Shown: positions 1 through 64,000 of the stretch, in pieces
Position numbering within the stretch: position 1 is the stretch's first letter
How the letters are laid out: every line of letters begins with the position of its first letter
From: an uncultured Bacilli bacterium
GTDB lineage: Bacteria; Bacillota_I; Bacilli_A; RF39; UBA660
DNA: 64,000 bases
Reading direction: 5' to 3'
Assembly: GCA_934085595.1 (NCBI GenBank)
Contig: CAKOHK010000005.1
Location: 12,147-76,146 of the forward strand
Notes under the pieces: generated by a model
Seen by the model: the letters and a program-made list of their open reading frames with translations, nothing else
Told to the model about the DNA's origin: nothing
Databases searched by the model: none
Position numbers and translations under genes: made by a program

Positions 1-1419
1 ATTAGTTTTAGCATCCCACTTCCATGGTTCTCTTTTATAATATTTCCCACTTTCACTAGAAAGTCTAAGTATAGGACTATAAGTACCAAGTTGTACATAT
101 CTTATATATAACTCTTCATCCTCACTTCCCCCTTTAAATCCACCAATATCATGACTCCACCAAGAAATACCAATATTAGAAGAAGTACTATTATAAAAAG
201 GAAGTAATCTAAGAGTCTTAAAACTAACAGGAGTATTTCCACTATATAAAGCCCCTAAATTATGAGCACATACCCCATTATTCCTAGATATTATAAAGTT
301 TCTCTTATCTTTATACTTACTAAAGTTCTTATATAAATAATAATTAGTAGTATAATTCATAAGTTTACTTTTACTATTATTATCATCTACCCATAAGAAG
401 TCAACACCACTATCAATAACAGGATTAATTATATTCTTTAAAAATGAATCACATAATTTATAATCAAATACATTAAAAGGAATATCTTCACCCTTATTAC
501 TACCATAAGCATTTATAAAATTATTATAATTAGTTTCATTCTTACTTATTATTCCATTAGTACGTATATTAAGTCCAAGTCTAATATCATTATCATGTAA
601 ATCTTTACTAAGTTTACCTATAAAAGGAAATAACTCTCTATTAACACTAAAACTAATATTACTACCAAAATTATTTCTAGCTTTATCCCCAAGCATAATA
701 ACAGATAAAGGAATACTATTCTCTTTAAAATTATTTACAAGTTTATATATATCTCTTTCATTATATATTTCATCTTTATACCACCACACACCTAAAGCAT
801 ATCTTGGTATTAATGATGGAAAACCAGTTAAATTAAAATAATCTTTAAGTCCCTTTCCAAAATCATTATTATATATAAATAAATATGTATCTATATTTTT
901 ATAATTAGATGATATTATATTTCCATAATTAGTAAGTATAGGCGTCTTCGCATCATCTATTGAAACAAATCCATCAAGGCTAAATAATCCATTATCATAT
1001 TTAACTCTACCTTTAGTATCATCAAGACTATAACTACTTCCCTTAAAATTACGTGCTTCAGGATGATTAAAATACCATACTTTCTCAGTTCCATTAATAG
1101 TTACCCTAAGATTCGCATCAGGAACAAGTTTAGTCCCAACATAAGGACTTTCTTTTTTATATTCTATCATAAATACATCATTACTTATAACAAGAATACT
1201 CTCATCCTCTTTAACTTTAAGAGAAGGTTTACCAAAACTTCTATCTTTAGCAAACAAAGTAGGATAATCACTAAACTTCCCATCATTACTATATTCAAAC
1301 CTAATAAGAACATCACTTATTATACTAATTCTATATTTTTTACCCTTATATACATATCTAGATGGAGTCTTAGCTTTCTTTATATCTATATAAAATCCTG
1401 GTCCAAAATCATAAAACAT
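1..1419 (-). CDS. glycoside hydrolase family 31-like protein, N-terminal 473 codons (C-terminus lies beyond the window start)
   Basis: Absent from the supplied ORF track because it is open at the window edge. Reading the minus strand from the ATG at 1417-1419 (GGAGGA at 1427-1432) gives an unbroken frame to nt 1: MFYDFGPGFYIDIKKAKTPSRYVYKG... It carries GH31-style motifs DFLWVDDNN and WWSHDIGGF. Confidence 0.65.
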   Translation of the reverse strand, partial: MFYDFGPGFYIDIKKAKTPSRYVYKGKKYRISIISDVLIRFEYSNDGKFSDYPTLFAKDRSFGKPSLKVKEDESILVISNDVFMIEYKKESPYVGTKLVPDANLRVTINGTEKVWYFNHPEARNFKGSSYSLDDTKGRVKYDNGLFSLDGFVSIDDAKTPILTNYGNIISSNYKNIDTYLFIYNNDFGKGLKDYFNLTGFPSLIPRYALGVWWYKDEIYNERDIYKLVNNFKENSIPLSVIMLGDKARNNFGSNISFSVNRELFPFIGKLSKDLHDNDIRLGLNIRTNGIISKNETNYNNFINAYGSNKGEDIPFNVFDYKLCDSFLKNIINPVIDSGVDFLWVDDNNSKSKLMNYTTNYYLYKNFSKYKDKRNFIISRNNGVCAHNLGALYSGNTPVSFKTLRLLPFYNSTSSNIGISWWSHDIGGFKGGSEDEELYIRYVQLGTYSPILRLSSESGKYYKREPWKWDAKTN

Positions 1420-1431
1420 ATTTTTATCCTC

Positions 1432-3189
1432 CTATTTTTTTATACGAGCCATCCAATTATTAAATATCTGACAGTTAGAACTACTAGGTTCAGGATTTGC
1501 TTTTTCCATCTTAACTATCATAGGTATTTTAAATATTTTACCAAATGCAATACAAGTACCTGGCTGTAATGTCTTTTGTTTTTCTACTATATCCTCACTC
1601 ATATTAGGTACAGAAGCAGCTATATAATCTAAATCCTGAGGATGATTAATCTTAAATATAATAAAATTAGCACACTGACTTATAACATTACTAGAAAGTT
1701 CAGTAGGTCTTTGAGTAATTAAATCCATAATAAGTCCATACTTTCTTCCCTCTTTAGCAATTCTTTCAAATATGTTATATCCAAGTATCTTTTTATCATC
1801 ATTCTCAATTACATATCTATGCGCTTCTTCAAGTATCATATGTATTGGAAATGAAGCTCTATCACTAAGACTTCTAGTATATCTTAAAAATAATCTACCA
1901 AATATTTTAACTATACTACGAGCAAACCTATCATCAACATCTTCTAAATTAAAATTAACTATCTGACACTTCATATTATCTTTAATCTGAAGTCTTTTAA
2001 TATAATTCTCAAGAGTAATAAACTCATTACTAAAAAACTTACTCTTATCTCTTGTAACTAAATCATGTAATCTTACTTTAAGACTCATCGCACTATCATA
2101 CATATCTTCATTAAGTAAATATCTTTCACTATATAAAGTAAAGTTAAGTGCTACTTCTAAATCTTTAAGAGAATATCTAGTATCTTCTATATCAGTAAAG
2201 TTCCATTCTCTCTCTTCATTAATAAATGATTTAATATAATCTGTTATAACAGTACGTTCGGCAAATCTACCTTCCATATCTATATCAAAACAATCTCTAA
2301 ACTTACGTGTAAATCCTATACCTTTAACCTCTGCTTCAAGATTTAACTCTGGTGTATTAGTTTCACTTAATATTTCAAATATCTGATCTCTTATCTTAGA
2401 TGCTGTTTGATTAGTATATATTATTGATGTAATTGCTTTACTAAGAATATGATTCTTAAAATCATGTGCTTCATTATCTTTACGGGCAAACATACGCGCA
2501 TAAACAATTGCTGTTTCAACTATAGCTATTTGTGAAAAATCACTCGCATCAAGTAAATTAAGAACATCTTCAAAATTAAGTAAACAAACAGGTATACTAA
2601 GAGTTTCATAATCAAGTCTAGGATTAGTCGTTATAACTTTAAACTTATAATATTTATTATTATCACTTAACTTACTAAAAGCGTTAATATATTCACCATA
2701 ACTATCAAATATAAAAAGATTAGCTTTATATGGTATAACATCCCCACTAGGAAAAGCATTTTGTATTATTCTACATATACCATTAGTTTTACCACTACCA
2801 GTATTACCAAATATCGCAGTATGATTAGAGAATAAATCATCTATAGAAACATTAAGAGGATACCCATTATATAAAGGACTTATACCAAGAGGTATACTAC
2901 CCCTTTCATTACCAGTAAGTATTTTAAGTTCATCATTATTTATAATTCTAACTTTACTATCCATAGAAGGTTTTCTAATTAAACCACCAATAAAATTATT
3001 AGATGTAAGTTCACCTAAAAAAGAAATATTTACAGTCTCTTCACTAATACTATCTATCTCACCTAATATCTTCTTATCATTATCTTCAAACACAACATGT
3101 AAATTAATTAAATCTTTAATAGCACTCCTATCACCACCAAGTTTAACACTAGCACTATTCTTATTTATAGTAAGTATCCTATCAAACAT
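1432..3189 (-). CDS. HerA/DUF87-like P-loop ATPase
   Basis: 585 aa ORF. Walker A is GNTGSGKTN and the Walker B-like motif is HMILEEAHRY. The C-terminal block RKYGLIMDLITQRPTELSSNVISQCANFIIFKI is typical of HerA/DUF87 ATPases. AGGAG lies upstream of the ATG. Confidence 0.7.
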   Translation of the reverse strand: MFDRILTINKNSASVKLGGDRSAIKDLINLHVVFEDNDKKILGEIDSISEETVNISFLGELTSNNFIGGLIRKPSMDSKVRIINNDELKILTGNERGSIPLGISPLYNGYPLNVSIDDLFSNHTAIFGNTGSGKTNGICRIIQNAFPSGDVIPYKANLFIFDSYGEYINAFSKLSDNNKYYKFKVITTNPRLDYETLSIPVCLLNFEDVLNLLDASDFSQIAIVETAIVYARMFARKDNEAHDFKNHILSKAITSIIYTNQTASKIRDQIFEILSETNTPELNLEAEVKGIGFTRKFRDCFDIDMEGRFAERTVITDYIKSFINEEREWNFTDIEDTRYSLKDLEVALNFTLYSERYLLNEDMYDSAMSLKVRLHDLVTRDKSKFFSNEFITLENYIKRLQIKDNMKCQIVNFNLEDVDDRFARSIVKIFGRLFLRYTRSLSDRASFPIHMILEEAHRYVIENDDKKILGYNIFERIAKEGRKYGLIMDLITQRPTELSSNVISQCANFIIFKINHPQDLDYIAASVPNMSEDIVEKQKTLQPGTCIAFGKIFKIPMIVKMEKANPEPSSSNCQIFNNWMARIKK

Positions 3190-3250
3190 ACCCGCTCTCC
3201 TATTCTATAAATATTTTAACACAATACATCACCATAAACAATATAATAGA

Positions 3251-3276
3251 AATAAAAAGTAGTACTTAGTACTACG
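3251..3276 (-). terminator. rho-independent terminator after the 3278..5578 gene
   Basis: Perfect hairpin gtagtac-tta-gtactac at 3259-3275, followed on the minus strand by a T-run (A-run 3254-3258 on plus). Confidence 0.55.
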
Positions 3277-3277
3277 A

Positions 3278-5578
3278 TTATTTAACACTAAACACATTAC
3301 TTCCAACTAAACCATTAAACTTATCTGCTTCTGTTTGATTGCGAGCGTAGCCTTTACTCACGCTGCAATTATAAAACATATTACTTATATTAGTTACATT
3401 TGTTGTATCAAAACTACTTAAATCTATAACTGTTGCATCACACATATAAAACATACGGAACATATTCGTTACTTTGCTTGTATCAAAACTACTTAAATCT
3501 AAAACTTCTGCAGAACTTCTATGAAACATAGAATCCATATTTGTTACATTTGAGGTGTCAAAATTACTTAAATTTAAACTTGTGGCTTTGCTACTATAAA
3601 ACATATAACGCATGTTTGTTACATTCGAGGTGTCAAAATTACTTAAATCTAAACTTGTGGCTTTGCTACCAGAAAACATAGAACGCATTTGTATTACTTT
3701 ACTCGTATCAAAACTGCTTAAATCCAGACTTTCTGCAGCACAATCCTGAAACATACCTTCCATACTTGTTACACTACTTGTATTAAAGTTTTTCAAACCT
3801 TTTATTTCCGTTGCAGCAGTACCATAAAACATAGTATCCATATTCGTTACATTTGAGGTATTAAAACTACTTAAATCTAAACTTGTAGCTTTACTACTTT
3901 GAAACATAGCTGCCATATCTTCCACTTTGCTTGTATTAAATTTTTCTAAACCTTTTATTTCAACCGCTGCGCTATCATAAAACATCGCGTGCATATTTGC
4001 TACATTCGAAGTGTCAAAATTTGATAAATCTAATGATATAGCTGAACTATTCATAAACATACCATACATATTGTTTGTTTTACCAGTATCAAAACTACTT
4101 AAATCTAAACTTGTAGCTTTACTATTAGTAAACATATATTTCATATTTGTTACCTTATTTGTATCGAAATTCTCCAAGCCGATTATTTTTGTCGCCGAAC
4201 TATTCATAAACATACCATACATATTGTTTGTTTTACCAGTATCAAAACTACTTAAATCTAGACTTTCTGCAGCACTACTTTGAAACATTTCACTCATATT
4301 CGTTACATTAGACGTATTAAAGTTGCTTAAACCAAGTTCAACTGCTTTGCTACCAGAAAACATTCTCCACATAGTAGTTACTTTTGACGTATTAAAGTTT
4401 TCTAAGCCAATTATTTCTGTTGCGGCACTATCTTTGAACAGTTCATTCATATAAGTTACATTACTCGTATCAAAACTAGATACATCTATACTTGAAGCTT
4501 TGCTATCCCTAAACGTGGCTCCCATTCCAACTACAGGTTTATCATTAACTGTTTTGCACATTTCTGTTATTACTGGATCTGTTGAAGTTGCATCAGTTAA
4601 AATGATACCCCACGCATCATTATATGAATAATATGTATATGTATATTGTCCATCTACAAATTTATTATTTGTAACTTCACCATAACATTTTCTCTTACCT
4701 TTAACATATAAATTATTTATATCATTATCACTTAATTTTACATTAAGAGTTATATTTTCTTTTTTAATTTTAACATTATATTTATTATCTGCTTGAACAA
4801 TATCATTTGTTCCACCCATTAATTTAATTGATGTATTTATTATATTATTATTCTTATTAATATCTAAACTATGATCTCCAAGTTCTACATCATTAAATAT
4901 TACTGTACCATTTTCATCAGTAGTTCCAGTCATTGGATTAGAATGAAGTGTAACTTCACTATTTGCAACAGGTGTTCCATCTGCATTAGATATATTAAGT
5001 GTAAGATTATATGTATTGTAAGCAGGAACTATTCCAAGAACACCATAAAACTTTTTACCTTGATTATAATTCTGTGGTTTATTAGTATAATTTATAAACT
5101 CAATAGTTACAGTATACGTATGAGTTTCACCTGATAATATAAGTGCTGCTTCTTTATATGGATATAATACTTTATTAGTTTCAGCTGTGACTTCGTTTGT
5201 TTGAGGTACTATTACATTATCAGTATTATCACATGTACCTTTAGTAGCTCCACTACTCGTGCATGTACTTCTTATAACAAGTTCATCTTTTTGGATTTCA
5301 TTATAAAGTTTCTGCCAACCTAAAGTGTAATATGCTTCTTCATTACCAGTATTCACTACAGTAATAGTTTTAGTCATTGTCCATCCTGGTTCAATATTAC
5401 TTGCTCTTACTTCTTTTCCATCAGTATACTTAAGCTCAAGTTTAGTAGCACTTACATTTATAGTTTCAGCTACATCATTACCACTTATAGTTAAACTGAA
5501 ATATGCATACGTTAAACCTGCAGTTAATAAGAAAACAACCACAATTAAAACCCCATAAATAAACTTTTTATCTTTCAT
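3278..5578 (-). CDS. surface protein: SipW-type signal peptide + TasA/camelysin-like N-domain + beta-sandwich domain + DUF285/BspA-like leucine-rich repeats
   Basis: 766 aa. The N-terminus MKDKKFIYGVLIVVVFLLTAGLTYAYFS matches the SipW-cognate signal class (AYFS motif). It is followed by TasA-like strands (NIEPGWTMTKTITVVNTGNEEAYY ... [15 protein letters not shown]). The C-terminal half is about 16 repeats of the LDLSSFDTSNVTNMxxMFxxSxAT type. Confidence 0.8.
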   Translation of the reverse strand: MKDKKFIYGVLIVVVFLLTAGLTYAYFSLTISGNDVAETINVSATKLELKYTDGKEVRASNIEPGWTMTKTITVVNTGNEEAYYTLGWQKLYNEIQKDELVIRSTCTSSGATKGTCDNTDNVIVPQTNEVTAETNKVLYPYKEAALILSGETHTYTVTIEFINYTNKPQNYNQGKKFYGVLGIVPAYNTYNLTLNISNADGTPVANSEVTLHSNPMTGTTDENGTVIFNDVELGDHSLDINKNNNIINTSIKLMGGTNDIVQADNKYNVKIKKENITLNVKLSDNDINNLYVKGKRKCYGEVTNNKFVDGQYTYTYYSYNDAWGIILTDATSTDPVITEMCKTVNDKPVVGMGATFRDSKASSIDVSSFDTSNVTYMNELFKDSAATEIIGLENFNTSKVTTMWRMFSGSKAVELGLSNFNTSNVTNMSEMFQSSAAESLDLSSFDTGKTNNMYGMFMNSSATKIIGLENFDTNKVTNMKYMFTNSKATSLDLSSFDTGKTNNMYGMFMNSSAISLDLSNFDTSNVANMHAMFYDSAAVEIKGLEKFNTSKVEDMAAMFQSSKATSLDLSSFNTSNVTNMDTMFYGTAATEIKGLKNFNTSSVTSMEGMFQDCAAESLDLSSFDTSKVIQMRSMFSGSKATSLDLSNFDTSNVTNMRYMFYSSKATSLNLSNFDTSNVTNMDSMFHRSSAEVLDLSSFDTSKVTNMFRMFYMCDATVIDLSSFDTTNVTNISNMFYNCSVSKGYARNQTEADKFNGLVGSNVFSVK
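3358..4522 (-). repeat. in-frame DUF285/BspA-like repeat array (~24-26 codon units)
   Basis: Periodic xLDLSxFDTSxVTxMxxMF units are visible in the translation. A 64-nt exact repeat occurs at 4044-4107 and 4197-4260. Confidence 0.85.
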
Positions 5579-5604
5579 ACATGTACCTCTATTCTCTATT
5601 TAAA

Positions 5605-5633
5605 ATTATAAAGGTCCCACTCCCTCATGTCAA
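5605..5633 (-). promoter_or_regulatory. sigma-A type promoter, TTGACA-17 nt-TATAAT
   Basis: On the minus strand, TTGACA lies at 5633-5628, the 17-nt spacer at 5627-5611 and TATAAT at 5610-5605. The leader ATAGAGAATAGAGGTACATGT then runs into the ATG at 5578. Confidence 0.65.
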
Positions 5634-5685
5634 GTGGCAAACAAAAAGCAAACACTATTATGCTCACTTTTATTACAAGTTACTT

Positions 5686-6408
5686 CTATTTTTTAAACTC
5701 AATCTTATTCAAATATAACCCACATCCAGAAGCACATCTAAGTAAACTACATCTATTTTCACTCTCAAATATCAGATCTATATCAGAAATATTTTTCTTT
5801 CCATCATTAATATCAAGAAGTAACCCTACTATATTTCTAATCATATATCTTAAAAAGCCTTTACTATTAAAAACTAAATATAATATATCACCATCTTTAT
5901 AATAAGATATCATAATATTTCTCACATAATTATTATTATCTTTATCAGAAGTAAAACTTCTAAAATTATGTTCTCCACTTATTCTACTAATAAACTCTTT
6001 CAATACTTCTTCACTTATAATCTTATTATATTGATTAACGTATTCTACTTCTATAGGATTATATTCTCCCATATTTATCTTATATATATATTCTTTATTT
6101 ATAACATCTCTTCTAGTATCTATATTACTTTCACTAATATCTTTAATATATATATAATCATTTATCATAGAATTAATACTTCTCTTTAAACTATTAACAT
6201 CTACTTTAATATCTATATCAAAATAACAATACTGATTATTCGCATGTACATATCTATCAGTCCTAGAAGAAGCTATAGTATTTATATTTCTATTAAATAT
6301 AGTAGATAAACACTTCTCTATTTCCCCTTCTACAGTTAACTTATCTTTTTGTACCTGATATCCATAAAACTTTGATCCATTATAACATAAATTAATTAAA
6401 TATCTCAT
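5686..6408 (-). CDS. truA: tRNA pseudouridine(38-40) synthase TruA
   Basis: 240 aa. N-terminus YLINLCYNGSKFYGYQVQ and the catalytic-Asp motif SSRTDRYVHA. Its position after ecfA-like genes matches the usual Bacillota synteny. Confidence 0.85.
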   Translation of the reverse strand: MRYLINLCYNGSKFYGYQVQKDKLTVEGEIEKCLSTIFNRNINTIASSRTDRYVHANNQYCYFDIDIKVDVNSLKRSINSMINDYIYIKDISESNIDTRRDVINKEYIYKINMGEYNPIEVEYVNQYNKIISEEVLKEFISRISGEHNFRSFTSDKDNNNYVRNIMISYYKDGDILYLVFNSKGFLRYMIRNIVGLLLDINDGKKNISDIDLIFESENRCSLLRCASGCGLYLNKIEFKK

Positions 6409-6410
6409 TA

Positions 6411-7214
6411 TTAAAATATATCTCTATATATTCCTTTAATTAAATCAAGTATATTTCTATAATTATATAGAGTTCTTCCTTTCTTATTATATTTATCTAT
6501 AAAATCCATAATTAAAGGATACATAATACCACATTTATCTAATAACTCTCTATCTTTTAGTATATCTCTATCCCCATCTTTAATTATCTTTCCTCTATTC
6601 ATAATATATATATAATCACTTATTTCATTAACCGCATCACTATCTTTACTTATAAATATTATTATTTTATTATATTTACTTTTAAGTATTCTAAATAATC
6701 TATATATATCACTCTTATCTCTTTTAGTAAGTCCACTTGTTATATTATTTAATATTAATATACTAGGATTATATAATAACTCTCTTGTTAAATATACTTT
6801 CTTAGCTTCTATTAATGTTAAATCATATATATTACTATTTAATATATTATTATCAAGTTCTAATATTTTTAATGATTCATCTATTCTTTTATCTATATCT
6901 TTATTATATTTATAATTTATAAGAGTATTTTTAAACTCTTCATATACAGTTCCTTTTCCTAATTTCTCATATGGATTATTATCTACATATCCTATCTTTT
7001 TATTTATTATATTTTTATTTTTAATATTCTTATATTCTTTCTTATTATAATATACATTTCCATCATACTCTAAATTATATTTAAGTATATCTCCTATTAT
7101 ATTATTATTAGATATATCTATTCCTAAAAAAGAATATATTCCACTTTTATTTATATTAAAACTTATATCTTTTATTTTATTTAAATAACTTACTTTATCA
7201 AATCTTATTTCCAT
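6411..7214 (-). CDS. EcfA2-like ABC ATPase homolog with all catalytic motifs degenerate
   Basis: 267 aa, colinear with ECF energy-coupling ATPases (GYVDNNPYEKLGKGTVYEEF; ILILNNITSGLTKRDK; IYIMNRGKIIKDGDRDIL; GIMYPLIMDF). The Walker A position reads GIDISNNN, the signature reads LTLIE, Walker B reads LILNNI and the H-loop reads SKD. Confidence 0.6.
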   Translation of the reverse strand: MEIRFDKVSYLNKIKDISFNINKSGIYSFLGIDISNNNIIGDILKYNLEYDGNVYYNKKEYKNIKNKNIINKKIGYVDNNPYEKLGKGTVYEEFKNTLINYKYNKDIDKRIDESLKILELDNNILNSNIYDLTLIEAKKVYLTRELLYNPSILILNNITSGLTKRDKSDIYRLFRILKSKYNKIIIFISKDSDAVNEISDYIYIMNRGKIIKDGDRDILKDRELLDKCGIMYPLIMDFIDKYNKKGRTLYNYRNILDLIKGIYRDIF

Positions 7215-7735
7215 AATTCTTCTATTAACTCCTCATTACTTAAATAATATTTATTAGTTATATTATAATCCATCATATATCTATTTAAATCTATTATAAA
7301 TGGTAATGAATATCCTAGTCTTTTAAGTAATTTTTCTTCATTTAATACACTTATCTTTTTACCATCACATATTACTTTATTATTATATATTATAATTATT
7401 CTATCAAAATATAATGTTTCTTCTATATCATTAGTTATATTAATAAATGTTATATTTTTATTTTTAATATTGTTTAATATTTCTATTTTATCTTTATAAT
7501 CAAGTTCACATAATACATTTTGAAATACAAGAACATTTACATCATCTAATACTTTATTAATATAGTTTTTTATCTTAGTACTACTTCCTAGTGATTTAAT
7601 ATGATTATATGATAATATTACTTCATCAGAAGATAAGTTTAATCTATATAATTCTCTACATAAAAACTCACTACTATCTAGTATACTTATTTTTTCATCA
7701 CATATATTATATTTACTTTCCAAATATTCCCTCAT
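7205..7735 (-). CDS. N-terminally truncated, degenerate EcfA1-like protein
   Basis: 176 aa that align only to the C-terminal two thirds of EcfA. The signature position reads LSYNH, Walker B reads LVFQNV and the H-loop reads ITND. The ECF-type C-terminal tail is retained (LGYSLPFIIDLNRYM ... EELIEELWK). There is no Walker A region. Confidence 0.55.
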   Translation of the reverse strand: MREYLESKYNICDEKISILDSSEFLCRELYRLNLSSDEVILSYNHIKSLGSSTKIKNYINKVLDDVNVLVFQNVLCELDYKDKIEILNNIKNKNITFINITNDIEETLYFDRIIIIYNNKVICDGKKISVLNEEKLLKRLGYSLPFIIDLNRYMMDYNITNKYYLSNEELIEELWK

Positions 7736-7753
7736 AAATACATTCTATCACAT

Positions 7754-7789
7754 TTAAAAAAAATAATATACAATTGAATGTATATTATT
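7754..7789 (-). terminator. rho-independent terminator after the 7802..11335 gene
   Basis: 11-bp perfect stem aataatataca / tgtatattatt (7762-7772 and 7779-7789), followed on the minus strand by a run of T (A-run 7755-7761 on plus). Confidence 0.6.
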
Positions 7790-7801
7790 TTGAGTATATC
7801 A

Positions 7802-10800
7802 TTATTGTATCACAAACGGATTACTAGCACTTCCATTACCTGATACATATTTTACACTTGATGAAAGATATACAGAAGGACGTAAATTACCATTTGCATT
7901 ACTTGAAGTATCAAAACTTACTATACCACTACCGTACACACGCATCGAAACATTAGAACGGAAAGAACAAGGTGATAAAGTCCAGAACCAATTATCTGTA
8001 TCTATAATCCAATCAGTACTCATACATGTTCCAGCGAAGTTATTTCCTGAAGTACCATTGTTATAGCATTCACTACTACCATACATATAATCACTTGGAT
8101 ATATTAATGCTACTTTTCCATCCCATGTTTGACTATTTCCGCTATGCACACTTGTACTTCTTTCTTGATTATACATTTCATCCGTAGTTCCAACACCAGG
8201 TCCATTAGACCACACCACATTACCCAAATACCATTTTGTACTACTTATCTGATTTTTTGCTTCAGATGTTAAACCATTACTTGCATATGTACCAGTTCTA
8301 TTATAATATTCACCGCTATTTAGTGTTGTCATTAATGTTGAAGTTGTCCAATCGCTATAGTTTATAGTTGAATTAGAACTCCACGCTGATTTTCCTATTT
8401 TATTTCTTACTAGTTTTATTTTATACTCTTTCATATATCCGTTGCCATTAGGCGTTTGAACTTCAAACACACCAATAATTCTCCACACTCCAGTTTCACC
8501 ATTGAATGTTATATAATTGTTTGGATTTGCTCCTTGATATCTATATTCAGTTGTTGCATAAGTTTGATTCCCTGTTGATGTTTGGTCTATTTTTGTTAAA
8601 CCTAAAGCACTATAATTACCGATTAAATAATAAGCAAATGTCGAAACTTTCCAATGAGCATACAATGTCTGAGTTGTAGTGATTGATACAGTTGAACTCG
8701 CTTTTATTTGTGTTCCACTTGTTGCACTTGTAAACCATCCTATAAACTCATGTCCAGGCTTAGTTGGAGTTGGTAAAGTTCCATATTTAGCACCATATGT
8801 TACAGTCATACTTGATGTTGAAACACTTCCACCATTAGCATTAAAGTTTACTGTATATTTATTTGCAGTATAATTAGCTGTTAGTGTTGTGCTTCCACTT
8901 CCCATTGTTAGAGTTGTACCACTTAATGTTGCATTACCAGACTTTGTCCAGTTTGAAAATGTATATCCTTTTTTTGTAGGATTTGATATTGTTTTAGTAG
9001 CTTCATAATATTCACTACTTACTGTATTTGATGTACTTCCATTATAAGTTCCACCATTTGGATTTATAGTAAGAGTATATTTATTTCTTGTATAATTATA
9101 AGTTACCACATTCTTAGTACTTGGTTTATCCGAATCAATTGCTATTGTAATTGTTTTTGTTGATGGACTTGTAAACCCTGTATATGTTTTTACAGATGGT
9201 GTTACTTTTGATAAATAATCAGCTTCACCTTCTTCTGTATCAGCACTTACTAATGTATAAGTACTTCCATCAACATTCATTTTATTATGATATGCTACCC
9301 ATGGATAAGTATTTGCTTTCCAGTGTGCATATAATGTTTGATTTGCTGTAATAGTTACTGATGAATCTTCTTTTATTTGGAGTCCACTACTTGCATCTGT
9401 AAACCATCCTAAAAATACATATCCATCTCTTGTTGCAGTTGGTAATTCTCCATAAGTTCCATTATATGTAACATCTTTACTTGCAGTATCAACATCTCCT
9501 CCATTAGCATTAAAACTTACTGTGTATTTATTTGCTTCATAATTGGCTGTTAGTGTTGTATTTTCACTTCCTATTGTAAGTGTTGTATCTGTTAAAGTTG
9601 AATTACCTGTCTTAGTCCACTTTGTAAATGTATATCCAGTTTTAGTTGGACTCTTTATTGCTTTAACAGCTTCAAAGTATTCACTTGTTGTAGTACTTGA
9701 TGTATTTCCATTATATGTTCCTCCATTAGGATTTATTGTAAGTGTATATTTATTTCTATCATAATTATAATTTACTACATTCTTAGTGCTTGGTTTTGTA
9801 TCCACCACTATTGTTATTGTTTTTGATGCTGGACTTGTAAATCCAGTATATGTGTTTACTGTAGGTGTAACTTTACTTCCAAAGTCAGCTGTACCCTCTT
9901 TTGTATCTGCACTTACTAAAGTATATCCACTTCCAGTTACATTCATTTTATTATGATATGCTATCCATGGATAAGAATTGATAGCCCAATTAGCAGTTAA
10001 TGTACAGTCTTCAAGTCCCATAGTTAATTTCTTTCCGTTTAATGAAGCCTTATCACTGCTTACTGCCCATCCAGTAAATGTATATCCCTCTCTTACTGGA
10101 TCAGATATATCTACATCTGTTCCGTATGTCACACTTGATGTTTTAGTTTCAGTACTTCCATTATAACTTCCGCCATTTGGATTAATAGTTAAATCATAAT
10201 TATTTTGTCTCCATGTCGCAGTTACTTTAGTTTCTTCTATTCCCATTACTAATGTTTTACTTCCATTACTTGTTTCAGCAACTTTCGTACTCATCATTCT
10301 TACTTTATTAGTAAGCATAGCTGTACTTGAATCTTTTAATGTACTTTTCTCTCCTGTAACATTCCATCCGCTAAATGTATATCCTTCTCTTGTTGGATCA
10401 CTTAATTCTATTTCATTTTTATATCTTTCACTTGTTGTTATGCTTCCGGTTGAACCTTTATATGTTCCTCCTGCTGGATCTATTGTTAGATTAGATATTG
10501 GTGTTAAATCTTTATATATTACATTTCCATCTATATTTTTAACCCATAATTTCTTATCATAATCATCCACTTTATCACTAACTGTATACTCATTTTTGCT
10601 TACATTCTTCCATGATGATGGCTCTTCTGCATCAGCACTTGTTACTGCATATGCACTAAGTCCATTTGTATCTTTTAATAAAGCAGTTAATAATAAATTA
10701 TCTATTTTTGCATTATTTATTACTGGTACATTTGAATCATTAAAGTTATATTCATTTATTTGTATCTTTCCTATAAACTTTTTACCTTGATTATAATTTT

Positions 10801-11335
10801 GTACAGAACCAGTTTCAACAAATGTTATAGTTAATTTATATTTATTTGTTACACCAACTTTAATAGGATTATTCCCTTTTAACTTTTGTGATGTTGGTAC
10901 TTCACTATATATAAAAGGTGTTGTTCCTTGTCCATCACATGTTCCTATTCCTGTTTGACCCTCTTGTCCATATTTTTCATAACTAACACAGTCTAAACTA
11001 AAGACAAGTTCATCCTTTTCAATAGTATTAATCATATCAACCATATTAATATCAAACTCTGTATCAAAGTCACCTGTATTCGTTACAGTAAACTCTTTAA
11101 TTAATGTTTTACCCGGCTGTATATTATCCACTTTTAACTCTGGACCACTATTATAAAATAATGATAAATTACCAGTAGTAACTCTTATATCTTGTGCTTC
11201 TTCATTACCATTTACAGTAATACTAAAATACGCATAAGATACACCAATTACTAATAATAAACCTAATACTACAGATAAATAAATCACACTTTTATTTTTA
11301 AACAACTCTTTAAAATTGATACTTTTCATATACAC
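7802..11335 (-). CDS. large surface protein: SipW-type signal + TasA-like N-domain + Listeria-Bacteroides (Flg_new) repeats + DUF6273-like C-terminal domain
   Basis: 1177 aa. Signal [12 protein letters not shown]. TasA-like block [21 protein letters not shown] ... [15 protein letters not shown]. Multiple YTVxFNANGG...GYxFxGWFT...QTLYAHW repeats. The C-terminal domain has the landmarks [15 protein letters not shown] and NLRPSVYL. Confidence 0.8.
8645..9979 (-). repeat. tandem in-frame duplication of a ~666-nt (222-codon) module
   Basis: Unit 1 starts at [14 protein letters not shown] (nt 9979 downward) and unit 2 at [14 protein letters not shown] (nt 9313 downward). Both end in QTLYAHWK and are colinear throughout. 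Confidence 0.85.
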
Positions 11336-11352
11336 CTCTATTCTCTATTAGT

Positions 11353-11381
11353 ATTATACTTTAACTATTTTTTTATTTCAA
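11353..11381 (-). promoter_or_regulatory. sigma-A type promoter, TTGAAA-17 nt-TATAAT, with the shared ATAGAGAATAGAGGT leader
   Basis: On the minus strand, TTGAAA lies at 11381-11376 and TATAAT at 11358-11353, with the same leader cassette as the other SipW-signal genes. Confidence 0.55.
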
Positions 11382-11388
11382 TACTAAC

Positions 11389-11419
11389 ATTAAAAAAATG
11401 ATCATTTTTATGATCATTT
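11389..11419 (-). terminator. rho-independent terminator after the DHH gene
   Basis: 10-bp stem aaatgatcat / atgatcattt (11396-11405 and 11410-11419), with a T-run following on the minus strand. Confidence 0.55.
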
Positions 11420-11422
11420 AAG

Positions 11423-12493
11423 TTATATTTTCATTCTTAATTTATATTCTTCTTCACTATTTAATTCCATAAATGTTCTATTATCAAAATTACTTGGTGA
11501 AAATAAATACATTATATAATCTTTTATATCTCCTGTACTATATCCTTTTATTCTAGCTGCTGCACTAGTAGGACTTCCACCACCACCTAATAATTTCATA
11601 ATAGCTGATACATCTATAATACCTTTACTTCTAGCACTTATAGATACTAAATCTTGATCTATATATGCTATCGCAAACGCAGCATCTACATTATATCTAG
11701 ATATATAATCTGCACATTTAGCTATATCTTCTACAGTAAATATTCTACCACTATCACTACTATCAGCAGCTATCCCTATAGAATATTTTAAAAACTCGGT
11801 TCCATCTACTAACTTTTGTATTAGTCTATCATGTTCAAACTCTTCTAAAAATAAATTATTAACTGTTTCAGGATTAGCCCCCCTTTCTGTTAATTTAGAA
11901 AGAACTGAAAATGTTTTAGAAGTTAAGTTCTTAGTAAGTCTATTTGTATCTAAAACTATACCTGATAATAAATAATTTGCTTCATCTGGATTAATTTTAA
12001 TTCCAAGATTAAATATAAGTCTAGATATTTCTTCACATGTACTTGATAAACATGTATCTACAAATAAATTAGGTGTCACTATAGTATGTTCATCTGTTTT
12101 ATGATGATCTATTACTAATATATCTTTAAATGAATCAAAATAGTCTTTTGTAGATACTAAATAATCTTTATTTGCATCTACTATTACAAGCATACTATTA
12201 TCTGTAATAAGTGGTGATAAATCACCTATTCTAATTACATTATGATTCTTATTTATATCTCCTATCATCTTTTGTATTTCTACTGGCAAACTCTTAATTT
12301 CATCATTAATAATAATATAATTTTTCTTTTTATATTTCTTGCCTGCTATTAATGACATCCCTACTGCTGCTCCTAAAGCATCAAAGTCAGGCCTATTGTG
12401 TGGAACTATAAAAACACTATCTACTTCACTCATTAACTTATCAAGTGTAGGTTTCAGTTCCCCGTTTGTTTCCATATTAAATATTTCCTCCAA
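11423..12493 (-). CDS. DHH/DHHA1 family phosphoesterase (stand-alone GdpP/NrnA-like catalytic module)
   Basis: 356 aa. DHH motifs HNRPDFDALGAAVG, VIVDANKD and VIDHHKT. The DHHA1 Gly-rich motif reads GGGGSPTSAAA. Confidence 0.7.
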   Translation of the reverse strand: MEEIFNMETNGELKPTLDKLMSEVDSVFIVPHNRPDFDALGAAVGMSLIAGKKYKKKNYIIINDEIKSLPVEIQKMIGDINKNHNVIRIGDLSPLITDNSMLVIVDANKDYLVSTKDYFDSFKDILVIDHHKTDEHTIVTPNLFVDTCLSSTCEEISRLIFNLGIKINPDEANYLLSGIVLDTNRLTKNLTSKTFSVLSKLTERGANPETVNNLFLEEFEHDRLIQKLVDGTEFLKYSIGIAADSSDSGRIFTVEDIAKCADYISRYNVDAAFAIAYIDQDLVSISARSKGIIDVSAIMKLLGGGGSPTSAAARIKGYSTGDIKDYIMYLFSPSNFDNRTFMELNSEEEYKLRMKI

Positions 12494-12560
12494 AAAAAAT
12501 GTACATATTAACTATGTACAAATTAATTATATCATTTATATTTTAAAAGTCAAATTGTTA

Positions 12561-13310
12561 CTACTTTTCCACAAATCCATCTGTTATCATCTTAGCAACT
12601 ATACCATGACTGCCAAGTTCACTACTACTAAGATCATATAACCCTACTACTCTCCACATAACTTCATGGAATAAATAATTATTTTTTTCTTGTCCTGATA
12701 TTATACAAGCATTTACTTTTTCTCCAGTTTTAGTGTCTATTAATTTTGTTGGATTATCACTCTTATCACATTTACATGTCGCATCACTAGTATCATATTT
12801 CCCTATAAATGATCCATTTTCAAATCTTTCACATATAGCTTTAGTAAGTTCACTATTATCTGTATCAGTTGATTTACCATTAAAATCAGCAATAACCCCT
12901 ACTGTATCTTTAGTTAAAAGAACATAATCAGAGTTCATACTTTTTTTAGTAACTGGATTTACAATACATCCTTTACTTGTTACTTCTACTCCTTCTATTA
13001 ATGTTTTTAAACAAGTTCCGCTACTTAATTCACCATCTTTAGTAGATTCTACTTTTAAATAATCTTGATTTATTAAATCAACTACATATAGTTTAACTTC
13101 ACTTTGTCCATTAAATACTTCAGGTTTATTAGTGGCATATAATTCAGCAGCACTCTTTATCATATCTACTTTTTCATTATACATTCTCTTATTTATATTT
13201 TTATTAATTAATGAAATACTTGGAATAGCTATCGCACTCAAAACTCCAATTATCGCAATAACAACCAAAACCTCTGTAAGCGTAAAACCATATTTATTTT
13301 TCATATCCAC
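12561..13310 (-). CDS. type IV pilin-like / pseudopilin protein (prepilin N-terminal cleavage-methylation motif)
   Basis: 249 aa. N-terminus MDMKNKYG/FTLTEVLVVIAIIGVLSAIAIP, i.e. class III signal G-FTLxE followed by a hydrophobic helix. Confidence 0.75.
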   Translation of the reverse strand: MDMKNKYGFTLTEVLVVIAIIGVLSAIAIPSISLINKNINKRMYNEKVDMIKSAAELYATNKPEVFNGQSEVKLYVVDLINQDYLKVESTKDGELSSGTCLKTLIEGVEVTSKGCIVNPVTKKSMNSDYVLLTKDTVGVIADFNGKSTDTDNSELTKAICERFENGSFIGKYDTSDATCKCDKSDNPTKLIDTKTGEKVNACIISGQEKNNYLFHEVMWRVVGLYDLSSSELGSHGIVAKMITDGFVEK

Positions 13311-13360
13311 CTCTACTATATAAATTATAAATTATTCTAACATTTTTTACAACATCAAAA

Positions 13361-13999
13361 CTATAATTCTTTTAAAGTATTTATATTATTTATAATATCT
13401 TTATGTATATAAGATGCACTAACAAGCATATCACATCCACTTTCTATACATTCTTTTCCAGTAATATCATTTATCCCACCATCTACAGATATAATAGTTT
13501 TATATTTATTCTTATCTATTTCTTTTCTTAATTCACTTATTTTATTAATACTATTTTCTATAAACTCTTGTCCACTTTTACCTGGATTAACACTCATTAC
13601 TAATACTTCATCTATATCTTTAAGATATGTAAACACACTTTCTACATTAGTTTCAGGTTTAATACTAATACCTACTTTAAGTCCATATTCTTTTATTTTA
13701 TTAATAGTACTTTCCACATCTTTAACAGCTTCTATATGAAATATAAAATATTCTGTATTTAAAACAGCAAAATCATCTAAATACTTTAAAGGATTTTTAA
13801 CCATTAAATGTACTTCTATCTTTTTACTAGTATCTTTAAGAAACTTAAATACTTCTTTATTACTCCAAGTTTTATTACTAACAAACTTTCCATCCATTAT
13901 ATCTATATGTATTAAATCTGCATTACTTTTATCAACTACTTTTACTATATCACTTGCTTTAATACTACTACTTAATACTGAAACTGATACTTTACTCAT
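13361..13999 (-). CDS. rpe: ribulose-phosphate 3-epimerase
   Basis: 212 aa with HIDIMDGKFV, HLMV, VMSVNPGKSGQEF and VDGGI motifs. Sits downstream of rsgA as in Bacillus. Confidence 0.9.
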   Translation of the reverse strand: MSKVSVSVLSSSIKASDIVKVVDKSNADLIHIDIMDGKFVSNKTWSNKEVFKFLKDTSKKIEVHLMVKNPLKYLDDFAVLNTEYFIFHIEAVKDVESTINKIKEYGLKVGISIKPETNVESVFTYLKDIDEVLVMSVNPGKSGQEFIENSINKISELRKEIDKNKYKTIISVDGGINDITGKECIESGCDMLVSASYIHKDIINNINTLKEL

Positions 14000-14822
14000 T
14001 ACTTTCTCCTAATAACTTAATATAATTATTATATCTCCATAAAGGTATCTTTTTATTTTTAACTAGTTCCTTTATCTTACAATAATCTTCTTTATCATGT
14101 AAACATGATTTATATCTGCATGGTTTATTAAAATCTTTATAATAATTTTTTATTTCATTTTTCTTTATATTTATATCTACCATAGAAAACCCAGGAGTAT
14201 CTACTATAAATCCACCACATAACTCCATCATTATAGATAGTCTAGTCGTATGTTTTCCTCTTCCAAGACTCAATGATACTTCTCCAGTTTCTAAATTAAG
14301 AGTTTTATCTATTTTATTAAGTAATGTACTCTTCCCAGCCCCAGTTTGTCCACATAAGGCAACAGTATTATTCTTAAACTCTTTTTTAATTCTTTTTATT
14401 TGATTATTATAATATACTCTTATTCCTATCTTTCTATAATATTTAACATATTTTCTTATTAATAGTTTATCTTTTATTTTAAGAGTATCCATTTTAGTTA
14501 TAACAATAAATGGTTCTATATTATTTGAATATGCTATTAATATAAACTTATCTATTAAATATGAACTAAAAGAAGGAATAGATGTACTCATAACTATTAG
14601 TAGTTTATCTATATTTGATACAAGTGGTCTTTTTAGTTCATTTCTTCTTGGTAACACTTTTTCTATCATTTTATTTTGATAATCTACTATTACGTTATCT
14701 CCTACCAAAGGTACTATATTATCATTTCTTATTTTACCTCTAGTTGTGCATTCTATTACTTCTTCATTTGAAAGTAGTACGCTATGTAAATATTTATTAA
14801 TGCATATTATCTTTCCATTCAT
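13992..14822 (-). CDS. rsgA: ribosome small subunit-dependent GTPase A
   Basis: 276 aa, circularly permuted GTPase. Motifs ITKMD, GQTGAGKSTLLN and DTPGF, plus a C-terminal Zn-knuckle (CRYKSCLHDKEDYC). Confidence 0.85.
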   Translation of the reverse strand: MNGKIICINKYLHSVLLSNEEVIECTTRGKIRNDNIVPLVGDNVIVDYQNKMIEKVLPRRNELKRPLVSNIDKLLIVMSTSIPSFSSYLIDKFILIAYSNNIEPFIVITKMDTLKIKDKLLIRKYVKYYRKIGIRVYYNNQIKRIKKEFKNNTVALCGQTGAGKSTLLNKIDKTLNLETGEVSLSLGRGKHTTRLSIMMELCGGFIVDTPGFSMVDINIKKNEIKNYYKDFNKPCRYKSCLHDKEDYCKIKELVKNKKIPLWRYNNYIKLLGESNE

Positions 14823-14823
14823 T

Positions 14824-16572
14824 TTAGTTTCCTTCCGTTATATCTCCACTTTCATTATCATCTTCTATTACTGGTGCTATTGCTACTGTTATTGTAAGTT
14901 TTACTCCAGCAGTCACAACACTTCCCTCTGGTCTTGATTGTTTTAATATAGTTCCAGCAGGTACACTATCTGTTGTTTGTTCTACTATTTCAAGTGTAAT
15001 TTCATGATCATCACAATATTTTTTAATCTTATCAAGAGTATATCCCTTAGTAAAATTAGGATATTTATATTCTATCTCAGGTATATATATTGTAATACCA
15101 GTTCCAAGTTTAACACTACTTCCAGCTTCAGGAACAGTTCTTAAAACAGTATCTTCTTTCTTATTATCTTTTTCACCAACTTTTTCTTTTTCTACTGTAA
15201 CATTACAATCACATTTAGCTTCTATTTTACCCTTGGCAACTAAATAATTTTCTCCAGTAAAATCTTCTATAGTATAACTTTTATCTCCACTAGATATATA
15301 TAATATTATAGTATTTCCTTCTTTAGTACTAGTTCCTATAGACGGAGCACTCTTAACAACTTTCCCCTCTTCTATAGTCTCACTAACTACATACTTATAT
15401 TCACTATTTACTATAAGTCCTTTATTAGAAAGTAACTTAGATGCTTCTTCAACACTCATATTACTTATATCAGGTATAGTTACATCTTTAATTTCTGTTT
15501 TATTAAAATATATCATTAAAAACACTGTAGTCACAAGTACTAACGCAGTAAATATACTAATTAATATTATAAGTAATTTATTTTGTTTTCTATTTTCTTT
15601 CTTTTCTTCTAGTTCCATTTCACGCAATTGTTTCTTTTCTTCTTCTACTTTTTCTTTCTTAATTTTTTCTAAATCTTTATCAAGTACTTTAGTATCATCC
15701 ATATCATTTTCAGGATATAAATATACATATCTTTTTTCATTTTCTCTTGATGGATCTAATGCAGTAAGTAAATCTTCATGCATACTTCTCGCATCACTAT
15801 ATCTATTTTTAGGATTCTTAGCGCATGCTTTTAATATAATATTTTCTATAGATTGTGGTATGCTTGGAATCTCTTTTCTTATACTTGGAATTGGTTCTTT
15901 TAAATGTTTAAGTGCTATTTCTACTGCACTCTCTCCTTTATATGGAACCTTTCCAGTAAGAAGTTCATACATCATAATTCCCATAGAATATATATCACTT
16001 CTAATAGTTGATCCTTTTCCATTAGCTTGTTCTGGTGGTAAATAATGTACTGTTCCCATAACTGAATTAGTTTGTGTAAGCTGTGTTGAATTAAGAGCAG
16101 TAGCTACACCAAAATCAGTTATTTTAATTACTCCATTTGGAAGTATCATAATATTTTGAGGTTTAATATCCCTATGTATTATATATGAATCATGAGCATG
16201 AGCCATTCCATCAGTAACTTGTAACATAATATCAACTACTTCAGTAACAGATAATTTACCTCTTTGTTTAAGAACTTGTTTAAGTGTCTTACCATCAACA
16301 TATTCCATTACTATATAGTATCCACCATCATCTTCTCCAACATCATACATCTCTACTATATTAGGATGAGATAAACTAGAAGCACTTAATGCTTCTCTTT
16401 GAAATCTTCTAACAAACTTTTCATCATTAGCAAGATCTCCTCTTAAAACTTTAACAGCAACATTCCTATCAAGTATTTCATCATGAGCAAGATAAACATT
16501 AGCCATCCCACCTTCTCCTAAAGTTTTAATTATTTGATATCTATCATTTATTTTAGAGCCTTTTACTATCAC
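14824..16572 (-). CDS. prkC: Ser/Thr protein kinase with extracellular PASTA repeats (PrkC/PknB type)
   Basis: 582 aa. Hanks kinase motifs GEGGMANVY, HRDIKPQN and DFG, then one TM helix and PASTA-like repeats. Confidence 0.9.
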   Translation of the reverse strand: MIVKGSKINDRYQIIKTLGEGGMANVYLAHDEILDRNVAVKVLRGDLANDEKFVRRFQREALSASSLSHPNIVEMYDVGEDDGGYYIVMEYVDGKTLKQVLKQRGKLSVTEVVDIMLQVTDGMAHAHDSYIIHRDIKPQNIMILPNGVIKITDFGVATALNSTQLTQTNSVMGTVHYLPPEQANGKGSTIRSDIYSMGIMMYELLTGKVPYKGESAVEIALKHLKEPIPSIRKEIPSIPQSIENIILKACAKNPKNRYSDARSMHEDLLTALDPSRENEKRYVYLYPENDMDDTKVLDKDLEKIKKEKVEEEKKQLREMELEEKKENRKQNKLLIILISIFTALVLVTTVFLMIYFNKTEIKDVTIPDISNMSVEEASKLLSNKGLIVNSEYKYVVSETIEEGKVVKSAPSIGTSTKEGNTIILYISSGDKSYTIEDFTGENYLVAKGKIEAKCDCNVTVEKEKVGEKDNKKEDTVLRTVPEAGSSVKLGTGITIYIPEIEYKYPNFTKGYTLDKIKKYCDDHEITLEIVEQTTDSVPAGTILKQSRPEGSVVTAGVKLTITVAIAPVIEDDNESGDITEGN

Positions 16573-16575
16573 AAT

Positions 16576-17310
16576 TTATACCTCTTTTCTTAAATAAGCA
16601 ATCGTAATATTATCCGTTCCCCCTCTAGTATTGCTTTTCATAATAAGTTTATTTACTTGTTCTTCCAAAGTTAAATCCCCATCATTTAATACTTTTTCTA
16701 TTTGTTCTTTAGTAAGCATATTAGTAAGTCCATCACTACATAAGAATATTCCATCCACTGTAAGTTCTACATCAAATATATCCATATCTATCTTTTCAGC
16801 AGCCCCTAGTGCTTTCATTAATATATTTTTTTGTGGATGATTTTCTGCATCTTTAGGTGATATTTCTCCACTTTCTAGTAATAAATTAACAAGTGTATGG
16901 TCTTTAGTTACTTTAAACAATTTCCCATTTTTAAGTACAAATCCACTTGAATCTCCAATATTTCCAAATATTAAAAACTCTTTAGTTAAAATAGCACATA
17001 CACATGTAGTACCAAGTCCACTCGCATCAACATGCTCCTCAGCATACCTAAGTATTTTAACATTTATTTCATCTATTATTTCTTTTAAATAACAAGCTGC
17101 TTCTTCTTTAGTTCCTATACTTGATAAAGCTGTAAATCTTCTTCCAAGTTCATTTACTACAAGACTACTAGCAACTTCTCCTGCTTTATGTCCACCCATA
17201 CCATCAGCTACCACTAATAAGTATTCATTATTTAGATTCTTAACTATAGTAACTGAATCTTCATTATGACTTCTAACTTTGCCAGGATCAGTTTGATAAA
17301 ATGTTTGCAT
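16576..17310 (-). CDS. prpC: PP2C-family Ser/Thr phosphatase
   Basis: 244 aa with NEDS, ADGMGGH, DGLT and GGTDNIT motifs. Directly upstream of prkC. Confidence 0.9.
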   Translation of the reverse strand: MQTFYQTDPGKVRSHNEDSVTIVKNLNNEYLLVVADGMGGHKAGEVASSLVVNELGRRFTALSSIGTKEEAACYLKEIIDEINVKILRYAEEHVDASGLGTTCVCAILTKEFLIFGNIGDSSGFVLKNGKLFKVTKDHTLVNLLLESGEISPKDAENHPQKNILMKALGAAEKIDMDIFDVELTVDGIFLCSDGLTNMLTKEQIEKVLNDGDLTLEEQVNKLIMKSNTRGGTDNITIAYLRKEV

Positions 17311-18351
17311 CTATTCTCCTTCCTTAAGAGCCCTAAGTTGCCCACAAGCAGCAGATAGCTCTCCCCCCATCTCTTTCCTTATTGTTACATTAATATTATT
17401 CGATTTAAGTATATCATAAAACTTATTAATTTTAAATACACTACTTCTCTTAAACTCAAAATGAGATGTTTCATTATAAGGTATCAAATTAATATAAACA
17501 AGTTTCCCTTTAAATAAATTAACTAACTCTAAAGCATTATCATAAGTATCATTTATACCATCAAGCATTATATATTCTATAGTTACTCGTCTATTAGTAG
17601 TATTTATATAATAATCTATTGCTTTTATTAATTCTTCTATTTTATATGCATGATTTATTTTCATTAATTTATCTCTTAATACATTATTAGGAGCATGTAA
17701 AGATATCGCAAGATTAACTTGATTCTTTAAATTAGCAAACTCATATATCTTAGGTACTAGTCCACATGTAGATACTGTTATATGTCTAGAACCTATACCT
17801 ACCATATGATTATTAGTTAATATACTAAGAAAATCTATAATATTATCATAATTATCAAAAGGTTCTCCTATTCCCATAACAACTACATAATCTATTCTTA
17901 TATTTTCTAGTTTCTCTACGCTTATTATTTGATTAACCATTTCATATGTTAATAGATTTCTAACTTTCTTAAGTCTTCCACTCTCACAAAAAGCACATCC
18001 CATATTACATCCTACTTGACTTGATATACAAAGACTATTACCATAATCATGAAACATTAAAACACATTCTATTTTATTTCCATCACTAAGTTCAAATAAA
18101 TATTTATTAGCAAGTTTACTTTCTTCTTTAGTTATTAATTTTAAATCATTTACTTCAAAATGACTATTACAAAACTCTCTAAGTTTTAAAGATAAATTAC
18201 TCATCACATTAAAATCATATATTTTCTTCTTATATATAAAATCTATTATTTGAGAAGCATTATATTTCTTAAACCCATTTTCTATTAAATATTCTTCTAG
18301 TTTTTCCTGTGTAAAATTATATATATTCATCATATAAAAATTATAGCACAC
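17311..18351 (-). CDS. rlmN: 23S rRNA/tRNA (adenine-C2)-methyltransferase RlmN (radical SAM)
   Basis: 346 aa. Radical SAM cluster motif GCNMGCAFCESG and C-terminal SAACGQL. The true start may be one of the internal Met codons at 18333/18330. Confidence 0.9.
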   Translation of the reverse strand: MCYNFYMMNIYNFTQEKLEEYLIENGFKKYNASQIIDFIYKKKIYDFNVMSNLSLKLREFCNSHFEVNDLKLITKEESKLANKYLFELSDGNKIECVLMFHDYGNSLCISSQVGCNMGCAFCESGRLKKVRNLLTYEMVNQIISVEKLENIRIDYVVVMGIGEPFDNYDNIIDFLSILTNNHMVGIGSRHITVSTCGLVPKIYEFANLKNQVNLAISLHAPNNVLRDKLMKINHAYKIEELIKAIDYYINTTNRRVTIEYIMLDGINDTYDNALELVNLFKGKLVYINLIPYNETSHFEFKRSSVFKINKFYDILKSNNINVTIRKEMGGELSAACGQLRALKEGE

Positions 18352-18410
18352 AAATAACTCTTTTTGTAAATAAAAACCAGAATATTACATTATTCTAGTC
18401 TATTTTACAC

Positions 18411-19418
18411 TTAAATTACTCCTCTCTTCTTAAGTTCTTTAAGTACCAAACTATTATCTTCTTCAAGTCTATCTATATCTACCACATCACATACACGTTT
18501 AAACTCTTCCATTATTTCACTAGGATCACTACATTTAAGTTTGTTAAATTCTTCTACAAACTTATTCCTAAGTTCATTATTTTCTTTAATCATCACTTTA
18601 AAAGCATCACAATTATTTAAAACACTTCTACCACATAAAGCATTCAAACAATATTCAGCATCTAAAGCATTCTCTTTATACCCTTTAATACATAATGAAT
18701 TAGAAAACATTAATAAATAACTATTAGGAAAATATTCTTTTACATCTACACCAATTACAATTGCTACTAAAAGTAAATATATAATAAAAGCAATAAAAAC
18801 AGCAAGCGTATTTAAACCAACATGGTCATAAAGAACTATATTTTTAATTACTTCTTTTATTTCTTCTTCATTTAATAGATCTCCACTTTCAGATATACTT
18901 TCCATAGTACTAATATAATCAATGCCCATTTCTTCTAGATTTAGTTTTAAATATTCTTCTAAATCCATCTCACCAAGACTACTAATATCATATGTCCTAA
19001 CTTCTCTTTCACTTTTCATGTTCCATGGCTCATATATTTTAATATATGTTCCCTCACTAGCTTCATTAATAGGTACATATTTTTCTTCTTTACTATATCC
19101 AGTTTCTTCGTTGTATGCAAGTGCTGCACTATATACCACTTGATAATTATCATTAAGTACTTTATCACTTAACTCAAAATATCCCTTTGAAACACCGAAA
19201 AATATACCTATAGACGCAATCAAAGTTATTATTCTTTCTTTAATTTCTTTTTTATTTATATCACGAATTCTAGAATATTTGGCAATTTCATTAACAACAC
19301 TTCTCATTCCAGATTCTTTAATTTTATTATTACTTTTTTCAATACTATGAAGTATATCATAAACTTCTTCTTCGTTTACTTCTTCTACTTTTTTAACATA
19401 TGCTTTACTGCTTTCCAT
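18411..19418 (-). CDS. uncharacterised two-TM protein, paralog P1 of a six-gene array
   Basis: The ORF extends to 19469, but by homology with its paralogs the start is MESSKAYVKKVEE at 19418. Conserved blocks are YNEETGYSKEE, IKIYEPWNMKSEREVRTYDISSL, EEYLKLNLEEMGIDY and ELRNKFVEEFNKLKCSDPSEIMEEF. Confidence 0.7.
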   Translation of the reverse strand: MESSKAYVKKVEEVNEEEVYDILHSIEKSNNKIKESGMRSVVNEIAKYSRIRDINKKEIKERIITLIASIGIFFGVSKGYFELSDKVLNDNYQVVYSAALAYNEETGYSKEEKYVPINEASEGTYIKIYEPWNMKSEREVRTYDISSLGEMDLEEYLKLNLEEMGIDYISTMESISESGDLLNEEEIKEVIKNIVLYDHVGLNTLAVFIAFIIYLLLVAIVIGVDVKEYFPNSYLLMFSNSLCIKGYKENALDAEYCLNALCGRSVLNNCDAFKVMIKENNELRNKFVEEFNKLKCSDPSEIMEEFKRVCDVVDIDRLEEDNSLVLKELKKRGVI

Positions 19419-20421
19419 CAATACCCCTCTTCTTAAGTTCTTTAAGTACCAAACTACTTTCTTTTTCAAGTCTATCTATATCAACTTTACTACAAAGAGC
19501 CCTAAACTCTTCCATTATCTCACTCGGATCACTACATTTAAGTTTATTAAACTCTTCTACAAACTTATTCCTAAGTTCATTATTATCTTTTATCATATCT
19601 GTAAGACGGCACATATTCTCTAACAAATCTCTATTATATTCAGATTTAATATATCGCTTATAAAAATTTGCTTCTTCCATGTAAACTTTTAAACTACATA
19701 CATTACCTAGAACAAAACAATAACTTTCAGCATCAAGCATTCCAACATCAACATATATAATAGCTAGTATTATTAAAGCATATATCAAAACAGTAGCTAA
19801 AGAATAAGAAGTGTCTACTTTAGTTTGATCACTATATATTATCTTTTTAACAACTTCTCTTACTTCTTCTTGATTAAGCAAAACATCACTTCCAGATAAA
19901 TTTTCAATAGTACTAGTATAATCTATTTCCATTTCTTCTAGATTAAGTTTCAAATATTCTTCTAGTTCCATATCACTAAGGCTACTTATATCATATGTTT
20001 TAATTTCTCTTTCACCTTTCATATTCCATGGCTCATATACTTTTATATACGCTTCTTCATTAGCATCTTTAATTGGTATATACTCTTCTTCTTTACTATA
20101 TCCAGTTTCTTCGTTATATGTAAGTGTAACACTATTAACAGTTTGAAAATTATCATTAAGTATCTTATTACTTAACTCTTTACATCCTTTTGAAAATCCA
20201 AAGAATATAGTTAAAGATGCAATCAAAGCAAGTATTCTTTTTCTAACTTCTCTTTTATTTTCTTTATATCCTTTAATACTTCTAACTGCATTATAAATAT
20301 CATTTTGTATTCTAAAATTATCTATTTCTTTATTACTTTCTTCAATTTTTTGAAGAATATCATACACATCCTCTTCATTTACTTCTTCTACTTTTTTAAC
20401 ATATACTTTACTGTTTTCCAT
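19405..20421 (-). CDS. uncharacterised two-TM protein, paralog P2
   Basis: 338 aa. Same architecture: acidic N-terminus, TM1 ILALIASLTIFFGF, an ~120 aa loop domain, TM2 LATVLIYALIILAIIYV and a conserved C-terminal helical region. Confidence 0.75.
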   Translation of the reverse strand: MENSKVYVKKVEEVNEEDVYDILQKIEESNKEIDNFRIQNDIYNAVRSIKGYKENKREVRKRILALIASLTIFFGFSKGCKELSNKILNDNFQTVNSVTLTYNEETGYSKEEEYIPIKDANEEAYIKVYEPWNMKGEREIKTYDISSLSDMELEEYLKLNLEEMEIDYTSTIENLSGSDVLLNQEEVREVVKKIIYSDQTKVDTSYSLATVLIYALIILAIIYVDVGMLDAESYCFVLGNVCSLKVYMEEANFYKRYIKSEYNRDLLENMCRLTDMIKDNNELRNKFVEEFNKLKCSDPSEIMEEFRALCSKVDIDRLEKESSLVLKELKKRGIDGKQ

Positions 20422-21421
20422 TAATACCTCTCTTCTTAAGTTCTTTAAGTATTAAACTATTTTCTTTTTCAAATTTGTCAATATCAGCTTCTTTACAAAG
20501 AGCTCTATACTTTTCCATTATCTCACTAGGATCACTACATTTAAGTTTATTAAACTCTTCTACAAACTTATCTCTAAGTTCATTATTTTCTTTAATCATA
20601 TCTGTAAGATGACACATATTCTCTAATAAATCTCTATTAAATTCAGATTTTATATTTCGCTTATAAAAATCCGTTTCTTCCAAACAAACTTTTAAACTAC
20701 ATATATTACCCAGAACAAACCAATAACTATCAGCATCAAGTATTCCAATATCTACATATATAATAGCTAATAATATTATAATATATATAAGTATTGCTTC
20801 AAATGAAGAAAGAACATCATTCTTAGTTTGATCATAATAAACCATCTTTTTAACAACTTCTCTTACTTCTTTCTCATTTAGCAAGACACTGCCTGATAAC
20901 GTTTCAAATACACTAGTATAATCTATACCCATATCTTCAAGATTAAGTTTTAAATATTCTTCTAGGTCCATATCACTAAGACTACTTATGTCATATGTTC
21001 TAATTTCTCTTTCCTTTTTCATATTCCATGGTTCATATACTTTAATATATGTTTCTTCTTTAGCATATTTAATTGGTATATACTCTTCTTGTTTACTATA
21101 TCCAGTTTCTTCATTATACGTAAGTGTAACACTATTAACAGTCTGAAAATTATCACCAAGTACTTTTTCACTTAATGCCATATATCCTTTTGAAACACCA
21201 AGAAATACAGTTAAAGAAGCAATCAAAGCAAGTATTCTTTTCATAATTTCATTTTTGTTTTCTTTATACTCTTTAATACTTGTAACAGCACTATAAACAT
21301 CATTTTGTATTCTAAAATTATCTATTTCTTTATTACTTTCTTCAATTTTTTGAAGAATATCATACACATCCTCTTCATTTACTTCTTCTACTTTTTTAAC
21401 ATATGCTTTACTGTTTTCCAT
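20408..21421 (-). CDS. uncharacterised two-TM protein, paralog P3
   Basis: Start MENSKAYVKKVEE (ATG at 21421, alternative at 21424). Close paralog of P2 and P4. Confidence 0.75.
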   Translation of the reverse strand: MENSKAYVKKVEEVNEEDVYDILQKIEESNKEIDNFRIQNDVYSAVTSIKEYKENKNEIMKRILALIASLTVFLGVSKGYMALSEKVLGDNFQTVNSVTLTYNEETGYSKQEEYIPIKYAKEETYIKVYEPWNMKKEREIRTYDISSLSDMDLEEYLKLNLEDMGIDYTSVFETLSGSVLLNEKEVREVVKKMVYYDQTKNDVLSSFEAILIYIIILLAIIYVDIGILDADSYWFVLGNICSLKVCLEETDFYKRNIKSEFNRDLLENMCHLTDMIKENNELRDKFVEEFNKLKCSDPSEIMEKYRALCKEADIDKFEKENSLILKELKKRGINGKQ

Positions 21422-22436
21422 CAATGCCTCTCTTCTTAAGTTCTTTAAGTATTAAACTATTTTCTTTTTCAAGTCTATCTATATCTACCATATCACATAC
21501 ACGTCTAAACTCTTCCATTATTTCACTAGGATCACTACATTTAAGTTTATTAAACTCGTCTACAAACTTATCTCTAAGTTCATTATTCTCTTTAATCATA
21601 TCCGTAATATGACATATATTCTCTAACATTTTTATACTACATCTATAATTTATTTCCTCTTTATCGTATTTTGCAGCATCTACACAATCTATCAAACAAC
21701 CTAAATTGCCTAGAACAAAACAATAACTTTCAGCATCAAGTAACTCAACATCAACATATATAATAGCTAGTATTATTAAAACATATATCAAAACAGTAGC
21801 TAAAGAATAAGAAGTGTCTACTTTAGTTTGATCACTATATATTATCTTTTTAACAACTTCTCTTACTTCTTCTTGATTTAGCAAAACATCACTTCCAGAT
21901 AAATTTTCCTTAGTACTAGTATAATCTATACCCATTTCTTCTAGATTAAGTTTCAAATATTCTTCTAATTCCATATCACTAAGACTACTTATATCATATG
22001 TTTTAACTTCTCTTTCTCTTTTCATATTCCATGGTTCATATACTTTTATATAAGTTCCTTCTTCAGCTTTACTTACAGGCACCCATTTTTCATTTTTACT
22101 ATATCCATTTTCTTCATTATACGCAAGTGTAACACACTTAACATCTTGAAGAGTATTATTAAGTACTTTTTTACTTAATGATATATACCCTTTTGAAGCA
22201 CCTATAAATACAGTTGTAGCCGCAATTAAAGCAAGTAATCTCTTTAGAGCTCTTTTTTTACTTTCTTTATACTCTTCAATTTTTTTAACCATCATATAAA
22301 TATTATTATTCCATCTAGAAGATTCTATTTCTTTATTACTTTCTTCTATTTGCTGAAGCATATCATAGATATCCTCTTCATTTATCTCTTCTACTTTTTT
22401 AACATATGCTTTATCACTATTCATTTCATTCTCCAC
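21408..22436 (-). CDS. uncharacterised two-TM protein, paralog P4
   Basis: 342 aa with the same conserved blocks. Confidence 0.75.
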   Translation of the reverse strand: MENEMNSDKAYVKKVEEINEEDIYDMLQQIEESNKEIESSRWNNNIYMMVKKIEEYKESKKRALKRLLALIAATTVFIGASKGYISLSKKVLNNTLQDVKCVTLAYNEENGYSKNEKWVPVSKAEEGTYIKVYEPWNMKREREVKTYDISSLSDMELEEYLKLNLEEMGIDYTSTKENLSGSDVLLNQEEVREVVKKIIYSDQTKVDTSYSLATVLIYVLIILAIIYVDVELLDAESYCFVLGNLGCLIDCVDAAKYDKEEINYRCSIKMLENICHITDMIKENNELRDKFVDEFNKLKCSDPSEIMEEFRRVCDMVDIDRLEKENSLILKELKKRGIDGKQ

Positions 22437-23460
22437 TATATTTTAAAGTTTTAACCATTTTATTATATTTATCACTTAAACTTGATGTATCTACTTCACT
22501 ACATACACGTTTAAATTCTTCCATAATCCCACTAGGATCACTAAAATCAAATTTATTAACTTCATGTGCGAACTTATTTCTAAGTTCATCGTTTCTTTTA
22601 ATTATTTCAGTCATTAAAACACTATATTCAAGCATACTTCTTAAATCATATTCATTATTAATAGTTTCAGTATATGATTTAATATATCGTTTATTAGATT
22701 TAATTTCATCAATATCATCAAAAAATCTATACATAAATGTATCACGTCCAGCATTTTCAAACACAATCGAAAATACTACATAAAGAGCCAATAATCCAAA
22801 AAACAAAGGAATAATTCCTTCATATACATCCATATTAGTTTTAGCATCATCTGGATATATAACTTTTTTAACGACTTCTCTTACTTCTTCATTGTTAAGT
22901 ATTGTATGTTCATTATCTTTTAATGTTTCAATTATTGTAGTATAATCTATCCCCATTTCTTCTAGATTAAGTTTTAAATATTCTTCTAGTTCCATATCAT
23001 CAAGATTACTAACGTCATATACTTTAACTTCTCTTTCACTCTTCATATTCCATGGTTCATACACTTTAATATATGTTTCGTTTTTACCATCACTTACTTT
23101 AATATCTTCTATATCTTTACTATACCCAGTCACTTCATTATAACTAAGCGTAGCGCATGGCATTAATTTATTTTTAGAAGCTACTAACGCTGTAACCCCA
23201 CCATATGTAAGAACAGCGCCAGATATAATACTAATTGATGTAATCAAAGAAACCATTCTTTTTTTAAGATCTTTTTTATATTCTTCTAAACTTCTAATGT
23301 ACCTCAAAACCTTATCATATTCATATTCAATTATTACATCTTTTTTATTAGTAAAATCTTTATTACTATTTTCTATCTCATGTAAAGTATCATAAACACT
23401 ATTTTCATCCATTACTTCAGCACTTACTTTACATTCTTTATCCAAACTAACACTATTCAT
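22426..23460 (-). CDS. uncharacterised two-TM protein, paralog P5 (diverged)
   Basis: 344 aa. Retains YNEVTGYSKDIE, IKVYEPWNMKSEREVKVYDVSNL, EEYLKLNLEEMGIDYTT and ELRNKFAHEVNKFDFSDPSGIMEEF. Confidence 0.7.
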   Translation of the reverse strand: MNSVSLDKECKVSAEVMDENSVYDTLHEIENSNKDFTNKKDVIIEYEYDKVLRYIRSLEEYKKDLKKRMVSLITSISIISGAVLTYGGVTALVASKNKLMPCATLSYNEVTGYSKDIEDIKVSDGKNETYIKVYEPWNMKSEREVKVYDVSNLDDMELEEYLKLNLEEMGIDYTTIIETLKDNEHTILNNEEVREVVKKVIYPDDAKTNMDVYEGIIPLFFGLLALYVVFSIVFENAGRDTFMYRFFDDIDEIKSNKRYIKSYTETINNEYDLRSMLEYSVLMTEIIKRNDELRNKFAHEVNKFDFSDPSGIMEEFKRVCSEVDTSSLSDKYNKMVKTLKYSGE

Positions 23461-24487
23461 AAATCCCCCTCTTCTTTAATAACATTTGCACTTCATCATA
23501 TCTAGAAAATATAGATGAATCTATCATATCACATACATTACTAAACTCTTCCATAATCCCACTAGGATCACTACATGAAAGTTTATTAAATTCTTCTATA
23601 AATTTATTTTTAAGTTCTTCATTTTCTTTAATTATTGAAGTCATCAAAACACAGTATTCAAGCATACTTCTTAAATCATATTTATTAATTTTACTATTAA
23701 TTATCTTAACATTCCATTTATTTTTATTAATATTTTCAGATTCATTATAAAATTTATACGTAAAACTTTTTTTTAAGTTAACTGAAAATATCCAATAAAT
23801 AAAAATTGATACAATATATAAAAGTAGACTCAATCCATATACTAAAGTATTAGCTTTAGCTTTATCAGGATATGAAGTTGTTCTAACAACTTCTCTTACT
23901 TCATCACTATTAAGTATTGTTTCTTCATTATCACTTAATGTTTCTATTAATGTAGTATAATCTATTCCCATTTCTTCTAAATTAAGTTTTAAATATTCTT
24001 CTAGTTCCATATCACTAAGACTACTCACATCATATGTTTTAACTTCTCTTGTTGTGTCTATACCCCAAGGTTCATATACTTTAATATATGTTTTACTCTC
24101 GCCTTCACCAAACTTAACATATTCTATATCCTTACTATAACCAGTTACTTCATTATAAGTAAGTGTTGCACTTGGCATTACTTTATTCCTTGAAGCTATC
24201 AAAGCAGTCAATCCACCATATCCAAGAGTTGCTCCTGCTAAAATGCTAAATGATGTTAATAAGGAAACAATACTTTTTTTAATTTCTTTTTTATATTCAG
24301 ATAAACGCGTAGAATTATCTATAAACGCAGAAATATATCTTTCTATCTGATTACTATTATTATTTTTTAAAGTAATATTATTTCTTCTTATTTTTTCTAA
24401 AGTATCATAAACATCCTCTTCATAAGTGCTTTCACTATCATTAGATTCTAATTTATCATTTTTTTCTCTATCATATGCAAATCCCAT
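23453..24487 (-). CDS. uncharacterised two-TM protein, paralog P6 (diverged, first gene of the array)
   Basis: 344 aa. Retains YNEVTGYSKDIE, IKVYEPWGIDTTREVKTYDVSSL, EEYLKLNLEEMGIDYTT and ELKNKFIEEFNKLSCSDPSGIMEEF. GGGGGA lies upstream of the ATG. Confidence 0.7.
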   Translation of the reverse strand: MGFAYDREKNDKLESNDSESTYEEDVYDTLEKIRRNNITLKNNNSNQIERYISAFIDNSTRLSEYKKEIKKSIVSLLTSFSILAGATLGYGGLTALIASRNKVMPSATLTYNEVTGYSKDIEYVKFGEGESKTYIKVYEPWGIDTTREVKTYDVSSLSDMELEEYLKLNLEEMGIDYTTLIETLSDNEETILNSDEVREVVRTTSYPDKAKANTLVYGLSLLLYIVSIFIYWIFSVNLKKSFTYKFYNESENINKNKWNVKIINSKINKYDLRSMLEYCVLMTSIIKENEELKNKFIEEFNKLSCSDPSGIMEEFSNVCDMIDSSIFSRYDEVQMLLKKRGIYE

Positions 24488-24578
24488 AAATATCCCCCTA
24501 AAAGTAAGATTTATTATATATCAAAACTATAAAAAAGAAAAGAAAAATAATACAAATTCAACATTTTTTATATCATAA

Positions 24579-24602
24579 TAAAAAAGAAGCAATTGCTTCT
24601 TA
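24579..24602 (-). terminator. rho-independent terminator after tadC
   Basis: Palindrome aagaagca/attgcttctt at 24584-24601 overlaps the tadC stop codon, followed on the minus strand by TTTTT. Confidence 0.55.
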
Positions 24603-25388
24603 TAGCCCAGTAAATATTTGTAGTATTGAAAGTAATAGAATTATCATAACTCCAATACCTGTAGATGAAAGCATAGACATCGTTTTCTTTTCCATTTTTT
24701 CAAGTCTTTCTTTATATTTTTGTTCTCTTGATTTAGCTTGTAAATTAGAAACAGTTCTTGAAAAAGTTATTAATTGCTCTTGTTTTCTATCTTGATTACC
24801 AAGACCAAGTCTATATAAAAGTCTCATCATTCTCATTGAATCTCTAACTGGATAACGTCTAGCGAATGCCATATAAGGTTCAATACTAGAATCGCCTGAA
24901 TCAATCGCGGCTATCAATTCTCTAAGTCCAGGCTTAAACATATCTGGAGCTTGATCAACACTCTTAGTAATCGCAACTGGCACTGTATAGTGTTGTATTA
25001 ATATCTCAAGACTCTTTAAATAATATGGTAATTTAAGATTAATATCATGTAAATGTACTTTATAATAATTCTTAACTCTATTATAGTCTGATTTAAATAC
25101 TACAAAAGTAAGAACTAAAACAATAACAAGTTTAACAGCACTAAAATCAGTAACTATAAACAATAAACCAACTATAAATACCATTATAGAATCTCTAATT
25201 CTCTTTTGATATCTAAGTTCTTTATCTACTTTATCACCAAAACTAGCATCTAAATAAAAATCATAATCACTTTCTTTTAATTTAGAAAATATAGCCTTAT
25301 TATCTGCAACAAATGTATTAAATTGTATAGCCCCTAAATAATTAAATAAGAATAAAAGTATAACACCTATTAAAACTATCTCTATCAT
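24600..25388 (-). CDS. tadC: TadC-like type II secretion system F-family platform protein
   Basis: 262 aa. N-terminal TM helix, two central TMs, a cytoplasmic T2SSF-like helical domain (LPYYLKSLEILIQHYTVPVAITKSV ... ELIAAIDSGDSSIEPYMAFARRYP) and a C-terminal TM. Adjacent to tadB and tadA. Confidence 0.65.
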   Translation of the reverse strand: MIEIVLIGVILLFLFNYLGAIQFNTFVADNKAIFSKLKESDYDFYLDASFGDKVDKELRYQKRIRDSIMVFIVGLLFIVTDFSAVKLVIVLVLTFVVFKSDYNRVKNYYKVHLHDINLKLPYYLKSLEILIQHYTVPVAITKSVDQAPDMFKPGLRELIAAIDSGDSSIEPYMAFARRYPVRDSMRMMRLLYRLGLGNQDRKQEQLITFSRTVSNLQAKSREQKYKERLEKMEKKTMSMLSSTGIGVMIILLLSILQIFTGL

Positions 25389-26287
25389 TATTCAGCCCCC
25401 ACATCTTCATGGTAATATTTAATACCAGATAATATAAAGCATGTATTTATTATTATAACCGCATGCAGTAGAACCTGAACATACCAACTCGTTATAAGTG
25501 TCGCATAACTCTCTTTTCCAAGTAACACTTGAACTAAAACAACAAGTAAATAAAGCATTAATCCAAATGTAATAAATTGTTTATAGAATGTTGTTCTATC
25601 AAGTCTATCTCTATATACACTTTCAACAAGTAAATCTATATCTTGCATCATTCCTTCTAAAGCTTCACCAGAATCCTTAGAACCTTCTTTATTTATTTGT
25701 AAGAATAATTGATGCATATTTTTAATTACATAATAATCATATTTTTCATTCATAAATCTTATAGATTCATCTATCGTACCATTGTCATAAGCCATCTGTA
25801 TCATCTGTTCAACATCACTTTTAATTGGATCTTCAAGTACTCCAGAATCTCTAACACCCTCCAGTGCTTTAACAAATGATTGTGTTGTATTAAACTCCAT
25901 TATAACATTAGTTGTATATATTTGTATTTCTTCAAAAATAAACTCACTATAGGCTTTCTTACATCTAAGATAAGCAAGATATGGAACAAAAGCAACCGCT
26001 ATTAAAGCATAAACTATACTCCATATAATACTATAAAAATATATATAAGCAACAAACGCAGCACTTATACTAAATATAAGTATCTGTGCTATATATTGTT
26101 TAGTAGTATATTCTTGTCCAAGTTCTTTAGCTTTCTCACGTACTACTTTAAAAGAATAAGGAGCATATTTTTCATAAGTACTACTTACTGTTTTAGCAAT
26201 AAACTTATATGAATTATCTCCAGTATTCTTCCTATATATAAATACAAATATAAGAATAATACCAACAAGTATTATCTCTATATACAT
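25388..26287 (-). CDS. tadB: TadB-like type II secretion system F-family platform protein
   Basis: 299 aa polytopic protein with a T2SSF-like cytoplasmic helical domain. Its stop overlaps the tadC start by 1 nt. Confidence 0.6.
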   Translation of the reverse strand: MYIEIILVGIILIFVFIYRKNTGDNSYKFIAKTVSSTYEKYAPYSFKVVREKAKELGQEYTTKQYIAQILIFSISAAFVAYIYFYSIIWSIVYALIAVAFVPYLAYLRCKKAYSEFIFEEIQIYTTNVIMEFNTTQSFVKALEGVRDSGVLEDPIKSDVEQMIQMAYDNGTIDESIRFMNEKYDYYVIKNMHQLFLQINKEGSKDSGEALEGMMQDIDLLVESVYRDRLDRTTFYKQFITFGLMLYLLVVLVQVLLGKESYATLITSWYVQVLLHAVIIINTCFILSGIKYYHEDVGAE

Positions 26288-26317
26288 AAAGATTCACATC
26301 CTTTCATTTATTAAAAA

Positions 26318-27745
26318 CTAATTAATCTGATTAACACCAGGAGGTATACTAATAACATTTTCTTTAAAAACATTATTTGCCGTATTACCAGCTCCACTAC
26401 TAGTTTGTGTATTTGCATTTTGTGTATTAACTGCTTGAACAGTAGGCTTTTGTACACCAGGTATTTGAGCATTAACACTTTGTGTATTTAGCGCTTGTTC
26501 ATTTACATTAGTATTTGTATTTTGAACACCATTATTTACTACTGGCTTAGAAGCACTTACTGCATTGCTAACTACAGGCGTTTGAGTGTTACTCACATTA
26601 GAATTAGCACTACTGTCTTCAACTTTCTTTTCTTCACTAGAAGTTTCCTCTAAAGTTTCATCACTACTCTCTCTTAAAACACCCTCTTTAGGTATAAATG
26701 GATCCTCTCTCATTAATACACCTTGACTAGCTAAATAATCTATTAAATGAGAAGTAGGATTATTATATTTTTCATTTCCAACTAAATCTCTTTCATATAA
26801 AATATTAATTTTAGCTTCATTCGCATCATCATCAACATAGAACTCTACAACCTGTACAATTTCTCTTTGAAATCTATTATATTTCTTAGAAAAATATCCT
26901 TTAACATGTATACCTAATTGTATATATCTATGCATACTCTTAACAAATTGATCTATATCTTGACTCGTTTCAAGTAGCGAATATAAACGCATAGGTATCG
27001 CAGATGCTTTATCTGAGTGTATTGTTGATATAATATTATGTCCTGAAGATATTGAGTTACGTACAGCAAGTACTGCTTCAGCACTACGAACCTCTGACAA
27101 AAGTATCCATTTAGGGTTCTGACGCATACATGTAACAAGTACATCACTATAACTTGCTATATTATTTGTTTTCATCGCAACTATATCTCTATCTGGATAT
27201 ATCTTATCAAGGTGAAGCTCTAATGTATCTTCAATAGTTATTATCTTTTCATCTACTTTAGTATGACTAGCTAAGTATTTAACAAGTTCTGTTTTACCAC
27301 TACCAGTTTCTCCACTAACAAGTATATTACAGTGTCCTTCAACACACTTCATAAGAAAATCATGTAGTTTTAGTGATACATAATCTTCTTTAATTAATTT
27401 ATCTTTATTAAGTCTTATCTTAGCAGGAGTTTTTCTTATAAGAACAGCAATTCCATTAGTCGCTATTGATTCATGTACAAAGTTAAGACGTAACTCAGCA
27501 CTCTCTGCATCAAGAAATGGATGAGCCATATTAAATGTCTTACCCATTACATTAGAACATTGAAATGCAAGTTTTTCCATTGTTTCATTATTAACACCTG
27601 GAACATCTCTTTTTTGTACACCTTGAGTTAGTGTTTTAACCCAAAGCACACCACCATTAGAATAAGATATATCTGTTATATCATCATCCTGTAATAGTGG
27701 CATTAAAAGACCAAAATCTATTTGAGAAAACACTAAATCATTCAT
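26318..27745 (-). CDS. tadA: TadA/CpaF-family type IV filament secretion ATPase with low-complexity C-terminal tail
   Basis: 475 aa. Walker A VSGETGSGKTE, TIEDTLEL, ILLSEVRSAEA and His-box STIHS. The last ~120 aa are S/T/N/Q/V-rich. Confidence 0.8.
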   Translation of the reverse strand: MNDLVFSQIDFGLLMPLLQDDDITDISYSNGGVLWVKTLTQGVQKRDVPGVNNETMEKLAFQCSNVMGKTFNMAHPFLDAESAELRLNFVHESIATNGIAVLIRKTPAKIRLNKDKLIKEDYVSLKLHDFLMKCVEGHCNILVSGETGSGKTELVKYLASHTKVDEKIITIEDTLELHLDKIYPDRDIVAMKTNNIASYSDVLVTCMRQNPKWILLSEVRSAEAVLAVRNSISSGHNIISTIHSDKASAIPMRLYSLLETSQDIDQFVKSMHRYIQLGIHVKGYFSKKYNRFQREIVQVVEFYVDDDANEAKINILYERDLVGNEKYNNPTSHLIDYLASQGVLMREDPFIPKEGVLRESSDETLEETSSEEKKVEDSSANSNVSNTQTPVVSNAVSASKPVVNNGVQNTNTNVNEQALNTQSVNAQIPGVQKPTVQAVNTQNANTQTSSGAGNTANNVFKENVISIPPGVNQIN

Positions 27746-27757
27746 ATATACTCCTTT

Positions 27758-28561
27758 TTATTGATTATTATTTGTATTATTATCTGTAGTTGTATTACTA
27801 CTATTATTACTATCAAGTGGAACTTCTATTGTTTTTGATAGTATTAATGATTTTAAATAATTACTTGATATTGTTGGACTCTCTCCATAATCAGCATTTC
27901 TTGGTACTGGTATTATTTCTCCATCTAAATAAGATGCTTTTCTTAAAAGTAAATGCATATCTTCACTAACAGCAAATATTAATGCTGCTGCTTGTTTTTG
28001 ATTAGGAGCTTTCTTAAATATATGATTTCCTCCTTCATCTTTAACAGCAAGTACTTCTATTCCTTCAATAAGTTTACCAAGTACAAGTTTTCCATTACTA
28101 TCTATTGTTTTATAATATAAATCTATTTTATCTTTAGGGAATATTGAATTACCATAAGTAGTATTAACATTAACACCTAAAGAAACAATAGTATATCCCT
28201 CTTTAATATTAGACCAAGCTGAATCTGGCATGCTACTCCAATCAACTAAAGCAGACTGATAAAATAAACTACCAGCTGGAATCATTGTATTATAATTTAC
28301 AAACTTTCCAATAACATCATTCTTATTTCTAATAACAGTATTAGTTACCATAGAAGCAGCCATTTTAATTGTTTTAACTTTATCTTCAGTAACTTCTTCT
28401 CTAGCATATATATCTACTGCTGCATAAGGTACACTTACAGGCTTAGTAATTTGATTAACCCTATAATTATAAGCAACCATTATTATTACAGTACAAACTA
28501 TCCCAGCAATAATAGTAACAAGATTCTTATTTCTAAATAAATTACCTAAAAAAGCTTTCAT
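27758..28561 (-). CDS. cpaB: CpaB/RcpC-like Flp pilus assembly protein (SAF domain), copy 2
   Basis: 267 aa. N-terminal TM anchor, then a SAF-like region (VPYAAVDIYAREEVTEDKVKTIKM) and an N/T-rich tail. Paralog of the upstream gene. Confidence 0.6.
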   Translation of the reverse strand: MKAFLGNLFRNKNLVTIIAGIVCTVIIMVAYNYRVNQITKPVSVPYAAVDIYAREEVTEDKVKTIKMAASMVTNTVIRNKNDVIGKFVNYNTMIPAGSLFYQSALVDWSSMPDSAWSNIKEGYTIVSLGVNVNTTYGNSIFPKDKIDLYYKTIDSNGKLVLGKLIEGIEVLAVKDEGGNHIFKKAPNQKQAAALIFAVSEDMHLLLRKASYLDGEIIPVPRNADYGESPTISSNYLKSLILSKTIEVPLDSNNSSNTTTDNNTNNNQ

Positions 28562-29427
28562 TATTTATTACCTCCAGTTCCATTATTGTTTGTATTGTTT
28601 TTTGTATTATTAGTGTTAGTATTTGTATTATTATCTGTAGTTGTCATATCTTTCATATCTTCTTCACTTACATTAATTGTTTGACTTAATATATAACTTT
28701 CTAAATAACTACTACTTATCTTAGTTTCACCTGGTTTTAGTGAATACTCTGCATTTCTTGGTACTGGGAATATAGTACCTGATAAATAAGATGCTTTTCT
28801 AAGTAATAAGTGATAATCTTCATTAACTGCAAACATCAAATATGCAGGAGGATTTAAATCAGTACTTTTTTCAAATACACTATTTCCTTCACTATCAACA
28901 ACTGCAAGTACTTTAATACTTTCAATTAACTTACCAAGTATAAGTTTTCCATTACTATCAGTAACTACATAATATAAATCTATATAATTACCTGGAAATA
29001 TTGAATTACCATAAGTACTCTCAAGTGTTACAGGTAAATATACAACTGTATATCCCTTTTCTATATCACTATATAAACTAGAAGGTAAATCTTCCCAATT
29101 AACAAGTACTTTTCTATAAAATAAACTACCAGAAGGTATAACAGCATTACTACTTACATACTTTCCAATTACCTCACTAGAGTTTTTAATAACATTATTT
29201 CCAACCATACTCTTAGGAACCTTTATAGTACCTACCATATTAGCACTCACCTGCATTCTAGGTGATATTTCCTTTAAAGCATAAGGAACACTTATCGGAT
29301 CAGTCTTAGACTTAATCCTAAAATAATAAGCATAATAAATTATAAATAAACACAAAAGAACTGCTAATATAGTAACAGTATTTTTATTCTTAAAAAACCT
29401 CTTAAGTCCTATTTTTAAACCTTCCAT
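28561..29427 (-). CDS. cpaB: CpaB/RcpC-like Flp pilus assembly protein (SAF domain), copy 1
   Basis: 288 aa, colinear with 27758..28561 (GSLFYxxxLVxW, YGNSIFP, GKLILGKLIE, HLLLRKASYL, PVPRNA). Ends in an N/T-rich tail. Confidence 0.6.
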   Translation of the reverse strand: MEGLKIGLKRFFKNKNTVTILAVLLCLFIIYYAYYFRIKSKTDPISVPYALKEISPRMQVSANMVGTIKVPKSMVGNNVIKNSSEVIGKYVSSNAVIPSGSLFYRKVLVNWEDLPSSLYSDIEKGYTVVYLPVTLESTYGNSIFPGNYIDLYYVVTDSNGKLILGKLIESIKVLAVVDSEGNSVFEKSTDLNPPAYLMFAVNEDYHLLLRKASYLSGTIFPVPRNAEYSLKPGETKISSSYLESYILSQTINVSEEDMKDMTTTDNNTNTNTNNTKNNTNNNGTGGNK

Positions 29428-29485
29428 CTTCTTTCCTCCTATTATCTATTAATAATTATATAATATAAATTATCCAAAATCAATT

Positions 29486-31162
29486 TCAATTTTCTAAATT
29501 AATACTATTTTGTATTTTACTTATTACTTCAGCTTTATCTATAATTTCTATTATATTATCATTTCTAAGTTTAAACTCTATTTTATTTTCACTTTGCATA
29601 TATCCAACTATTATCTGTACTGGAATACCTATCAAATCATTATCTTTAAACTTAACCCCAGCGCTTACTTTTCTATCATCAAGTATAGTATCTATTCCAA
29701 GATTTATAAGTTTATTATATAAAGTACTAGCATATCTAAATGCTTCTCTATCATTCATATTAACTACTATTATTGATACAAGATAAGGTGCTACGCACAT
29801 AGGAAAATTAATACCCCTATCATCTCTATTAGCACTTACTACTGAATATAATAATCTTTCTATTCCTATACCATAACTACCCATATATACTTTATTATAA
29901 TTATTTTCTTCATCACTATATTTCATATTAAATATATCACTATACTTAGTACCAAGTTTAAATAAATTACCTATTTCCATAGTCTTATATATATTACATT
30001 TACTTTTACATATCGGACATAAATCATCTTTATCAAATATCTTTAAATCAGCATATTTATTTACTTTAAAATCATACCCAGGAGTTATATTTATATAATG
30101 ATAATTTTTCTCATTACTACCACATACACCATTTATAATATCTTTAACATTATTATCAGCTATTATTTCAAGAGTAGTATTTATAGGACCAATAAACCCA
30201 ATTTCTCCACCTAGTTTTTCTATTTCTTCATCACTAGCAAGTCTAACTTCACTCTTAAATAAACTCCTAAGTTTAACTTCATTTACTTGATCAAGTCCCC
30301 TCATAAGTATAAGTTTATAATCATCATTAACTTTATATATCATAGTTTTAATAATACTATCAGCTGGTACATGTAAATATTCAGCTACATCACTAATACT
30401 ACTTACATAAGGAGTATATACTTTTCTATTCTTTTTATCTTTAATAACATAATCTTTCTTTTTATGATATACACTAGCTACCATTCTACTAGCAGTATAA
30501 GTACAGTTACTACACTTAACTACTTCATCACTACCACTATCACATATATAATGTACCTCTTCACTATACACCCCATTCATACTATAAGGATCACTTTCAC
30601 ATACTAAATAATTAATATTAAGTTTATTTAATATATTATTATATACATGAAACATATTATCATAACTTATATTAAGGCCATCAAAACTACTATCAAAACT
30701 ATAACTATCACACATCATAAACTCTTCTTTACGTGTAAAAGATAATTTATTTTCATCCCTATATTTATTACTTATTTGATATAAAGTAAAATGTAAATCT
30801 TTATAACTTCTTATTTTATCAGCACACATTACACTAAATAATTCTTCATGAGTAGGACATAAACTTAAATGATTACCCTCTTTACTAATTATTTTAAACA
30901 TTTCTCTATCATTTCTATTACTTTTCTTAAATATATCATTATTTATTAAACTAGGTAATAACACTTCCATAGAGTTATATTTATCATGTTCTTCTTTTAT
31001 AACATTTAATAATTTATTAAGTACTCTATATCCCATAGGCATATAAAAGAAAGTAGAATTATCATATTTATATATCATTCCACTATTTATAAGTAATTCT
31101 ATATCACTAGAACTCTTAATATCACACCTCTTATTCTCAAAAAAACAATTAGATAATTTCAT
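29486..31162 (-). CDS. proS: proline--tRNA ligase (bacterial type)
   Basis: 558 aa, colinear with bacterial ProS: LCPTHEELF, YQISNKYRDE, EEFMMCDSYSF, GNLFKLGTKYS and GSYGIGIERL. TGA stop codon. Confidence 0.85.
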   Translation of the reverse strand: MKLSNCFFENKRCDIKSSSDIELLINSGMIYKYDNSTFFYMPMGYRVLNKLLNVIKEEHDKYNSMEVLLPSLINNDIFKKSNRNDREMFKIISKEGNHLSLCPTHEELFSVMCADKIRSYKDLHFTLYQISNKYRDENKLSFTRKEEFMMCDSYSFDSSFDGLNISYDNMFHVYNNILNKLNINYLVCESDPYSMNGVYSEEVHYICDSGSDEVVKCSNCTYTASRMVASVYHKKKDYVIKDKKNRKVYTPYVSSISDVAEYLHVPADSIIKTMIYKVNDDYKLILMRGLDQVNEVKLRSLFKSEVRLASDEEIEKLGGEIGFIGPINTTLEIIADNNVKDIINGVCGSNEKNYHYINITPGYDFKVNKYADLKIFDKDDLCPICKSKCNIYKTMEIGNLFKLGTKYSDIFNMKYSDEENNYNKVYMGSYGIGIERLLYSVVSANRDDRGINFPMCVAPYLVSIIVVNMNDREAFRYASTLYNKLINLGIDTILDDRKVSAGVKFKDNDLIGIPVQIIVGYMQSENKIEFKLRNDNIIEIIDKAEVISKIQNSINLEN

Positions 31163-31188
31163 ACTCTTTCCCTTTTTATTCTTATATT

Positions 31189-31599
31189 TTATATTCCTTC
31201 TAAATTAGCTTCCATTATTCTATTAGAAAATCCTTTACTTATATCATATCTTACACATACTCTATAATTATTAAGCTCTTCATTATTAACAGGATTCTTA
31301 AGTATAGTTTTATTATTTTTATCTCCCACTATATACCCTTTAGATATAAGTTCATCTACATATACATAATTACATACAGTATAGTTTCTATTATTACTAT
31401 CTACATCTAATTTAAGATGTTCTAAATTATCATTAGCCCATTCATATGAAGCACTCTCTATATTTTTAACTTTAATATCTAAATCTCTTTTTAAAGCATC
31501 TTCTTTAGTACTTATTATATTAGGTATAACAAGCGCACTTACTATTCCTATAAGTACAACTGTAATTAACATTTCAATTAAAGTAAAACCTTTTTTCAT
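31189..31599 (-). CDS. type IV pilin-like protein (prepilin N-terminal cleavage-methylation motif)
   Basis: 136 aa. MKKG/FTLIEMLITVVLIGIVSALVIPNI. The start codon lies 1 nt after the eno stop. Confidence 0.8.
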   Translation of the reverse strand: MKKGFTLIEMLITVVLIGIVSALVIPNIISTKEDALKRDLDIKVKNIESASYEWANDNLEHLKLDVDSNNRNYTVCNYVYVDELISKGYIVGDKNNKTILKNPVNNEELNNYRVCVRYDISKGFSNRIMEANLEGI

Positions 31600-31600
31600 A

Positions 31601-32836
31601 TTATCCTCTATTAATATTTTCTTCTATTTCAAGTAATCTATTAAACTTACAGATTCTCTCTCCTCTACTAACACTGCCAGTTTTAATAAAAGGTATTCCA
31701 AGTGCAACAGCTGCATCTACTATAAATGTATCTATTGTCTCTCCACTTCTATGTGACATAATACAAGTATAATTATTTTGTTTAGCAAGTACTATAGTTT
31801 CTAAAGTTTCAAAGAATGTTCCTATTTGATTAGGTTTAATAATAATAGAATTACACATATTATTTTCTATTCCCTTTTTAAGTTCATCTTTATTAGTAAC
31901 AAATAAATCATCCCCAACTATATTAATCTCTTTGCCAAGAGTTTCTGTTATTAATTTAAATCCTTCATAATCTTTTTCATCAAAAGCATCTTCTATTGAT
32001 ATAATAGGATACTCTCTTACAAGTTCCATATAATAATTTAATAATTCTTCTCTATTTAAAAACTTATCATCTATTTTATATGTTTCTTTTTCTTCATTAT
32101 AAAGACTACTTGCCGCTACATCAAGAGCTATAAATACATCTTTACCAGGAATATATCCAGCTGATTCAGCAGCTTTAACTATGTATGAAAGAGCACTTCT
32201 ATTATCTTTTAAATCAGGAGCAAATCCTCCTTCATCTCCAACTCCAGTAGAAAATCCATTTTCTTTTAACAATCCTTTTAATGAATGAAATACTTCACTA
32301 GCACATCTAACACCTTCTTTAAATGTACTAAACTTAGGTACTATCATAAACTCTTGTATATCAAGAGTATTCTCAGCATGAGCTCCACCATTAATAATAT
32401 TAAACATTACTTTAGGTATCTTTTTCTCTCTTTGATTTAAATACTCATAAACTTCTTTCCCAGCATCATTACTCGCAGCCTTAAGACACGCAATAGATAC
32501 GCCGATCATCGCATTAGCACCAAGTTTAGATTTATTACTAGTTCCATCAAGACTAATCATTAAATTATCAATAGTCTTTTGTTCTCTAGCATCTATTCCA
32601 ATCAAAGCATCTCTAATAACAGTATTAACATTATTAACTGCCTTTAAAACGCCTTTTCCAAAATACCTCTCATCATTATCTCTAAGTTCAAGAGCCTCTT
32701 TAGCACCAGTAGAAGCACCACTAGGTACACCAAAAACACCATAAGCTCCACTTTCTAAAATAACTTTAACTTCAACCGTAGGATTACCTCTAGAATCAAG
32801 AATCTCCCTTGCTTTTACATCTTTAATCTTACTCAT
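31601..32836 (-). CDS. eno: enolase (phosphopyruvate hydratase)
   Basis: 411 aa with AREILDSRGNPTVEV, SGASTGAKEA, GDDLFVTN, IKPNQIGT and SHRSGET. Confidence 0.9.
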   Translation of the reverse strand: MSKIKDVKAREILDSRGNPTVEVKVILESGAYGVFGVPSGASTGAKEALELRDNDERYFGKGVLKAVNNVNTVIRDALIGIDAREQKTIDNLMISLDGTSNKSKLGANAMIGVSIACLKAASNDAGKEVYEYLNQREKKIPKVMFNIINGGAHAENTLDIQEFMIVPKFSTFKEGVRCASEVFHSLKGLLKENGFSTGVGDEGGFAPDLKDNRSALSYIVKAAESAGYIPGKDVFIALDVAASSLYNEEKETYKIDDKFLNREELLNYYMELVREYPIISIEDAFDEKDYEGFKLITETLGKEINIVGDDLFVTNKDELKKGIENNMCNSIIIKPNQIGTFFETLETIVLAKQNNYTCIMSHRSGETIDTFIVDAAVALGIPFIKTGSVSRGERICKFNRLLEIEENINRG

Positions 32837-32925
32837 AACTCTACTCCTCTTATTTTATATAATCTAATTATACTATTTTTTTTATAAATATGCTATAATA
32901 TTTATGAATAAAAGGAGAATTAAAT

Positions 32926-34164
32926 ATGCGTATAGAAATTATATCAAAAGAAGTATTCACATCATTTGCAAGTAAACACTTTCTAAAAAGCTTTTTTCAA
33001 ACAACAACATATGGAGACTTTGCAAATAAAGGAAAATATTCATCAATGTACATCGGAGCATATAAAGATGGCAAATTAGTCGCAGCATCTCTAATATTAT
33101 CAAAAGAAATATCTTTTAAAGTTAAATATGGTTATGCCCCACGTGGTTTTCTAATAGATTATTTTAACACTGAACTATTAACAGAATTTACAAAAGCTAT
33201 AAAAGGTTTCTTCTTCACTCGTGGATACGCATTCATAAAAATAAACCCAGAAATAACATATGCTACTATAGACTATAAAAATAAAACAAAACAAATAAAT
33301 AAAGAAAGTGAAGAATTAATATCAACACTTAAATCACTAGGATACAACAAACTAAAAAATAATTTATATTATAGTTACATATTACCAAAATACACTCCTA
33401 TTATTTATTTAAATGAATATCAAAAAAAATCAAATAACTTAAATGATATATCAAAAAATGGTCTAAATATTAAAGTAGGAGATCTAAAAGATATAGATAA
33501 GTTTTATACTTATTTAAATACATCTTATGATAAACACACAAAAGATTATTATAATGTACTTTATAGTGAATTTTCTAAAACTAATAGTGTAGACTTATTA
33601 TTAATAGAATTAAACTATTCTTTATACATTAAATACTTACAAAAAATATATGCTGAAAAGCAAGAAGAAAATGATAAAATAAACACTTTCTTTAAACAAA
33701 ATCCTAATGATGATGAGTTATATCACAAAAAATTAGAATCTGACAAAGAACTTAATGATATAAATAATTCAATAGCCTTATCAAACAAAAGATTAGAACT
33801 TACAAATATGGAAGTTGTTGGTTCAGCTCTAATTATTAAACAAGATGAAAGAGCTACTCTTCTATCTTTTGGTACTAAAGAAATAGAAAAAGATATTTAT
33901 GTAAAAACATTTATTATAAACTCTCTTCTTGATAAATATAAAAGTGAAAACTTTATGTTCTTAGATTTATATGAAATTATTGGTAGTTTAAATGATGAAA
34001 ACATTTATAGTAAAAAACCAGACTTTAAACTTGAATATAATCCATCAGTATATGAATACATCGGAGAGTTTGATTTATCAATAAGTAAAACACTACATAG
34101 AATATTACTAACAACAAATAAACTTCAAAAAGAGTTCTCAAGAAAAGTAGAAATAATGGATTAA
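32926..34164 (+). CDS. FemAB-family peptidoglycan interpeptide-bridge aminoacyltransferase
   Basis: 412 aa. The N-terminal FFQTTTYGDF...YAPRGFLIDY pattern and a central coiled-coil insert between two GNAT-like halves are typical of the FemX/FemA/MurM family. Confidence 0.7.
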   Translation: MRIEIISKEVFTSFASKHFLKSFFQTTTYGDFANKGKYSSMYIGAYKDGKLVAASLILSKEISFKVKYGYAPRGFLIDYFNTELLTEFTKAIKGFFFTRGYAFIKINPEITYATIDYKNKTKQINKESEELISTLKSLGYNKLKNNLYYSYILPKYTPIIYLNEYQKKSNNLNDISKNGLNIKVGDLKDIDKFYTYLNTSYDKHTKDYYNVLYSEFSKTNSVDLLLIELNYSLYIKYLQKIYAEKQEENDKINTFFKQNPNDDELYHKKLESDKELNDINNSIALSNKRLELTNMEVVGSALIIKQDERATLLSFGTKEIEKDIYVKTFIINSLLDKYKSENFMFLDLYEIIGSLNDENIYSKKPDFKLEYNPSVYEYIGEFDLSISKTLHRILLTTNKLQKEFSRKVEIMD

Positions 34165-34183
34165 AAATAACGGTGTTAAACCG

Positions 34184-36691
34184 TTATTTTTTCTTACATC
34201 TTTGAATTACAATATTACATACAAATAATATAATACCACTTATACTAGCAATAACACCTATATTCTTAAATGGTGAATTATATTCAAATATTATATTATA
34301 TTCTCCACTATTTATTTTAAATCCAATAAATCCATAATTAACTTTTTCATAATCTATCTTTTTACCATTAACATATATACTAAAGCCATCTTGATATGGA
34401 ATACTAGTTATAAAATAACCATCTTTTTCACTCTTAACACTAGCATATATCTTATCCCCTTTAGTTTTATCTTTATCTATATTAACTTTAGTTATATTAC
34501 TATTAGTATTCTTAATATCACTATAATCTAAATAATATAGTCCTATATCACTAATATTATAGTTACCCTTAGAAAAACGAACTAAAACTTCATCATTATC
34601 TTTTAAAGATATTACATAAGTAAACTCAGTATTTCCATTATAATATTTCCATTCATCACAAGTAAGAGAGTTCTTCTCGCCATTAATACTTATTATTCTA
34701 TCTCCAACACTGCAACTTTGCCTATTATTAATCTTAAACTTAATAAATATTATTTTATCTTTCACATAATCAGGAACACTAAACTTAATATAATCATTCT
34801 TATTAGTACTAAAACTATAACTATTATTTTCATATTTATAATTTATACTACTATCAATAACATTAATATCATTAAACTTAATTATATTAGAATTATAATT
34901 ACTATTACTCTTACTATCAGTAACACTATGTTTTAATAATAATTCATTATTATATGGAAAACTATATAAAGAAGCATCACTATAATTAATATTATTATAA
35001 CTTATATACATAAGAGGTAACACTTCATTATTCTCATATAAACATATTTTATTTGTACACTTAACAGGATTGTATCCAATAACATTCTTATCTTCATAAT
35101 TAATAATATATTCTTCATTCATAAACATATGAAATAACAAATTATTATTAGCACTAGTAATAAGTCTATTTCTTGACTGCATAACATTATTAAATACATC
35201 AAAATAAAACTTATTATAATCTATATTATATAATGAAGAATATATATTACTCTGATACATATTAATATTACTATATATATTATTAACATTATAACTTCTA
35301 TTACTACTAACACTTATTCTATAAAAATCTTTATCATTTATACTATTAACTAATTCTTTTTCACTATTATAATCATTAAAATATTTAAGATTCTTTAACA
35401 CTAAATCACTATTTTCATTTATAACTACAAAACTAATTAAACTAATCAAAACCACATAACACATAAATATATTATTATGTTTATATTTCCTACATAAACT
35501 AAATACTATAAAACTAACTATAATTTCAATAACTATATAATAACTATAATAACTATTCATAATTAAACTAAATATAACTATCACACTTATTATAACAAAT
35601 ACACCCCTAACCTTAAGAGTGTCTATATTCTTAAAGAAACATGCTATGCCTATAGAATACATAGTCAAAAAAGGAATCAAAGCTTTAGCGTCAATATACA
35701 TAGTTGCATTTAATATATAATTAAATGTTGGAAAAATAAATATCAAAGAAAGTACAATAAATAAAAATCTATTTTCTTTTTCTTTACTATAAAATAAATA
35801 TATAAGTCCAAATAAAACTATAGATGTAAGACCTACTCCATAAGAATTATACATCAAATAAGATAAATTAAACTTAGGTACTAATAAATCAAATAAACTA
35901 ATATTTATAGGAGAATCCATTCTATTACTAAGGACACTATAAAACTCTGGAACAATTAATATACCAGAAACAAGCACACCAATTATAATAGGAAATATAA
36001 ACTTACATCCATCTCTAAGAAATAATTTAAAATCTTTATATCTACCCTCTTTAATATAATAATAAACACCATAAACAACTATACATATAATTGATGGAAT
36101 ACTATAGTAATAACTCATAAGAATAATTAAAAGAGTACTTATAGATAACAAATCGCTTCTATTTTTATCAAAATATCTATTTACCCCAAACAAAGCACTT
36201 ATCAAAAAAGGCATATAATTAATAAACATAATATGTCTATGAGAATGAAATACTAAAGAAGAAGATAGCATAAAACAAATACTTGTAACTAAAGACACAT
36301 TATAACTAAACTTATTCTTTCTTAAAAATAAATAAAACAATACACCACTTACAATAACTAAAATAATACTACTATACATCAAATAATCTCTCATATTAAC
36401 AAAAGGAAGTAAATAAGAAATCATTATAACAGGATTAAATAATCCATAATAAGCATAATTATATATATTTTGTCCAGCACCTAAATTAAAAGCAAAATCA
36501 GGAAAAATATCATGAGTACTATAAAACAAAGTTCTAAAATATTCAGGAATAACACTATGCTGAGATAAATAATCAATATAACTTGCCCAAATATATTTAT
36601 CTTGAAGAATTATAATAACCCCAAAAACAAATATTACTATTAAAAGTAATATGTTTATTAAATCTCTATTTTTATTTAAAAACTTTTTCAT
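34184..36691 (-). CDS. YfhO-family polytopic membrane protein (putative glycosyltransferase)
   Basis: 835 aa. The N-terminal ~420 aa contain many TM helices with YfhO-like landmarks (YLSQH, FNLGAGQNIYNYAYYGLFNP). A large extracytoplasmic domain follows, ending in a C-terminal TM. Confidence 0.65.
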   Translation of the reverse strand: MKKFLNKNRDLINILLLIVIFVFGVIIILQDKYIWASYIDYLSQHSVIPEYFRTLFYSTHDIFPDFAFNLGAGQNIYNYAYYGLFNPVIMISYLLPFVNMRDYLMYSSIILVIVSGVLFYLFLRKNKFSYNVSLVTSICFMLSSSLVFHSHRHIMFINYMPFLISALFGVNRYFDKNRSDLLSISTLLIILMSYYYSIPSIICIVVYGVYYYIKEGRYKDFKLFLRDGCKFIFPIIIGVLVSGILIVPEFYSVLSNRMDSPINISLFDLLVPKFNLSYLMYNSYGVGLTSIVLFGLIYLFYSKEKENRFLFIVLSLIFIFPTFNYILNATMYIDAKALIPFLTMYSIGIACFFKNIDTLKVRGVFVIISVIVIFSLIMNSYYSYYIVIEIIVSFIVFSLCRKYKHNNIFMCYVVLISLISFVVINENSDLVLKNLKYFNDYNSEKELVNSINDKDFYRISVSSNRSYNVNNIYSNINMYQSNIYSSLYNIDYNKFYFDVFNNVMQSRNRLITSANNNLLFHMFMNEEYIINYEDKNVIGYNPVKCTNKICLYENNEVLPLMYISYNNINYSDASLYSFPYNNELLLKHSVTDSKSNSNYNSNIIKFNDINVIDSSINYKYENNSYSFSTNKNDYIKFSVPDYVKDKIIFIKFKINNRQSCSVGDRIISINGEKNSLTCDEWKYYNGNTEFTYVISLKDNDEVLVRFSKGNYNISDIGLYYLDYSDIKNTNSNITKVNIDKDKTKGDKIYASVKSEKDGYFITSIPYQDGFSIYVNGKKIDYEKVNYGFIGFKINSGEYNIIFEYNSPFKNIGVIASISGIILFVCNIVIQRCKKK

Positions 36692-36711
36692 AACTAATCC
36701 TATATTTTATA

Positions 36712-37590
36712 TTAATATGCTGGTACACCATAACCATAAATACTATCATATCCAACTGGATAAGTATTTCTTTTAACTGTATTTCCATCATTTCCAGATA
36801 TATATGTTACATTATTTCCACTAACACTTTCAACAATACCAACATGATCGGCAACACCATCTCTACTATTTTTCCAGTCAAAGAATATTATATCTCCAGG
36901 ATTTGGTACATAACTACCAGTTTGCCATCTATTATTTTGTTTAAACCAATCAGCCCCTGCACTACAAAGAGCAAACTTAGGAACAGTACTATTTAAATAA
37001 CCAGCTTGATTAGCAACCCAACTTACAAATATAGCACACCAAGCAGCAGATTGATTACGTCCATAATACCAAGTTCTATATGGTTCACCTCCAACATTTC
37101 CAAGTTGAGCAGCAGCTATCTGTACCATCTTTTGTGAACCAGTACCAGTAACACCAGTAGTACCACCACTACCAGCAGGACCAACAGGTCTTTGAACATT
37201 ATCATGAGCTTCCATAGCTCTTCTTATTGCTTCCTTATATTCTTCTTCCCTCTTCATATCATATTGATTCTTAGCATCATCAATTCCCTCTCTAGTAGCC
37301 ATTTGATAACAATTAAATCCATCATTAAACCCAATAACACCAGTAACCAAATTAAGAATTGTAGGAACTAAAAATATAATAATCGCAGCCATAGTTTTAT
37401 TAATCATACCTTTTAATATACCGTTAAAAGAACTACTTTTATCTTCCCCCTTAAACACATAATTAAGTAAAGTAATCATGACACTTAAAATAAGTATAAT
37501 AGGCGCCACAACACATATTATTTTAATAACTATTTTAATTATATAAAGAACATTAAGTACTCTATAATCTTGACATATTGACAATAACAT
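36712..37590 (-). CDS. membrane-anchored CHAP-domain peptidoglycan hydrolase
   Basis: 292 aa. Two N-terminal TM segments, a Gly/Thr linker and a CHAP core with AAWCAIFVSW (Cys nucleophile) and ADHVGIV (His). Confidence 0.75.
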   Translation of the reverse strand: MLLSICQDYRVLNVLYIIKIVIKIICVVAPIILILSVMITLLNYVFKGEDKSSSFNGILKGMINKTMAAIIIFLVPTILNLVTGVIGFNDGFNCYQMATREGIDDAKNQYDMKREEEYKEAIRRAMEAHDNVQRPVGPAGSGGTTGVTGTGSQKMVQIAAAQLGNVGGEPYRTWYYGRNQSAAWCAIFVSWVANQAGYLNSTVPKFALCSAGADWFKQNNRWQTGSYVPNPGDIIFFDWKNSRDGVADHVGIVESVSGNNVTYISGNDGNTVKRNTYPVGYDSIYGYGVPAY

Positions 37591-37607
37591 TTAATCACAT
37601 CCTTACA

Positions 37608-38282
37608 TTAAATAATATTTTTCTCTTCTATATTATCATTAAACTTATATACTTTAGCAGGCTTAGTACCTCTAAATATAGCTTGCTCATTAATATCTCT
37701 AATTATGTTAGAAGTAATCATTTTCTTTCTAAAGTTTCTTCTATCTAATTTTCTTTCTAAAATAGTTTCACATACGCCCTGTAATTCAGGTAATGTAAAC
37801 TCATATGGAAAGAATCCCTTTAATATATTTGTTTTAACTATTCTTTTCTTAAGTTCAAGAGTGGCACGATCAAATATCTCATTATGATCATAAGCCATAG
37901 TTGGCATATCTTTTATATCAAACCACCCAGCATCACATGTTTTAAGTGTATCCTTTAATATAGTTACAGTTTTAGCATCTATAATACCTATAAAACCAAA
38001 CGCAATCATTCTCTTAAGCGGAGATCTATTTATATTATCAAAGTAATCATAGAAAAATAAATTATCATTCACAATCCCAGTTTTTTCAGCAAGTTCTCTT
38101 TTAGCGGCATTCATAATAGTTTCATTATTATACATAGCTCCACCAGGTAAAGCCCATAGTCCATAAAAAGGTTCATTTTTTCTCTTAACAAGTAGCACTC
38201 TTGTTACACCTTTAATTACAGTAAATAAACAAATATTTACATGTATACCAATATTATTATATAAAGGATTCTTAAGTTCCAT
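37608..38282 (-). CDS. NrtR-like Nudix-related transcriptional regulator
   Basis: The likely start is MELKNPLY at 38282 (GGAGTG upstream); the ORF extends to 38324. Nudix box GGAMYNNETIMNAAKRELAEKTG plus a C-terminal winged-helix signature FTLPELQGVCETILERKLDRRNFRKK. Confidence 0.7.
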   Translation of the reverse strand: MELKNPLYNNIGIHVNICLFTVIKGVTRVLLVKRKNEPFYGLWALPGGAMYNNETIMNAAKRELAEKTGIVNDNLFFYDYFDNINRSPLKRMIAFGFIGIIDAKTVTILKDTLKTCDAGWFDIKDMPTMAYDHNEIFDRATLELKKRIVKTNILKGFFPYEFTLPELQGVCETILERKLDRRNFRKKMITSNIIRDINEQAIFRGTKPAKVYKFNDNIEEKNII

Positions 38283-38357
38283 AATAATCACTCCTAATAT
38301 AATTATAGTGTAATTACTACACAAGTCAAATACTTTTTAAAAAACAAATCACATTTC

Positions 38358-38400
38358 AATAAAAAAGTTCTAAATCTTAAACATATAAGATAAAGAACTT
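38358..38400 (-). terminator. rho-independent terminator after the 38408..40474 gene
   Basis: Imperfect hairpin aagttctaaatctta-aacata-taagataaagaactt (38365-38400), followed on the minus strand by TTTTTT. Confidence 0.5.
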
Positions 38401-38407
38401 AAATATA

Positions 38408-40474
38408 TTAATTTTTAACTGTAAATATAGTTTTACCTGCTTCATTATTAAACTTATCTGCTTCATCTTGGCTACGAGCATAACCATTTTTTATTTTACT
38501 AGACAAAAACATATCACTCATATCTGTTACGTTTGATGTATCAAAACTACTTAAATCCAAACTTGTAGCACGACTAAAAGAAAACATACTACTCATATTA
38601 GTTACTTTTGATGTATCAAAATTACTTAAATCTAAACTTGTTGCTTGACTCTCTCTAAACATATAACTCATATCAGTTACATTTGATGTATTAAAATTGC
38701 TTAAATTTAAACTAGTTGCTTGACTGCCATAGAACATTTTATACATAGCAGTTACTTTTGATGTATCAAAACTACTTAAATCGAGGCTTGTTGCTTTACT
38801 ATTATTAAACATACCTTCCATATTAGTTACATTAGAAGTATCAAAACTACTTAAATCCATACTTGTAGCTTGACTACCTGAAAACATATAATTCATATCT
38901 GTTATGTTTGATGTATCAAAACTACTTAAATCTAAACTTGTTGCTTGACTACCTGAAAACATAAGACCCATAATAGTTACATTAGTAGTGTTAAAACTTC
39001 TTAAATTTAATGTTGTGGCTTGACTATTTTCAAACATACAGCCCATATTAGTTACTTTTGATGTATCAAAACTACTTAAATCTAAACTTGTAGCTTGACT
39101 CCACTCAAACATAAAACTCATATCTGTTACGTTTGATGTATCAAAATTACTCAAATCTAAGCTAGTGGCTTTACTGCCATCAAACATAAAACTCATATCT
39201 GTTACTTTTGATGTATCAAAACTACTTAAATCTAAACTTGTCACTTTACTATCTCTAAACATATTACTCATATCTGTTATGTTTGATGTATCAAAACTAC
39301 TTAAATCTAAACTTGTAGCTTGACTATTTCTAAACATATTACTCATATTAGTTACTTTTGATGTATCAAAACTACCTAAATCTATACTAGTGGCTTGACT
39401 TTGATAAAACATACCACTCATATCAGTTACATATTTATCATTAATCATATAACACAATTCAGTAGTTACTGGATCAGTCGATTCATGATCAGTTAAATAA
39501 ACATGCCATCCATTTGTATCAGAATCAAAAACGTATCCATATTGTCCATCTACAAATGTTGTAGCCCCTTCATCAGTTGAACATCTTCTTTGACCTTTAA
39601 TATATAAGTTATTTATATCACTATCACTTAATTTTACATTAAGTGTTATATTCTCTTTTTTAGCTTTAATGTTATATTTATTATCAGTTTGAATAGTACT
39701 ATTAGTTCCACCCATTAATTTAATTGATGTATTTATTGTATTATTATTCTTATTAATATCTAAACTATGATTTCCAAGTTCTACATCATTAAATATTACT
39801 GTACCCTTTTCATCAGTAGTTCCCGTCATTGGATTAGAATGAAGTGTTACTTCACTATTCGCTACAGGTGTTCCATCTGCATTAGATATATTAAGTGTAA
39901 GATTATATGTATTGTAAGCAGGAACTATTCCAAGCACACCATAGAACTTTTTACCTTGATTATAATTTTGAGGTTTATTTGTATAATTTATAAATTCAAT
40001 AGTTACAGTATATGTATGTGTTTCACCTGGTAATATAAGCACTGCTTCTTTATATGGATATAATACTTTATTAGTTTCAGCAATTACTTCTGCAGTTTCT
40101 GGAACAACAACATTATCAGTATTATCACATGTACCTCCAGTAGCTCCACTACTTGTACATTCACTTCTTATAACAAGTTCATTTTTTTGAATCTCATTAT
40201 ATAGTTTCTGCCAACCTAAAGTATAATAAGCTTCTTCATTACCAGTATTTACTACAGTAATAGTTTTAGTCATAATCCATCCAGGCTCTATATTAGTTGC
40301 TTTTACTTCTTTTCCATCAGTATATTTAAGTTCTAACTTTGTAGTATCCACATTTATTGTTTCAGCTACATCATTACCACTAACAGTTAAACTAAAATAA
40401 GCATATGTGAGACCAACTGTTAATAAAAATACTGCTACCAGCATACTTACAAACATAAACTTTTTATCTTTCAT
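38408..40474 (-). CDS. surface protein: SipW-type signal + TasA-like N-domain + beta-sandwich + DUF285/BspA-like repeats (paralog of 3278..5578)
   Basis: 688 aa. The first ~297 aa are near-identical to the 3278..5578 product. The C-terminal array has ~13 ATSLDLSSFDTSxVTxMSxMF units. Confidence 0.8.
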   Translation of the reverse strand: MKDKKFMFVSMLVAVFLLTVGLTYAYFSLTVSGNDVAETINVDTTKLELKYTDGKEVKATNIEPGWIMTKTITVVNTGNEEAYYTLGWQKLYNEIQKNELVIRSECTSSGATGGTCDNTDNVVVPETAEVIAETNKVLYPYKEAVLILPGETHTYTVTIEFINYTNKPQNYNQGKKFYGVLGIVPAYNTYNLTLNISNADGTPVANSEVTLHSNPMTGTTDEKGTVIFNDVELGNHSLDINKNNNTINTSIKLMGGTNSTIQTDNKYNIKAKKENITLNVKLSDSDINNLYIKGQRRCSTDEGATTFVDGQYGYVFDSDTNGWHVYLTDHESTDPVTTELCYMINDKYVTDMSGMFYQSQATSIDLGSFDTSKVTNMSNMFRNSQATSLDLSSFDTSNITDMSNMFRDSKVTSLDLSSFDTSKVTDMSFMFDGSKATSLDLSNFDTSNVTDMSFMFEWSQATSLDLSSFDTSKVTNMGCMFENSQATTLNLRSFNTTNVTIMGLMFSGSQATSLDLSSFDTSNITDMNYMFSGSQATSMDLSSFDTSNVTNMEGMFNNSKATSLDLSSFDTSKVTAMYKMFYGSQATSLNLSNFNTSNVTDMSYMFRESQATSLDLSNFDTSKVTNMSSMFSFSRATSLDLSSFDTSNVTDMSDMFLSSKIKNGYARSQDEADKFNNEAGKTIFTVKN
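38488..39415 (-). repeat. in-frame DUF285/BspA-like repeat array
   Basis: Regular ~72-75 nt periodicity (SQATSLDLSSFDTSNVTDMSxMF). Confidence 0.85.
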
Positions 40475-40500
40475 ACATGTACCTCTATTCTCTATTTATA

Positions 40501-40532
40501 ATTATATCAGTACCCCCCCCCCCCCATGTCAA
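40501..40532 (-). promoter_or_regulatory. promoter TTGACA-20 nt-TATAAT whose spacer contains a G13 (plus-strand C13) homopolymer
   Basis: On the minus strand, TTGACA lies at 40532-40527 and TATAAT at 40506-40501. The spacer at 40526-40507 reads TGGGGGGGGGGGGGTACTGA. The same leader as the paralogs follows. Confidence 0.6.
40513..40525. repeat. 13-nt C/G homopolymer tract
   Basis: Counted directly: 8 C at 40513-40520 plus 5 C at 40521-40525. This is exceptional in such an AT-rich sequence. Confidence 0.95.
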
Positions 40533-40584
40533 GTGGCAAACAAAAAGCAAACACTATAAGTTTAATGTTCACTTTAATTTTCAC

Positions 40585-40661
40585 TGGCGTCCCCGATTGG
40601 AATCGAACCAACGACCTATTGCTTAGGAGGCAATCGCTCTATCCTACTGAGCTACGAGGAC
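40585..40661 (-). tRNA. tRNA-Arg (anticodon CCT)
   Basis: The reverse complement reads GTCCTCGTAGCTCAGTAGGATAGAGCGATTGCCTCCTAAGCAATAGGTCGTTGGTTCGATTCCAATCGGGGACGCCA. It has a 7-bp acceptor stem, a GTTCGATTC T-loop, anticodon loop CT-CCT-AA and an encoded CCA. Confidence 0.9.
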
Positions 40662-40676
40662 AAAAAAGATATATAA

Positions 40677-41057
40677 TTATATCCATCTAGGTATATATAA
40701 GTTTCTAGTATACCCATCAAGATATTTATTATATAACATAATTATTGAATTTACTATATAAAGTAATATATCTTTTTCACCCTTAGGTGCTTTAAGTACC
40801 TTTAAATGATTATTTAAATTATTTCTAAATTCTCTATCATCAAAATATTTATTAACTGCATTATTAAGCGCAACAGCTCTTTTTAATGCATTTTTTTCTT
40901 TTTCATCAACACCGAATATATAAGATTGATATATCTGAATAACTTTATCACTCATCTTATCATTTTCACTAAATCTCTCATTTATAATCTTATAATAGTC
41001 TTTACAATATTTAATAATAATTTTATTTCTTAAAAACCTATTTTCCACTATAATCAC
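40677..41057 (-). CDS. hypothetical protein (126 aa)
   Basis: The ORF overlaps the rseP stop by 4 nt, so it is probably co-transcribed. No recognisable motifs. Confidence 0.45.
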   Translation of the reverse strand: MIIVENRFLRNKIIIKYCKDYYKIINERFSENDKMSDKVIQIYQSYIFGVDEKEKNALKRAVALNNAVNKYFDDREFRNNLNNHLKVLKAPKGEKDILLYIVNSIIMLYNKYLDGYTRNLYIPRWI

Positions 41058-42109
41058 CTAAATAATTTAGTTACATCATTATAAGTTACATAAAGCATAA
41101 GTATTATCATTATTAAAAATCCTATATAATTAAGTGCTATTTCTAATTTCTCACTTGGTTTCTTTTTACTAATAGTTTCTATAAGTAATAATAGTACTCT
41201 TCCACCATCAAATACTGGTACTGGTATTAAATTAATAATACCTACATTTAAACTTAAATATGCTATTAAGTATAGTATTGGTTGTAATCCTGATGATTTA
41301 ACTTGATCCACTATTGTATATATTCCAACAGGTCCGCTTAAATTATTAAGTGATACTTTTCCTGTAAATAAAGATCCTAATATTTTAAATATAGTATTTA
41401 CTGTATCCCCTGTTGCTTCTACTGAATATATAAGAGCATTCTTAAATCCTTTTTCATATCTAACAGCACTTGCTCCTACTCCAAATAATCTTTTTTCTGT
41501 ATCATCTTCCATTGTAACTTCTGGAACTACATCATATTTTTTAATACTTCCATCTGTTTTTTTAACTTCAAATACATAATTATCTTGTAATTTCTTAGCA
41601 CTTATCTCAAGAAGTATATCATCCCAACTATCTATTTTAGTATCATTTATTTTAAGAATAACATCTCCTACTTCAAGACCACTCTTAGCACATGGACTAC
41701 CATCAAGTATCATTCCAATACTTGTATCTTGTATACTTCTTCCATATATAAGTCCACTTATAAAGAATACTACTATAGCTAAAACAAAGTTCATAACTAT
41801 ACCCATTATAAGTACTAATAATCTTCTAATAAAACTCTTATTTTCAAGAACTCTATCTTTCTTTATACTTTTATCCATTCCATCTTTTTCTGCCATTGAC
41901 ACATATCCACCAACAGGAAAAGCACGAACACTATATGTTGTCTCACTCTTCTTAGGTTTAAACTTAAAAAGAAGTGGTCCCATTCCTAAAGAAAACTCAT
42001 TAACATACACTCCTGCCTTTTTAGCAGTTATAAAGTGACCCCATTCATGTATTAAAATAATTATTCCAAGTATAAATATAAGTATTAAAAGTGTAATTAT
42101 AAAGTTCAT
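41054..42109 (-). CDS. rseP: RIP zinc metalloprotease RseP/RasP (site-2 protease with PDZ domain)
   Basis: 351 aa. HEWGHF (HExxH) in TM1, a central PDZ-like domain and C-terminal NLIPVPVFDGG. Confidence 0.9.
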   Translation of the reverse strand: MNFIITLLILIFILGIIILIHEWGHFITAKKAGVYVNEFSLGMGPLLFKFKPKKSETTYSVRAFPVGGYVSMAEKDGMDKSIKKDRVLENKSFIRRLLVLIMGIVMNFVLAIVVFFISGLIYGRSIQDTSIGMILDGSPCAKSGLEVGDVILKINDTKIDSWDDILLEISAKKLQDNYVFEVKKTDGSIKKYDVVPEVTMEDDTEKRLFGVGASAVRYEKGFKNALIYSVEATGDTVNTIFKILGSLFTGKVSLNNLSGPVGIYTIVDQVKSSGLQPILYLIAYLSLNVGIINLIPVPVFDGGRVLLLLIETISKKKPSEKLEIALNYIGFLIMIILMLYVTYNDVTKLFR

Positions 42110-42118
42110 CTCATCCTC

Positions 42119-42907
42119 CTATAAAATATATATAATGATTAATAAAGCAAGACCAGCAATTAATACACTATCTACTCTATCAAGCACACCACCATGTCCA
42201 GGCATAATATGTCCATAATCTTTAACACCAAAACATCTCTTAATTAATGAAAATATTAAATCACCACATACTGCAAATAATGAAATAACAAAGCTAATTA
42301 ATATAACTGATAATAAACACATCTGACTATTAAATGTAGTAAAATAAGCACTTGATATAAATGTAGCAAAAACTACTCCTCCAATAAATCCTTCTATAGT
42401 TTTATTAGGTGAAATACTAGGACATAACTTATACTTACCTATTTGAGTCCCAAAGAAATGGGCAAATGTATCACACATAATAGTATTTATTATTAAATAC
42501 ATAAAATAATTAACACTTATATTTCTAATAAATACAAGCCCACCAAACCCTATACCAAGTAAATATATACTTCCAAGTAACATAAGTCCACTTACTATAT
42601 TATATTTATCACTTTTATAAAATAAAGCAGGAACTAATGTAACAATAACAGGTAATATAAACCATACAAATGGTATATCAAATGTATTATTAGCAGATAT
42701 TCTATCTATTAATAATATATAAACTATCATAGATAACAATCTAACTACCATAGGTATCTTTTTATCTTTAGATATTACATTTATCATTTCATATAACCCA
42801 AGTAACCCTATTATATATACTCCTATTTTAAACCATACACCACCTGCTATAATAAGTGGTAAAACAATAATAAGTGCTATTATCGCACTAATAACTCTTT
42901 TCTTCAT
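42119..42907 (-). CDS. cdsA: phosphatidate cytidylyltransferase
   Basis: 262 aa polytopic protein. C-terminal signature SLIKRCFGVKDYGHIMPGHGGVLDRVDS. Confidence 0.9.
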   Translation of the reverse strand: MKKRVISAIIALIIVLPLIIAGGVWFKIGVYIIGLLGLYEMINVISKDKKIPMVVRLLSMIVYILLIDRISANNTFDIPFVWFILPVIVTLVPALFYKSDKYNIVSGLMLLGSIYLLGIGFGGLVFIRNISVNYFMYLIINTIMCDTFAHFFGTQIGKYKLCPSISPNKTIEGFIGGVVFATFISSAYFTTFNSQMCLLSVILISFVISLFAVCGDLIFSLIKRCFGVKDYGHIMPGHGGVLDRVDSVLIAGLALLIIIYIL

Positions 42908-42947
42908 ATTAACTACTCTCCTAACTAATTATATCATATCTTTTATA

Positions 42948-44147
42948 TTAACCAACTATTTTTTTAATTTCTTTTTTTCTTTTTAAAGCATTATTTTCAG
43001 CACATATTCTTTGTACTATCGTAAATGATATAAACATAGCAAGTAAACTTGATCCTCCATAACTTAATAGTGGTAATGGTATACCTGTTAATGGTATTAA
43101 TCCTAAAACTCCTCCTAAGTTAATAAATATATGTACTAGAAAATATATTCCTATTCCAAAACATATTAATGAGTTTCTTAAATTATAACATTTAGTAGAT
43201 ACTAAAAATATATTATAAGCAATTCCCATATATCCTATTATTATTAATGATGATACTATTACTCCAAGTTCTTCTACTATAATTGGAAATATAAAGTCTG
43301 TATGACTTGCTGGTAAGTATAAATATTTTTGTGTTGAATTACCTATTCCTTTTCCAAATAATCCTCCATTATCTATAGCTATATATCCATTACATACTTG
43401 GTATCCACTTTCTTTTTCATATCTACTACATGGATTTACATAATTAAGTCTATTTAATATATAATTATCTCCCTCATAATCTCCTATAAATAAATAAGCA
43501 AACTTAAGCCCTAAGAAAACACATATCATTCCAAATACACATAGTATTTTAGTTATCTTAAAATATTTATCATTTGTTGGTACAAATAAAAACATAAACG
43601 CAACTATTAACATCATCGTAATCGCAGAACCTTTATCTCCACTTAAAGCTATAAAACTAATAGGTATTAAGCAAGGTAAAATTGGTAATACAAAATCAAA
43701 CTTATAATGTTTTTCTTTCTTACTAAAATCATAGTATGCTCCAGCTAAATAAAGTATCAATAATACTTTTATAAACTCTGCTGGCTGTAAAGACATAAAT
43801 CCAAGATTTAAAGTAACTTCATGATTTCCACTCTTAAATACAAACCCTTGAAATAATACAAAAAGTAAATAACATGATAATATTAATAGTCCCCACTTAC
43901 CTATAAAATAATATGATCTTGATTTAAAAAAATTAAGTATAACAAACGATGCAAATAACGCTATTATAAAACTAATAATCTGTCTTATAAAATAATAATA
44001 TGGTGTTCCTAAAGTTAATTTAGATGTTATACTTGATGCTGATAATATTAAAAATATACCTAAAATAGCGTACACTAAAGTTAAAATAAGAAGTCCCTTA
44101 TTCATATCTTTAAACATCAAATATAATTTTTTAAACATCCTCTTCAT
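42948..44147 (-). CDS. FtsW/RodA/SpoVE (SEDS) family peptidoglycan polymerase
   Basis: 399 aa, ~10 TM helices. SEDS landmarks QPAEFIK, LPASHTDFIF and LPLLSYGGSS. Confidence 0.85.
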   Translation of the reverse strand: MKRMFKKLYLMFKDMNKGLLILTLVYAILGIFLILSASSITSKLTLGTPYYYFIRQIISFIIALFASFVILNFFKSRSYYFIGKWGLLILSCYLLFVLFQGFVFKSGNHEVTLNLGFMSLQPAEFIKVLLILYLAGAYYDFSKKEKHYKFDFVLPILPCLIPISFIALSGDKGSAITMMLIVAFMFLFVPTNDKYFKITKILCVFGMICVFLGLKFAYLFIGDYEGDNYILNRLNYVNPCSRYEKESGYQVCNGYIAIDNGGLFGKGIGNSTQKYLYLPASHTDFIFPIIVEELGVIVSSLIIIGYMGIAYNIFLVSTKCYNLRNSLICFGIGIYFLVHIFINLGGVLGLIPLTGIPLPLLSYGGSSLLAMFISFTIVQRICAENNALKRKKEIKKIVG

Positions 44148-44268
44148 ATCTTATCATTATAATTATACATAAATTTATCTAATATATCAATAATCTATAA
44201 TGTTAGTTGTGTCAATAATTATACTTCTTCCATAAAATATTATAGATAAAAAGGGAGGTATTAATATT

Positions 44269-44454
44269 ATGTATTATTATGGTTATAATACTGGATATCC
44301 TGCTACTTATAGTTATGGATATAATGGTGGATATAATAACTTTGGTTATGGCGCAGCTATAATTCTTGTACTATTTATATTATTAGTTATAATTTTTGGA
44401 GCTGGTTTCTTTAATCAAGGATGGAATCAAAACAATAATTGTGGTTGTAATTAA
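44269..44454 (+). CDS. tiny Tyr/Gly/Asn-rich single-TM protein (YjcZ-like)
   Basis: 61 aa: a YGYN-rich head, then AAIILVLFILLVIIFG and a CGCN tail. GGGAGG RBS upstream. Resembles the tiny-TM YjcZ family of Bacilli. Confidence 0.55.
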   Translation: MYYYGYNTGYPATYSYGYNGGYNNFGYGAAIILVLFILLVIIFGAGFFNQGWNQNNNCGCN

Positions 44455-44521
44455 GTCTAGTAACTCTAGACTTTTTACATCTCTTTATGATAAAATAAAT
44501 TAATCAAAAAGGAGATGTATC

Positions 44522-45460
44522 ATGAACAAACAACAAATAATAGTTTTTAGAGTAAGTGATAATATCAAAGCTAAAATGATTGAATACTATGATTTATTAA
44601 GAAGAGAAAAAACTCCACCTTATGCTATATTTCAAGCTGAAGAAGGTGGTACTATAATTACTCTTTATGAAAGTGGTAAAGCTGTATTTCAAGGAATATC
44701 TGCTGATATAGATGCTAATATGTGGAAAGATCAAGAGCAGTTTTTAAATAATAGAAATGTAGATATAGAACTTAAAAATATAGAAAGTAAAAAGAATGAT
44801 AAAACTTATTATTACTATAGTGCTATTGGTAGTGATGAAGTTGGTACTGGTGACTATTTTGGTCCTATAATCGTAACTGCAACTTATGTTGATAAAAAAG
44901 ATATAAAGTTTTTAGAAGAACTTAAAATAACCGATTCTAAAAAAATGAATGATGAAAAGATATTAAGATGTGCTCCTATCATAATGAAAAAAATACCATA
45001 TGCTACATTTACTTTAACAAATAAAAAGTTTAATGAACTTACAAAAAAAGGCTTCAACATGAATAAAATAAAAACAATACTTCACAATAAAGTATTATAT
45101 GAACTTTCAAATAAAGGATATAACTATGAAAAAATAATTATAGATGAATTTGCAAGTCCAAGAAATTATTTTACTTATTTAAAACAAGAAAAAATAGAAG
45201 AAAAAGTTACTAAAATAGTATTTCTAACTAAAGGTGAAACTAAACATTTAAGTGTAGCCGCTGCTTCTGTTATAAGTAGATATAATTTCTTAAAAGAAAT
45301 GGATAAATTAAGTGAAAAATATGGTATCACTATTCCAAGGGGTTCAACTATTGATGCTGATATTGCTGCTAAAGAAATAGTTAAAAAATATGGCAAAGAT
45401 GAATTATATAAAATAGCTAAAGTATCATTTGCAAACACACAAAAAGTTCTAAAAAATTAG
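44522..45460 (+). CDS. rnhC: ribonuclease HIII
   Basis: 312 aa. N-terminal TBP-like domain plus an RNase H2-fold core with GSDEVGTGDYFGP and IIIDEF. AGGAGA RBS. Confidence 0.85.
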   Translation: MNKQQIIVFRVSDNIKAKMIEYYDLLRREKTPPYAIFQAEEGGTIITLYESGKAVFQGISADIDANMWKDQEQFLNNRNVDIELKNIESKKNDKTYYYYSAIGSDEVGTGDYFGPIIVTATYVDKKDIKFLEELKITDSKKMNDEKILRCAPIIMKKIPYATFTLTNKKFNELTKKGFNMNKIKTILHNKVLYELSNKGYNYEKIIIDEFASPRNYFTYLKQEKIEEKVTKIVFLTKGETKHLSVAAASVISRYNFLKEMDKLSEKYGITIPRGSTIDADIAAKEIVKKYGKDELYKIAKVSFANTQKVLKN

Positions 45461-45474
45461 AACTTTTTAATTTA

Positions 45475-46104
45475 CTATAATTTAGGTGCTTCTTCTTGTA
45501 CTTCTTCTCTTTTTTGAACATCACTTTTAATAAGTCCATTAAAGAAGTCATCCATATTTATTTTAGCTCCACTAGCAAGTTGCTCTGGTGTAAAACCACG
45601 AGGATTTATTAAATCATAATCAAGCATATCACACCACTCACCTACAGTTTTTAAATCTTCAAGTCCGTCAAGCACTGGCTTTTCTTGAGGTTTATCTTCT
45701 GTATCAAGTACTGGTTTACTCTTAAGTTCCACTTTTTCTTCATCAAGAATAGGTTTACTTCTAAGTTCAGTCCTATTTTTAACAGGTATTTCCTTTCCAT
45801 TATTATTGCTAGGTCCTAGATATTTATCAAACAAACTACCATATCTACTAACAATTCTAGCGGCATCTGTTTCATTATACCCATTACTCTTATACTCTTC
45901 ATATGATTTCTTAAGACTTAAAAAAGTATTCTTAACTACTTCTTGCTTATCACAAATAGCCTTCTTTTCTTCATCACTAAGTTCATCTTTTCTACTAATA
46001 TAATCTAAATATGCATTATTATTTTCATTTCCTAAAGCTTTTAAAGTTTCATACATTCTAGTAAGTAATTCCATATTTGGTTTATTTTCTTTTATCTTTC
46101 CCAT
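45475..46104 (-). CDS. hypothetical protein (209 aa)
   Basis: Long ORF with a good RBS (GGAGAG). Helical N-terminal half. Three KP(I/V)LD(E/T/G)x short repeats. No recognisable family. Confidence 0.5.
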   Translation of the reverse strand: MGKIKENKPNMELLTRMYETLKALGNENNNAYLDYISRKDELSDEEKKAICDKQEVVKNTFLSLKKSYEEYKSNGYNETDAARIVSRYGSLFDKYLGPSNNNGKEIPVKNRTELRSKPILDEEKVELKSKPVLDTEDKPQEKPVLDGLEDLKTVGEWCDMLDYDLINPRGFTPEQLASGAKINMDDFFNGLIKSDVQKREEVQEEAPKL

Positions 46105-46240
46105 AATACTCTCCTATTTCACAATAAAATTATAACATCTTAAAATACATAAAACAAGTATATTTTTTATCATATTTTATATTTAATATTGAAAGAGTTA
46201 TATTTTTAGGTTATAATAATTTATAGAATAGGAAGGGAAT

Positions 46241-47527
46241 ATGAAGGAATTTGACTTTGAAAATAGACCAATAGTCGAAATTGCTAATGAAATTATATTA
46301 GATGCTGTAAGTAAAAATGCATCTGATATTCACTTTGATCCATATAAAGAAAAAGTAATCGTTAGAATTCGTATTGATGGTATGTTAAGTGATTATGCTA
46401 TTATACCTGGTTCTTATAAAAGAAACATGATTTCGCGTATAAAAATGATAGCTAATATGAATATTATGGAAACAAGACTTCCACAAGATGGTGCTATCAA
46501 AGGTAGATTTGGTAAAAAAGTATTAGACCTTCGTGTTTCTAGTTTACCTACTAATAATGGTGAAAAAGTAGTTATTCGTATTCTAGATTATTCTCAAAGT
46601 TCTAAAGGACTTGAAAATCTAGGATTTAGTAAAAGTAATTTAGAAAAAATAGAAAAAATGACTAAAATGCCTAATGGTATTATTCTTGTTACTGGTGCTA
46701 CTGGTACTGGTAAAAGTACAACTGTCTACTCTATTTTGCAAAAAATGAATACTGAAGATGTAAATATTATAACTGTTGAAGACCCAATCGAAATGGATAT
46801 ACCTGGTGTTAATCAAGTACAAGTACAATCAGAAATAGGTCTTACATTCGCAAACGTACTAAGAAGTATTTTACGTCAAGACCCAAATATAATAATGATT
46901 GGTGAAATTCGTGATAATGAAACAGCTAAAATCGCAGTAAGAGCTTCAATAACTGGACACATAGTACTATCAACAATACATACAAATAACTCATTAAATA
47001 CAATAGAAAGACTAGTTGATATGGATGTAGAAAAATACCTATTAGGTTCAGCATTAAGTGGTATCATATCACAAAAACTAGCAAGAAAACTTTGCCCTCA
47101 CTGTAGAATACTAAGAAAAACAAGTGATTACGAAAAAAATGTATTTAAAAAAGTATTAAATATTGATATAGATGAAATATATGATGCTAATAAAGATGGA
47201 TGTCCAAAATGTATGAAAGGATACTTTGGAAGAATTGCCCTATCTGAAGTATTACTTATAAATGAAGAAATAAGAGACGCTATTATAAACGGATATACAA
47301 AAGATAAATTAAGAAAATTAGTTTATTCTGACAAACATGTAATTACTCTTTTAGAGGATGGACTTGAAAAATGTAGAAACGGATTAACATCATTCGCAGA
47401 AATATTAAAAACAGTTGACTTAGAAAATGATATCTCAGCATATGAAGCAGATGACCTAAAAAGTAGTTTCAAAGATATAGAATATAAACAAAATAATAGT
47501 AATGAAATAGAATTTATAGAAATGTAA
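46241..47527 (+). CDS. GspE/PilB-family type IV filament assembly ATPase (short form, no N1 domain)
   Basis: 428 aa. ASDIHF, LPQDG, Walker A GATGTGKST, Asp box ITVEDPIE, Walker B IIMIGEIRD, His box STIHTN and the tetracysteine motif CPHC...CPKC. Confidence 0.85.
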   Translation: MKEFDFENRPIVEIANEIILDAVSKNASDIHFDPYKEKVIVRIRIDGMLSDYAIIPGSYKRNMISRIKMIANMNIMETRLPQDGAIKGRFGKKVLDLRVSSLPTNNGEKVVIRILDYSQSSKGLENLGFSKSNLEKIEKMTKMPNGIILVTGATGTGKSTTVYSILQKMNTEDVNIITVEDPIEMDIPGVNQVQVQSEIGLTFANVLRSILRQDPNIIMIGEIRDNETAKIAVRASITGHIVLSTIHTNNSLNTIERLVDMDVEKYLLGSALSGIISQKLARKLCPHCRILRKTSDYEKNVFKKVLNIDIDEIYDANKDGCPKCMKGYFGRIALSEVLLINEEIRDAIINGYTKDKLRKLVYSDKHVITLLEDGLEKCRNGLTSFAEILKTVDLENDISAYEADDLKSSFKDIEYKQNNSNEIEFIEM

Positions 47528-47575
47528 ATTCTTTTTTAATATCATATTCTCCCCAACTTAAAAGTATAATTTATT

Positions 47576-49480
47576 ATGAATAATATATTTGGATTTAAAC
47601 AAAACAAAAGAATTAAAATAATAATGCTTATATTTTTTATAATATTTTTATTTGTACTAATTAAAATATTTTATATTCAAGTAATAGAATATAAGAAAAT
47701 AAATACTTTAGCTAATGATTTATGGAGTAGAAATCTTCCAGTCGGAGCTGATAGAGGTAGAATACTTGATAGAAATGGTAAAGTTATTGTTGATAATAAA
47801 ACAGTTGCTTCCCTAGTTGTAGTTCCAAGTCAAATAAAAGATAAAAAAGATGCATCTAAAAAAATAAGTGAAATATTAAATGTATCTTATGATGAAATAT
47901 ATAAACATTTATCTAAAAAAACAAGTATAGAAAGAGTTCATCCTGAAGGAAGAAATCTTGATAGTGATATTGCTGATAAAATAAATAGTCTTAATATTGA
48001 TGGTGTTTATTTATTAAAAGAAAGCAAAAGAAATTATATTTATAAAGATTTATTATCTCATGTTATTGGTTATACTGGAATTGATAATCAAGGATTAAGT
48101 GGTCTTGAACTTAAATATGATACTACATTAACTGGTGTAAATGGTAGTATAAAGTATTATTCTGATGGTAAAGGAAACAGATTATCTTTATCTGAAAAAT
48201 ATGATACTCCTATAAATGGACAAGATATAAAATTAACAATAGATTTAGATATAGAACTTGCTCTTGAAAATGAATTAAATCTAGCTATGACAAAATATAA
48301 TGCAGAAGGAGCAATAGGTATAGTTATGGATCCAAATAATGGTGAAATACTAGCAATGAGTTCTAAGCCATCATTTGATCCCGCAAATTATAAAAATTAT
48401 ACAGAAGAAGTAATAAATAGAAACTTAGCTATATGGGCTAACTTTGAACCTGGTTCAACATTCAAAATAGTAACTTTAGCCACAGCTATAAACGAAAATA
48501 AAGTAAACTTATTTGAAGAACACTTTTATGATACAGGGGGTATTAAAGTAGAAAATGCTACCCTTCACTGCTGGAAAAGAAAAGGTCATGGTGATGAAAC
48601 ATTTCTAGAGGTAGTTGAAAACTCATGTAACCCAGGGTTCGTTGTACTAGGCCAAAGGCTCGGAAAAGAAACACTCTTTAAATATATTACTGCTTTAGGT
48701 TTTGGTAAAAAAACAGGAATAGATTTAAATGGTGAAGCAACAGGAATATTATTTAATCTTGATAAAGTTGGTCCAGTAGAACTAGCAACCACTTCATTCG
48801 GTCAAGGTGTAAGTGTAACTGCCCTTCAGCAAGTAGCAAGTGTAAGTGCTATCATAAATGGTGGAACTTATTATAAACCATATATAGTTAAAAAAATTGG
48901 TGACAAAGAAAACAAAGAAACTATAAAGAATGAAAATATTGTAACCAAAGAAACAACTAATCTAGTAAGGTATGCTCTTGAAAGTGTAGTAGCAAATGGT
49001 AGTGGTAGAAATGCTTATATTGAAGGCTATAGAATCGGTGGTAAAACTGGAACGGCACAAAAAGTAGGAACTAATGGTGCATATATGGATGGAAACTATA
49101 TTCTATCATTCATGGGATTTATGCCAGCAAACGATCCTAAATATGTAACATATATAGCACTTGACCACCCACAAGGAGTAACTCAATACGGAGGTGTAGT
49201 CGCTGCCCCAATCGCAAAAAATGTATTTAAACAAATAATATCAATATACGATTTAAAAGAAGATTATGAAGGCTTGCCAATGTCATATAGATGGGATGAT
49301 ATAAAATATATAACTATACCAGATATAACAGGAAAAGAATTAAAAGAAGCATCAAGAACTCTAAAAGCACTAGGATTAAATGTAGAATATACAGGTAATG
49401 GAAAAGTAATAGATACATCTCCTAAAATAAACTCAAGAGTAAAAGAAGGAAGCATAGTAAAACTATTATTAAATGAATAA
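47576..49480 (+). CDS. class B penicillin-binding protein (PBP2B-like transpeptidase) with one C-terminal PASTA domain
   Basis: 634 aa. N-terminal TM anchor. SxxK (GSTFK), SxN (NSCN) and KTG (GKTGTA) motifs. PASTA-like tail IPDITGKELKEASRTLKALGLNV. Confidence 0.85.
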   Translation: MNNIFGFKQNKRIKIIMLIFFIIFLFVLIKIFYIQVIEYKKINTLANDLWSRNLPVGADRGRILDRNGKVIVDNKTVASLVVVPSQIKDKKDASKKISEILNVSYDEIYKHLSKKTSIERVHPEGRNLDSDIADKINSLNIDGVYLLKESKRNYIYKDLLSHVIGYTGIDNQGLSGLELKYDTTLTGVNGSIKYYSDGKGNRLSLSEKYDTPINGQDIKLTIDLDIELALENELNLAMTKYNAEGAIGIVMDPNNGEILAMSSKPSFDPANYKNYTEEVINRNLAIWANFEPGSTFKIVTLATAINENKVNLFEEHFYDTGGIKVENATLHCWKRKGHGDETFLEVVENSCNPGFVVLGQRLGKETLFKYITALGFGKKTGIDLNGEATGILFNLDKVGPVELATTSFGQGVSVTALQQVASVSAIINGGTYYKPYIVKKIGDKENKETIKNENIVTKETTNLVRYALESVVANGSGRNAYIEGYRIGGKTGTAQKVGTNGAYMDGNYILSFMGFMPANDPKYVTYIALDHPQGVTQYGGVVAAPIAKNVFKQIISIYDLKEDYEGLPMSYRWDDIKYITIPDITGKELKEASRTLKALGLNVEYTGNGKVIDTSPKINSRVKEGSIVKLLLNE

Positions 49481-49514
49481 GGATTAAATAAACAAATTAT
49501 TTAATCCTTTAACT

Positions 49515-50864
49515 TTATAAAAACATTGCCATATATAATGGTAAATACACAATATCATCTTCTACTTTTAAATCTTTTGTATGAAGAACATATCTTGTTC
49601 CAACATTCTTTTTATATTTATTTTTAAATCTATCAATTGATGTATGTTTTTTATAATCCCCAGATTTTACTTCAATAGGATTTATTTTCTTATCTTGTAC
49701 TATCAAGAAATCAACTTCCATATTATTTTCTATAACATCATTATCATTCTTAGAATAATAAAATAATTCATATCCATTTGCTTTTAATGTTTGAGCAACA
49801 TAATTTTCCATAATCATTCCTTCATTAACATTTAATTTATCAAATAATATTGCTTTATATATTTCATTGTCTACAAAAGGTTTATTTATAAATGCTTGTG
49901 TTACTAATAGTCCAACATCAGATTGATAACATTTATAATTACTTTCATCTTTAGTAAGTGCAAGAGATACACTAGGATCTGTAACATTATTACATAGTAC
50001 AATTATTTTAGCTTCATCTAACCACTCAAGCTCGTTTTCATAATTTTGATTTCTTGCACTTTTATCTATTGAAGATAATTTATATTTTTTACTTCCATTA
50101 GATAATTGTCCTGGTATATTATCATACATTCTAACAATTTTTTTACTGTTATCTCCATATTTATTTATGTCTTCATGATATAAAGATAGTATATCTCTTT
50201 TTCTATCATCTACTTTATCAAAGCTTTTTGTTTTAATATATTCAAGTACAGCCTGAGGCATCCCACCAACAAGTACATAGGTCCTAAAATCTTTCATAAT
50301 TCTTTTATGAGCTATATCTACTTTTGTTTTATTTTCATAACATTGTTTCAAAAAAGGAATAGTAGCATTATCTCCAAGAGCCCACAAAAATTCTTCAAAA
50401 TCAAGCGGATACATATTAATCTTTTTCTCTTCTGAAGGTATTATTATATTCTGTACATTCTTTTTAATAGATATTAAAGAACCAGTTTCTAAATAATCAT
50501 ACCTTCCATCAGCAACTAAATATTTAATTAATGATCTAGCTTCAGGACAAAATTGAACTTCATCAAATATTATTAATGATTTTCTTACAGGTAAAATTTT
50601 TCCATAAAAAGATTGAAGTTTTTGTAATATTAAATCAATATCACTTCTTTCATTTATAAATAAGTTTTTAATTTCAAGAGGTGCAATATTAAAATCTATT
50701 AGTATATACTCTTCATACTCATTTTTAGCAAACTCTAAAGCAATAGTACTTTTTCCAATACGTCTAGCACCTTCAATCAATAATGCAGTTTTCCCATTAC
50801 TTTTATTTTTCCAATCAAGCATCTCATTATATATTTTTCTTTTAAAATATATCTTATCATCCAT
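49515..50864 (-). CDS. AAA-family ATPase with C-terminal DUF4143 / PD-(D/E)xK-like domain
   Basis: 449 aa. Walker A GARRIGKST and Walker B LIIFDEVQ. C-terminal EVDFLIVQDKKINPIEVKSG nuclease-fold-like motif. Confidence 0.7.
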   Translation of the reverse strand: MDDKIYFKRKIYNEMLDWKNKSNGKTALLIEGARRIGKSTIALEFAKNEYEEYILIDFNIAPLEIKNLFINERSDIDLILQKLQSFYGKILPVRKSLIIFDEVQFCPEARSLIKYLVADGRYDYLETGSLISIKKNVQNIIIPSEEKKINMYPLDFEEFLWALGDNATIPFLKQCYENKTKVDIAHKRIMKDFRTYVLVGGMPQAVLEYIKTKSFDKVDDRKRDILSLYHEDINKYGDNSKKIVRMYDNIPGQLSNGSKKYKLSSIDKSARNQNYENELEWLDEAKIIVLCNNVTDPSVSLALTKDESNYKCYQSDVGLLVTQAFINKPFVDNEIYKAILFDKLNVNEGMIMENYVAQTLKANGYELFYYSKNDNDVIENNMEVDFLIVQDKKINPIEVKSGDYKKHTSIDRFKNKYKKNVGTRYVLHTKDLKVEDDIVYLPLYMAMFL

Positions 50865-50900
50865 AAAAACACCTTCTTTCTACAATACATTTTACGCTAT

Positions 50901-50982
50901 AATTAACATTTTGACAAGATAAATCAACCAAATTTTAACGTTTTGACGACATAAAGCAGCCAAATTTTAACATTTTGACGAG
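50901..50982. repeat. three direct ~20-nt repeats with exact 32-nt period upstream of the AAA/DUF4143 gene
   Basis: AATTAACATTTTGACAAG (50901), AATTTTAACGTTTTGACGAC (50931) and AATTTTAACATTTTGACGAG (50963). The TAAC cores lie at 50904, 50936 and 50968. Confidence 0.8.
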
Positions 50983-51002
50983 ACCAGTATCTCCATAACA
51001 TA

Positions 51003-51030
51003 AAAAAACTACCTCATCTGGTAGTTTTTA
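51003..51030 (-). terminator. rho-independent terminator after the ABC ATPase gene
   Basis: Stem aaactacc / ggtagttt with loop tcatct, flanked by A/T runs. Confidence 0.55.
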
Positions 51031-51037
51031 TGTCATA

Positions 51038-51766
51038 TTATAAATCTTTAACTTTAGATAAAAACTCTTTTATTCTATCATCTTTAGGATTATTAAGTAC
51101 TTTTTTACATTCACCATATTCTATTATTTTCCCATCATCCATAAATATAACTTTACTAGCAAAATCTTTAATAAACTCTATCTCATGAGAAACAATAATC
51201 ATACTCATCCCTTCCCCTGCTATCTCTCTCATCAAACTAGTAACATCTCCCTTTACTTCAGGATCTAAAGCAGAAGTAGGTTCATCAAAAAGCATAAGTT
51301 TTGGCTTCATAATAAGTGCTCTTACTATAGAAGTACGTTGTTTTTGTCCTCCACTAAGTTCTCTTGGATAACTATTTCTTTTTTCATATAATCCTATTTT
51401 CTTAAGAAGTCTATATGCTTCTTTTTTAGCTTCTTCTTTACTCATAATTTTATGTTTAACAGGAGCTAATATAATATTATCAAGAACAGTCAAGTTCTCA
51501 AATAAATTATATTGCTGAAACACCATACCTATCTTACATCTATATTCATTTAAATTATCATCTTTATTAATCTTTTTACCTTCAAATATAATTTCTCCAC
51601 TACTAGGTTCTAAAAGATAATTAATACATTTAAGTAAAGTACTTTTCCCGCATCCACTAGGACCTATTATTCCAGTAACATCCCCCTCATTGATTTCAAA
51701 ACTAACTCCCTTAAGAACTTCTTTATTTTGAAACTTTTTCTTAAGTTTTTTAACTTCTAGTAGCAT
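51038..51766 (-). CDS. polar amino acid ABC transporter ATP-binding protein (GlnQ-like)
   Basis: 242 aa with intact motifs: GPSGCGKST, LSGGQKQR, LMLFDEPTSALD and VSHE. Confidence 0.9.
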   Translation of the reverse strand: MLLEVKKLKKKFQNKEVLKGVSFEINEGDVTGIIGPSGCGKSTLLKCINYLLEPSSGEIIFEGKKINKDDNLNEYRCKIGMVFQQYNLFENLTVLDNIILAPVKHKIMSKEEAKKEAYRLLKKIGLYEKRNSYPRELSGGQKQRTSIVRALIMKPKLMLFDEPTSALDPEVKGDVTSLMREIAGEGMSMIIVSHEIEFIKDFASKVIFMDDGKIIEYGECKKVLNNPKDDRIKEFLSKVKDL

Positions 51767-53198
51767 TAATCTTCACCTCCACTCTATTTACAAGCTTACT
51801 AAGTAAATAAGTAATTAATAAATATATAAGTGCTATTAATATTAATGGGAAGAAATAATCATAAGTACGAGAAGCTATAATATCACTTGCTTTAGTAAGT
51901 TCCATAATTCCTATATATGCTCCAACAGCTGTTTCTTTAACTAATGTAATAAACTCATTAAGTAAAGCTGGAAGTACATTCTTAATTGCTTGTGGAAATA
52001 CTATATTTTTAATAACTGTTTTATAGCTAAGTCCTAAAGCATATCCCGCTTCTATCTGTCCTTTATCTATAGAATTAAATCCACTTCTTATAATCTCCGC
52101 AACATACGCAGCACTATTAAGTCCAAAAGCAAGCACACCTACAAATAATATATTTATTGATACACTAGAAAATATTACATAATATATAATCATAAGCTGC
52201 AAAATACTAGGTGTTCCCCTAATAACAGTAATATATAATTTAGCAATACTATTAAGTATTTTAATCTTACCAGTATTATCATGATAATTACGTATAACAC
52301 TAAGTATAACACCTAAAACAACACCAACAATTATCGCAAGAACAGCCATTATAATAGTATTATAAAGTCCTTCTAAAATATATTTATATCTTCCATCATA
52401 TATAACACTATAATAAAACTTATCAAATATATTAGAGCGTTCACTCTTTTCTTCTACTGCCATATGTTTAATAATAAGTTTATCTATATCACCATTCTTA
52501 ACCATTCTATTTATTACAGTATTAACCGCATTAAGTAACTCTTCATTACCTTTCTTAACTACTATTCCATAGCTATCACTAGTAAGACTATCATTTAGTA
52601 TAATCATATCTCTATCAAGTAGTTTCTTAGCAGGTATCTTATCCATAACAACAGCATTAACTTTTCCATCTCTTAAATCCTGAATAGCTGCTAGATTCTT
52701 TTTCTCACGTACTATTTCTATATCACTATAATTCTCAGTTAAATAAGTATCTGATATACTTCCAAGTTGTACAGCAACCCTCCCATATAAATCACTTGGT
52801 TTCTTAATCTTACTATCATTTTTAACTATAATTACTTGTTCAGAAGTAGCATAGTTAACAGAAAAATCAACCTCAAGACTTCTTTCAGGTGAATATGATA
52901 TACCAGCAATACCCAAATCACTCTTTCCACTCTTAACTTCATTAATAATACTATCAAACGCAACATCTTTAACAACTAAATTACGGTTCAAATATTTAGC
53001 TATCTCTCTAGCAATATCAATATCAACACCAGTTATCTCACCATTAGAATAATATTCATATGGAGCAAACCCCGCTTCAGTAGCTATTGTTAAATCTCCA
53101 TTAACTTCTTCTCTTGTAAAATATCCACTAAGTACAAAAGAAGATAATATAAATACAAATACTAAAATTATTTTATTAAAATATTTTTTCATACACAC
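51750..53198 (-). CDS. fused amino acid ABC transporter substrate-binding protein + permease (GlnPH-like)
   Basis: 482 aa. Signal/anchor, then an SBP type-3 domain (ATEAGFAPYEY ... DLGIAGISYSPER), then a permease domain with an EAA-like loop (IEAGYALGLS). Confidence 0.8.
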   Translation of the reverse strand: MCMKKYFNKIILVFVFILSSFVLSGYFTREEVNGDLTIATEAGFAPYEYYSNGEITGVDIDIAREIAKYLNRNLVVKDVAFDSIINEVKSGKSDLGIAGISYSPERSLEVDFSVNYATSEQVIIVKNDSKIKKPSDLYGRVAVQLGSISDTYLTENYSDIEIVREKKNLAAIQDLRDGKVNAVVMDKIPAKKLLDRDMIILNDSLTSDSYGIVVKKGNEELLNAVNTVINRMVKNGDIDKLIIKHMAVEEKSERSNIFDKFYYSVIYDGRYKYILEGLYNTIIMAVLAIIVGVVLGVILSVIRNYHDNTGKIKILNSIAKLYITVIRGTPSILQLMIIYYVIFSSVSINILFVGVLAFGLNSAAYVAEIIRSGFNSIDKGQIEAGYALGLSYKTVIKNIVFPQAIKNVLPALLNEFITLVKETAVGAYIGIMELTKASDIIASRTYDYFFPLILIALIYLLITYLLSKLVNRVEVKINATRS

Positions 53199-53314
53199 CT
53201 CTACTATAATAATTCTAACATATTTTATATCTAGTGTAAAAGATAATTGATTTAAACTAATAAAAATGATATACTAAAAAAGTAATAATACAAAGATAGA
53301 AAAGTGAGGTATTT

Positions 53315-54973
53315 ATGACAAGAAAAATAGATTTTAATGGCAATGATGGTTGGGCTTATATCCCTGAAGGTGGTATTAACGAAGATACCAAGTTTCTTTT
53401 TACAGTTTATTGCTACGAAAGTCCAATCCAAAGTTATGATGATAATGTAGTAGTTATTTATAATACTTGCGTTAATGGCTTTGATCCAAAAGATCAAGCA
53501 AAGATAGATGGAATAATGCAGCAACTCGCACAAATGGAAGGACTATCTTACGTTCCTGAAATAGATGCTTATGCTGGTTTCTCTCAAGGATGTCAAGGAG
53601 CGTTAATGTATGGAACTACGTCTATTGATGAAAACACTCCTCCAAGAACTATAATACTATTTGATCCAAACGATTCAGCCCCATTAAACAATCACGATGA
53701 TGGTGGATTTGCAGATGCTGCTTGGCTATTAAAACCAGAAAACGCTGGATATCTTCAAAAAGTAAAAGAGAATGGAACTGCTATTATCGGACTTGAAAAA
53801 TTAGGCGAAGCAAATAACCAAGTTATGAGAAATAATTATGCTAAACTTGCTAAACAAGGAATACCAGTTATGCTTTGTATAAGAGACACTTACGACCATA
53901 GCGAAATTTTCACTGAAAGTATAGTAAATATAACCGGTCTTCTAAGCGGAGATGAAGATAAAGCACAAGCATTACTTAATCAATGTCAAGGAATATATGT
54001 ATGGGATGAATCTCTAGGAACAGATGGCAATTGGAAACAAATAACATCTACAGATGAAGTATTAGAGTTCTCAAGAGCAAACATCTACTCTTCTCTAGCA
54101 AACCTTGATGAAAAAGTAGTTTGTAATGATGAAGAAATAAAAAGTAAATTAGTAGAAATAAGAAAAGCAATAAAAAAGACAAGTTTTTTAACAGATACTT
54201 TCACGTATGAAGGAACAAGTACATCACAAATACCATCACTAGAAGCAGAAGATATGAAAACGGTAACAGATTCTATCGCTAAAGTATATCAAAAACTAGC
54301 ACATGATACAGAAGAAATAGCATTTATGTGTCAATTATATAAAATGGAAGATGATGAATTTGCAAAATATGCTCAAGAAATAAATGATGCATTAAAAGCT
54401 GCACAAGAAGCTGCAAGCAATTCCGGTGGAAGTTCTGGATATTACGGAGGCGGAGGCTACGGCGGTGGTGGCTACGCAGGTGGTGGAACTACCCCAGCAC
54501 CTTCAACTGATGATGAAGATAATAACAAAGATGACGAAAATAAAGATGATGAAAACAAAGACGACGAAAACAAAGATGATGAAAATAAGGACAATGAAAA
54601 CAATGAAGATTTAAGTGACATCACAACATCTGAGTTTGATGATTATTGGCCAGACTATGATACACTCGCATCAGATGAAGAAAAACTTGTTTACAACTGC
54701 GATGATGAATTTAAATTAATCGTACATACAGATGGTGATGAAGTAACAGGTCTTGAGCATATGTTCAAATTTGCAAATGATGATGAAGCGCTTGAAGGCT
54801 TAGAAAAAATAAAACAAGATTATAAAGAAGTTGATAATGTAGATAAAATAATACTTAACAATAATTTAATAAAAGTAATATTTAATAAACTTGCATTCAA
54901 AAACTTAACAAGAGAAGATGCAAAAGCAATGTATGAACACCTAGGAGAAATAACAAAGGATGATTCAAAATAA
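53315..54973 (+). CDS. hypothetical protein: N-terminal alpha/beta-hydrolase-like region (GFSQG elbow), helical middle, Gly/Tyr-rich + acidic DDENK repeats, C-terminal domain
   Basis: 552 aa with GTGAGG RBS and no signal peptide. AYAGFSQGCQGALMYG resembles the GxSxG nucleophile elbow of the carboxylesterase/phospholipase family. The rest is unrecognised. Confidence 0.5.
   Translation: MTRKIDFNGNDGWAYIPEGGINEDTKFLFTVYCYESPIQSYDDNVVVIYNTCVNGFDPKDQAKIDGIMQQLAQMEGLSYVPEIDAYAGFSQGCQGALMYGTTSIDENTPPRTIILFDPNDSAPLNNHDDGGFADAAWLLKPENAGYLQKVKENGTAIIGLEKLGEANNQVMRNNYAKLAKQGIPVMLCIRDTYDHSEIFTESIVNITGLLSGDEDKAQALLNQCQGIYVWDESLGTDGNWKQITSTDEVLEFSRANIYSSLANLDEKVVCNDEEIKSKLVEIRKAIKKTSFLTDTFTYEGTSTSQIPSLEAEDMKTVTDSIAKVYQKLAHDTEEIAFMCQLYKMEDDEFAKYAQEINDALKAAQEAASNSGGSSGYYGGGGYGGGGYAGGGTTPAPSTDDEDNNKDDENKDDENKDDENKDDENKDNENNEDLSDITTSEFDDYWPDYDTLASDEEKLVYNCDDEFKLIVHTDGDEVTGLEHMFKFANDDEALEGLEKIKQDYKEVDNVDKIILNNNLIKVIFNKLAFKNLTREDAKAMYEHLGEITKDDSK
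54509..54610 (+). repeat. in-frame 15-nt tandem repeat encoding (D-D-E-N-K)n
   Basis: gatgacgaaaataaa / gatgatgaaaacaaa / gacgacgaaaacaaa / gatgatgaaaataag... It is preceded by the locally GC-rich Gly/Tyr tract GGSSGYYGGGGYGGGGYAGGG (about 54425-54490). Confidence 0.85.
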
Positions 54974-54986
54974 TGAATCACCCTTT

Positions 54987-56255
54987 TTATTTAACAGTTT
55001 TAAGAATACACTTATTATCATAATTAATTTTATTTAAAACATCCATGCACTTTTCATAAGATAAATCTTTTATAATAGAATAATCATTAAAATCTATCTT
55101 TCCAAACCTAGTAAGTTCATCTGTTATCTTATATTCAACATCTTCTATATTATCAAAAGTAACAATATAATTTTTAATAAGTCTCTTTTTAAATATTTCA
55201 AACTTCTCTTTTGATACATCTAACTTTCTAATATCTTTATCTATTTTATCTATAAATAAATCATTATCATCACACATGCCTTCTACAACAATACTAATAT
55301 ACTCGTCACTAACATTAGCGTAAGCTCCCATACTATGTATAATATTATCTTTTTTATATTCTTCATATAATTTAGATATATAAGTAAAATTAATCTTTAA
55401 TATAATATTTAAATATATAATAAGTTCTTGATCACTTATCTTCCCAAATACACTCTTTTTCATCTTATAACCTATATTACATCTAGGTTCATAATTATCT
55501 TTTGATATTTCTTCATATTCACAATAAACTTTTTCTTCTTCTTTCTCTTCTATTCTCTTAGGAACTTTACTATCAACAAGTTTAATCTTACTATAATACT
55601 CTTTAATAGTATTCATAACACTATCATTATTAAAATTACCACATACTACTATAAACGTATTACTAGGAACATAAAAATCATGATAAAGCATATCTAAATA
55701 CTTATAATCTATTTTTTCTATATCACTCTTTTCACCAATTATATTATATTTACTAGAACTTTTATTATACATATTATTAAATATTCTATCATGCATAAAT
55801 ACTTCTAGTTTATCTTTATTCATATCTATTTCTTCACCAATAATCCCCTTTTCTTCTTCAACATCATTCTTTCTAAACTTAGCTTTATAAAATATATCTA
55901 AAAGAATATTTATATTCTCCTCTATATTAACACTACCAAATATATTATAGTTAGTAGCGTATTTACTAGTCCAAGCATTCGCAAGACTACCAAGAGAATT
56001 AATCTTATTACTTACATTTTTATCTTCACCAACAATCATAACTCTATGTTCTAAAAAATGAGCACTACCAGGAATAATATCTATAATCTTATTATCTTTC
56101 TTATATTTAGTATACTTAGCCCCAAAATTAACACTAATAGTTACATAGAAGTTCTTAAAACTTTTTTTATTATATAAATATACATCTATCCCATTATCTA
56201 AAGTTTCTTTATATAGTTTTTCATTTACTTTTTCAAATATTAATTCTTCCATCAC
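54987..56255 (-). CDS. M16 (pitrilysin/insulinase) family zinc peptidase, active-site-bearing subunit
   Basis: 422 aa with the inverted zinc motif HFLEH (HxxEH) near the N-terminus. Confidence 0.75.
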   Translation of the reverse strand: MMEELIFEKVNEKLYKETLDNGIDVYLYNKKSFKNFYVTISVNFGAKYTKYKKDNKIIDIIPGSAHFLEHRVMIVGEDKNVSNKINSLGSLANAWTSKYATNYNIFGSVNIEENINILLDIFYKAKFRKNDVEEEKGIIGEEIDMNKDKLEVFMHDRIFNNMYNKSSSKYNIIGEKSDIEKIDYKYLDMLYHDFYVPSNTFIVVCGNFNNDSVMNTIKEYYSKIKLVDSKVPKRIEEKEEEKVYCEYEEISKDNYEPRCNIGYKMKKSVFGKISDQELIIYLNIILKINFTYISKLYEEYKKDNIIHSMGAYANVSDEYISIVVEGMCDDNDLFIDKIDKDIRKLDVSKEKFEIFKKRLIKNYIVTFDNIEDVEYKITDELTRFGKIDFNDYSIIKDLSYEKCMDVLNKINYDNKCILKTVK

Positions 56256-57508
56256 TCATCCCCCTTAAGCATATAAATAGTATTAAGTCTTAATTTATCT
56301 TTTAATATAACCACTTCTTCACTACTAATATTATGTAGTTTCTCACGTAATGCTTCTATATCATCTACTTTATCAAATTCACTAATATATTTATTTTCTA
56401 TCTGAGAATAACTATCATCATAATAATTATTTAAGAAAGTATCTATAGTCATTTTAGCACTATCTATCATACTATTAACTATATTTATATCCCCCATCTT
56501 ATCAATACACTTATATATTAAATCTAAACTCTTATCATAATTATCTTTATTAATCCCAGCATATATAATAAGAGCTTTAAAATACACTGAATAATATGAA
56601 TTAACTGTATAACAAAGAGAATTCTCTTCCCTAACTATATTAAATAATAAAGAATCATTCATCGTACCAAGTATAGTATTAAACACACGAAGTGTATATC
56701 TAAGTTCATAATCACTTAATAATGATAAATCATATCCAATATATAATTTAGACTGATTAAACTTAAGACTATCTATTATCTTAATAACTTTATTATTTCT
56801 TTTAATAACAGGAATTACATTAAATCTATTATTAGAGCATTTATAACTCACAATTTTATTTTCTATATAATCTATATAACTTTCATCTATATCACCATAA
56901 TAAAATAAATCAAGTTTATATAAAGATGAAAATAACTTCTTATAAAAACTATATAAATTACTTTCATTAACACTATCAAGTTCTTCTATACTAGGAAGTA
57001 AATCATTTCCTCTAGAACACCCCTTAAACATAATTTCATTAAATCTAGTATTAGCATAATAATTAGCATTATCTTTCTTAGAATTAATACTAGTTACTAT
57101 TTCTCTCTTAGCAACATCAAAATATTCACTATTAAACTTATTATCTTTTACATTAGGATTATTAATAACTTCAAACATTAAATCAATCGCATCTTTATAT
57201 TCAAAATCATCTACATACTTAGGATTAACAAAACTAGAATATATATTAAATCTAATTAAATCACCTACTATTTCATAATTAGATGCTATACTCATAGAAT
57301 AATAATATTCACATTTATTTTTAAGTTTAGTTTTACTATTATATTTCTTACATGAACTCATAAGATTCTTACTAAGCATACTATAATATTTAATATCTTC
57401 TTTATTATATTTAGTTGTAAACATAACTACTACATCAGCCATCTTAAATCTATCTGTATTAATTACATGTAATGTATAATTATCTTTTCTTATTTTTCTA
57501 TATTCCAT
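56252..57508 (-). CDS. M16 family peptidase-like protein lacking the HxxEH motif (probable non-catalytic partner)
   Basis: 418 aa with the same length and fold pattern. Overlaps the next gene by 4 nt. No HxxEH motif seen. Confidence 0.6.
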   Translation of the reverse strand: MEYRKIRKDNYTLHVINTDRFKMADVVVMFTTKYNKEDIKYYSMLSKNLMSSCKKYNSKTKLKNKCEYYYSMSIASNYEIVGDLIRFNIYSSFVNPKYVDDFEYKDAIDLMFEVINNPNVKDNKFNSEYFDVAKREIVTSINSKKDNANYYANTRFNEIMFKGCSRGNDLLPSIEELDSVNESNLYSFYKKLFSSLYKLDLFYYGDIDESYIDYIENKIVSYKCSNNRFNVIPVIKRNNKVIKIIDSLKFNQSKLYIGYDLSLLSDYELRYTLRVFNTILGTMNDSLLFNIVREENSLCYTVNSYYSVYFKALIIYAGINKDNYDKSLDLIYKCIDKMGDINIVNSMIDSAKMTIDTFLNNYYDDSYSQIENKYISEFDKVDDIEALREKLHNISSEEVVILKDKLRLNTIYMLKGDE

Positions 57509-57558
57509 AATCCCTCCGCAAGATTAAAAAGAAGATTACTCTTCTCTTTTATTATTAA

Positions 57559-58269
57559 CTATTTTTCTAGTTTTATTATTGAATCAAGAGCAAGTACTAT
57601 CATATCATCAAGTCTTCTTTCTCTCTCTTCACTACTCATCTCTTCATGAGTAATTAAATTATCACTTATAGTAAGTATACTACTTGCCATTTTATGAAAC
57701 TTTTTAGCGTTATAAAGTAATGCATAAGTTTCCATCTCAGTAGCTATACAACCTTTCTCTATAAAGTAATCATAATTACGTCTATCTGTATAAAAAGCAT
57801 CTGTAGTATAAACTCTACCAGTAATTACATCTATTCTTCTTATATTCGCAGTCATATTTATTATATTATTAAGTTCAAAAGAACTATTAATAATTTCTAT
57901 ATCTTCACTACCACTTTCTAAATCAAAGTTAGTATCACTATAAGAAGAATCAGCTATTATTATTGTATAAGGTTTTAATTCTTCTTTATATGCTCCAGCA
58001 GTACCAATACGAATAATCGCATTTACATCATAAACATCAAATAGTTCATGACTATATATTCCCATACTACCAATACCCATACCACTAGAAAATACTGTTA
58101 CTTCTACTCCTTTATATTTCCCGGTATATGCAAGTTCCCCACGTACTTTATTAACAAGCCTTGCTTCCTCTAAATATTTATTTGCTATATATGTTGCCCT
58201 ATTAGGATCTCCAGGCATTAATACATACTTAGCAATATCTCCTATTTCTGCTTCAATATGTGGTGTCAT
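57559..58269 (-). CDS. deoD: purine nucleoside phosphorylase, DeoD type
   Basis: 236 aa with MTPHIEAEIGDIAKYVLMPGDPNRA, GMGIGS and ATEMET. Confidence 0.9.
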   Translation of the reverse strand: MTPHIEAEIGDIAKYVLMPGDPNRATYIANKYLEEARLVNKVRGELAYTGKYKGVEVTVFSSGMGIGSMGIYSHELFDVYDVNAIIRIGTAGAYKEELKPYTIIIADSSYSDTNFDLESGSEDIEIINSSFELNNIINMTANIRRIDVITGRVYTTDAFYTDRRNYDYFIEKGCIATEMETYALLYNAKKFHKMASSILTISDNLITHEEMSSEERERRLDDMIVLALDSIIKLEK

Positions 58270-58277
58270 AACTCCTC

Positions 58278-60503
58278 CTATTCTTCATTATTATTAGAAA
58301 GTTTAACCAAAACATCCCTAGGTTTACTACCCTTCGCAGGACCAACAATTCCCTCTTCCTCAAAAGTATCCATTATTCTAGCTGCTCTATTATATCCAAG
58401 ACTAAATCTTCTTTGTATTAAAGATGCACTAATTACTCCTTTAGTAATAGCGTACTCAAGAACTTCATTATATAAAACATCTCTTTCTTTATCACTACTA
58501 CTATTGCTACTATGACTAGAACTATTTACTTCAAGATTAGTAAACTTCTCATCATACTTAGGAGTACTACTACCCTTTTTAATAAACTCAACAACTCTCT
58601 TAATTTCATCATCACTAACAAAACTACCCTGTATTCTAGTAGGAGTATTATCATCCATAGGTTTATAAAGCATATCACCTTTACCAAGTAACTTCTCAGC
58701 CCCAGTCATATCAAGTATAGTTCTACTATCAATTGAAGATGATACAGCAAATGATATACGAGTTGGTATATTAGATTTAACAACACCAGTAATTACATCA
58801 GTACTAGGTCTTTGAGTAGCAACTATTAAATGTATACCAGCCGCTCTAGCAAGCTGTGTAATTCTCATAATAGACTCCTCAACCTCCTTAGCCGCAACAA
58901 GCATCAAATCAGCAAGTTCATCTATAATAACAAGTATATAAGGCATCTTAGTAAGACCACAATTAGGATCTTTCTTAAGTTTTTTCTCTACATATTCATT
59001 ATAAGTAGTAATATTCTTAGTTTCACTATTCTTAAAAGTCTCATATCTATCATCCATCATAACAACAATTTTTTGAAGCGCAGCACTAGCCTTCTTAGGA
59101 TCAGTTACAACAGGCATAAGTAAATGAGGTAAATTATCATAAACATTAAACTCAACTTTCTTAGGATCTACAAGAACCATTCTAACTTCTTCAGGATTAG
59201 TTCTCATAAGTATAGAAAGAATTATATTATTAATACATACACTCTTACCACTACCAGTCGCACCAGCAACTAACATATGAGGTGTTTTATTAATCTCAAC
59301 ATATTTAACTCTTCCCATTATATCTCTACCAAGAGGCGCAGCAAGCATAGAATTATCATACTTCTTATCTTTACTCATCGCATCCATTATTTCCCACATA
59401 CTAACAGGAATAATACTTTGATTAGGAATCTCTATACCAATAGTAGTCTTACCAGGAATAGGTGCCTCTATTCTAACTTCTTTCGCAGCAAGCGCAAGCC
59501 CTATTTCACGTGACATACTAGTTATCTTACTAATTCTAGTTCCCCTTTGAACTTCCATTTCATACTGAGTAACACTAGGTCCAACATGAACCTCTACTAC
59601 TTTAGCATTAATATCAAAATCATTAAATACTCTCTCTAACACCTTAGTATTAGATGCAACATATTCATTTGAATTAACTTTATTCTTATTAGGCTTAGGT
59701 ACATTTAATAAACTAATCGGAGGTTTAACATACACTCCATTATCATTACTAATAGGTTCTAAATTACCAGTAACTTCTTCTTCATGTGTTTTATTATTAT
59801 CATTAGATTTAACTTGTAAATCCTCTATACTAGTAATAACAAGTTTAGTATCCTTTTTCTCTTCTTCATCATTCATACTTTTCATTTCTTCAAGAGTTAA
59901 AGGTTTCTTAACTTCTTCTTCATTATTCTTCTTAAATATATTACGTATACCATTTATAATAGAACCAAACACATCAGCTAAAGTTAAATCAAATAACATA
60001 ATAGTACCAAATAAAGCAAGTACAAGAACTACTATCTGAGTACCCTCAACATCAAATAAAGACACAAACACATATGAAAAAGTAGCACCAACCATACCAC
60101 CACCACAATATCTAATATTAGCCTCATCATCATATGAAAGAACTATTTTATCATAAGTAGCATTAAATATCTCTTTCCCTTTAAGAGTATTATCTTCTAT
60201 ATAATTAATATGAGAAAATATCAAAAGAGCACATATAATAGTATAAACTCCAATAAGTCTAGCACTAAGTAAATTAGCAGTCTTTCTATTTACTATAAAA
60301 TAAATCCCTATTATTAAAGCAGCCACTAATAATAATTGATACCAACTACCAAACATAAAAACAGCAAACTTTTTAATAATATCACCAATAATACCATAAC
60401 TTCCAAGTCCTATCAAAGCAATTACTATTAAAAGTACCCCCTTTAATTCTTTAGAAAACTTAAAACTACTTTTAGCTTCTTTTTCTTGTTTCTTTTTAGC
60501 CAT
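58278..60503 (-). CDS. ftsK: DNA translocase FtsK/SpoIIIE
   Basis: 741 aa. N-terminal TM helices, a linker, a motor domain with Walker A GATGSGKSV and Walker B IIDELADL, and a C-terminal gamma winged-helix (ASLIQRRFSLGYNRAARIMD). Confidence 0.9.
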   Translation of the reverse strand: MAKKKQEKEAKSSFKFSKELKGVLLIVIALIGLGSYGIIGDIIKKFAVFMFGSWYQLLLVAALIIGIYFIVNRKTANLLSARLIGVYTIICALLIFSHINYIEDNTLKGKEIFNATYDKIVLSYDDEANIRYCGGGMVGATFSYVFVSLFDVEGTQIVVLVLALFGTIMLFDLTLADVFGSIINGIRNIFKKNNEEEVKKPLTLEEMKSMNDEEEKKDTKLVITSIEDLQVKSNDNNKTHEEEVTGNLEPISNDNGVYVKPPISLLNVPKPNKNKVNSNEYVASNTKVLERVFNDFDINAKVVEVHVGPSVTQYEMEVQRGTRISKITSMSREIGLALAAKEVRIEAPIPGKTTIGIEIPNQSIIPVSMWEIMDAMSKDKKYDNSMLAAPLGRDIMGRVKYVEINKTPHMLVAGATGSGKSVCINNIILSILMRTNPEEVRMVLVDPKKVEFNVYDNLPHLLMPVVTDPKKASAALQKIVVMMDDRYETFKNSETKNITTYNEYVEKKLKKDPNCGLTKMPYILVIIDELADLMLVAAKEVEESIMRITQLARAAGIHLIVATQRPSTDVITGVVKSNIPTRISFAVSSSIDSRTILDMTGAEKLLGKGDMLYKPMDDNTPTRIQGSFVSDDEIKRVVEFIKKGSSTPKYDEKFTNLEVNSSSHSSNSSSDKERDVLYNEVLEYAITKGVISASLIQRRFSLGYNRAARIMDTFEEEGIVGPAKGSKPRDVLVKLSNNNEE

Positions 60504-60504
60504 A

Positions 60505-62217
60505 CTACACCTCTTCCCCCTTTAGTATTCTTTTAATAATACCAGGTTCAATATTATTAAGCACATTAAGTATTAATTCAAGACTCTTCTTATATTCACC
60601 ATTTCTAAATAAACGAGTACTTTCATTAATAGCATTCTCTACTTCTTTATATGAACTTAAATATCTATTTCCATATACTATAACCATCTCATTCATTCTA
60701 GCAGTCTTAATCGTATCACTAGTAGTTTGATATAACTTAAGTGCTAAATCAAGCGCAGTATCAACTCTTAAATTAAGAGTCTTAATAGATATAGGTTTCT
60801 TATCAAGTTCACGTACTATCTCTCTAACCGCATCCTCTGCTTCCTTAAGTTCAACATAAAACTTTCTAGGTATAACAGGTAAATCATAATCTTTAATCTT
60901 ATGTTTAGAGTCATTAATAATAATCTTAATATCATTAAGTTGATCACGAGCCCTACTCTCATCTTCCTTAAGACTACCTAAATTCTTAAGAGTAATCTCA
61001 AGTTTATCTTCTACTTTACTAAGATTAATCATAACAAGTTCACACTCATTATCAAGCTTAGAATAAGGCATAACTTTAATTAAACTTCTATCATTAACAA
61101 GTTTAAAATCATCTTTAACTTTAATAAGTTCTTTATTTATTTCATCTATCGTATGTATTTCTTCATCTTTTAAATCATATACATCTTTTAAATTATCTAT
61201 CTCAGCATATAATCTCTTAATAGTACTAGTTAATTTATTAATTCTCTCTGTTGTATTAATAAGCCCTCTCTCATAATTATTCTTACCATTCTTTTCATTC
61301 TCAAAATCATTATATAAACTCTCAAAATAATCAGATAAAGTCTTTAAATCAAATATAGAATTCTCTAAATTAAGTACTTTAAGTCTATCAAGTATTTCAT
61401 TTATCTTTTTATTAGTTTCACTAATATTATAATCTATATTTAAATATTCTATATTATAACCATCTCTAGTCATCTTTTCACTAACTCTTTTAATATCATT
61501 CATCTTCTTAGGAAGTAATACTTTAGCCATCAATATAACTGTAGGAGCCTCATCTATAACCACTTCCATATTATGAATCATATCATCAAGAACTTTGACT
61601 ATTTTAGATATCTCTTCATATTCATTATTACTTATCGCAACTTCAAATCCACTAAATAATTTATCTATATTTTCAAACTGTAAATCTATTCTAGATGCTA
61701 TATCTTCATAATCATCTTTATTCTTATTATATTTAAATATTATATCCCTATAAACACTCTTAAGCTTAACAACAGCACTTCTATTTCTCTCTTCACTTTC
61801 AGTAAGACCCTTAATCTCATTCAAAAGCTTATTACACTTAGCCTTAAGATGATATATTAAAGTCTCTATATTAACTATTAACTCATTACAATCTTTATAT
61901 CTCTTCAAAGCATAAGCATCATCAAGTTCAACTATCTTATTAGTAACATTATCAAGATCAATATTACTAATCTCTTCAAACTCTTTCTTCCATCCATTAA
62001 TAGTATTAGAAAGTTTCTTATTATTAGCAAGTTTCTCAGCCTTATTAAGTTCAGTAATTAAACTTACTGGAACAATCATATTCTTTTCAGTAGTAAGCCT
62101 ATCAATCGCACTTAAAATACTCTTTTTCTTCTTCTGTTTAAGTAATATAAAAACAACAAGTAATATTAATAGTAAACCTACAAAAGAACATATAATTATT
62201 ATTGAAGTCTTATTCAT
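60505..62217 (-). CDS. ezrA: septation ring formation regulator EzrA
   Basis: Likely start MNKTSIIIICSF at 62217 (GGAGGA at 62224-62229); the ORF extends to 62259. A single N-terminal TM is followed by ~540 aa of coiled-coil repeats, the typical EzrA architecture. Confidence 0.75.
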   Translation of the reverse strand: MNKTSIIIICSFVGLLLILLVVFILLKQKKKKSILSAIDRLTTEKNMIVPVSLITELNKAEKLANNKKLSNTINGWKKEFEEISNIDLDNVTNKIVELDDAYALKRYKDCNELIVNIETLIYHLKAKCNKLLNEIKGLTESEERNRSAVVKLKSVYRDIIFKYNKNKDDYEDIASRIDLQFENIDKLFSGFEVAISNNEYEEISKIVKVLDDMIHNMEVVIDEAPTVILMAKVLLPKKMNDIKRVSEKMTRDGYNIEYLNIDYNISETNKKINEILDRLKVLNLENSIFDLKTLSDYFESLYNDFENEKNGKNNYERGLINTTERINKLTSTIKRLYAEIDNLKDVYDLKDEEIHTIDEINKELIKVKDDFKLVNDRSLIKVMPYSKLDNECELVMINLSKVEDKLEITLKNLGSLKEDESRARDQLNDIKIIINDSKHKIKDYDLPVIPRKFYVELKEAEDAVREIVRELDKKPISIKTLNLRVDTALDLALKLYQTTSDTIKTARMNEMVIVYGNRYLSSYKEVENAINESTRLFRNGEYKKSLELILNVLNNIEPGIIKRILKGEEV

Positions 62218-62282
62218 ACAATATCCTCCATAATATATTTTAACATATTTGTATAACAATTTGTAGAATTATTTGTTATTTT

Positions 62283-62319
62283 GAAAAATAAAATCATAAT
62301 ACCTAAAAATATTATGATT
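62283..62319 (-). terminator. rho-independent terminator after the truncated SipW-signal gene
   Basis: 10-bp stem aatcataata / tattatgatt (62292-62301 and 62310-62319), followed on the minus strand by a T-rich run. Confidence 0.55.
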
Positions 62320-62322
62320 AAA

Positions 62323-62655
62323 TTATATTAATTTATTATAAATACACACTATAACTAATTCTTCTTTCTGAATCTCGTTATAAAGTTTCTGCCAACTTAA
62401 AGTATAATATGCTTCTTCATTACCAGTATTCACTACAGTAATAGTTTTAGTCATGGTCCATCCCGGTTCTATATTAGTTGCTTTTACTTCTTTTCCATCA
62501 GTATATTTAAGTTCTAACTTTGTAGTATCTACATTAATAGTCTCAGCTACATCATTACCACTAACAGTCTGGCTAAAATACGCATAAGTAAGTCCTACTG
62601 TTAATAAAAAAATTGCCACTAATATACTTGCAAACAAAAACTTTTTACCTTTCAT
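62323..62655 (-). pseudogene. truncated copy (first ~100 codons) of the SipW-signal/TasA-like surface protein family
   Basis: MKGKKFLFASILVAIFLLTVGLTYAYFSQTVSGNDVAETINVDTTKLELKYTDGKEVKATNIEPGWTMTKTITVVNTGNEEAYYTLSWQKLYNEIQKEELVI is near-identical to 38408..40474. It then diverges and stops after 9 more codons. Confidence 0.65.
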
Positions 62656-62681
62656 ACATGTACCTCTATTCTCTATCAGCA

Positions 62682-62712
62682 ATTATACAGGCACCCCCCT
62701 CCCCCATGTCAA
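62682..62712 (-). promoter_or_regulatory. promoter TTGACA-19 nt-TATAAT with interrupted G tract (G5AG6) in the spacer
   Basis: On the minus strand, TTGACA lies at 62712-62707 and TATAAT at 62687-62682. The spacer reads TGGGGGAGGGGGGTGCCTG. The same leader cassette follows. Confidence 0.55.
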
Positions 62713-62713
62713 G

Positions 62714-62742
62714 TTGACTAATGTAATTATTTTTGATATACT
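62714..62742 (+). promoter_or_regulatory. divergent promoter TTGACT-17 nt-TATACT for the 62768 gene
   Basis: TTGACT at 62714-62719, a 17-nt spacer and TATACT at 62737-62742. Confidence 0.5.
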
Positions 62743-62767
62743 TTATACATGTTTAAGGGGTGAAACT

Positions 62768-63514
62768 ATGTTAAACAAAGACATAATAAATAATTTAACT
62801 TTAAAGATGAAAGATGAAGAATCATCATATAATAAACTTGGAGAAAAATATGATGCTGAAACTGACATCGAAAAGAAAAACGAAATAGTAGATGAAATGC
62901 TAATTGTAAAAACAAACTACGAAGTAATAAGAGCTGATTTAAAAAGATATTTTGATGCATGTTTAAGTTATAGAAAAGCTATGGAAGCATCCTATCCAAA
63001 AGATCAATTAGTTGAATTATTCGTTAGAATTAAAAGATATGAGAATTATTTAAATGATAAATATAAAATGAACTTAAAACATAACGATGTTGATAAAAAT
63101 AAAGCTGAAGCAAATAATTCTAATAAAGAACCAGAAAAAGAACAAACTGAAGAAAAAGATGAAAGCAAAGACAAGCCACTTGAAAAAGGCAAAAAGTTCA
63201 ATGTTAAAAGTGTTGTAAAAACTGCTAATAAAGTTAAATCATATACCGGAAAAGGAATATTATTAGCAATAACTGCTTTACTTGGAATAATCAGTTTAAC
63301 TTCAGCAGTTAAAGCAATTTCACTATTAACAAGTGGAACATATTGGGTTAAAGCTATATTAGGTGGTGCTGTATACGGATTTCCTGCTTATTTAACTGGA
63401 AAAGGAGCTGTACTTTGTGGTTCATTATTTAATGCAAGTAGAATTGATATTGATACACTTAAAAAACAAATAGAACAAACAAAAGCACCTAAATCTAAAG
63501 GAAAGAAAAAATAA
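62768..63514 (+). CDS. hypothetical protein with helical N-terminal half, charged linker and C-terminal membrane segments
   Basis: Likely start MLNKDIINN at 62768 (AAGGGG RBS); the ORF opens at 62714. C-terminal hydrophobic stretches GILLAITALLGIISLTSAV and AILGGAVYGFPAYL. No recognised family. Confidence 0.5.
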   Translation: MLNKDIINNLTLKMKDEESSYNKLGEKYDAETDIEKKNEIVDEMLIVKTNYEVIRADLKRYFDACLSYRKAMEASYPKDQLVELFVRIKRYENYLNDKYKMNLKHNDVDKNKAEANNSNKEPEKEQTEEKDESKDKPLEKGKKFNVKSVVKTANKVKSYTGKGILLAITALLGIISLTSAVKAISLLTSGTYWVKAILGGAVYGFPAYLTGKGAVLCGSLFNASRIDIDTLKKQIEQTKAPKSKGKKK

Positions 63515-63520
63515 CATAAA

Positions 63521-63546
63521 AAAAGTTGATTTCAAAATCAACTTTT
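63521..63546. terminator. bidirectional rho-independent terminator between convergent genes
   Basis: 11-bp stem aaaagttgatt / aatcaactttt with a 4-nt loop, flanked by an A-run and a T-run. Confidence 0.6.
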
Positions 63547-63558
63547 TATTTATATTAA

Positions 63559-64000
63559 TTACTTAATTTGACTCATTACTTCTTCAGCAAAATTATCATT
63601 TCTTTTTTCCATACCTTCTCCAACTTCATATCTAGTTAAAGATACTAGTTTAGATCCATTATTAGAAAGATAATCTTTAATCTTAAGTCCTGAATCTTTA
63701 ATAAATGCTTGTTCTTCTAAAACATTTTCTTCATAGAATTTATTAATTCTACCTTCAACTATTTTTTCAGCAAACTCAGGTTTTTTACCTTCATTAATAA
63801 CTTGTTCTTTAATAACAGCTTTTTCATGTTCTAAATCTTCTTCAGGAACACTATCTATAGTAGTATATAAAGGTCTCATAGCAGCAGCTTGCATTGCTAC
63901 ATCTTTAGCAGCCTCACTATTATCTCCCTTAACAACTACAAGTGAAGATATCTTACCACCCATATGAATATAAGAACCAAAAACTTCTCCTTCGTTTAAT
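63559..64000 (-). CDS. tsf: translation elongation factor Ts, C-terminal part (N-terminus beyond window end)
   Basis: The frame stays open past the listed Met to nt 64000 (…LNEGEVFGSYIHMGGKISSLVVV…). EF-Ts dimerisation/core motifs are present and the C-terminus is EEVMSQIK. Confidence 0.85.
   Translation of the reverse strand, partial: LNEGEVFGSYIHMGGKISSLVVVKGDNSEAAKDVAMQAAAMRPLYTTIDSVPEEDLEHEKAVIKEQVINEGKKPEFAEKIVEGRINKFYEENVLEEQAFIKDSGLKIKDYLSNNGSKLVSLTRYEVGEGMEKRNDNFAEEVMSQIK

Follow-up and report, generated by a model that had tools for sequence, protein, structure and literature searches.

A hypervariable tandem array of an orphan two-pass membrane protein family beside Tad-like genes of an uncultured Bacilli bacterium

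Introduction

What is encoded by six consecutive related genes that resemble no recognized family and lie directly beside a set of Tad-like pilus genes? The locus belongs to an uncultured bacterium of the Bacilli and was analysed within a contiguous stretch of 64,000 nucleotides, hereafter the window. The explanation that we prefer is a separate operon of an orphan family, the products of which would act as trans-membrane couplers. Its descriptive part is very probably correct and its mechanistic part possible but doubtful; taken whole, the explanation falls somewhat short of probable.

Organization of the array

The minus strand between 18411 and 24487 is filled by six co-oriented, overlapping paralogs of 335-344 amino acids, a description made in an earlier note on this DNA and confirmed here by the ORF list and a paralog alignment. 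A chance origin of the reading frames can be excluded because ORFs of at least 335 amino acids are very unlikely in DNA of 26% GC, and because homologs reach E-values of 1e-167 and the domain between the membrane segments (the ectodomain, below) has dN/dS values of 0.06-0.5 in nine of ten comparisons. The genes and their flanking signals, in the direction of reading, are:

24584..24601, minus strand: 5' hairpin with T-run, weak, terminator-like (dG -7.7 kcal/mol, z -1.5)
24513..24518, minus strand: -10 box TATAAT belonging to a promoter of the array itself, within the 112 nt that separate the tadC-like gene from the array
23453..24487, minus strand: P6, first gene, 344 aa (ORF, translation); SD GGGGG at 24494-24498
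22426..23460, minus strand: P5, second gene, 344 aa, 8-nt overlap with P6 (ORF, translation)
21408..22436 as listed, minus strand: P4, middle-type paralog, 338 aa from ATG 22424
20408..21424, minus strand: P3, middle-type paralog, 337-338 aa
19405..20421, minus strand: P2, middle-type paralog, 338 aa, chosen for structure modelling
18411..19418, minus strand: P1, last gene, 335 aa
18368..18398 (core 18377-18398), minus strand: 3' hairpin with U-tract, intrinsic-terminator-like, between the array and rlmN

These spans are those of the longest ORFs except for P1, which was listed as 18411-19469. The TTG ORF reaching 19469 is an artefact of longest-ORF listing, and P1 most likely starts at ATG 19418, ahead of which lies the SD GAGGGG; similarly, P4 most likely starts at ATG 22424 (MNSDK, SD GGAG) rather than at GTG 22436. 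The graded divergence described earlier was reproduced, P2-P4 being 66-80% identical among themselves, P5 and P6 54% identical to each other, and identity to P1 amounting to 38-56%. The conserved blocks were likewise found in the alignment (YNE.TGYSK, YIKVYEPW, RE..TYD.S and MELEEYLKLNLEEMGIDYT), together with the C-terminal motif ELRNKF..EFNKL.CSDPS.IMEE.

Neighbouring genes of the array overlap by 8-17 nt, and the SD sequences of P5, P3, P2 and P1 are formed by the conserved KKRG codons that end the preceding gene. The species cluster comprises the window and loci L001 and L006-L010. Within it the TATAAT box is kept in the window, L001, L006 and L010, the last having a perfect TTGACA-N17-TATAAT promoter at this site. 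The 5' hairpin begins on the last base of the tadC-like stop codon and is kept in all four aligned strains. Both hairpins flanking the array exist as proposed, but the 3' one, which had been taken for the weaker, is the stronger (dG -13.9 kcal/mol, z -4.6 versus -1.5; none of 200 shuffles folds as well). Transcription from the Tad-like operon might run through the weak 5' hairpin. We consider it very likely that the six genes form an operon of their own, with coupled translation.

Protein architecture and predicted structure

All six proteins have a common layout of N-terminus, TM1, an acidic beta-rich domain of about 120 amino acids, TM2 and a helical C-terminus. Hydropathy reveals two hydrophobic segments in each, and all array products span the membrane twice. 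K/R account for 5-7 of the 15 residues preceding TM1, except in P3, where they account for three, and the loop between the TM segments has a net charge of -6 to -17. These K/R-rich residues and the negatively charged loop support an N-in / loop-out / C-in topology, by which the beta domain is predicted to be extracytoplasmic. The parts of P2, as delimited by hydropathy, charge and AlphaFold2, are:

20236-20421, minus strand: N-terminal cytoplasmic part
20167-20235, minus strand: TM1
19813-20166, minus strand: ectodomain
19738-19812, minus strand: TM2
19408-19737, minus strand: C-terminal cytoplasmic part

The AlphaFold models are confident (pLDDT 86-87; 85.9 for the AlphaFold2 model of P2). 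The P2 model consists of helices at residues 16-35 and 39-91, six strands over residues 93-202, a helix at 204-227 and four C-terminal helices. The two-TM layout of the earlier note is borne out, and its statement that a class III (pilin) signal is absent also holds; the translations and the hydropathy and charge profiles of the six genes reveal no lipoprotein or signal-peptide features.

A family confined to gut bacteria

The array proteins have no family match in Pfam, NCBIfam, PADLOC, PHROG or PDB sequences, and a Foldseek search with the AlphaFold models, which had been suggested as a check, gave no credible structural match to any characterised family. The family was rightly called unrecognised, and both it and its fold are new. 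Only 76 relatives emerged when 1.84 billion representatives were searched exhaustively with HMMER; in about half, some 230 additional amino acids form an all-helical domain at the N-terminus (the long form). In the long-form model a 79-residue helix enters TM1 and a 59-residue helix follows TM2; the sole PDB sequence matches, which are weak and to designed coiled coils, fall exactly over these two helices.

The family occurs exclusively in uncultured gut bacteria with AT-rich genomes. All 14 relatives read directly are enriched in K, N, I and Y, and the eight distant contigs have 22-28% GC. Distant members lie beside rpmF, between rnj and pgk, or in the vicinity of rlmN-prpC-prkC. Tandem arrays recur: in another lineage the rnj-pgk site holds one copy or ten, two or more copies follow rpmF, and L012 has three. 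The array is not on a mobile element.

Variation between strains

The array is a hypervariable locus in an otherwise near-identical chromosome region. Depending on the strain it holds 4, 6 or 7 copies, among which are four conserved ortholog types, P6 being found in every array of the species cluster. Orthologs in L001 and L006 are, respectively, 99% and 92% identical for P6, 97% and 90% for P5, and 99% and 81% for P1. Between strains overall, array genes are 39-92% identical whereas the flanks, the Tad-like genes among them, are put at 95-100% and the tadB/C-like genes at 99-100%; for the window and L010 the figures are 39-61% for the array and 85-99.6% for the flanks (tadB/C-like 99%). At similar dS, dN in the array is from about 2 to more than 10 times that of the adjacent genes, as between the window and L006 (array dN 0.037-0.099, flank dN 0-0.017).

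The paralogs have been patched by gene conversion, and the array expands and contracts between strains, probably through unequal crossing-over. P4 and P2 share 94-100% nucleotide identity over alignment columns 136-240 and 61-73% elsewhere, which points to a conversion tract; P3 and P2 are 99-100% identical over the first 45 codons and 68-71% at columns 196-225.

Divergence is unevenly distributed along the proteins. In the window array residues 31-62, TM2 and residues 229-272 have 0.10-0.125 differences per site, whereas the ectodomain has 0.02 and TM1 0.026. Of the usable estimates for these variable segments, about half give a dN/dS greater than 1; with 25-45 codons per segment and an AT-rich genome, such values are noisy. 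The ectodomain similarity inside one array may partly stem from homogenisation by gene conversion, not from function. The ten-copy long-form array, the members of which have anciently diverged (29-53% mutual identity), independently gives 63% identity for the ectodomain core and 72% for the C-terminal motif, and only 15-23% in TM2 and in the helices preceding TM1 and following TM2. The best-conserved parts are the Tyr/Trp/Arg/Asp-rich beta loop domain and the C-terminal helical motif N.EL...F..L...NK.LL.DP..L, and the poorly conserved ones are the connectors, namely the pre-TM1 helix, TM2 and the post-TM2 helix. Within the window species the N-terminal acidic helix is also among the best-conserved parts.

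Relation to the Tad-like genes

The neighbourhood invites the reading that the array provides the Tad-like (type IVc-like) filament machine next to it with membrane subunits of an accessory, alignment or variable kind. Two cpaB-like genes, a T2SSE ATPase gene and two polytopic membrane genes lie directly upstream and co-oriented in every strain of the species cluster, co-transcription past the weak hairpin is conceivable, and a platform component would suit both the membrane location and a multi-copy stoichiometry. The position after cpaB-cpaB-tadA-tadB-tadC is real, but the labels tadB and tadC are tentative: T2SSF gives no hit to either product at a threshold as loose as E<=1, and the matches to the CpaB and TadA profiles do not reach curated cut-offs.

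The functional link drawn in the earlier note did not find support, adjacency being limited to one species cluster. None of the eight distant loci has a cpaB, tadA or tadB/C-like homolog, as scored at the loci themselves, where most contigs are short and two offer about 10 kb of flank on each side; the gene calls of the three longer loci (over a 33-kb contig, up to 10 kb of flank) contain no T2SSE ATPase. The array family shows no profile similarity to CpaB (hhalign probability 0.2%) and carries no pilin signal. Between the tadC-like gene and the array stand the conserved hairpin and the array's own conserved -10 box, with the consensus promoter of L010. Evolutionary rates are decoupled, and 4-7 copies at 39-92% identity fit poorly with the idea of fixed subunits in a single machine whose other genes are 99-100% identical. 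Finally, a second lineage has a family gene near rlmN-prpC-prkC with no Tad genes, which suggests the rlmN side, not the Tad side, as the older neighbourhood. We consider a role in the filament machine improbable, and infer that the location is a species-specific accident and that functional coupling is absent.

Proposed function and alternatives

The array products may be oligomeric trans-membrane couplers in which a rapidly diverging stalk and TM2 connect two conserved ends, a general design that would be that of a sensor or anchor, comparable with chemoreceptors or polysaccharide co-polymerases; we put this forward with low confidence. The ligand of the ectodomain would be extracytoplasmic and constant, with a glycopolymer or protein associated with the wall as the most plausible candidate, and the cytoplasmic head would bind a putative constant partner. 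The coiled-coil stalk and TM2 would determine which paralogs co-assemble, and would for that reason diverge fast after each duplication, insulating the paralogs from one another. Relaxed constraint fits a dN/dS near 1 in the variable segments as well as selection for insulation does.

An unlikely alternative is a polymorphic protective repertoire, acting in superinfection exclusion or abortive infection or as immunity to membrane-acting toxins, in which an arms race keeps diversity. It would account for within-species hypervariability between near-identical flanking genes, for copy-number change and segments shuffled by gene conversion, for the raised dN at similar dS, and for the retention of ten anciently diverged paralogs in another lineage. 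Against it, the exposed ectodomain is the most conserved part, where a surface arms-race interface is expected to vary most, and some genomes have a single chromosomal gene amid housekeeping genes. PADLOC gave no credible match (only PycTM in one distant member, at E 0.005 and below noise), the phage, plasmid and viral-contig collections searched contain no member of the family, and no toxin, LXG/WXG, recombinase or mobile-element gene lies near the family loci examined.

Still less probable is a lineage-specific scaffold of envelope growth or division, MapZ-like in concept, with a peptidoglycan-binding ectodomain and a cytoplasmic part working with the PASTA kinase PrkC. In two divergent lineages (RlmN 61% identical) the family lies 0-1.2 kb from rlmN-prpC-prkC-rsgA-rpe, the residues kept in the ectodomain (Y, W, R, D, S) have the aromatic or polar character of glycan-binding sites, and many genes of the window serve the envelope or division (FtsW/RodA, a PBP with PASTA domain, EzrA, FtsK, FemAB, YfhO). 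The rlmN vicinity is, however, found in two contexts only, others being by rpmF or rnj/pgk; there is no similarity to known wall-binding domains; and 1-10 copies, with strain differences of 40-60% in one species, are rare for core division proteins. Surface proteins with phase or antigen variation, as in Mycoplasma vsp/vlp, are very improbable despite the tandem array, gene conversion, copy-number change and a host that is a wall-bearing relative of the Mollicutes, as the predicted exposed domain varies least, the 120-aa ectodomain would lie under the peptidoglycan layer, lipoprotein and signal-peptide features are missing, and the one intergenic spacer read contains no slippage-prone promoter repeats.

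Comparison with known systems

The coupler model can be set against several known designs. Methyl-accepting chemoreceptors and two-TM sensors agree in overall layout, sharing the cytoplasmic N-terminus, TM1, an extracytoplasmic ligand-type domain, TM2, and a long cytoplasmic coiled-coil stalk whose distal motif is highly conserved. The array proteins differ in having no HAMP, MCPsignal, HisKA or other signalling domain and an ectodomain that is not a four-helix bundle, PDC or Cache fold; their stalk is formed by N- and C-terminal helices, that of chemoreceptors by a C-terminal hairpin. Polysaccharide co-polymerases (Wzz/Wzc, CapA-type PCP) are oligomeric envelope proteins, likewise two-pass and N-in / C-in with an extracytoplasmic domain between the TM segments, but their ectodomain is a helical hairpin where that of the array is almost all beta, and no polysaccharide-synthesis genes lie near the array. 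A likeness to Wzc in the Foldseek output (probability 0.04-0.10, TM-score about 0.1) was dismissed as noise, and Wzz gave no Pfam match.

Mce operons (mceA-F) and MlaD/PqiB-type MCE proteins resemble the array in their tandem, co-oriented, translationally linked and membrane-anchored paralogs, each with a small extracytoplasmic domain rich in beta structure; the paralogs of Mce systems build one hetero-oligomer. MCE proteins have one N-terminal TM and the MCE beta-barrel fold, whereas the array proteins have two TM segments and match neither the MCE profile nor, by Foldseek, the fold. Mce operons have a fixed number of six, versus 1-10 copies in the array family, and the array has no YrbE/MlaE permease or ATPase partner. 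With Tad/Flp accessory proteins (CpaB/RcpC, TadZ, TadE/F/G) and PilN/PilO the array proteins have in common that, in the window species, they are membrane proteins beside TadA-type ATPase, CpaB-like and platform-like genes, an association that the other family members examined do not share; they differ in profile and fold, have no class III signal peptide, and contain two TM segments, not one.

A tandem locus with copy-number variation, segmental gene conversion and within-species hypervariability is also found in pilS cassettes, Mycoplasma vsp/vlp and T7SS EsaG/DUF600 immunity arrays. The array has no cognate toxin gene; there are no silent cassettes, all copies being full-length with their own SD and apparently co-expressed; and the variable parts are TM2 and the cytoplasmic juxtamembrane helices instead of the exposed surface.

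Organization of the array

The window has a G+C content of approximately 26–28%. Its minus strand carries, between 18411 and 24487, six consecutive ORFs of 335–344 aa, here termed P6 (the first gene) to P1 (the last). The ORF list and the alignment agree with the earlier note that these are co-oriented paralogs filling this interval, and every one of the sequence blocks which it described as conserved is found in the alignment of the six proteins. Identity to P1 is 38–56%, P2–P4 are 66–80% identical to one another, and P5 and P6 share 54%. The start of P1 was corrected from TTG 19469 to ATG 19418, and that of P4 is most likely ATG 22424 instead of GTG 22436.

Neighbouring array genes overlap by 8–17 nt, which points to translational coupling. 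For P5, P3, P2 and P1 the Shine-Dalgarno sequence is supplied by the preceding gene, in its conserved codons for the C-terminal ...KKRG (AAGAAGAGRGG); each repeat unit thus carries the ribosome-binding site of its downstream neighbour. Both of the hairpins previously placed at the ends of the array are present, but the downstream one, which had been called the weaker, is the stronger: that 3' of P1 is a good intrinsic terminator (dG -13.9 kcal/mol, z -4.6), whereas that 3' of the tadC-like gene preceding the array is weak (dG -7.7, z -1.5). The spacer between the tadC-like gene and the array contains a conserved hairpin and a conserved TATAAT box and, in L010 (a locus of the same species cluster), a perfect TTGACA-N17-TATAAT promoter. 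The array is an operon with promoter and terminator elements of its own.

Distribution and forms of the family

A word-index search returned 49 proteins which, with a single exception, come from human-gut metagenomes and belong to the window's own species cluster. An exhaustive HMMER search of 1.84 billion cluster representatives yielded 76 proteins at E ≤ 1e-3, 29 of them at E ≤ 1e-10. Two forms of the family exist: a short one (about 330 aa, the window type) and a long one (about 550 aa), which has in addition an all-helical N-terminal cytoplasmic domain (ca. 230 aa) lacking a Pfam match. Its layout consists of TM1, a beta domain (T.TY, Y..Y.PW, R....YDVS), TM2, and the motif N.EL...F..L...NK.LL.DP. 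Membership of short and long forms is supported by full-length profile matches together with this shared layout: all six window genes and the array genes of loci L001–L014, L020 and L022 score between 1e-33 and 1e-100, except for one ORF cut by the locus end (about 1e-7), and the motifs are visible in both family alignments (A2 and A5).

High contents of K, N, I and Y characterize the 14 relatives whose sequences were read, and eight distant contigs that were likewise read have G+C contents of 22–28%. In a collection of species-representative genomes there was one match, a metagenome-assembled genome (MAG) titled "uncultured Bacilli bacterium" which encodes Spo0A. A scan of genome contigs with the close alignment gave no match, and the window's own genome is apparently absent or masked in the collection scanned. 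No family member was detected among phage genomes, plasmids or viral contigs. The members so far found are exclusively from uncultured low-GC bacteria of gut metagenomes, and the family is restricted to a narrow uncultured lineage.

Tandem arrays recur. Between the tadC-like gene and rlmN there are four copies in L006–L009, six in the window, and seven in L001. The identity matrix resolves them into four ortholog types in fixed order (P6-type, P5-type, "middle" and P1-type), the "middle" type being present once, three or four times according to strain. In another lineage the site between rnj and pgk holds a single long-form gene in the Bacilli MAG, and ten tandem long-form genes, 29–53% identical to one another, on a 33-kb metagenome contig. 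Other arrays comprise at least two copies after rpmF, two copies beside a CotZ-like gene, and three copies in L012, a distant locus.

The distant locus L004 has a CotZ-like spore-coat gene just upstream of its array, and contains the only separate copy of the long-form N-domain, no such gene having been found in the window, L001, L006 or L010:
4029–4664: 211-aa ORF corresponding to the long-form N-domain (E 4e-69 with the N-domain HMM)
4649–5575: membrane-core ORF, overlapping the former in another frame
Either the gene is genuinely split or there is a frameshift; whichever holds, the N-domain behaves as a separable module. Protein P0064 (151 aa, on a 1.3-kb contig) consists of the C-terminal module only and is uninformative.

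Comparison with known families and folds

The suggestion that the paralogs belong to no known family has held up. Pfam (E ≤ 1), NCBIfam, PADLOC and PHROGs gave only noise against the six paralogs. None of 44 diverse family members matched a relevant Pfam family, and no window protein matched PADLOC. A PADLOC match to PycTM in one distant member (E 0.005) is below any credible level, and PHROG matches appeared only at E ≥ 0.006. Among PDB sequences the family profiles retrieved only designed coiled coils (E ≥ 0.01), which fall exactly on the two long helices of P0067, a long-form member. The comparison with Foldseek that had been proposed for P2 was run on models of both P2 and P0067 and gave no match in the PDB (best E 0.02, probability ≤ 0.3); the proteins retrieved (GFP-like barrels, FKBP52, Wzc, enterovirus VP1, MukB) were matched non-specifically, through beta structure or long helices. 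Two BFVD matches with E values of about 1e-4 (2–4e-4) were rejected as long-helix artefacts (TM-score 0.15–0.18, rmsd 22 A). No description of the family was found in the literature. In the sense that nothing related was found, the family and its fold are categorically new.

Named systems were considered individually. The six paralogs have no profile match to the Tad/Flp components TadZ, TadB/C (T2SSF), TadE/F/G or CpaB/RcpC, and hhalign revealed no relation between the family and the window's CpaB-like pair (probability 0.2%). They also lack a class III (prepilin) signal, as had been stated: neither G/FTLIE nor the Flp G/XXXXEY motif occurs in any of them, and the N_methyl profile, which matches two other genes of the window, matches none of the six. 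Those two type IV pilin-like genes (N_methyl motif, G|FTLxE) lie alone among housekeeping genes and are not Flp-type pilins:
12561–13310 (-): pilin-like gene between rpe and a DHH/DHHA1 gene
31189–31599 (-): pilin-like gene between eno and proS

The alignment proteins PilN and PilO have one N-terminal TM segment, a coiled coil and a ferredoxin-like alpha/beta periplasmic domain, whereas the array proteins have two TM segments, an almost all-beta ectodomain, and no PilN/PilO match in Pfam or Foldseek. Wzz-type polysaccharide co-polymerases are defined by the Wzz-domain profile and a helical-hairpin periplasmic fold; the family has no Wzz match, and Wzc is listed by Foldseek only at a probability of 0.04–0.10 and a TM-score of about 0.1. 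MCE proteins carry an MCE beta-barrel after a single N-terminal TM segment; the family is without MlaD/MCE matches in Pfam, and no MCE structure is among the Foldseek matches listed. Chemoreceptors and other two-TM sensors possess HAMP, MCPsignal or HisKA/HATPase output domains, none of which was found by Pfam in the six paralogs, ten long-form proteins or 44 family members. The general design of the array proteins resembles that of chemoreceptors or polysaccharide co-polymerases, yet every test of membership in either group failed. Lastly, toxin-immunity arrays (T7SS/LXG, CDI) have a cognate toxin or secretion gene beside them. No toxin domain was found among the scanned neighbours of the family loci; those neighbours which match a family are Tad-like or housekeeping genes (proS, rlmN, prpC, prkC, rnj, pgk, rpmF, a SpoU methylase, DUF6568).

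Protein architecture

Two hydrophobic segments were found in each of the six paralogs, in keeping with the two-TM architecture originally proposed. The N-termini are acidic and soluble for 62–72 residues. The 15 residues preceding TM1 include 5–7 Lys/Arg in five of the six proteins (three in P3), and the loop between TM1 and TM2 (112–123 residues) is negatively charged overall (net -6 to -17). The last two features support an N-in/loop-out/C-in topology, in which the conserved beta domain is predicted to lie outside the cell.

AlphaFold2 models built from the family alignments are confident (pLDDT 85.9 for P2 and 86.7 for P0067). That of P2 begins with a short helix; a 53-residue helix then enters and spans TM1 and is followed by a six-stranded domain that is almost entirely beta (residues 93–202), by TM2 (204–227) and by four C-terminal helices. 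In P0067 helices of 79 and 59 residues flank the membrane. Residues kept family-wide comprise, in the ectodomain, a T.TY(S/N) strand, Y..Y.PW, R....YDVS and ..DY and, in the C-terminal region, N.EL...F..L...NK.LL.DP..L.

Evolution of the array

The window paralogs are mosaics. P2 and P3 share 99–100% of their nucleotides in the first 45 codons and 68–71% around TM2; P2 and P4 are 94–100% identical in alignment columns 136–240 and 61–73% elsewhere. Where near-identical strains differ, they do so in short tracts, as would be expected from gene conversion. P4 and its L001 ortholog are distinguished only by residues 308–312, at which the L001 copy has the residues of window P2; the 11 positions at which P3 differs from its ortholog all lie within residues 3–60. 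The change in copy number between strains is most simply ascribed to unequal crossing-over. From strain to strain the flanking genes have hardly diverged, in contrast to those of the array.

Table. Divergence of array and flanking genes between the window and two loci of the same species cluster
Window vs L006, flanking genes: dN 0–0.017, dS 0.01–0.11
Window vs L006, array genes: dN 0.037–0.099 at similar dS; dN/dS 0.5–1.6
Window vs L010, flanking genes: 85–99.6% identical; tadB/C-like 99%
Window vs L010, first array gene: 39–61% identical to any window paralog; dS 0.6–0.8

The variation is concentrated in the pre-TM1 helix (residues 31–62), TM2 and the post-TM2 helix (residues 229–272), which have 0.10–0.125 differences per site, compared with 0.02 in the ectodomain and 0.026 in TM1. 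Where a dN/dS ratio could be usefully estimated for the variable segments, it exceeds 1 in about half of the comparisons; for the ectodomain it is 0.06–0.5 in all but one comparison. The ten-copy long-form array displays the same profile: its ectodomain core and C-terminal motif are 63% and 72% identical, respectively, and its pre-TM1 helix, TM2 and post-TM2 helix 15–23%. Conserved ends with a variable stalk and TM2 are, therefore, a property of the family rather than of one locus. The array is one that is patched by gene conversion, with a conserved C-terminal cytoplasmic motif and a fast-diverging stalk and TM2. With one to ten copies at a fixed site and four stable paralog types, the locus offers a natural example of readable multigene evolution.

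Relation to the Tad-like genes

Five genes lie directly upstream of the array:
24600–25388 (-): tadC-like, polytopic membrane protein, 262 aa
25388–26287 (-): tadB-like, polytopic membrane protein, 299 aa
26318–27745 (-): T2SSE (TadA-like) ATPase, 475 aa
27758–28561 (-): CpaB-like protein
28561–29427 (-): CpaB-like protein

The label "Tad-like" is plausible for this cluster, though the matches are weak. The CpaB-like pair match the RcpC domain (E 9e-5 and 2e-3) and TIGR03177 (4e-7 and 3e-6), all under the curated cut-offs, as are the best NCBIfam matches of the ATPase (VirB11, TadA, TrbB and FlaI). The tadB- and tadC-like proteins have no T2SSF or other Pfam match at E ≤ 1 and no PDB sequence match, and the similarity between the two is confined to their first 50 residues (BLASTP E 3e-4); their putative identity as platform proteins is based on size, hydrophobic stretches and operon position. 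The ATPase ends in a low-complexity tail of ca. 125 aa rich in S, N, T, Q and V; it is 499–500 aa long in L001, L006 and L010, and without the tail is 99–100% identical between strains. Both CpaB-like proteins end in N/T-rich tails.

The cluster precedes the array in every strain of the species cluster, and the association is confined to that species cluster. Searches of eight distant loci with the window proteins revealed no homolog of any of the five genes, and the gene calls of three longer loci over the 33-kb contig include no T2SSE ATPase. On a 428-kb contig of a second lineage (RlmN 61% identical) there are no Tad genes, and the family is represented by one long-form gene at a distance of 1.2 kb from rlmN-prpC-prkC-rsgA-rpe. 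This gene group is the only partner shared between contexts, being common to the window and L014, the locus of this second lineage (L014 6983–10834; window 17311–24487). The family gene of L014 has a divergent orientation, and DUF6568 and SpoU methylase genes separate it from the rlmN operon. The shared neighbourhood may represent residual synteny or a functional hint towards the PASTA kinase; if any neighbourhood is ancestral, it is that on the rlmN side.

The earlier note had linked the array functionally to the Tad-like machine. That the array is a Tad accessory module is, in our opinion, unlikely: what speaks for it is adjacency in one species, and the promoter and hairpin in the spacer, the decoupled evolutionary rates, the Tad-free distant loci and the rlmN-side contig all argue against a functional link. 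Adjacency is no basis for naming the array genes Tad or pilus components, and the labels of their neighbours themselves depend on weak matches.

Possible role of the array proteins

Our preferred reading, which we hold tentatively, is that the array proteins are oligomeric trans-membrane couplers. The constant ectodomain, with its conserved Tyr, Trp, Arg and Asp, would bind a constant extracytoplasmic ligand, most plausibly a wall glycopolymer or protein, and the constant cytoplasmic head would bind a constant partner. The coiled-coil stalk and TM2 would set the specificity of assembly, diverging after each duplication such that paralogs do not interfere with one another. Some support for the stalk comes from the helices of P0067 and the weak coiled-coil matches upon them.

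More speculatively, the couplers could constitute an unrecognized class of envelope protein whose extracytoplasmic fold is new, a self-diversifying set of 4–10 insulated couplers acting, for example, as sensors or as docking sites for phage or competitor attack. Tandem duplication and gene conversion would then keep bringing stalk and TM2 together in new ways, the functional ends on either side remaining invariant. If this were true, uncultured gut Bacilli would possess a novel type of variable receptor or defence system at the membrane.

A defence, exclusion or immunity repertoire would fit the hypervariability, and also the fact that ten divergent paralogs are retained; we regard it as improbable since the exposed domain is conserved, the contexts are housekeeping ones, and toxin or mobile-element genes are lacking. 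An envelope or division scaffold linked to PrkC, for which the basis is two neighbourhoods, appears less probable still. A variable surface antigen is scarcely credible, being contradicted by the location of the variation.

Coupler or not, the array is genuine and clearly delimited, an orphan locus that is unusually dynamic and for which the structural models are confident. If the family is as it appears, it adds a new fold and an envelope component absent from the databases.

Other features of the window

Several further genes were noted:
3278–5578 (-) and 38408–40474 (-): large proteins with DUF285 ("Mycoplasma protein") repeats and carboxypeptidase-regulatory-like domains
7802–11335 (-): 1177-aa protein, N-terminally camelysin/TasA-like (Peptidase_M73), followed by many Listeria-Bacteroides (Flg_new) repeats
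46241–47527 (+): second, canonical T2SSE ATPase (428 aa; Pfam E 1.8e-119), adjoining a PBP with a PASTA domain
12339–12641 (+): short ORF antisense to a pilin-like gene
19400–19663 (+) and 22406–22783 (+): short ORFs antisense to the array

The DUF285 proteins fit a wall-bearing relative of the Mollicutes/Erysipelotrichia. The Peptidase_M73/Flg_new gene varies in length, encoding 1175 aa in L001 and 982 aa in L007, a locus of the same species cluster. Given the canonical T2SSE ATPase, the genome has a further ATPase of the type IV filament kind in addition to the divergent Tad-like one. The short plus-strand ORFs (87–125 aa) are in all likelihood not coding, being shadows of genes on the minus strand. 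Over almost the whole of 1–64000 the GC skew has strongly negative values (cumulative -9.75), and nearly all genes lie on the minus strand; the exception is at about 44–50 kb, where the skew and several genes flip.

Follow-up and report, generated by a model that had tools for sequence, protein, structure and literature searches.

The window analysed here, a stretch of 64,000 nucleotides, derives from an uncultured low-GC Firmicute of the human gut which is known from metagenomes, Hadza samples included, and in which the cell-wall markers PASTA kinase, EzrA, and a CHAP protein were found. From 38408 to 40474 its minus strand carries a gene for a protein of 688 amino acids, consisting of a signal peptide with the motif TYAYFS, a domain tentatively likened to TasA, camelysin, and BsaA, and 11-12 PARCEL (DUF285) repeats of 25 amino acids, to which 12.3 tandem units of 75 nucleotides correspond in the DNA (38506 to 39430, minus strand). 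Matches to PF03382 (E 8e-78; score 258 bits, cut-off 25) and to TIGR02167 (E 2e-88, in 11 stretches) assign the protein to the PARCEL/DUF285 repeat family of surface proteins. The designation as an adhesin, which had been used in a previous sequence-only reading of this DNA, is a presumptive one derived from the signal peptide and the PARCEL/DUF285 repeats.

The N-terminal domain of about 185 amino acids gave borderline matches to PF12389 (camelysin/TasA) and to TIGR04090 (BsaA, SipW-dependent); for a remnant of the family the scores were 33.8 bits with TIGR04090 (cut-off 60) and 22.4 with PF12389 (cut-off 22.5). Modelling of the N-terminal part with AlphaFold gave a confident beta-rich core (mean pLDDT 65.5 for the model), and a Foldseek search with the model yielded a weak match to the TasA fibre 8aur (E 8.6e-4, TM 0.28-0.33). 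The likeness to Bacillus subtilis TasA and Clostridium perfringens BsaA comprises an AYFS-type motif in the signal peptide and weak matches to PF12389, TIGR04090, and the fold, but none of the sequence scores exceeds its curated cut-off, and TasA and BsaA lack the C-terminal PARCEL repeat domain of the 688 amino acid protein. Given this weak fibre match, the term TasA-like is used tentatively for the N-terminus, and adhesin is used as a provisional label. A sequence search of the PDB with the 688 amino acid protein gave no match, and the 28 open reading frames of the window which were scanned did not include a sipW gene.

Family members in the window are three close copies, namely the 688 amino acid gene, a copy of 766 amino acids (3278-5578), and a truncated remnant of 110 amino acids (62323-62655), and one distant copy of 1177 amino acids. 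The latter (7802-11335, minus strand) shares 39% identity with residues 23-183 of the 688 amino acid protein and has a camelysin/TasA-like N-terminus followed by Listeria-Bacteroides (Flg_new) repeats, not PARCEL repeats. Near this member a ComGC/type IV pilin-like protein with a prepilin N-terminal methylation motif is encoded (12561-13310, minus strand); BsaA of C. perfringens is reportedly secreted via a type IV pilus-associated system (PMC11580942). Beyond the window, the N-terminal domain was matched by 255 protein clusters from gut metagenomes, the C-termini of which are highly diverse. At the locus of the 688 amino acid gene, next to a tRNA-Arg gene, the alleles range from 470 to 741 amino acids, often in steps of about 25 amino acids (window 38506-39430, L017-L031), and this suggests that variation in PARCEL repeat number may be a second layer of surface variation.

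The tRNA-Arg(CCT) gene, which serves as the landmark of this locus, is the co-oriented upstream neighbour (40585..40661, minus strand). Between it and the promoter, and directly abutting the -35 hexamer, lies a terminator-like AU/GU-rich hairpin (40575-40544) with a U-rich tail (40543-40537; feature 40537..40575, minus strand) with a predicted folding energy of -13.6 kcal/mol and a z score of -3.2. Hairpins at the equivalent position were found at the L013 locus (z -3.4) and at the TruA locus, here with a z score of -1.7, which is not significant. The hairpin upstream of the 688 amino acid gene should keep transcription of the tRNA gene from reading through into the promoter. It was not called by an automated terminator scan because it has too few G-C pairs. 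In one assembly (L019:1632-1800, ERZ27287381) and at five similar places the sequence diverges wholly about 10 nucleotides past the 3' end of the tRNA-Arg gene, and no family gene is found there; the flank of this tRNA gene thus appears to be a variable region or an insertion hot spot. Directly downstream of the 688 amino acid gene is an NrtR-like Nudix/winged-helix regulator (37608-38324, minus strand), and downstream of the 766 amino acid copy a HerA-like helicase (1432-3189, minus strand) with sub-threshold matches to anti-phage HerA models. Between rlmN and the genes downstream of it there are six tandem open reading frames of about 338-352 amino acids (18411-24487, minus strand), which may be a paralog array; five of the six were scanned against Pfam and gave no matches.

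In front of the 688 amino acid gene a perfect consensus -35 hexamer TTGACA (40527..40532) and a perfect consensus -10 hexamer TATAAT (40501..40506) are found on the minus strand. They are separated by a spacer of 20 nucleotides (40507..40526) composed of a T, an uninterrupted run of 13 G (40513..40525, C13 on the plus strand), and TACTGA, so that the minus strand reads TTGACA-T-GGGGGGGGGGGGG-TACTGA-TATAAT from 40532 to 40501. The end of the spacer contributes the TG (40509-40508) of an extended -10 element (TGnTATAAT). The ATG at 40474 is 26 nucleotides downstream of the -10 hexamer, behind a short conserved leader (40475..40500, minus strand) with the ribosome binding site AGAGG (40486-40482), and a block of 28 nucleotides is identical in all three window copies of the leader region. 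The two hexamers are predicted to work as the promoter of the 688 amino acid gene, which would be of the sigma-A/sigma-70 type, with transcription probably starting about 7 nucleotides past the -10 hexamer. The sequence-only reading had described the G13 tract and its 20 nucleotide spacer with exact coordinates and counts.

In the 64 kb of the window this tract is the only run of G or C of seven or more nucleotides, and even the longest runs of A or T do not exceed 8, despite a GC content of 27% (24-30% across the window). Six windows of eight consecutive G were observed, all within the G13 tract, while 0.02 are expected from dinucleotide-preserving shuffles. The tract thus far exceeds what would arise by chance, as had been claimed. 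It is also well above the length of about 8 nucleotides from which homopolymers are prone to slippage. An automated promoter scan of the window did not call the G13 promoter, because its spacer is outside the range of 16-18 nucleotides. With G13, the hexamer which stands 17 nucleotides from the -10 is ACATGG; it has no match to the consensus at any of its six positions, and therefore a cryptic rescue promoter is excluded. Short plus-strand open reading frames across the tract (40407-40559 and 40526-40690) were regarded as spurious. The only match of an Rfam scan of the window was a tRNA, and the tract is therefore overlapped by no known RNA element.

Promoters of the family were collected from 46 loci besides the window, giving 50 occurrences of the motif. 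The TTGACA and TATAAT hexamers are unchanged in all 50 of them, and the homology of the family starts at about the -35 box. In intact alleles other than the one with the poly-G tract the spacer is an interrupted G-rich sequence of 17 nucleotides, present at three loci in 22 assemblies and in the 5578 copy of the window, and it varies by substitutions alone. The promoter of the 766 amino acid copy (5605..5633, minus strand) has the spacer TGAGGGAGTGGGACCTT, and at this TruA-adjacent locus the 17 nucleotides are identical in all ten other assemblies, which bears out the earlier description of this promoter as optimal and fixed. At the tRNA-Arg locus the other alleles (470-741 amino acids) have a spacer of exactly 17 nucleotides in 11 assemblies, with four substitution variants and not a single change in length. 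The extended -10 TGATATAAT is confined, among the family promoters collected, to the poly-G alleles (TACTGA or TATTGA). As controls, the promoters of two other family members, which are without G runs, were likewise unchanged (P0034 in six assemblies, P0042 in four).

Spacers of other lengths are found at truncated copies. The promoter of the 110 amino acid remnant (62682..62712, minus strand) has a 19 nucleotide spacer, T-G5-A-G6-TGCCTG; here, as for the 17 nucleotide interrupted spacer of the 5578 copy, the sequence-only reading was accurate. At the EzrA locus, to which this remnant belongs, the one intact allele, of 534 amino acids (L028), has 17 nucleotides, and truncated remnants of 110 and 89 amino acids have 19, 18, or 12. 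A remnant of 122 amino acids (L013-L016) has the promoter TTGACA-G7TACCTT-TATAAT with 13 nucleotides between the hexamers. The G5AG6 and G7 runs are reproduced identically in seven and four assemblies, respectively. In one sample (ERZ27287315, L041:1015-1040, EzrA locus) the spacer is just 12 nucleotides long, TGGGGGTGCCTG, which corresponds to a deletion of 7 nucleotides between the G runs of G5AG6; slippage-type events therefore occur in the interrupted tract too. Every change in spacer length in the 50 promoter occurrences maps to the G-rich segment. Together, the conservation of these promoters indicates that the distance between the -35 and the -10 hexamer is under constraint in the family.

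Further poly-G cases were not found among the cluster mates P0122-P0124, of which two have the ancestral 17 nucleotide spacer, while another two are cut off at the contig edge and lack the promoter. An exact scan for the promoter pattern in the GTDB species representatives gave no matches, and a protein-seeded scan of the same representatives retrieved only relatives from a rabbit "uncultured Bacilli" metagenome-assembled genome, with an identity of about 30%. A scan of JGI metagenomes found a single locus, the EzrA-locus remnant L004.

The comparison set for the tract consists of short-read metagenome assemblies, which are consensus sequences and some of which have a coverage of only about fivefold. 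The identical 688 amino acid protein is encoded on eight contigs from several samples, and the promoter of this allele was inspected in four distinct assemblies. In addition to the G13 of the window, a G9 tract with a spacer of 16 nucleotides was found in sample ERZ27287326 (L001), a G12 tract with a spacer of 19 nucleotides in sample ERZ27287082 (L002), and again G13 with 20 nucleotides in a Hadza sample (L003, ERZ4559679, coverage 5.2), all in front of the identical 688 amino acid protein. Comparing tract lengths among isolates had been proposed along with the idea of a switch, and the series of G9, G12, and G13 is the outcome which that idea predicts. Fragments from ERZ27287326 cover 13,177 base pairs of the window at three loci without a single substitution; the sole difference is a gap of 4 nucleotides in the tract. 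As there are no substitutions in 13,177 base pairs and yet G9 in one assembly and G13 in the other, the tract mutates far faster than the flanking DNA. The Hadza fragments equal the window sequence, G13 included. The tract is hypermutable, and its changes shift the spacing of the -35 and -10 hexamers between 16 and 20 nucleotides.

In L002 (L002:1-1443) the 688 amino acid gene with the G12 promoter is joined at the -35 box (window 40536) to unrelated upstream DNA with an uppS-like gene which is absent from the window, and besides G12 this promoter has two further substitutions. Either the cassette of promoter and gene has indeed recombined into another locus, or the promoter is a paralogous one, or the shared 5' cassette has led to a chimeric join in the assembly.

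The variation between G9, G12, and G13, the 17 nucleotide spacers of the other intact alleles, and the invariance of promoters free of G runs all indicate that the tract is derived and hypermutable. The ancestral spacer of the family is the interrupted G-rich 17-mer TGAGGGAGTGGGACCTT. Three substitutions in it would give a pure run, T-G11-ACCTT, still with 17 nucleotides, so that the derived allele probably started at optimal spacing and slipped afterwards. The reading which is favoured here, and which is considered rather probable, is that G13 is a slippage-prone homopolymer in a promoter spacer which acts as a length-dependent expression switch of a PARCEL surface protein. Slipped-strand mispairing at replication would add or remove G residues and thereby alter the distance between the -35 and the -10 hexamer, giving 16 nucleotides with G9, 17 with G10, 19 with G12, and 20 with G13. 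The altered spacing would lead to a heritable and, in principle, reversible change in promoter strength. The optimum is predicted at G10 with 17 nucleotides; G13 and G12 are predicted to be weak or OFF, and for G9, as found in the clonal relative, the ON state is predicted. In Gram-positive bacteria an extended -10 can lessen the dependence on the -35 hexamer. The extended -10 of the poly-G allele may therefore soften the OFF state, with expression lowered rather than abolished at G13, and due to this element the tract may adjust expression as a volume control, not as an on/off switch. As a candidate for phase variation the locus has gained support from the observed hypermutability and change in spacing, and an effect of tract length on expression, frequent and reversible switching, adaptive value, and selection for switching would be presumed from these observations.

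Decay of the promoter is the most serious alternative, although an unlikely one. Here the G-rich spacer, being prone to insertions and deletions, would have become a homopolymer which now drifts neutrally or degeneratively in the course of early pseudogenisation. This is a live rival because the remaining spacers deviating from 17 nucleotides all precede truncated remnants, at the EzrA locus (110 and 89 amino acids; 19, 18, or 12 nucleotides) as well as in the 122 amino acid case (G7, 13 nucleotides), and for the same reason the G-rich spacer seems to gather insertions and deletions under relaxed selection. The intact EzrA-locus allele has kept its 17 nucleotides, unlike the remnants there. 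Of three independent observations of the 688 amino acid allele, two have long spacers (19-20 nucleotides), and relaxed selection fits this as well as switching does. The reading frame, however, is intact and identical on all eight contigs, the 12 tandem repeats included, and a near-optimal variant of 16 nucleotides (G9) exists in a clonal background. The 688 amino acid allele has moreover gained the TGn of an extended -10, which is unexpected in a decaying promoter. This very element is the starting point of another and considerably less probable explanation, in which the promoter, owing to the extended -10, hardly depends on the -35 hexamer, tract length has little effect, and the G-rich spacer is a regulator site or a structural element. 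The restriction of TGATATAAT to poly-G alleles is in line with it. A sequence-specific role is also suggested by the maintenance of a G-rich spacer (GAGGGAGTGGGA) at three chromosomal loci in a genome with 27% GC. On the other hand, every other intact allele strictly keeps a perfect TTGACA and the 17 nucleotide spacing, and this strictness speaks for a role of the -35 hexamer and of its distance. No regulator and no operator symmetry were identified. A G-quadruplex was rejected as well, since 13 G do not suffice to build a stable one of three tetrads and the tract is part of double-stranded DNA.

Least probable of all, and hardly to be expected, is that the tract lengths differ merely by Illumina homopolymer errors or by choices of the assembler. 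All data compared are short-read metagenome assemblies, with a coverage as low as that of L003, homopolymers of 12-13 can be miscalled by one nucleotide in either direction, and the G12 of L002 is located in a possibly chimeric join. Nevertheless, G13 is agreed upon by the window and the independent Hadza assembly. The G9 variant is located on a contig of 54 kb which is otherwise identical to the window, and its difference of 4 nucleotides is larger than typical miscalls. Since also the shorter runs (G5AG6 and G7) are faithfully repeated across assemblies, a pure artefact is unlikely.

The mechanism proposed for the poly-G tract is already known, as is the pairing of PARCEL genes with promoter repeats. 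Treponema pallidum tp0126 and Neisseria meningitidis porA have a poly-G tract between the -35 and -10 hexamers, with an optimum at 17 nucleotides, and the length of these tracts varies among and within strains (PMC7864442). [quoted passage not shown] It differs from them in that the host is an uncultured gut commensal of Gram-positive type which is known from consensus assemblies alone, in the additional extended -10 of the promoter, and in the restriction of the homopolymer to one allele lineage, the usual state in the species being an interrupted, stable spacer of 17 nucleotides. In Mycoplasma hyorhinis a poly-A tract in the promoter spacer controls expression of the vlp genes. The PARCEL (Vmc) genes of Mycoplasma capricolum have contingency promoters with repeats in the 5' flank (PMC2996958). 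Like the present genes, the vlp and Vmc genes form multigene families which encode variable, repeat-containing surface proteins; within each family a conserved 5' cassette of promoter, leader, and signal peptide is shared, and the 5' flank contains a homopolymer or a dinucleotide repeat. With Vmc also the PARCEL/DUF285 repeats as the variable surface module are shared. The Vlp and Vmc proteins, however, are lipoproteins of wall-less Mollicutes with tracts which are mostly poly-A or TA, whereas the 688 amino acid protein has a SipW-type (TasA/BsaA-like) signal peptide, a walled host, and a poly-G tract.

Tracts of up to G13 are found near surface-protein genes in spma of Mycoplasma agalactiae (PMC2824730), and poly-G contingency loci have been described in Campylobacter (PMC8355987). 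In these cases, as in the window, a long poly-G run is conspicuous in a very AT-rich genome and adjoins surface-protein genes. The spma tracts, however, are located in the 5' untranslated region and those of Campylobacter are mostly intragenic and act by frameshift, whereas the present tract is placed exactly in the promoter spacer. Repeat-variable BspA-like genes have furthermore been observed in metagenome reads of Candidatus Mycoplasma girerdii (PMC5476646).

A wider interpretation, which is speculative and somewhat less probable than promoter decay, regards the G-rich 17 nucleotide spacer as a "proto-contingency" element which, at several chromosomal loci, turns repeatedly into slippage-prone G runs (so far G7, G5AG6, G9-G13). 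Multi-locus combinatorial surface variation would result if the cassette of promoter, leader, and signal peptide also recombined at the -35 box and the number of PARCEL repeats changed. Recombination of the cassette between loci is suggested by the junction at the -35 box in L002. If this interpretation were true, combinatorial surface variation in the style of Mycoplasma would operate in an uncultured walled gut Firmicute, and the birth of a contingency locus would have been captured within a natural population.

Most documented cases of phase variation driven by repeats come from pathogens, among them Neisseria, Haemophilus, Campylobacter, Treponema, and Mycoplasma. Whether this restriction to pathogens is real or a bias of the databases is asked in a recent review (PMC11868660), and the locus described here provides a candidate from an uncultured gut commensal, a group in which repeat-driven phase variation is little documented (PMC11868660). 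Ancestral stable and derived hypermutable promoters stand side by side in one species, and as both promoter states coexist there, the origin of a contingency locus should be amenable to study in existing metagenome reads. The surface protein may be expressed in only a part of the population, which would bear on strain-level gut metagenomics and on targeting by antibodies (IgA).
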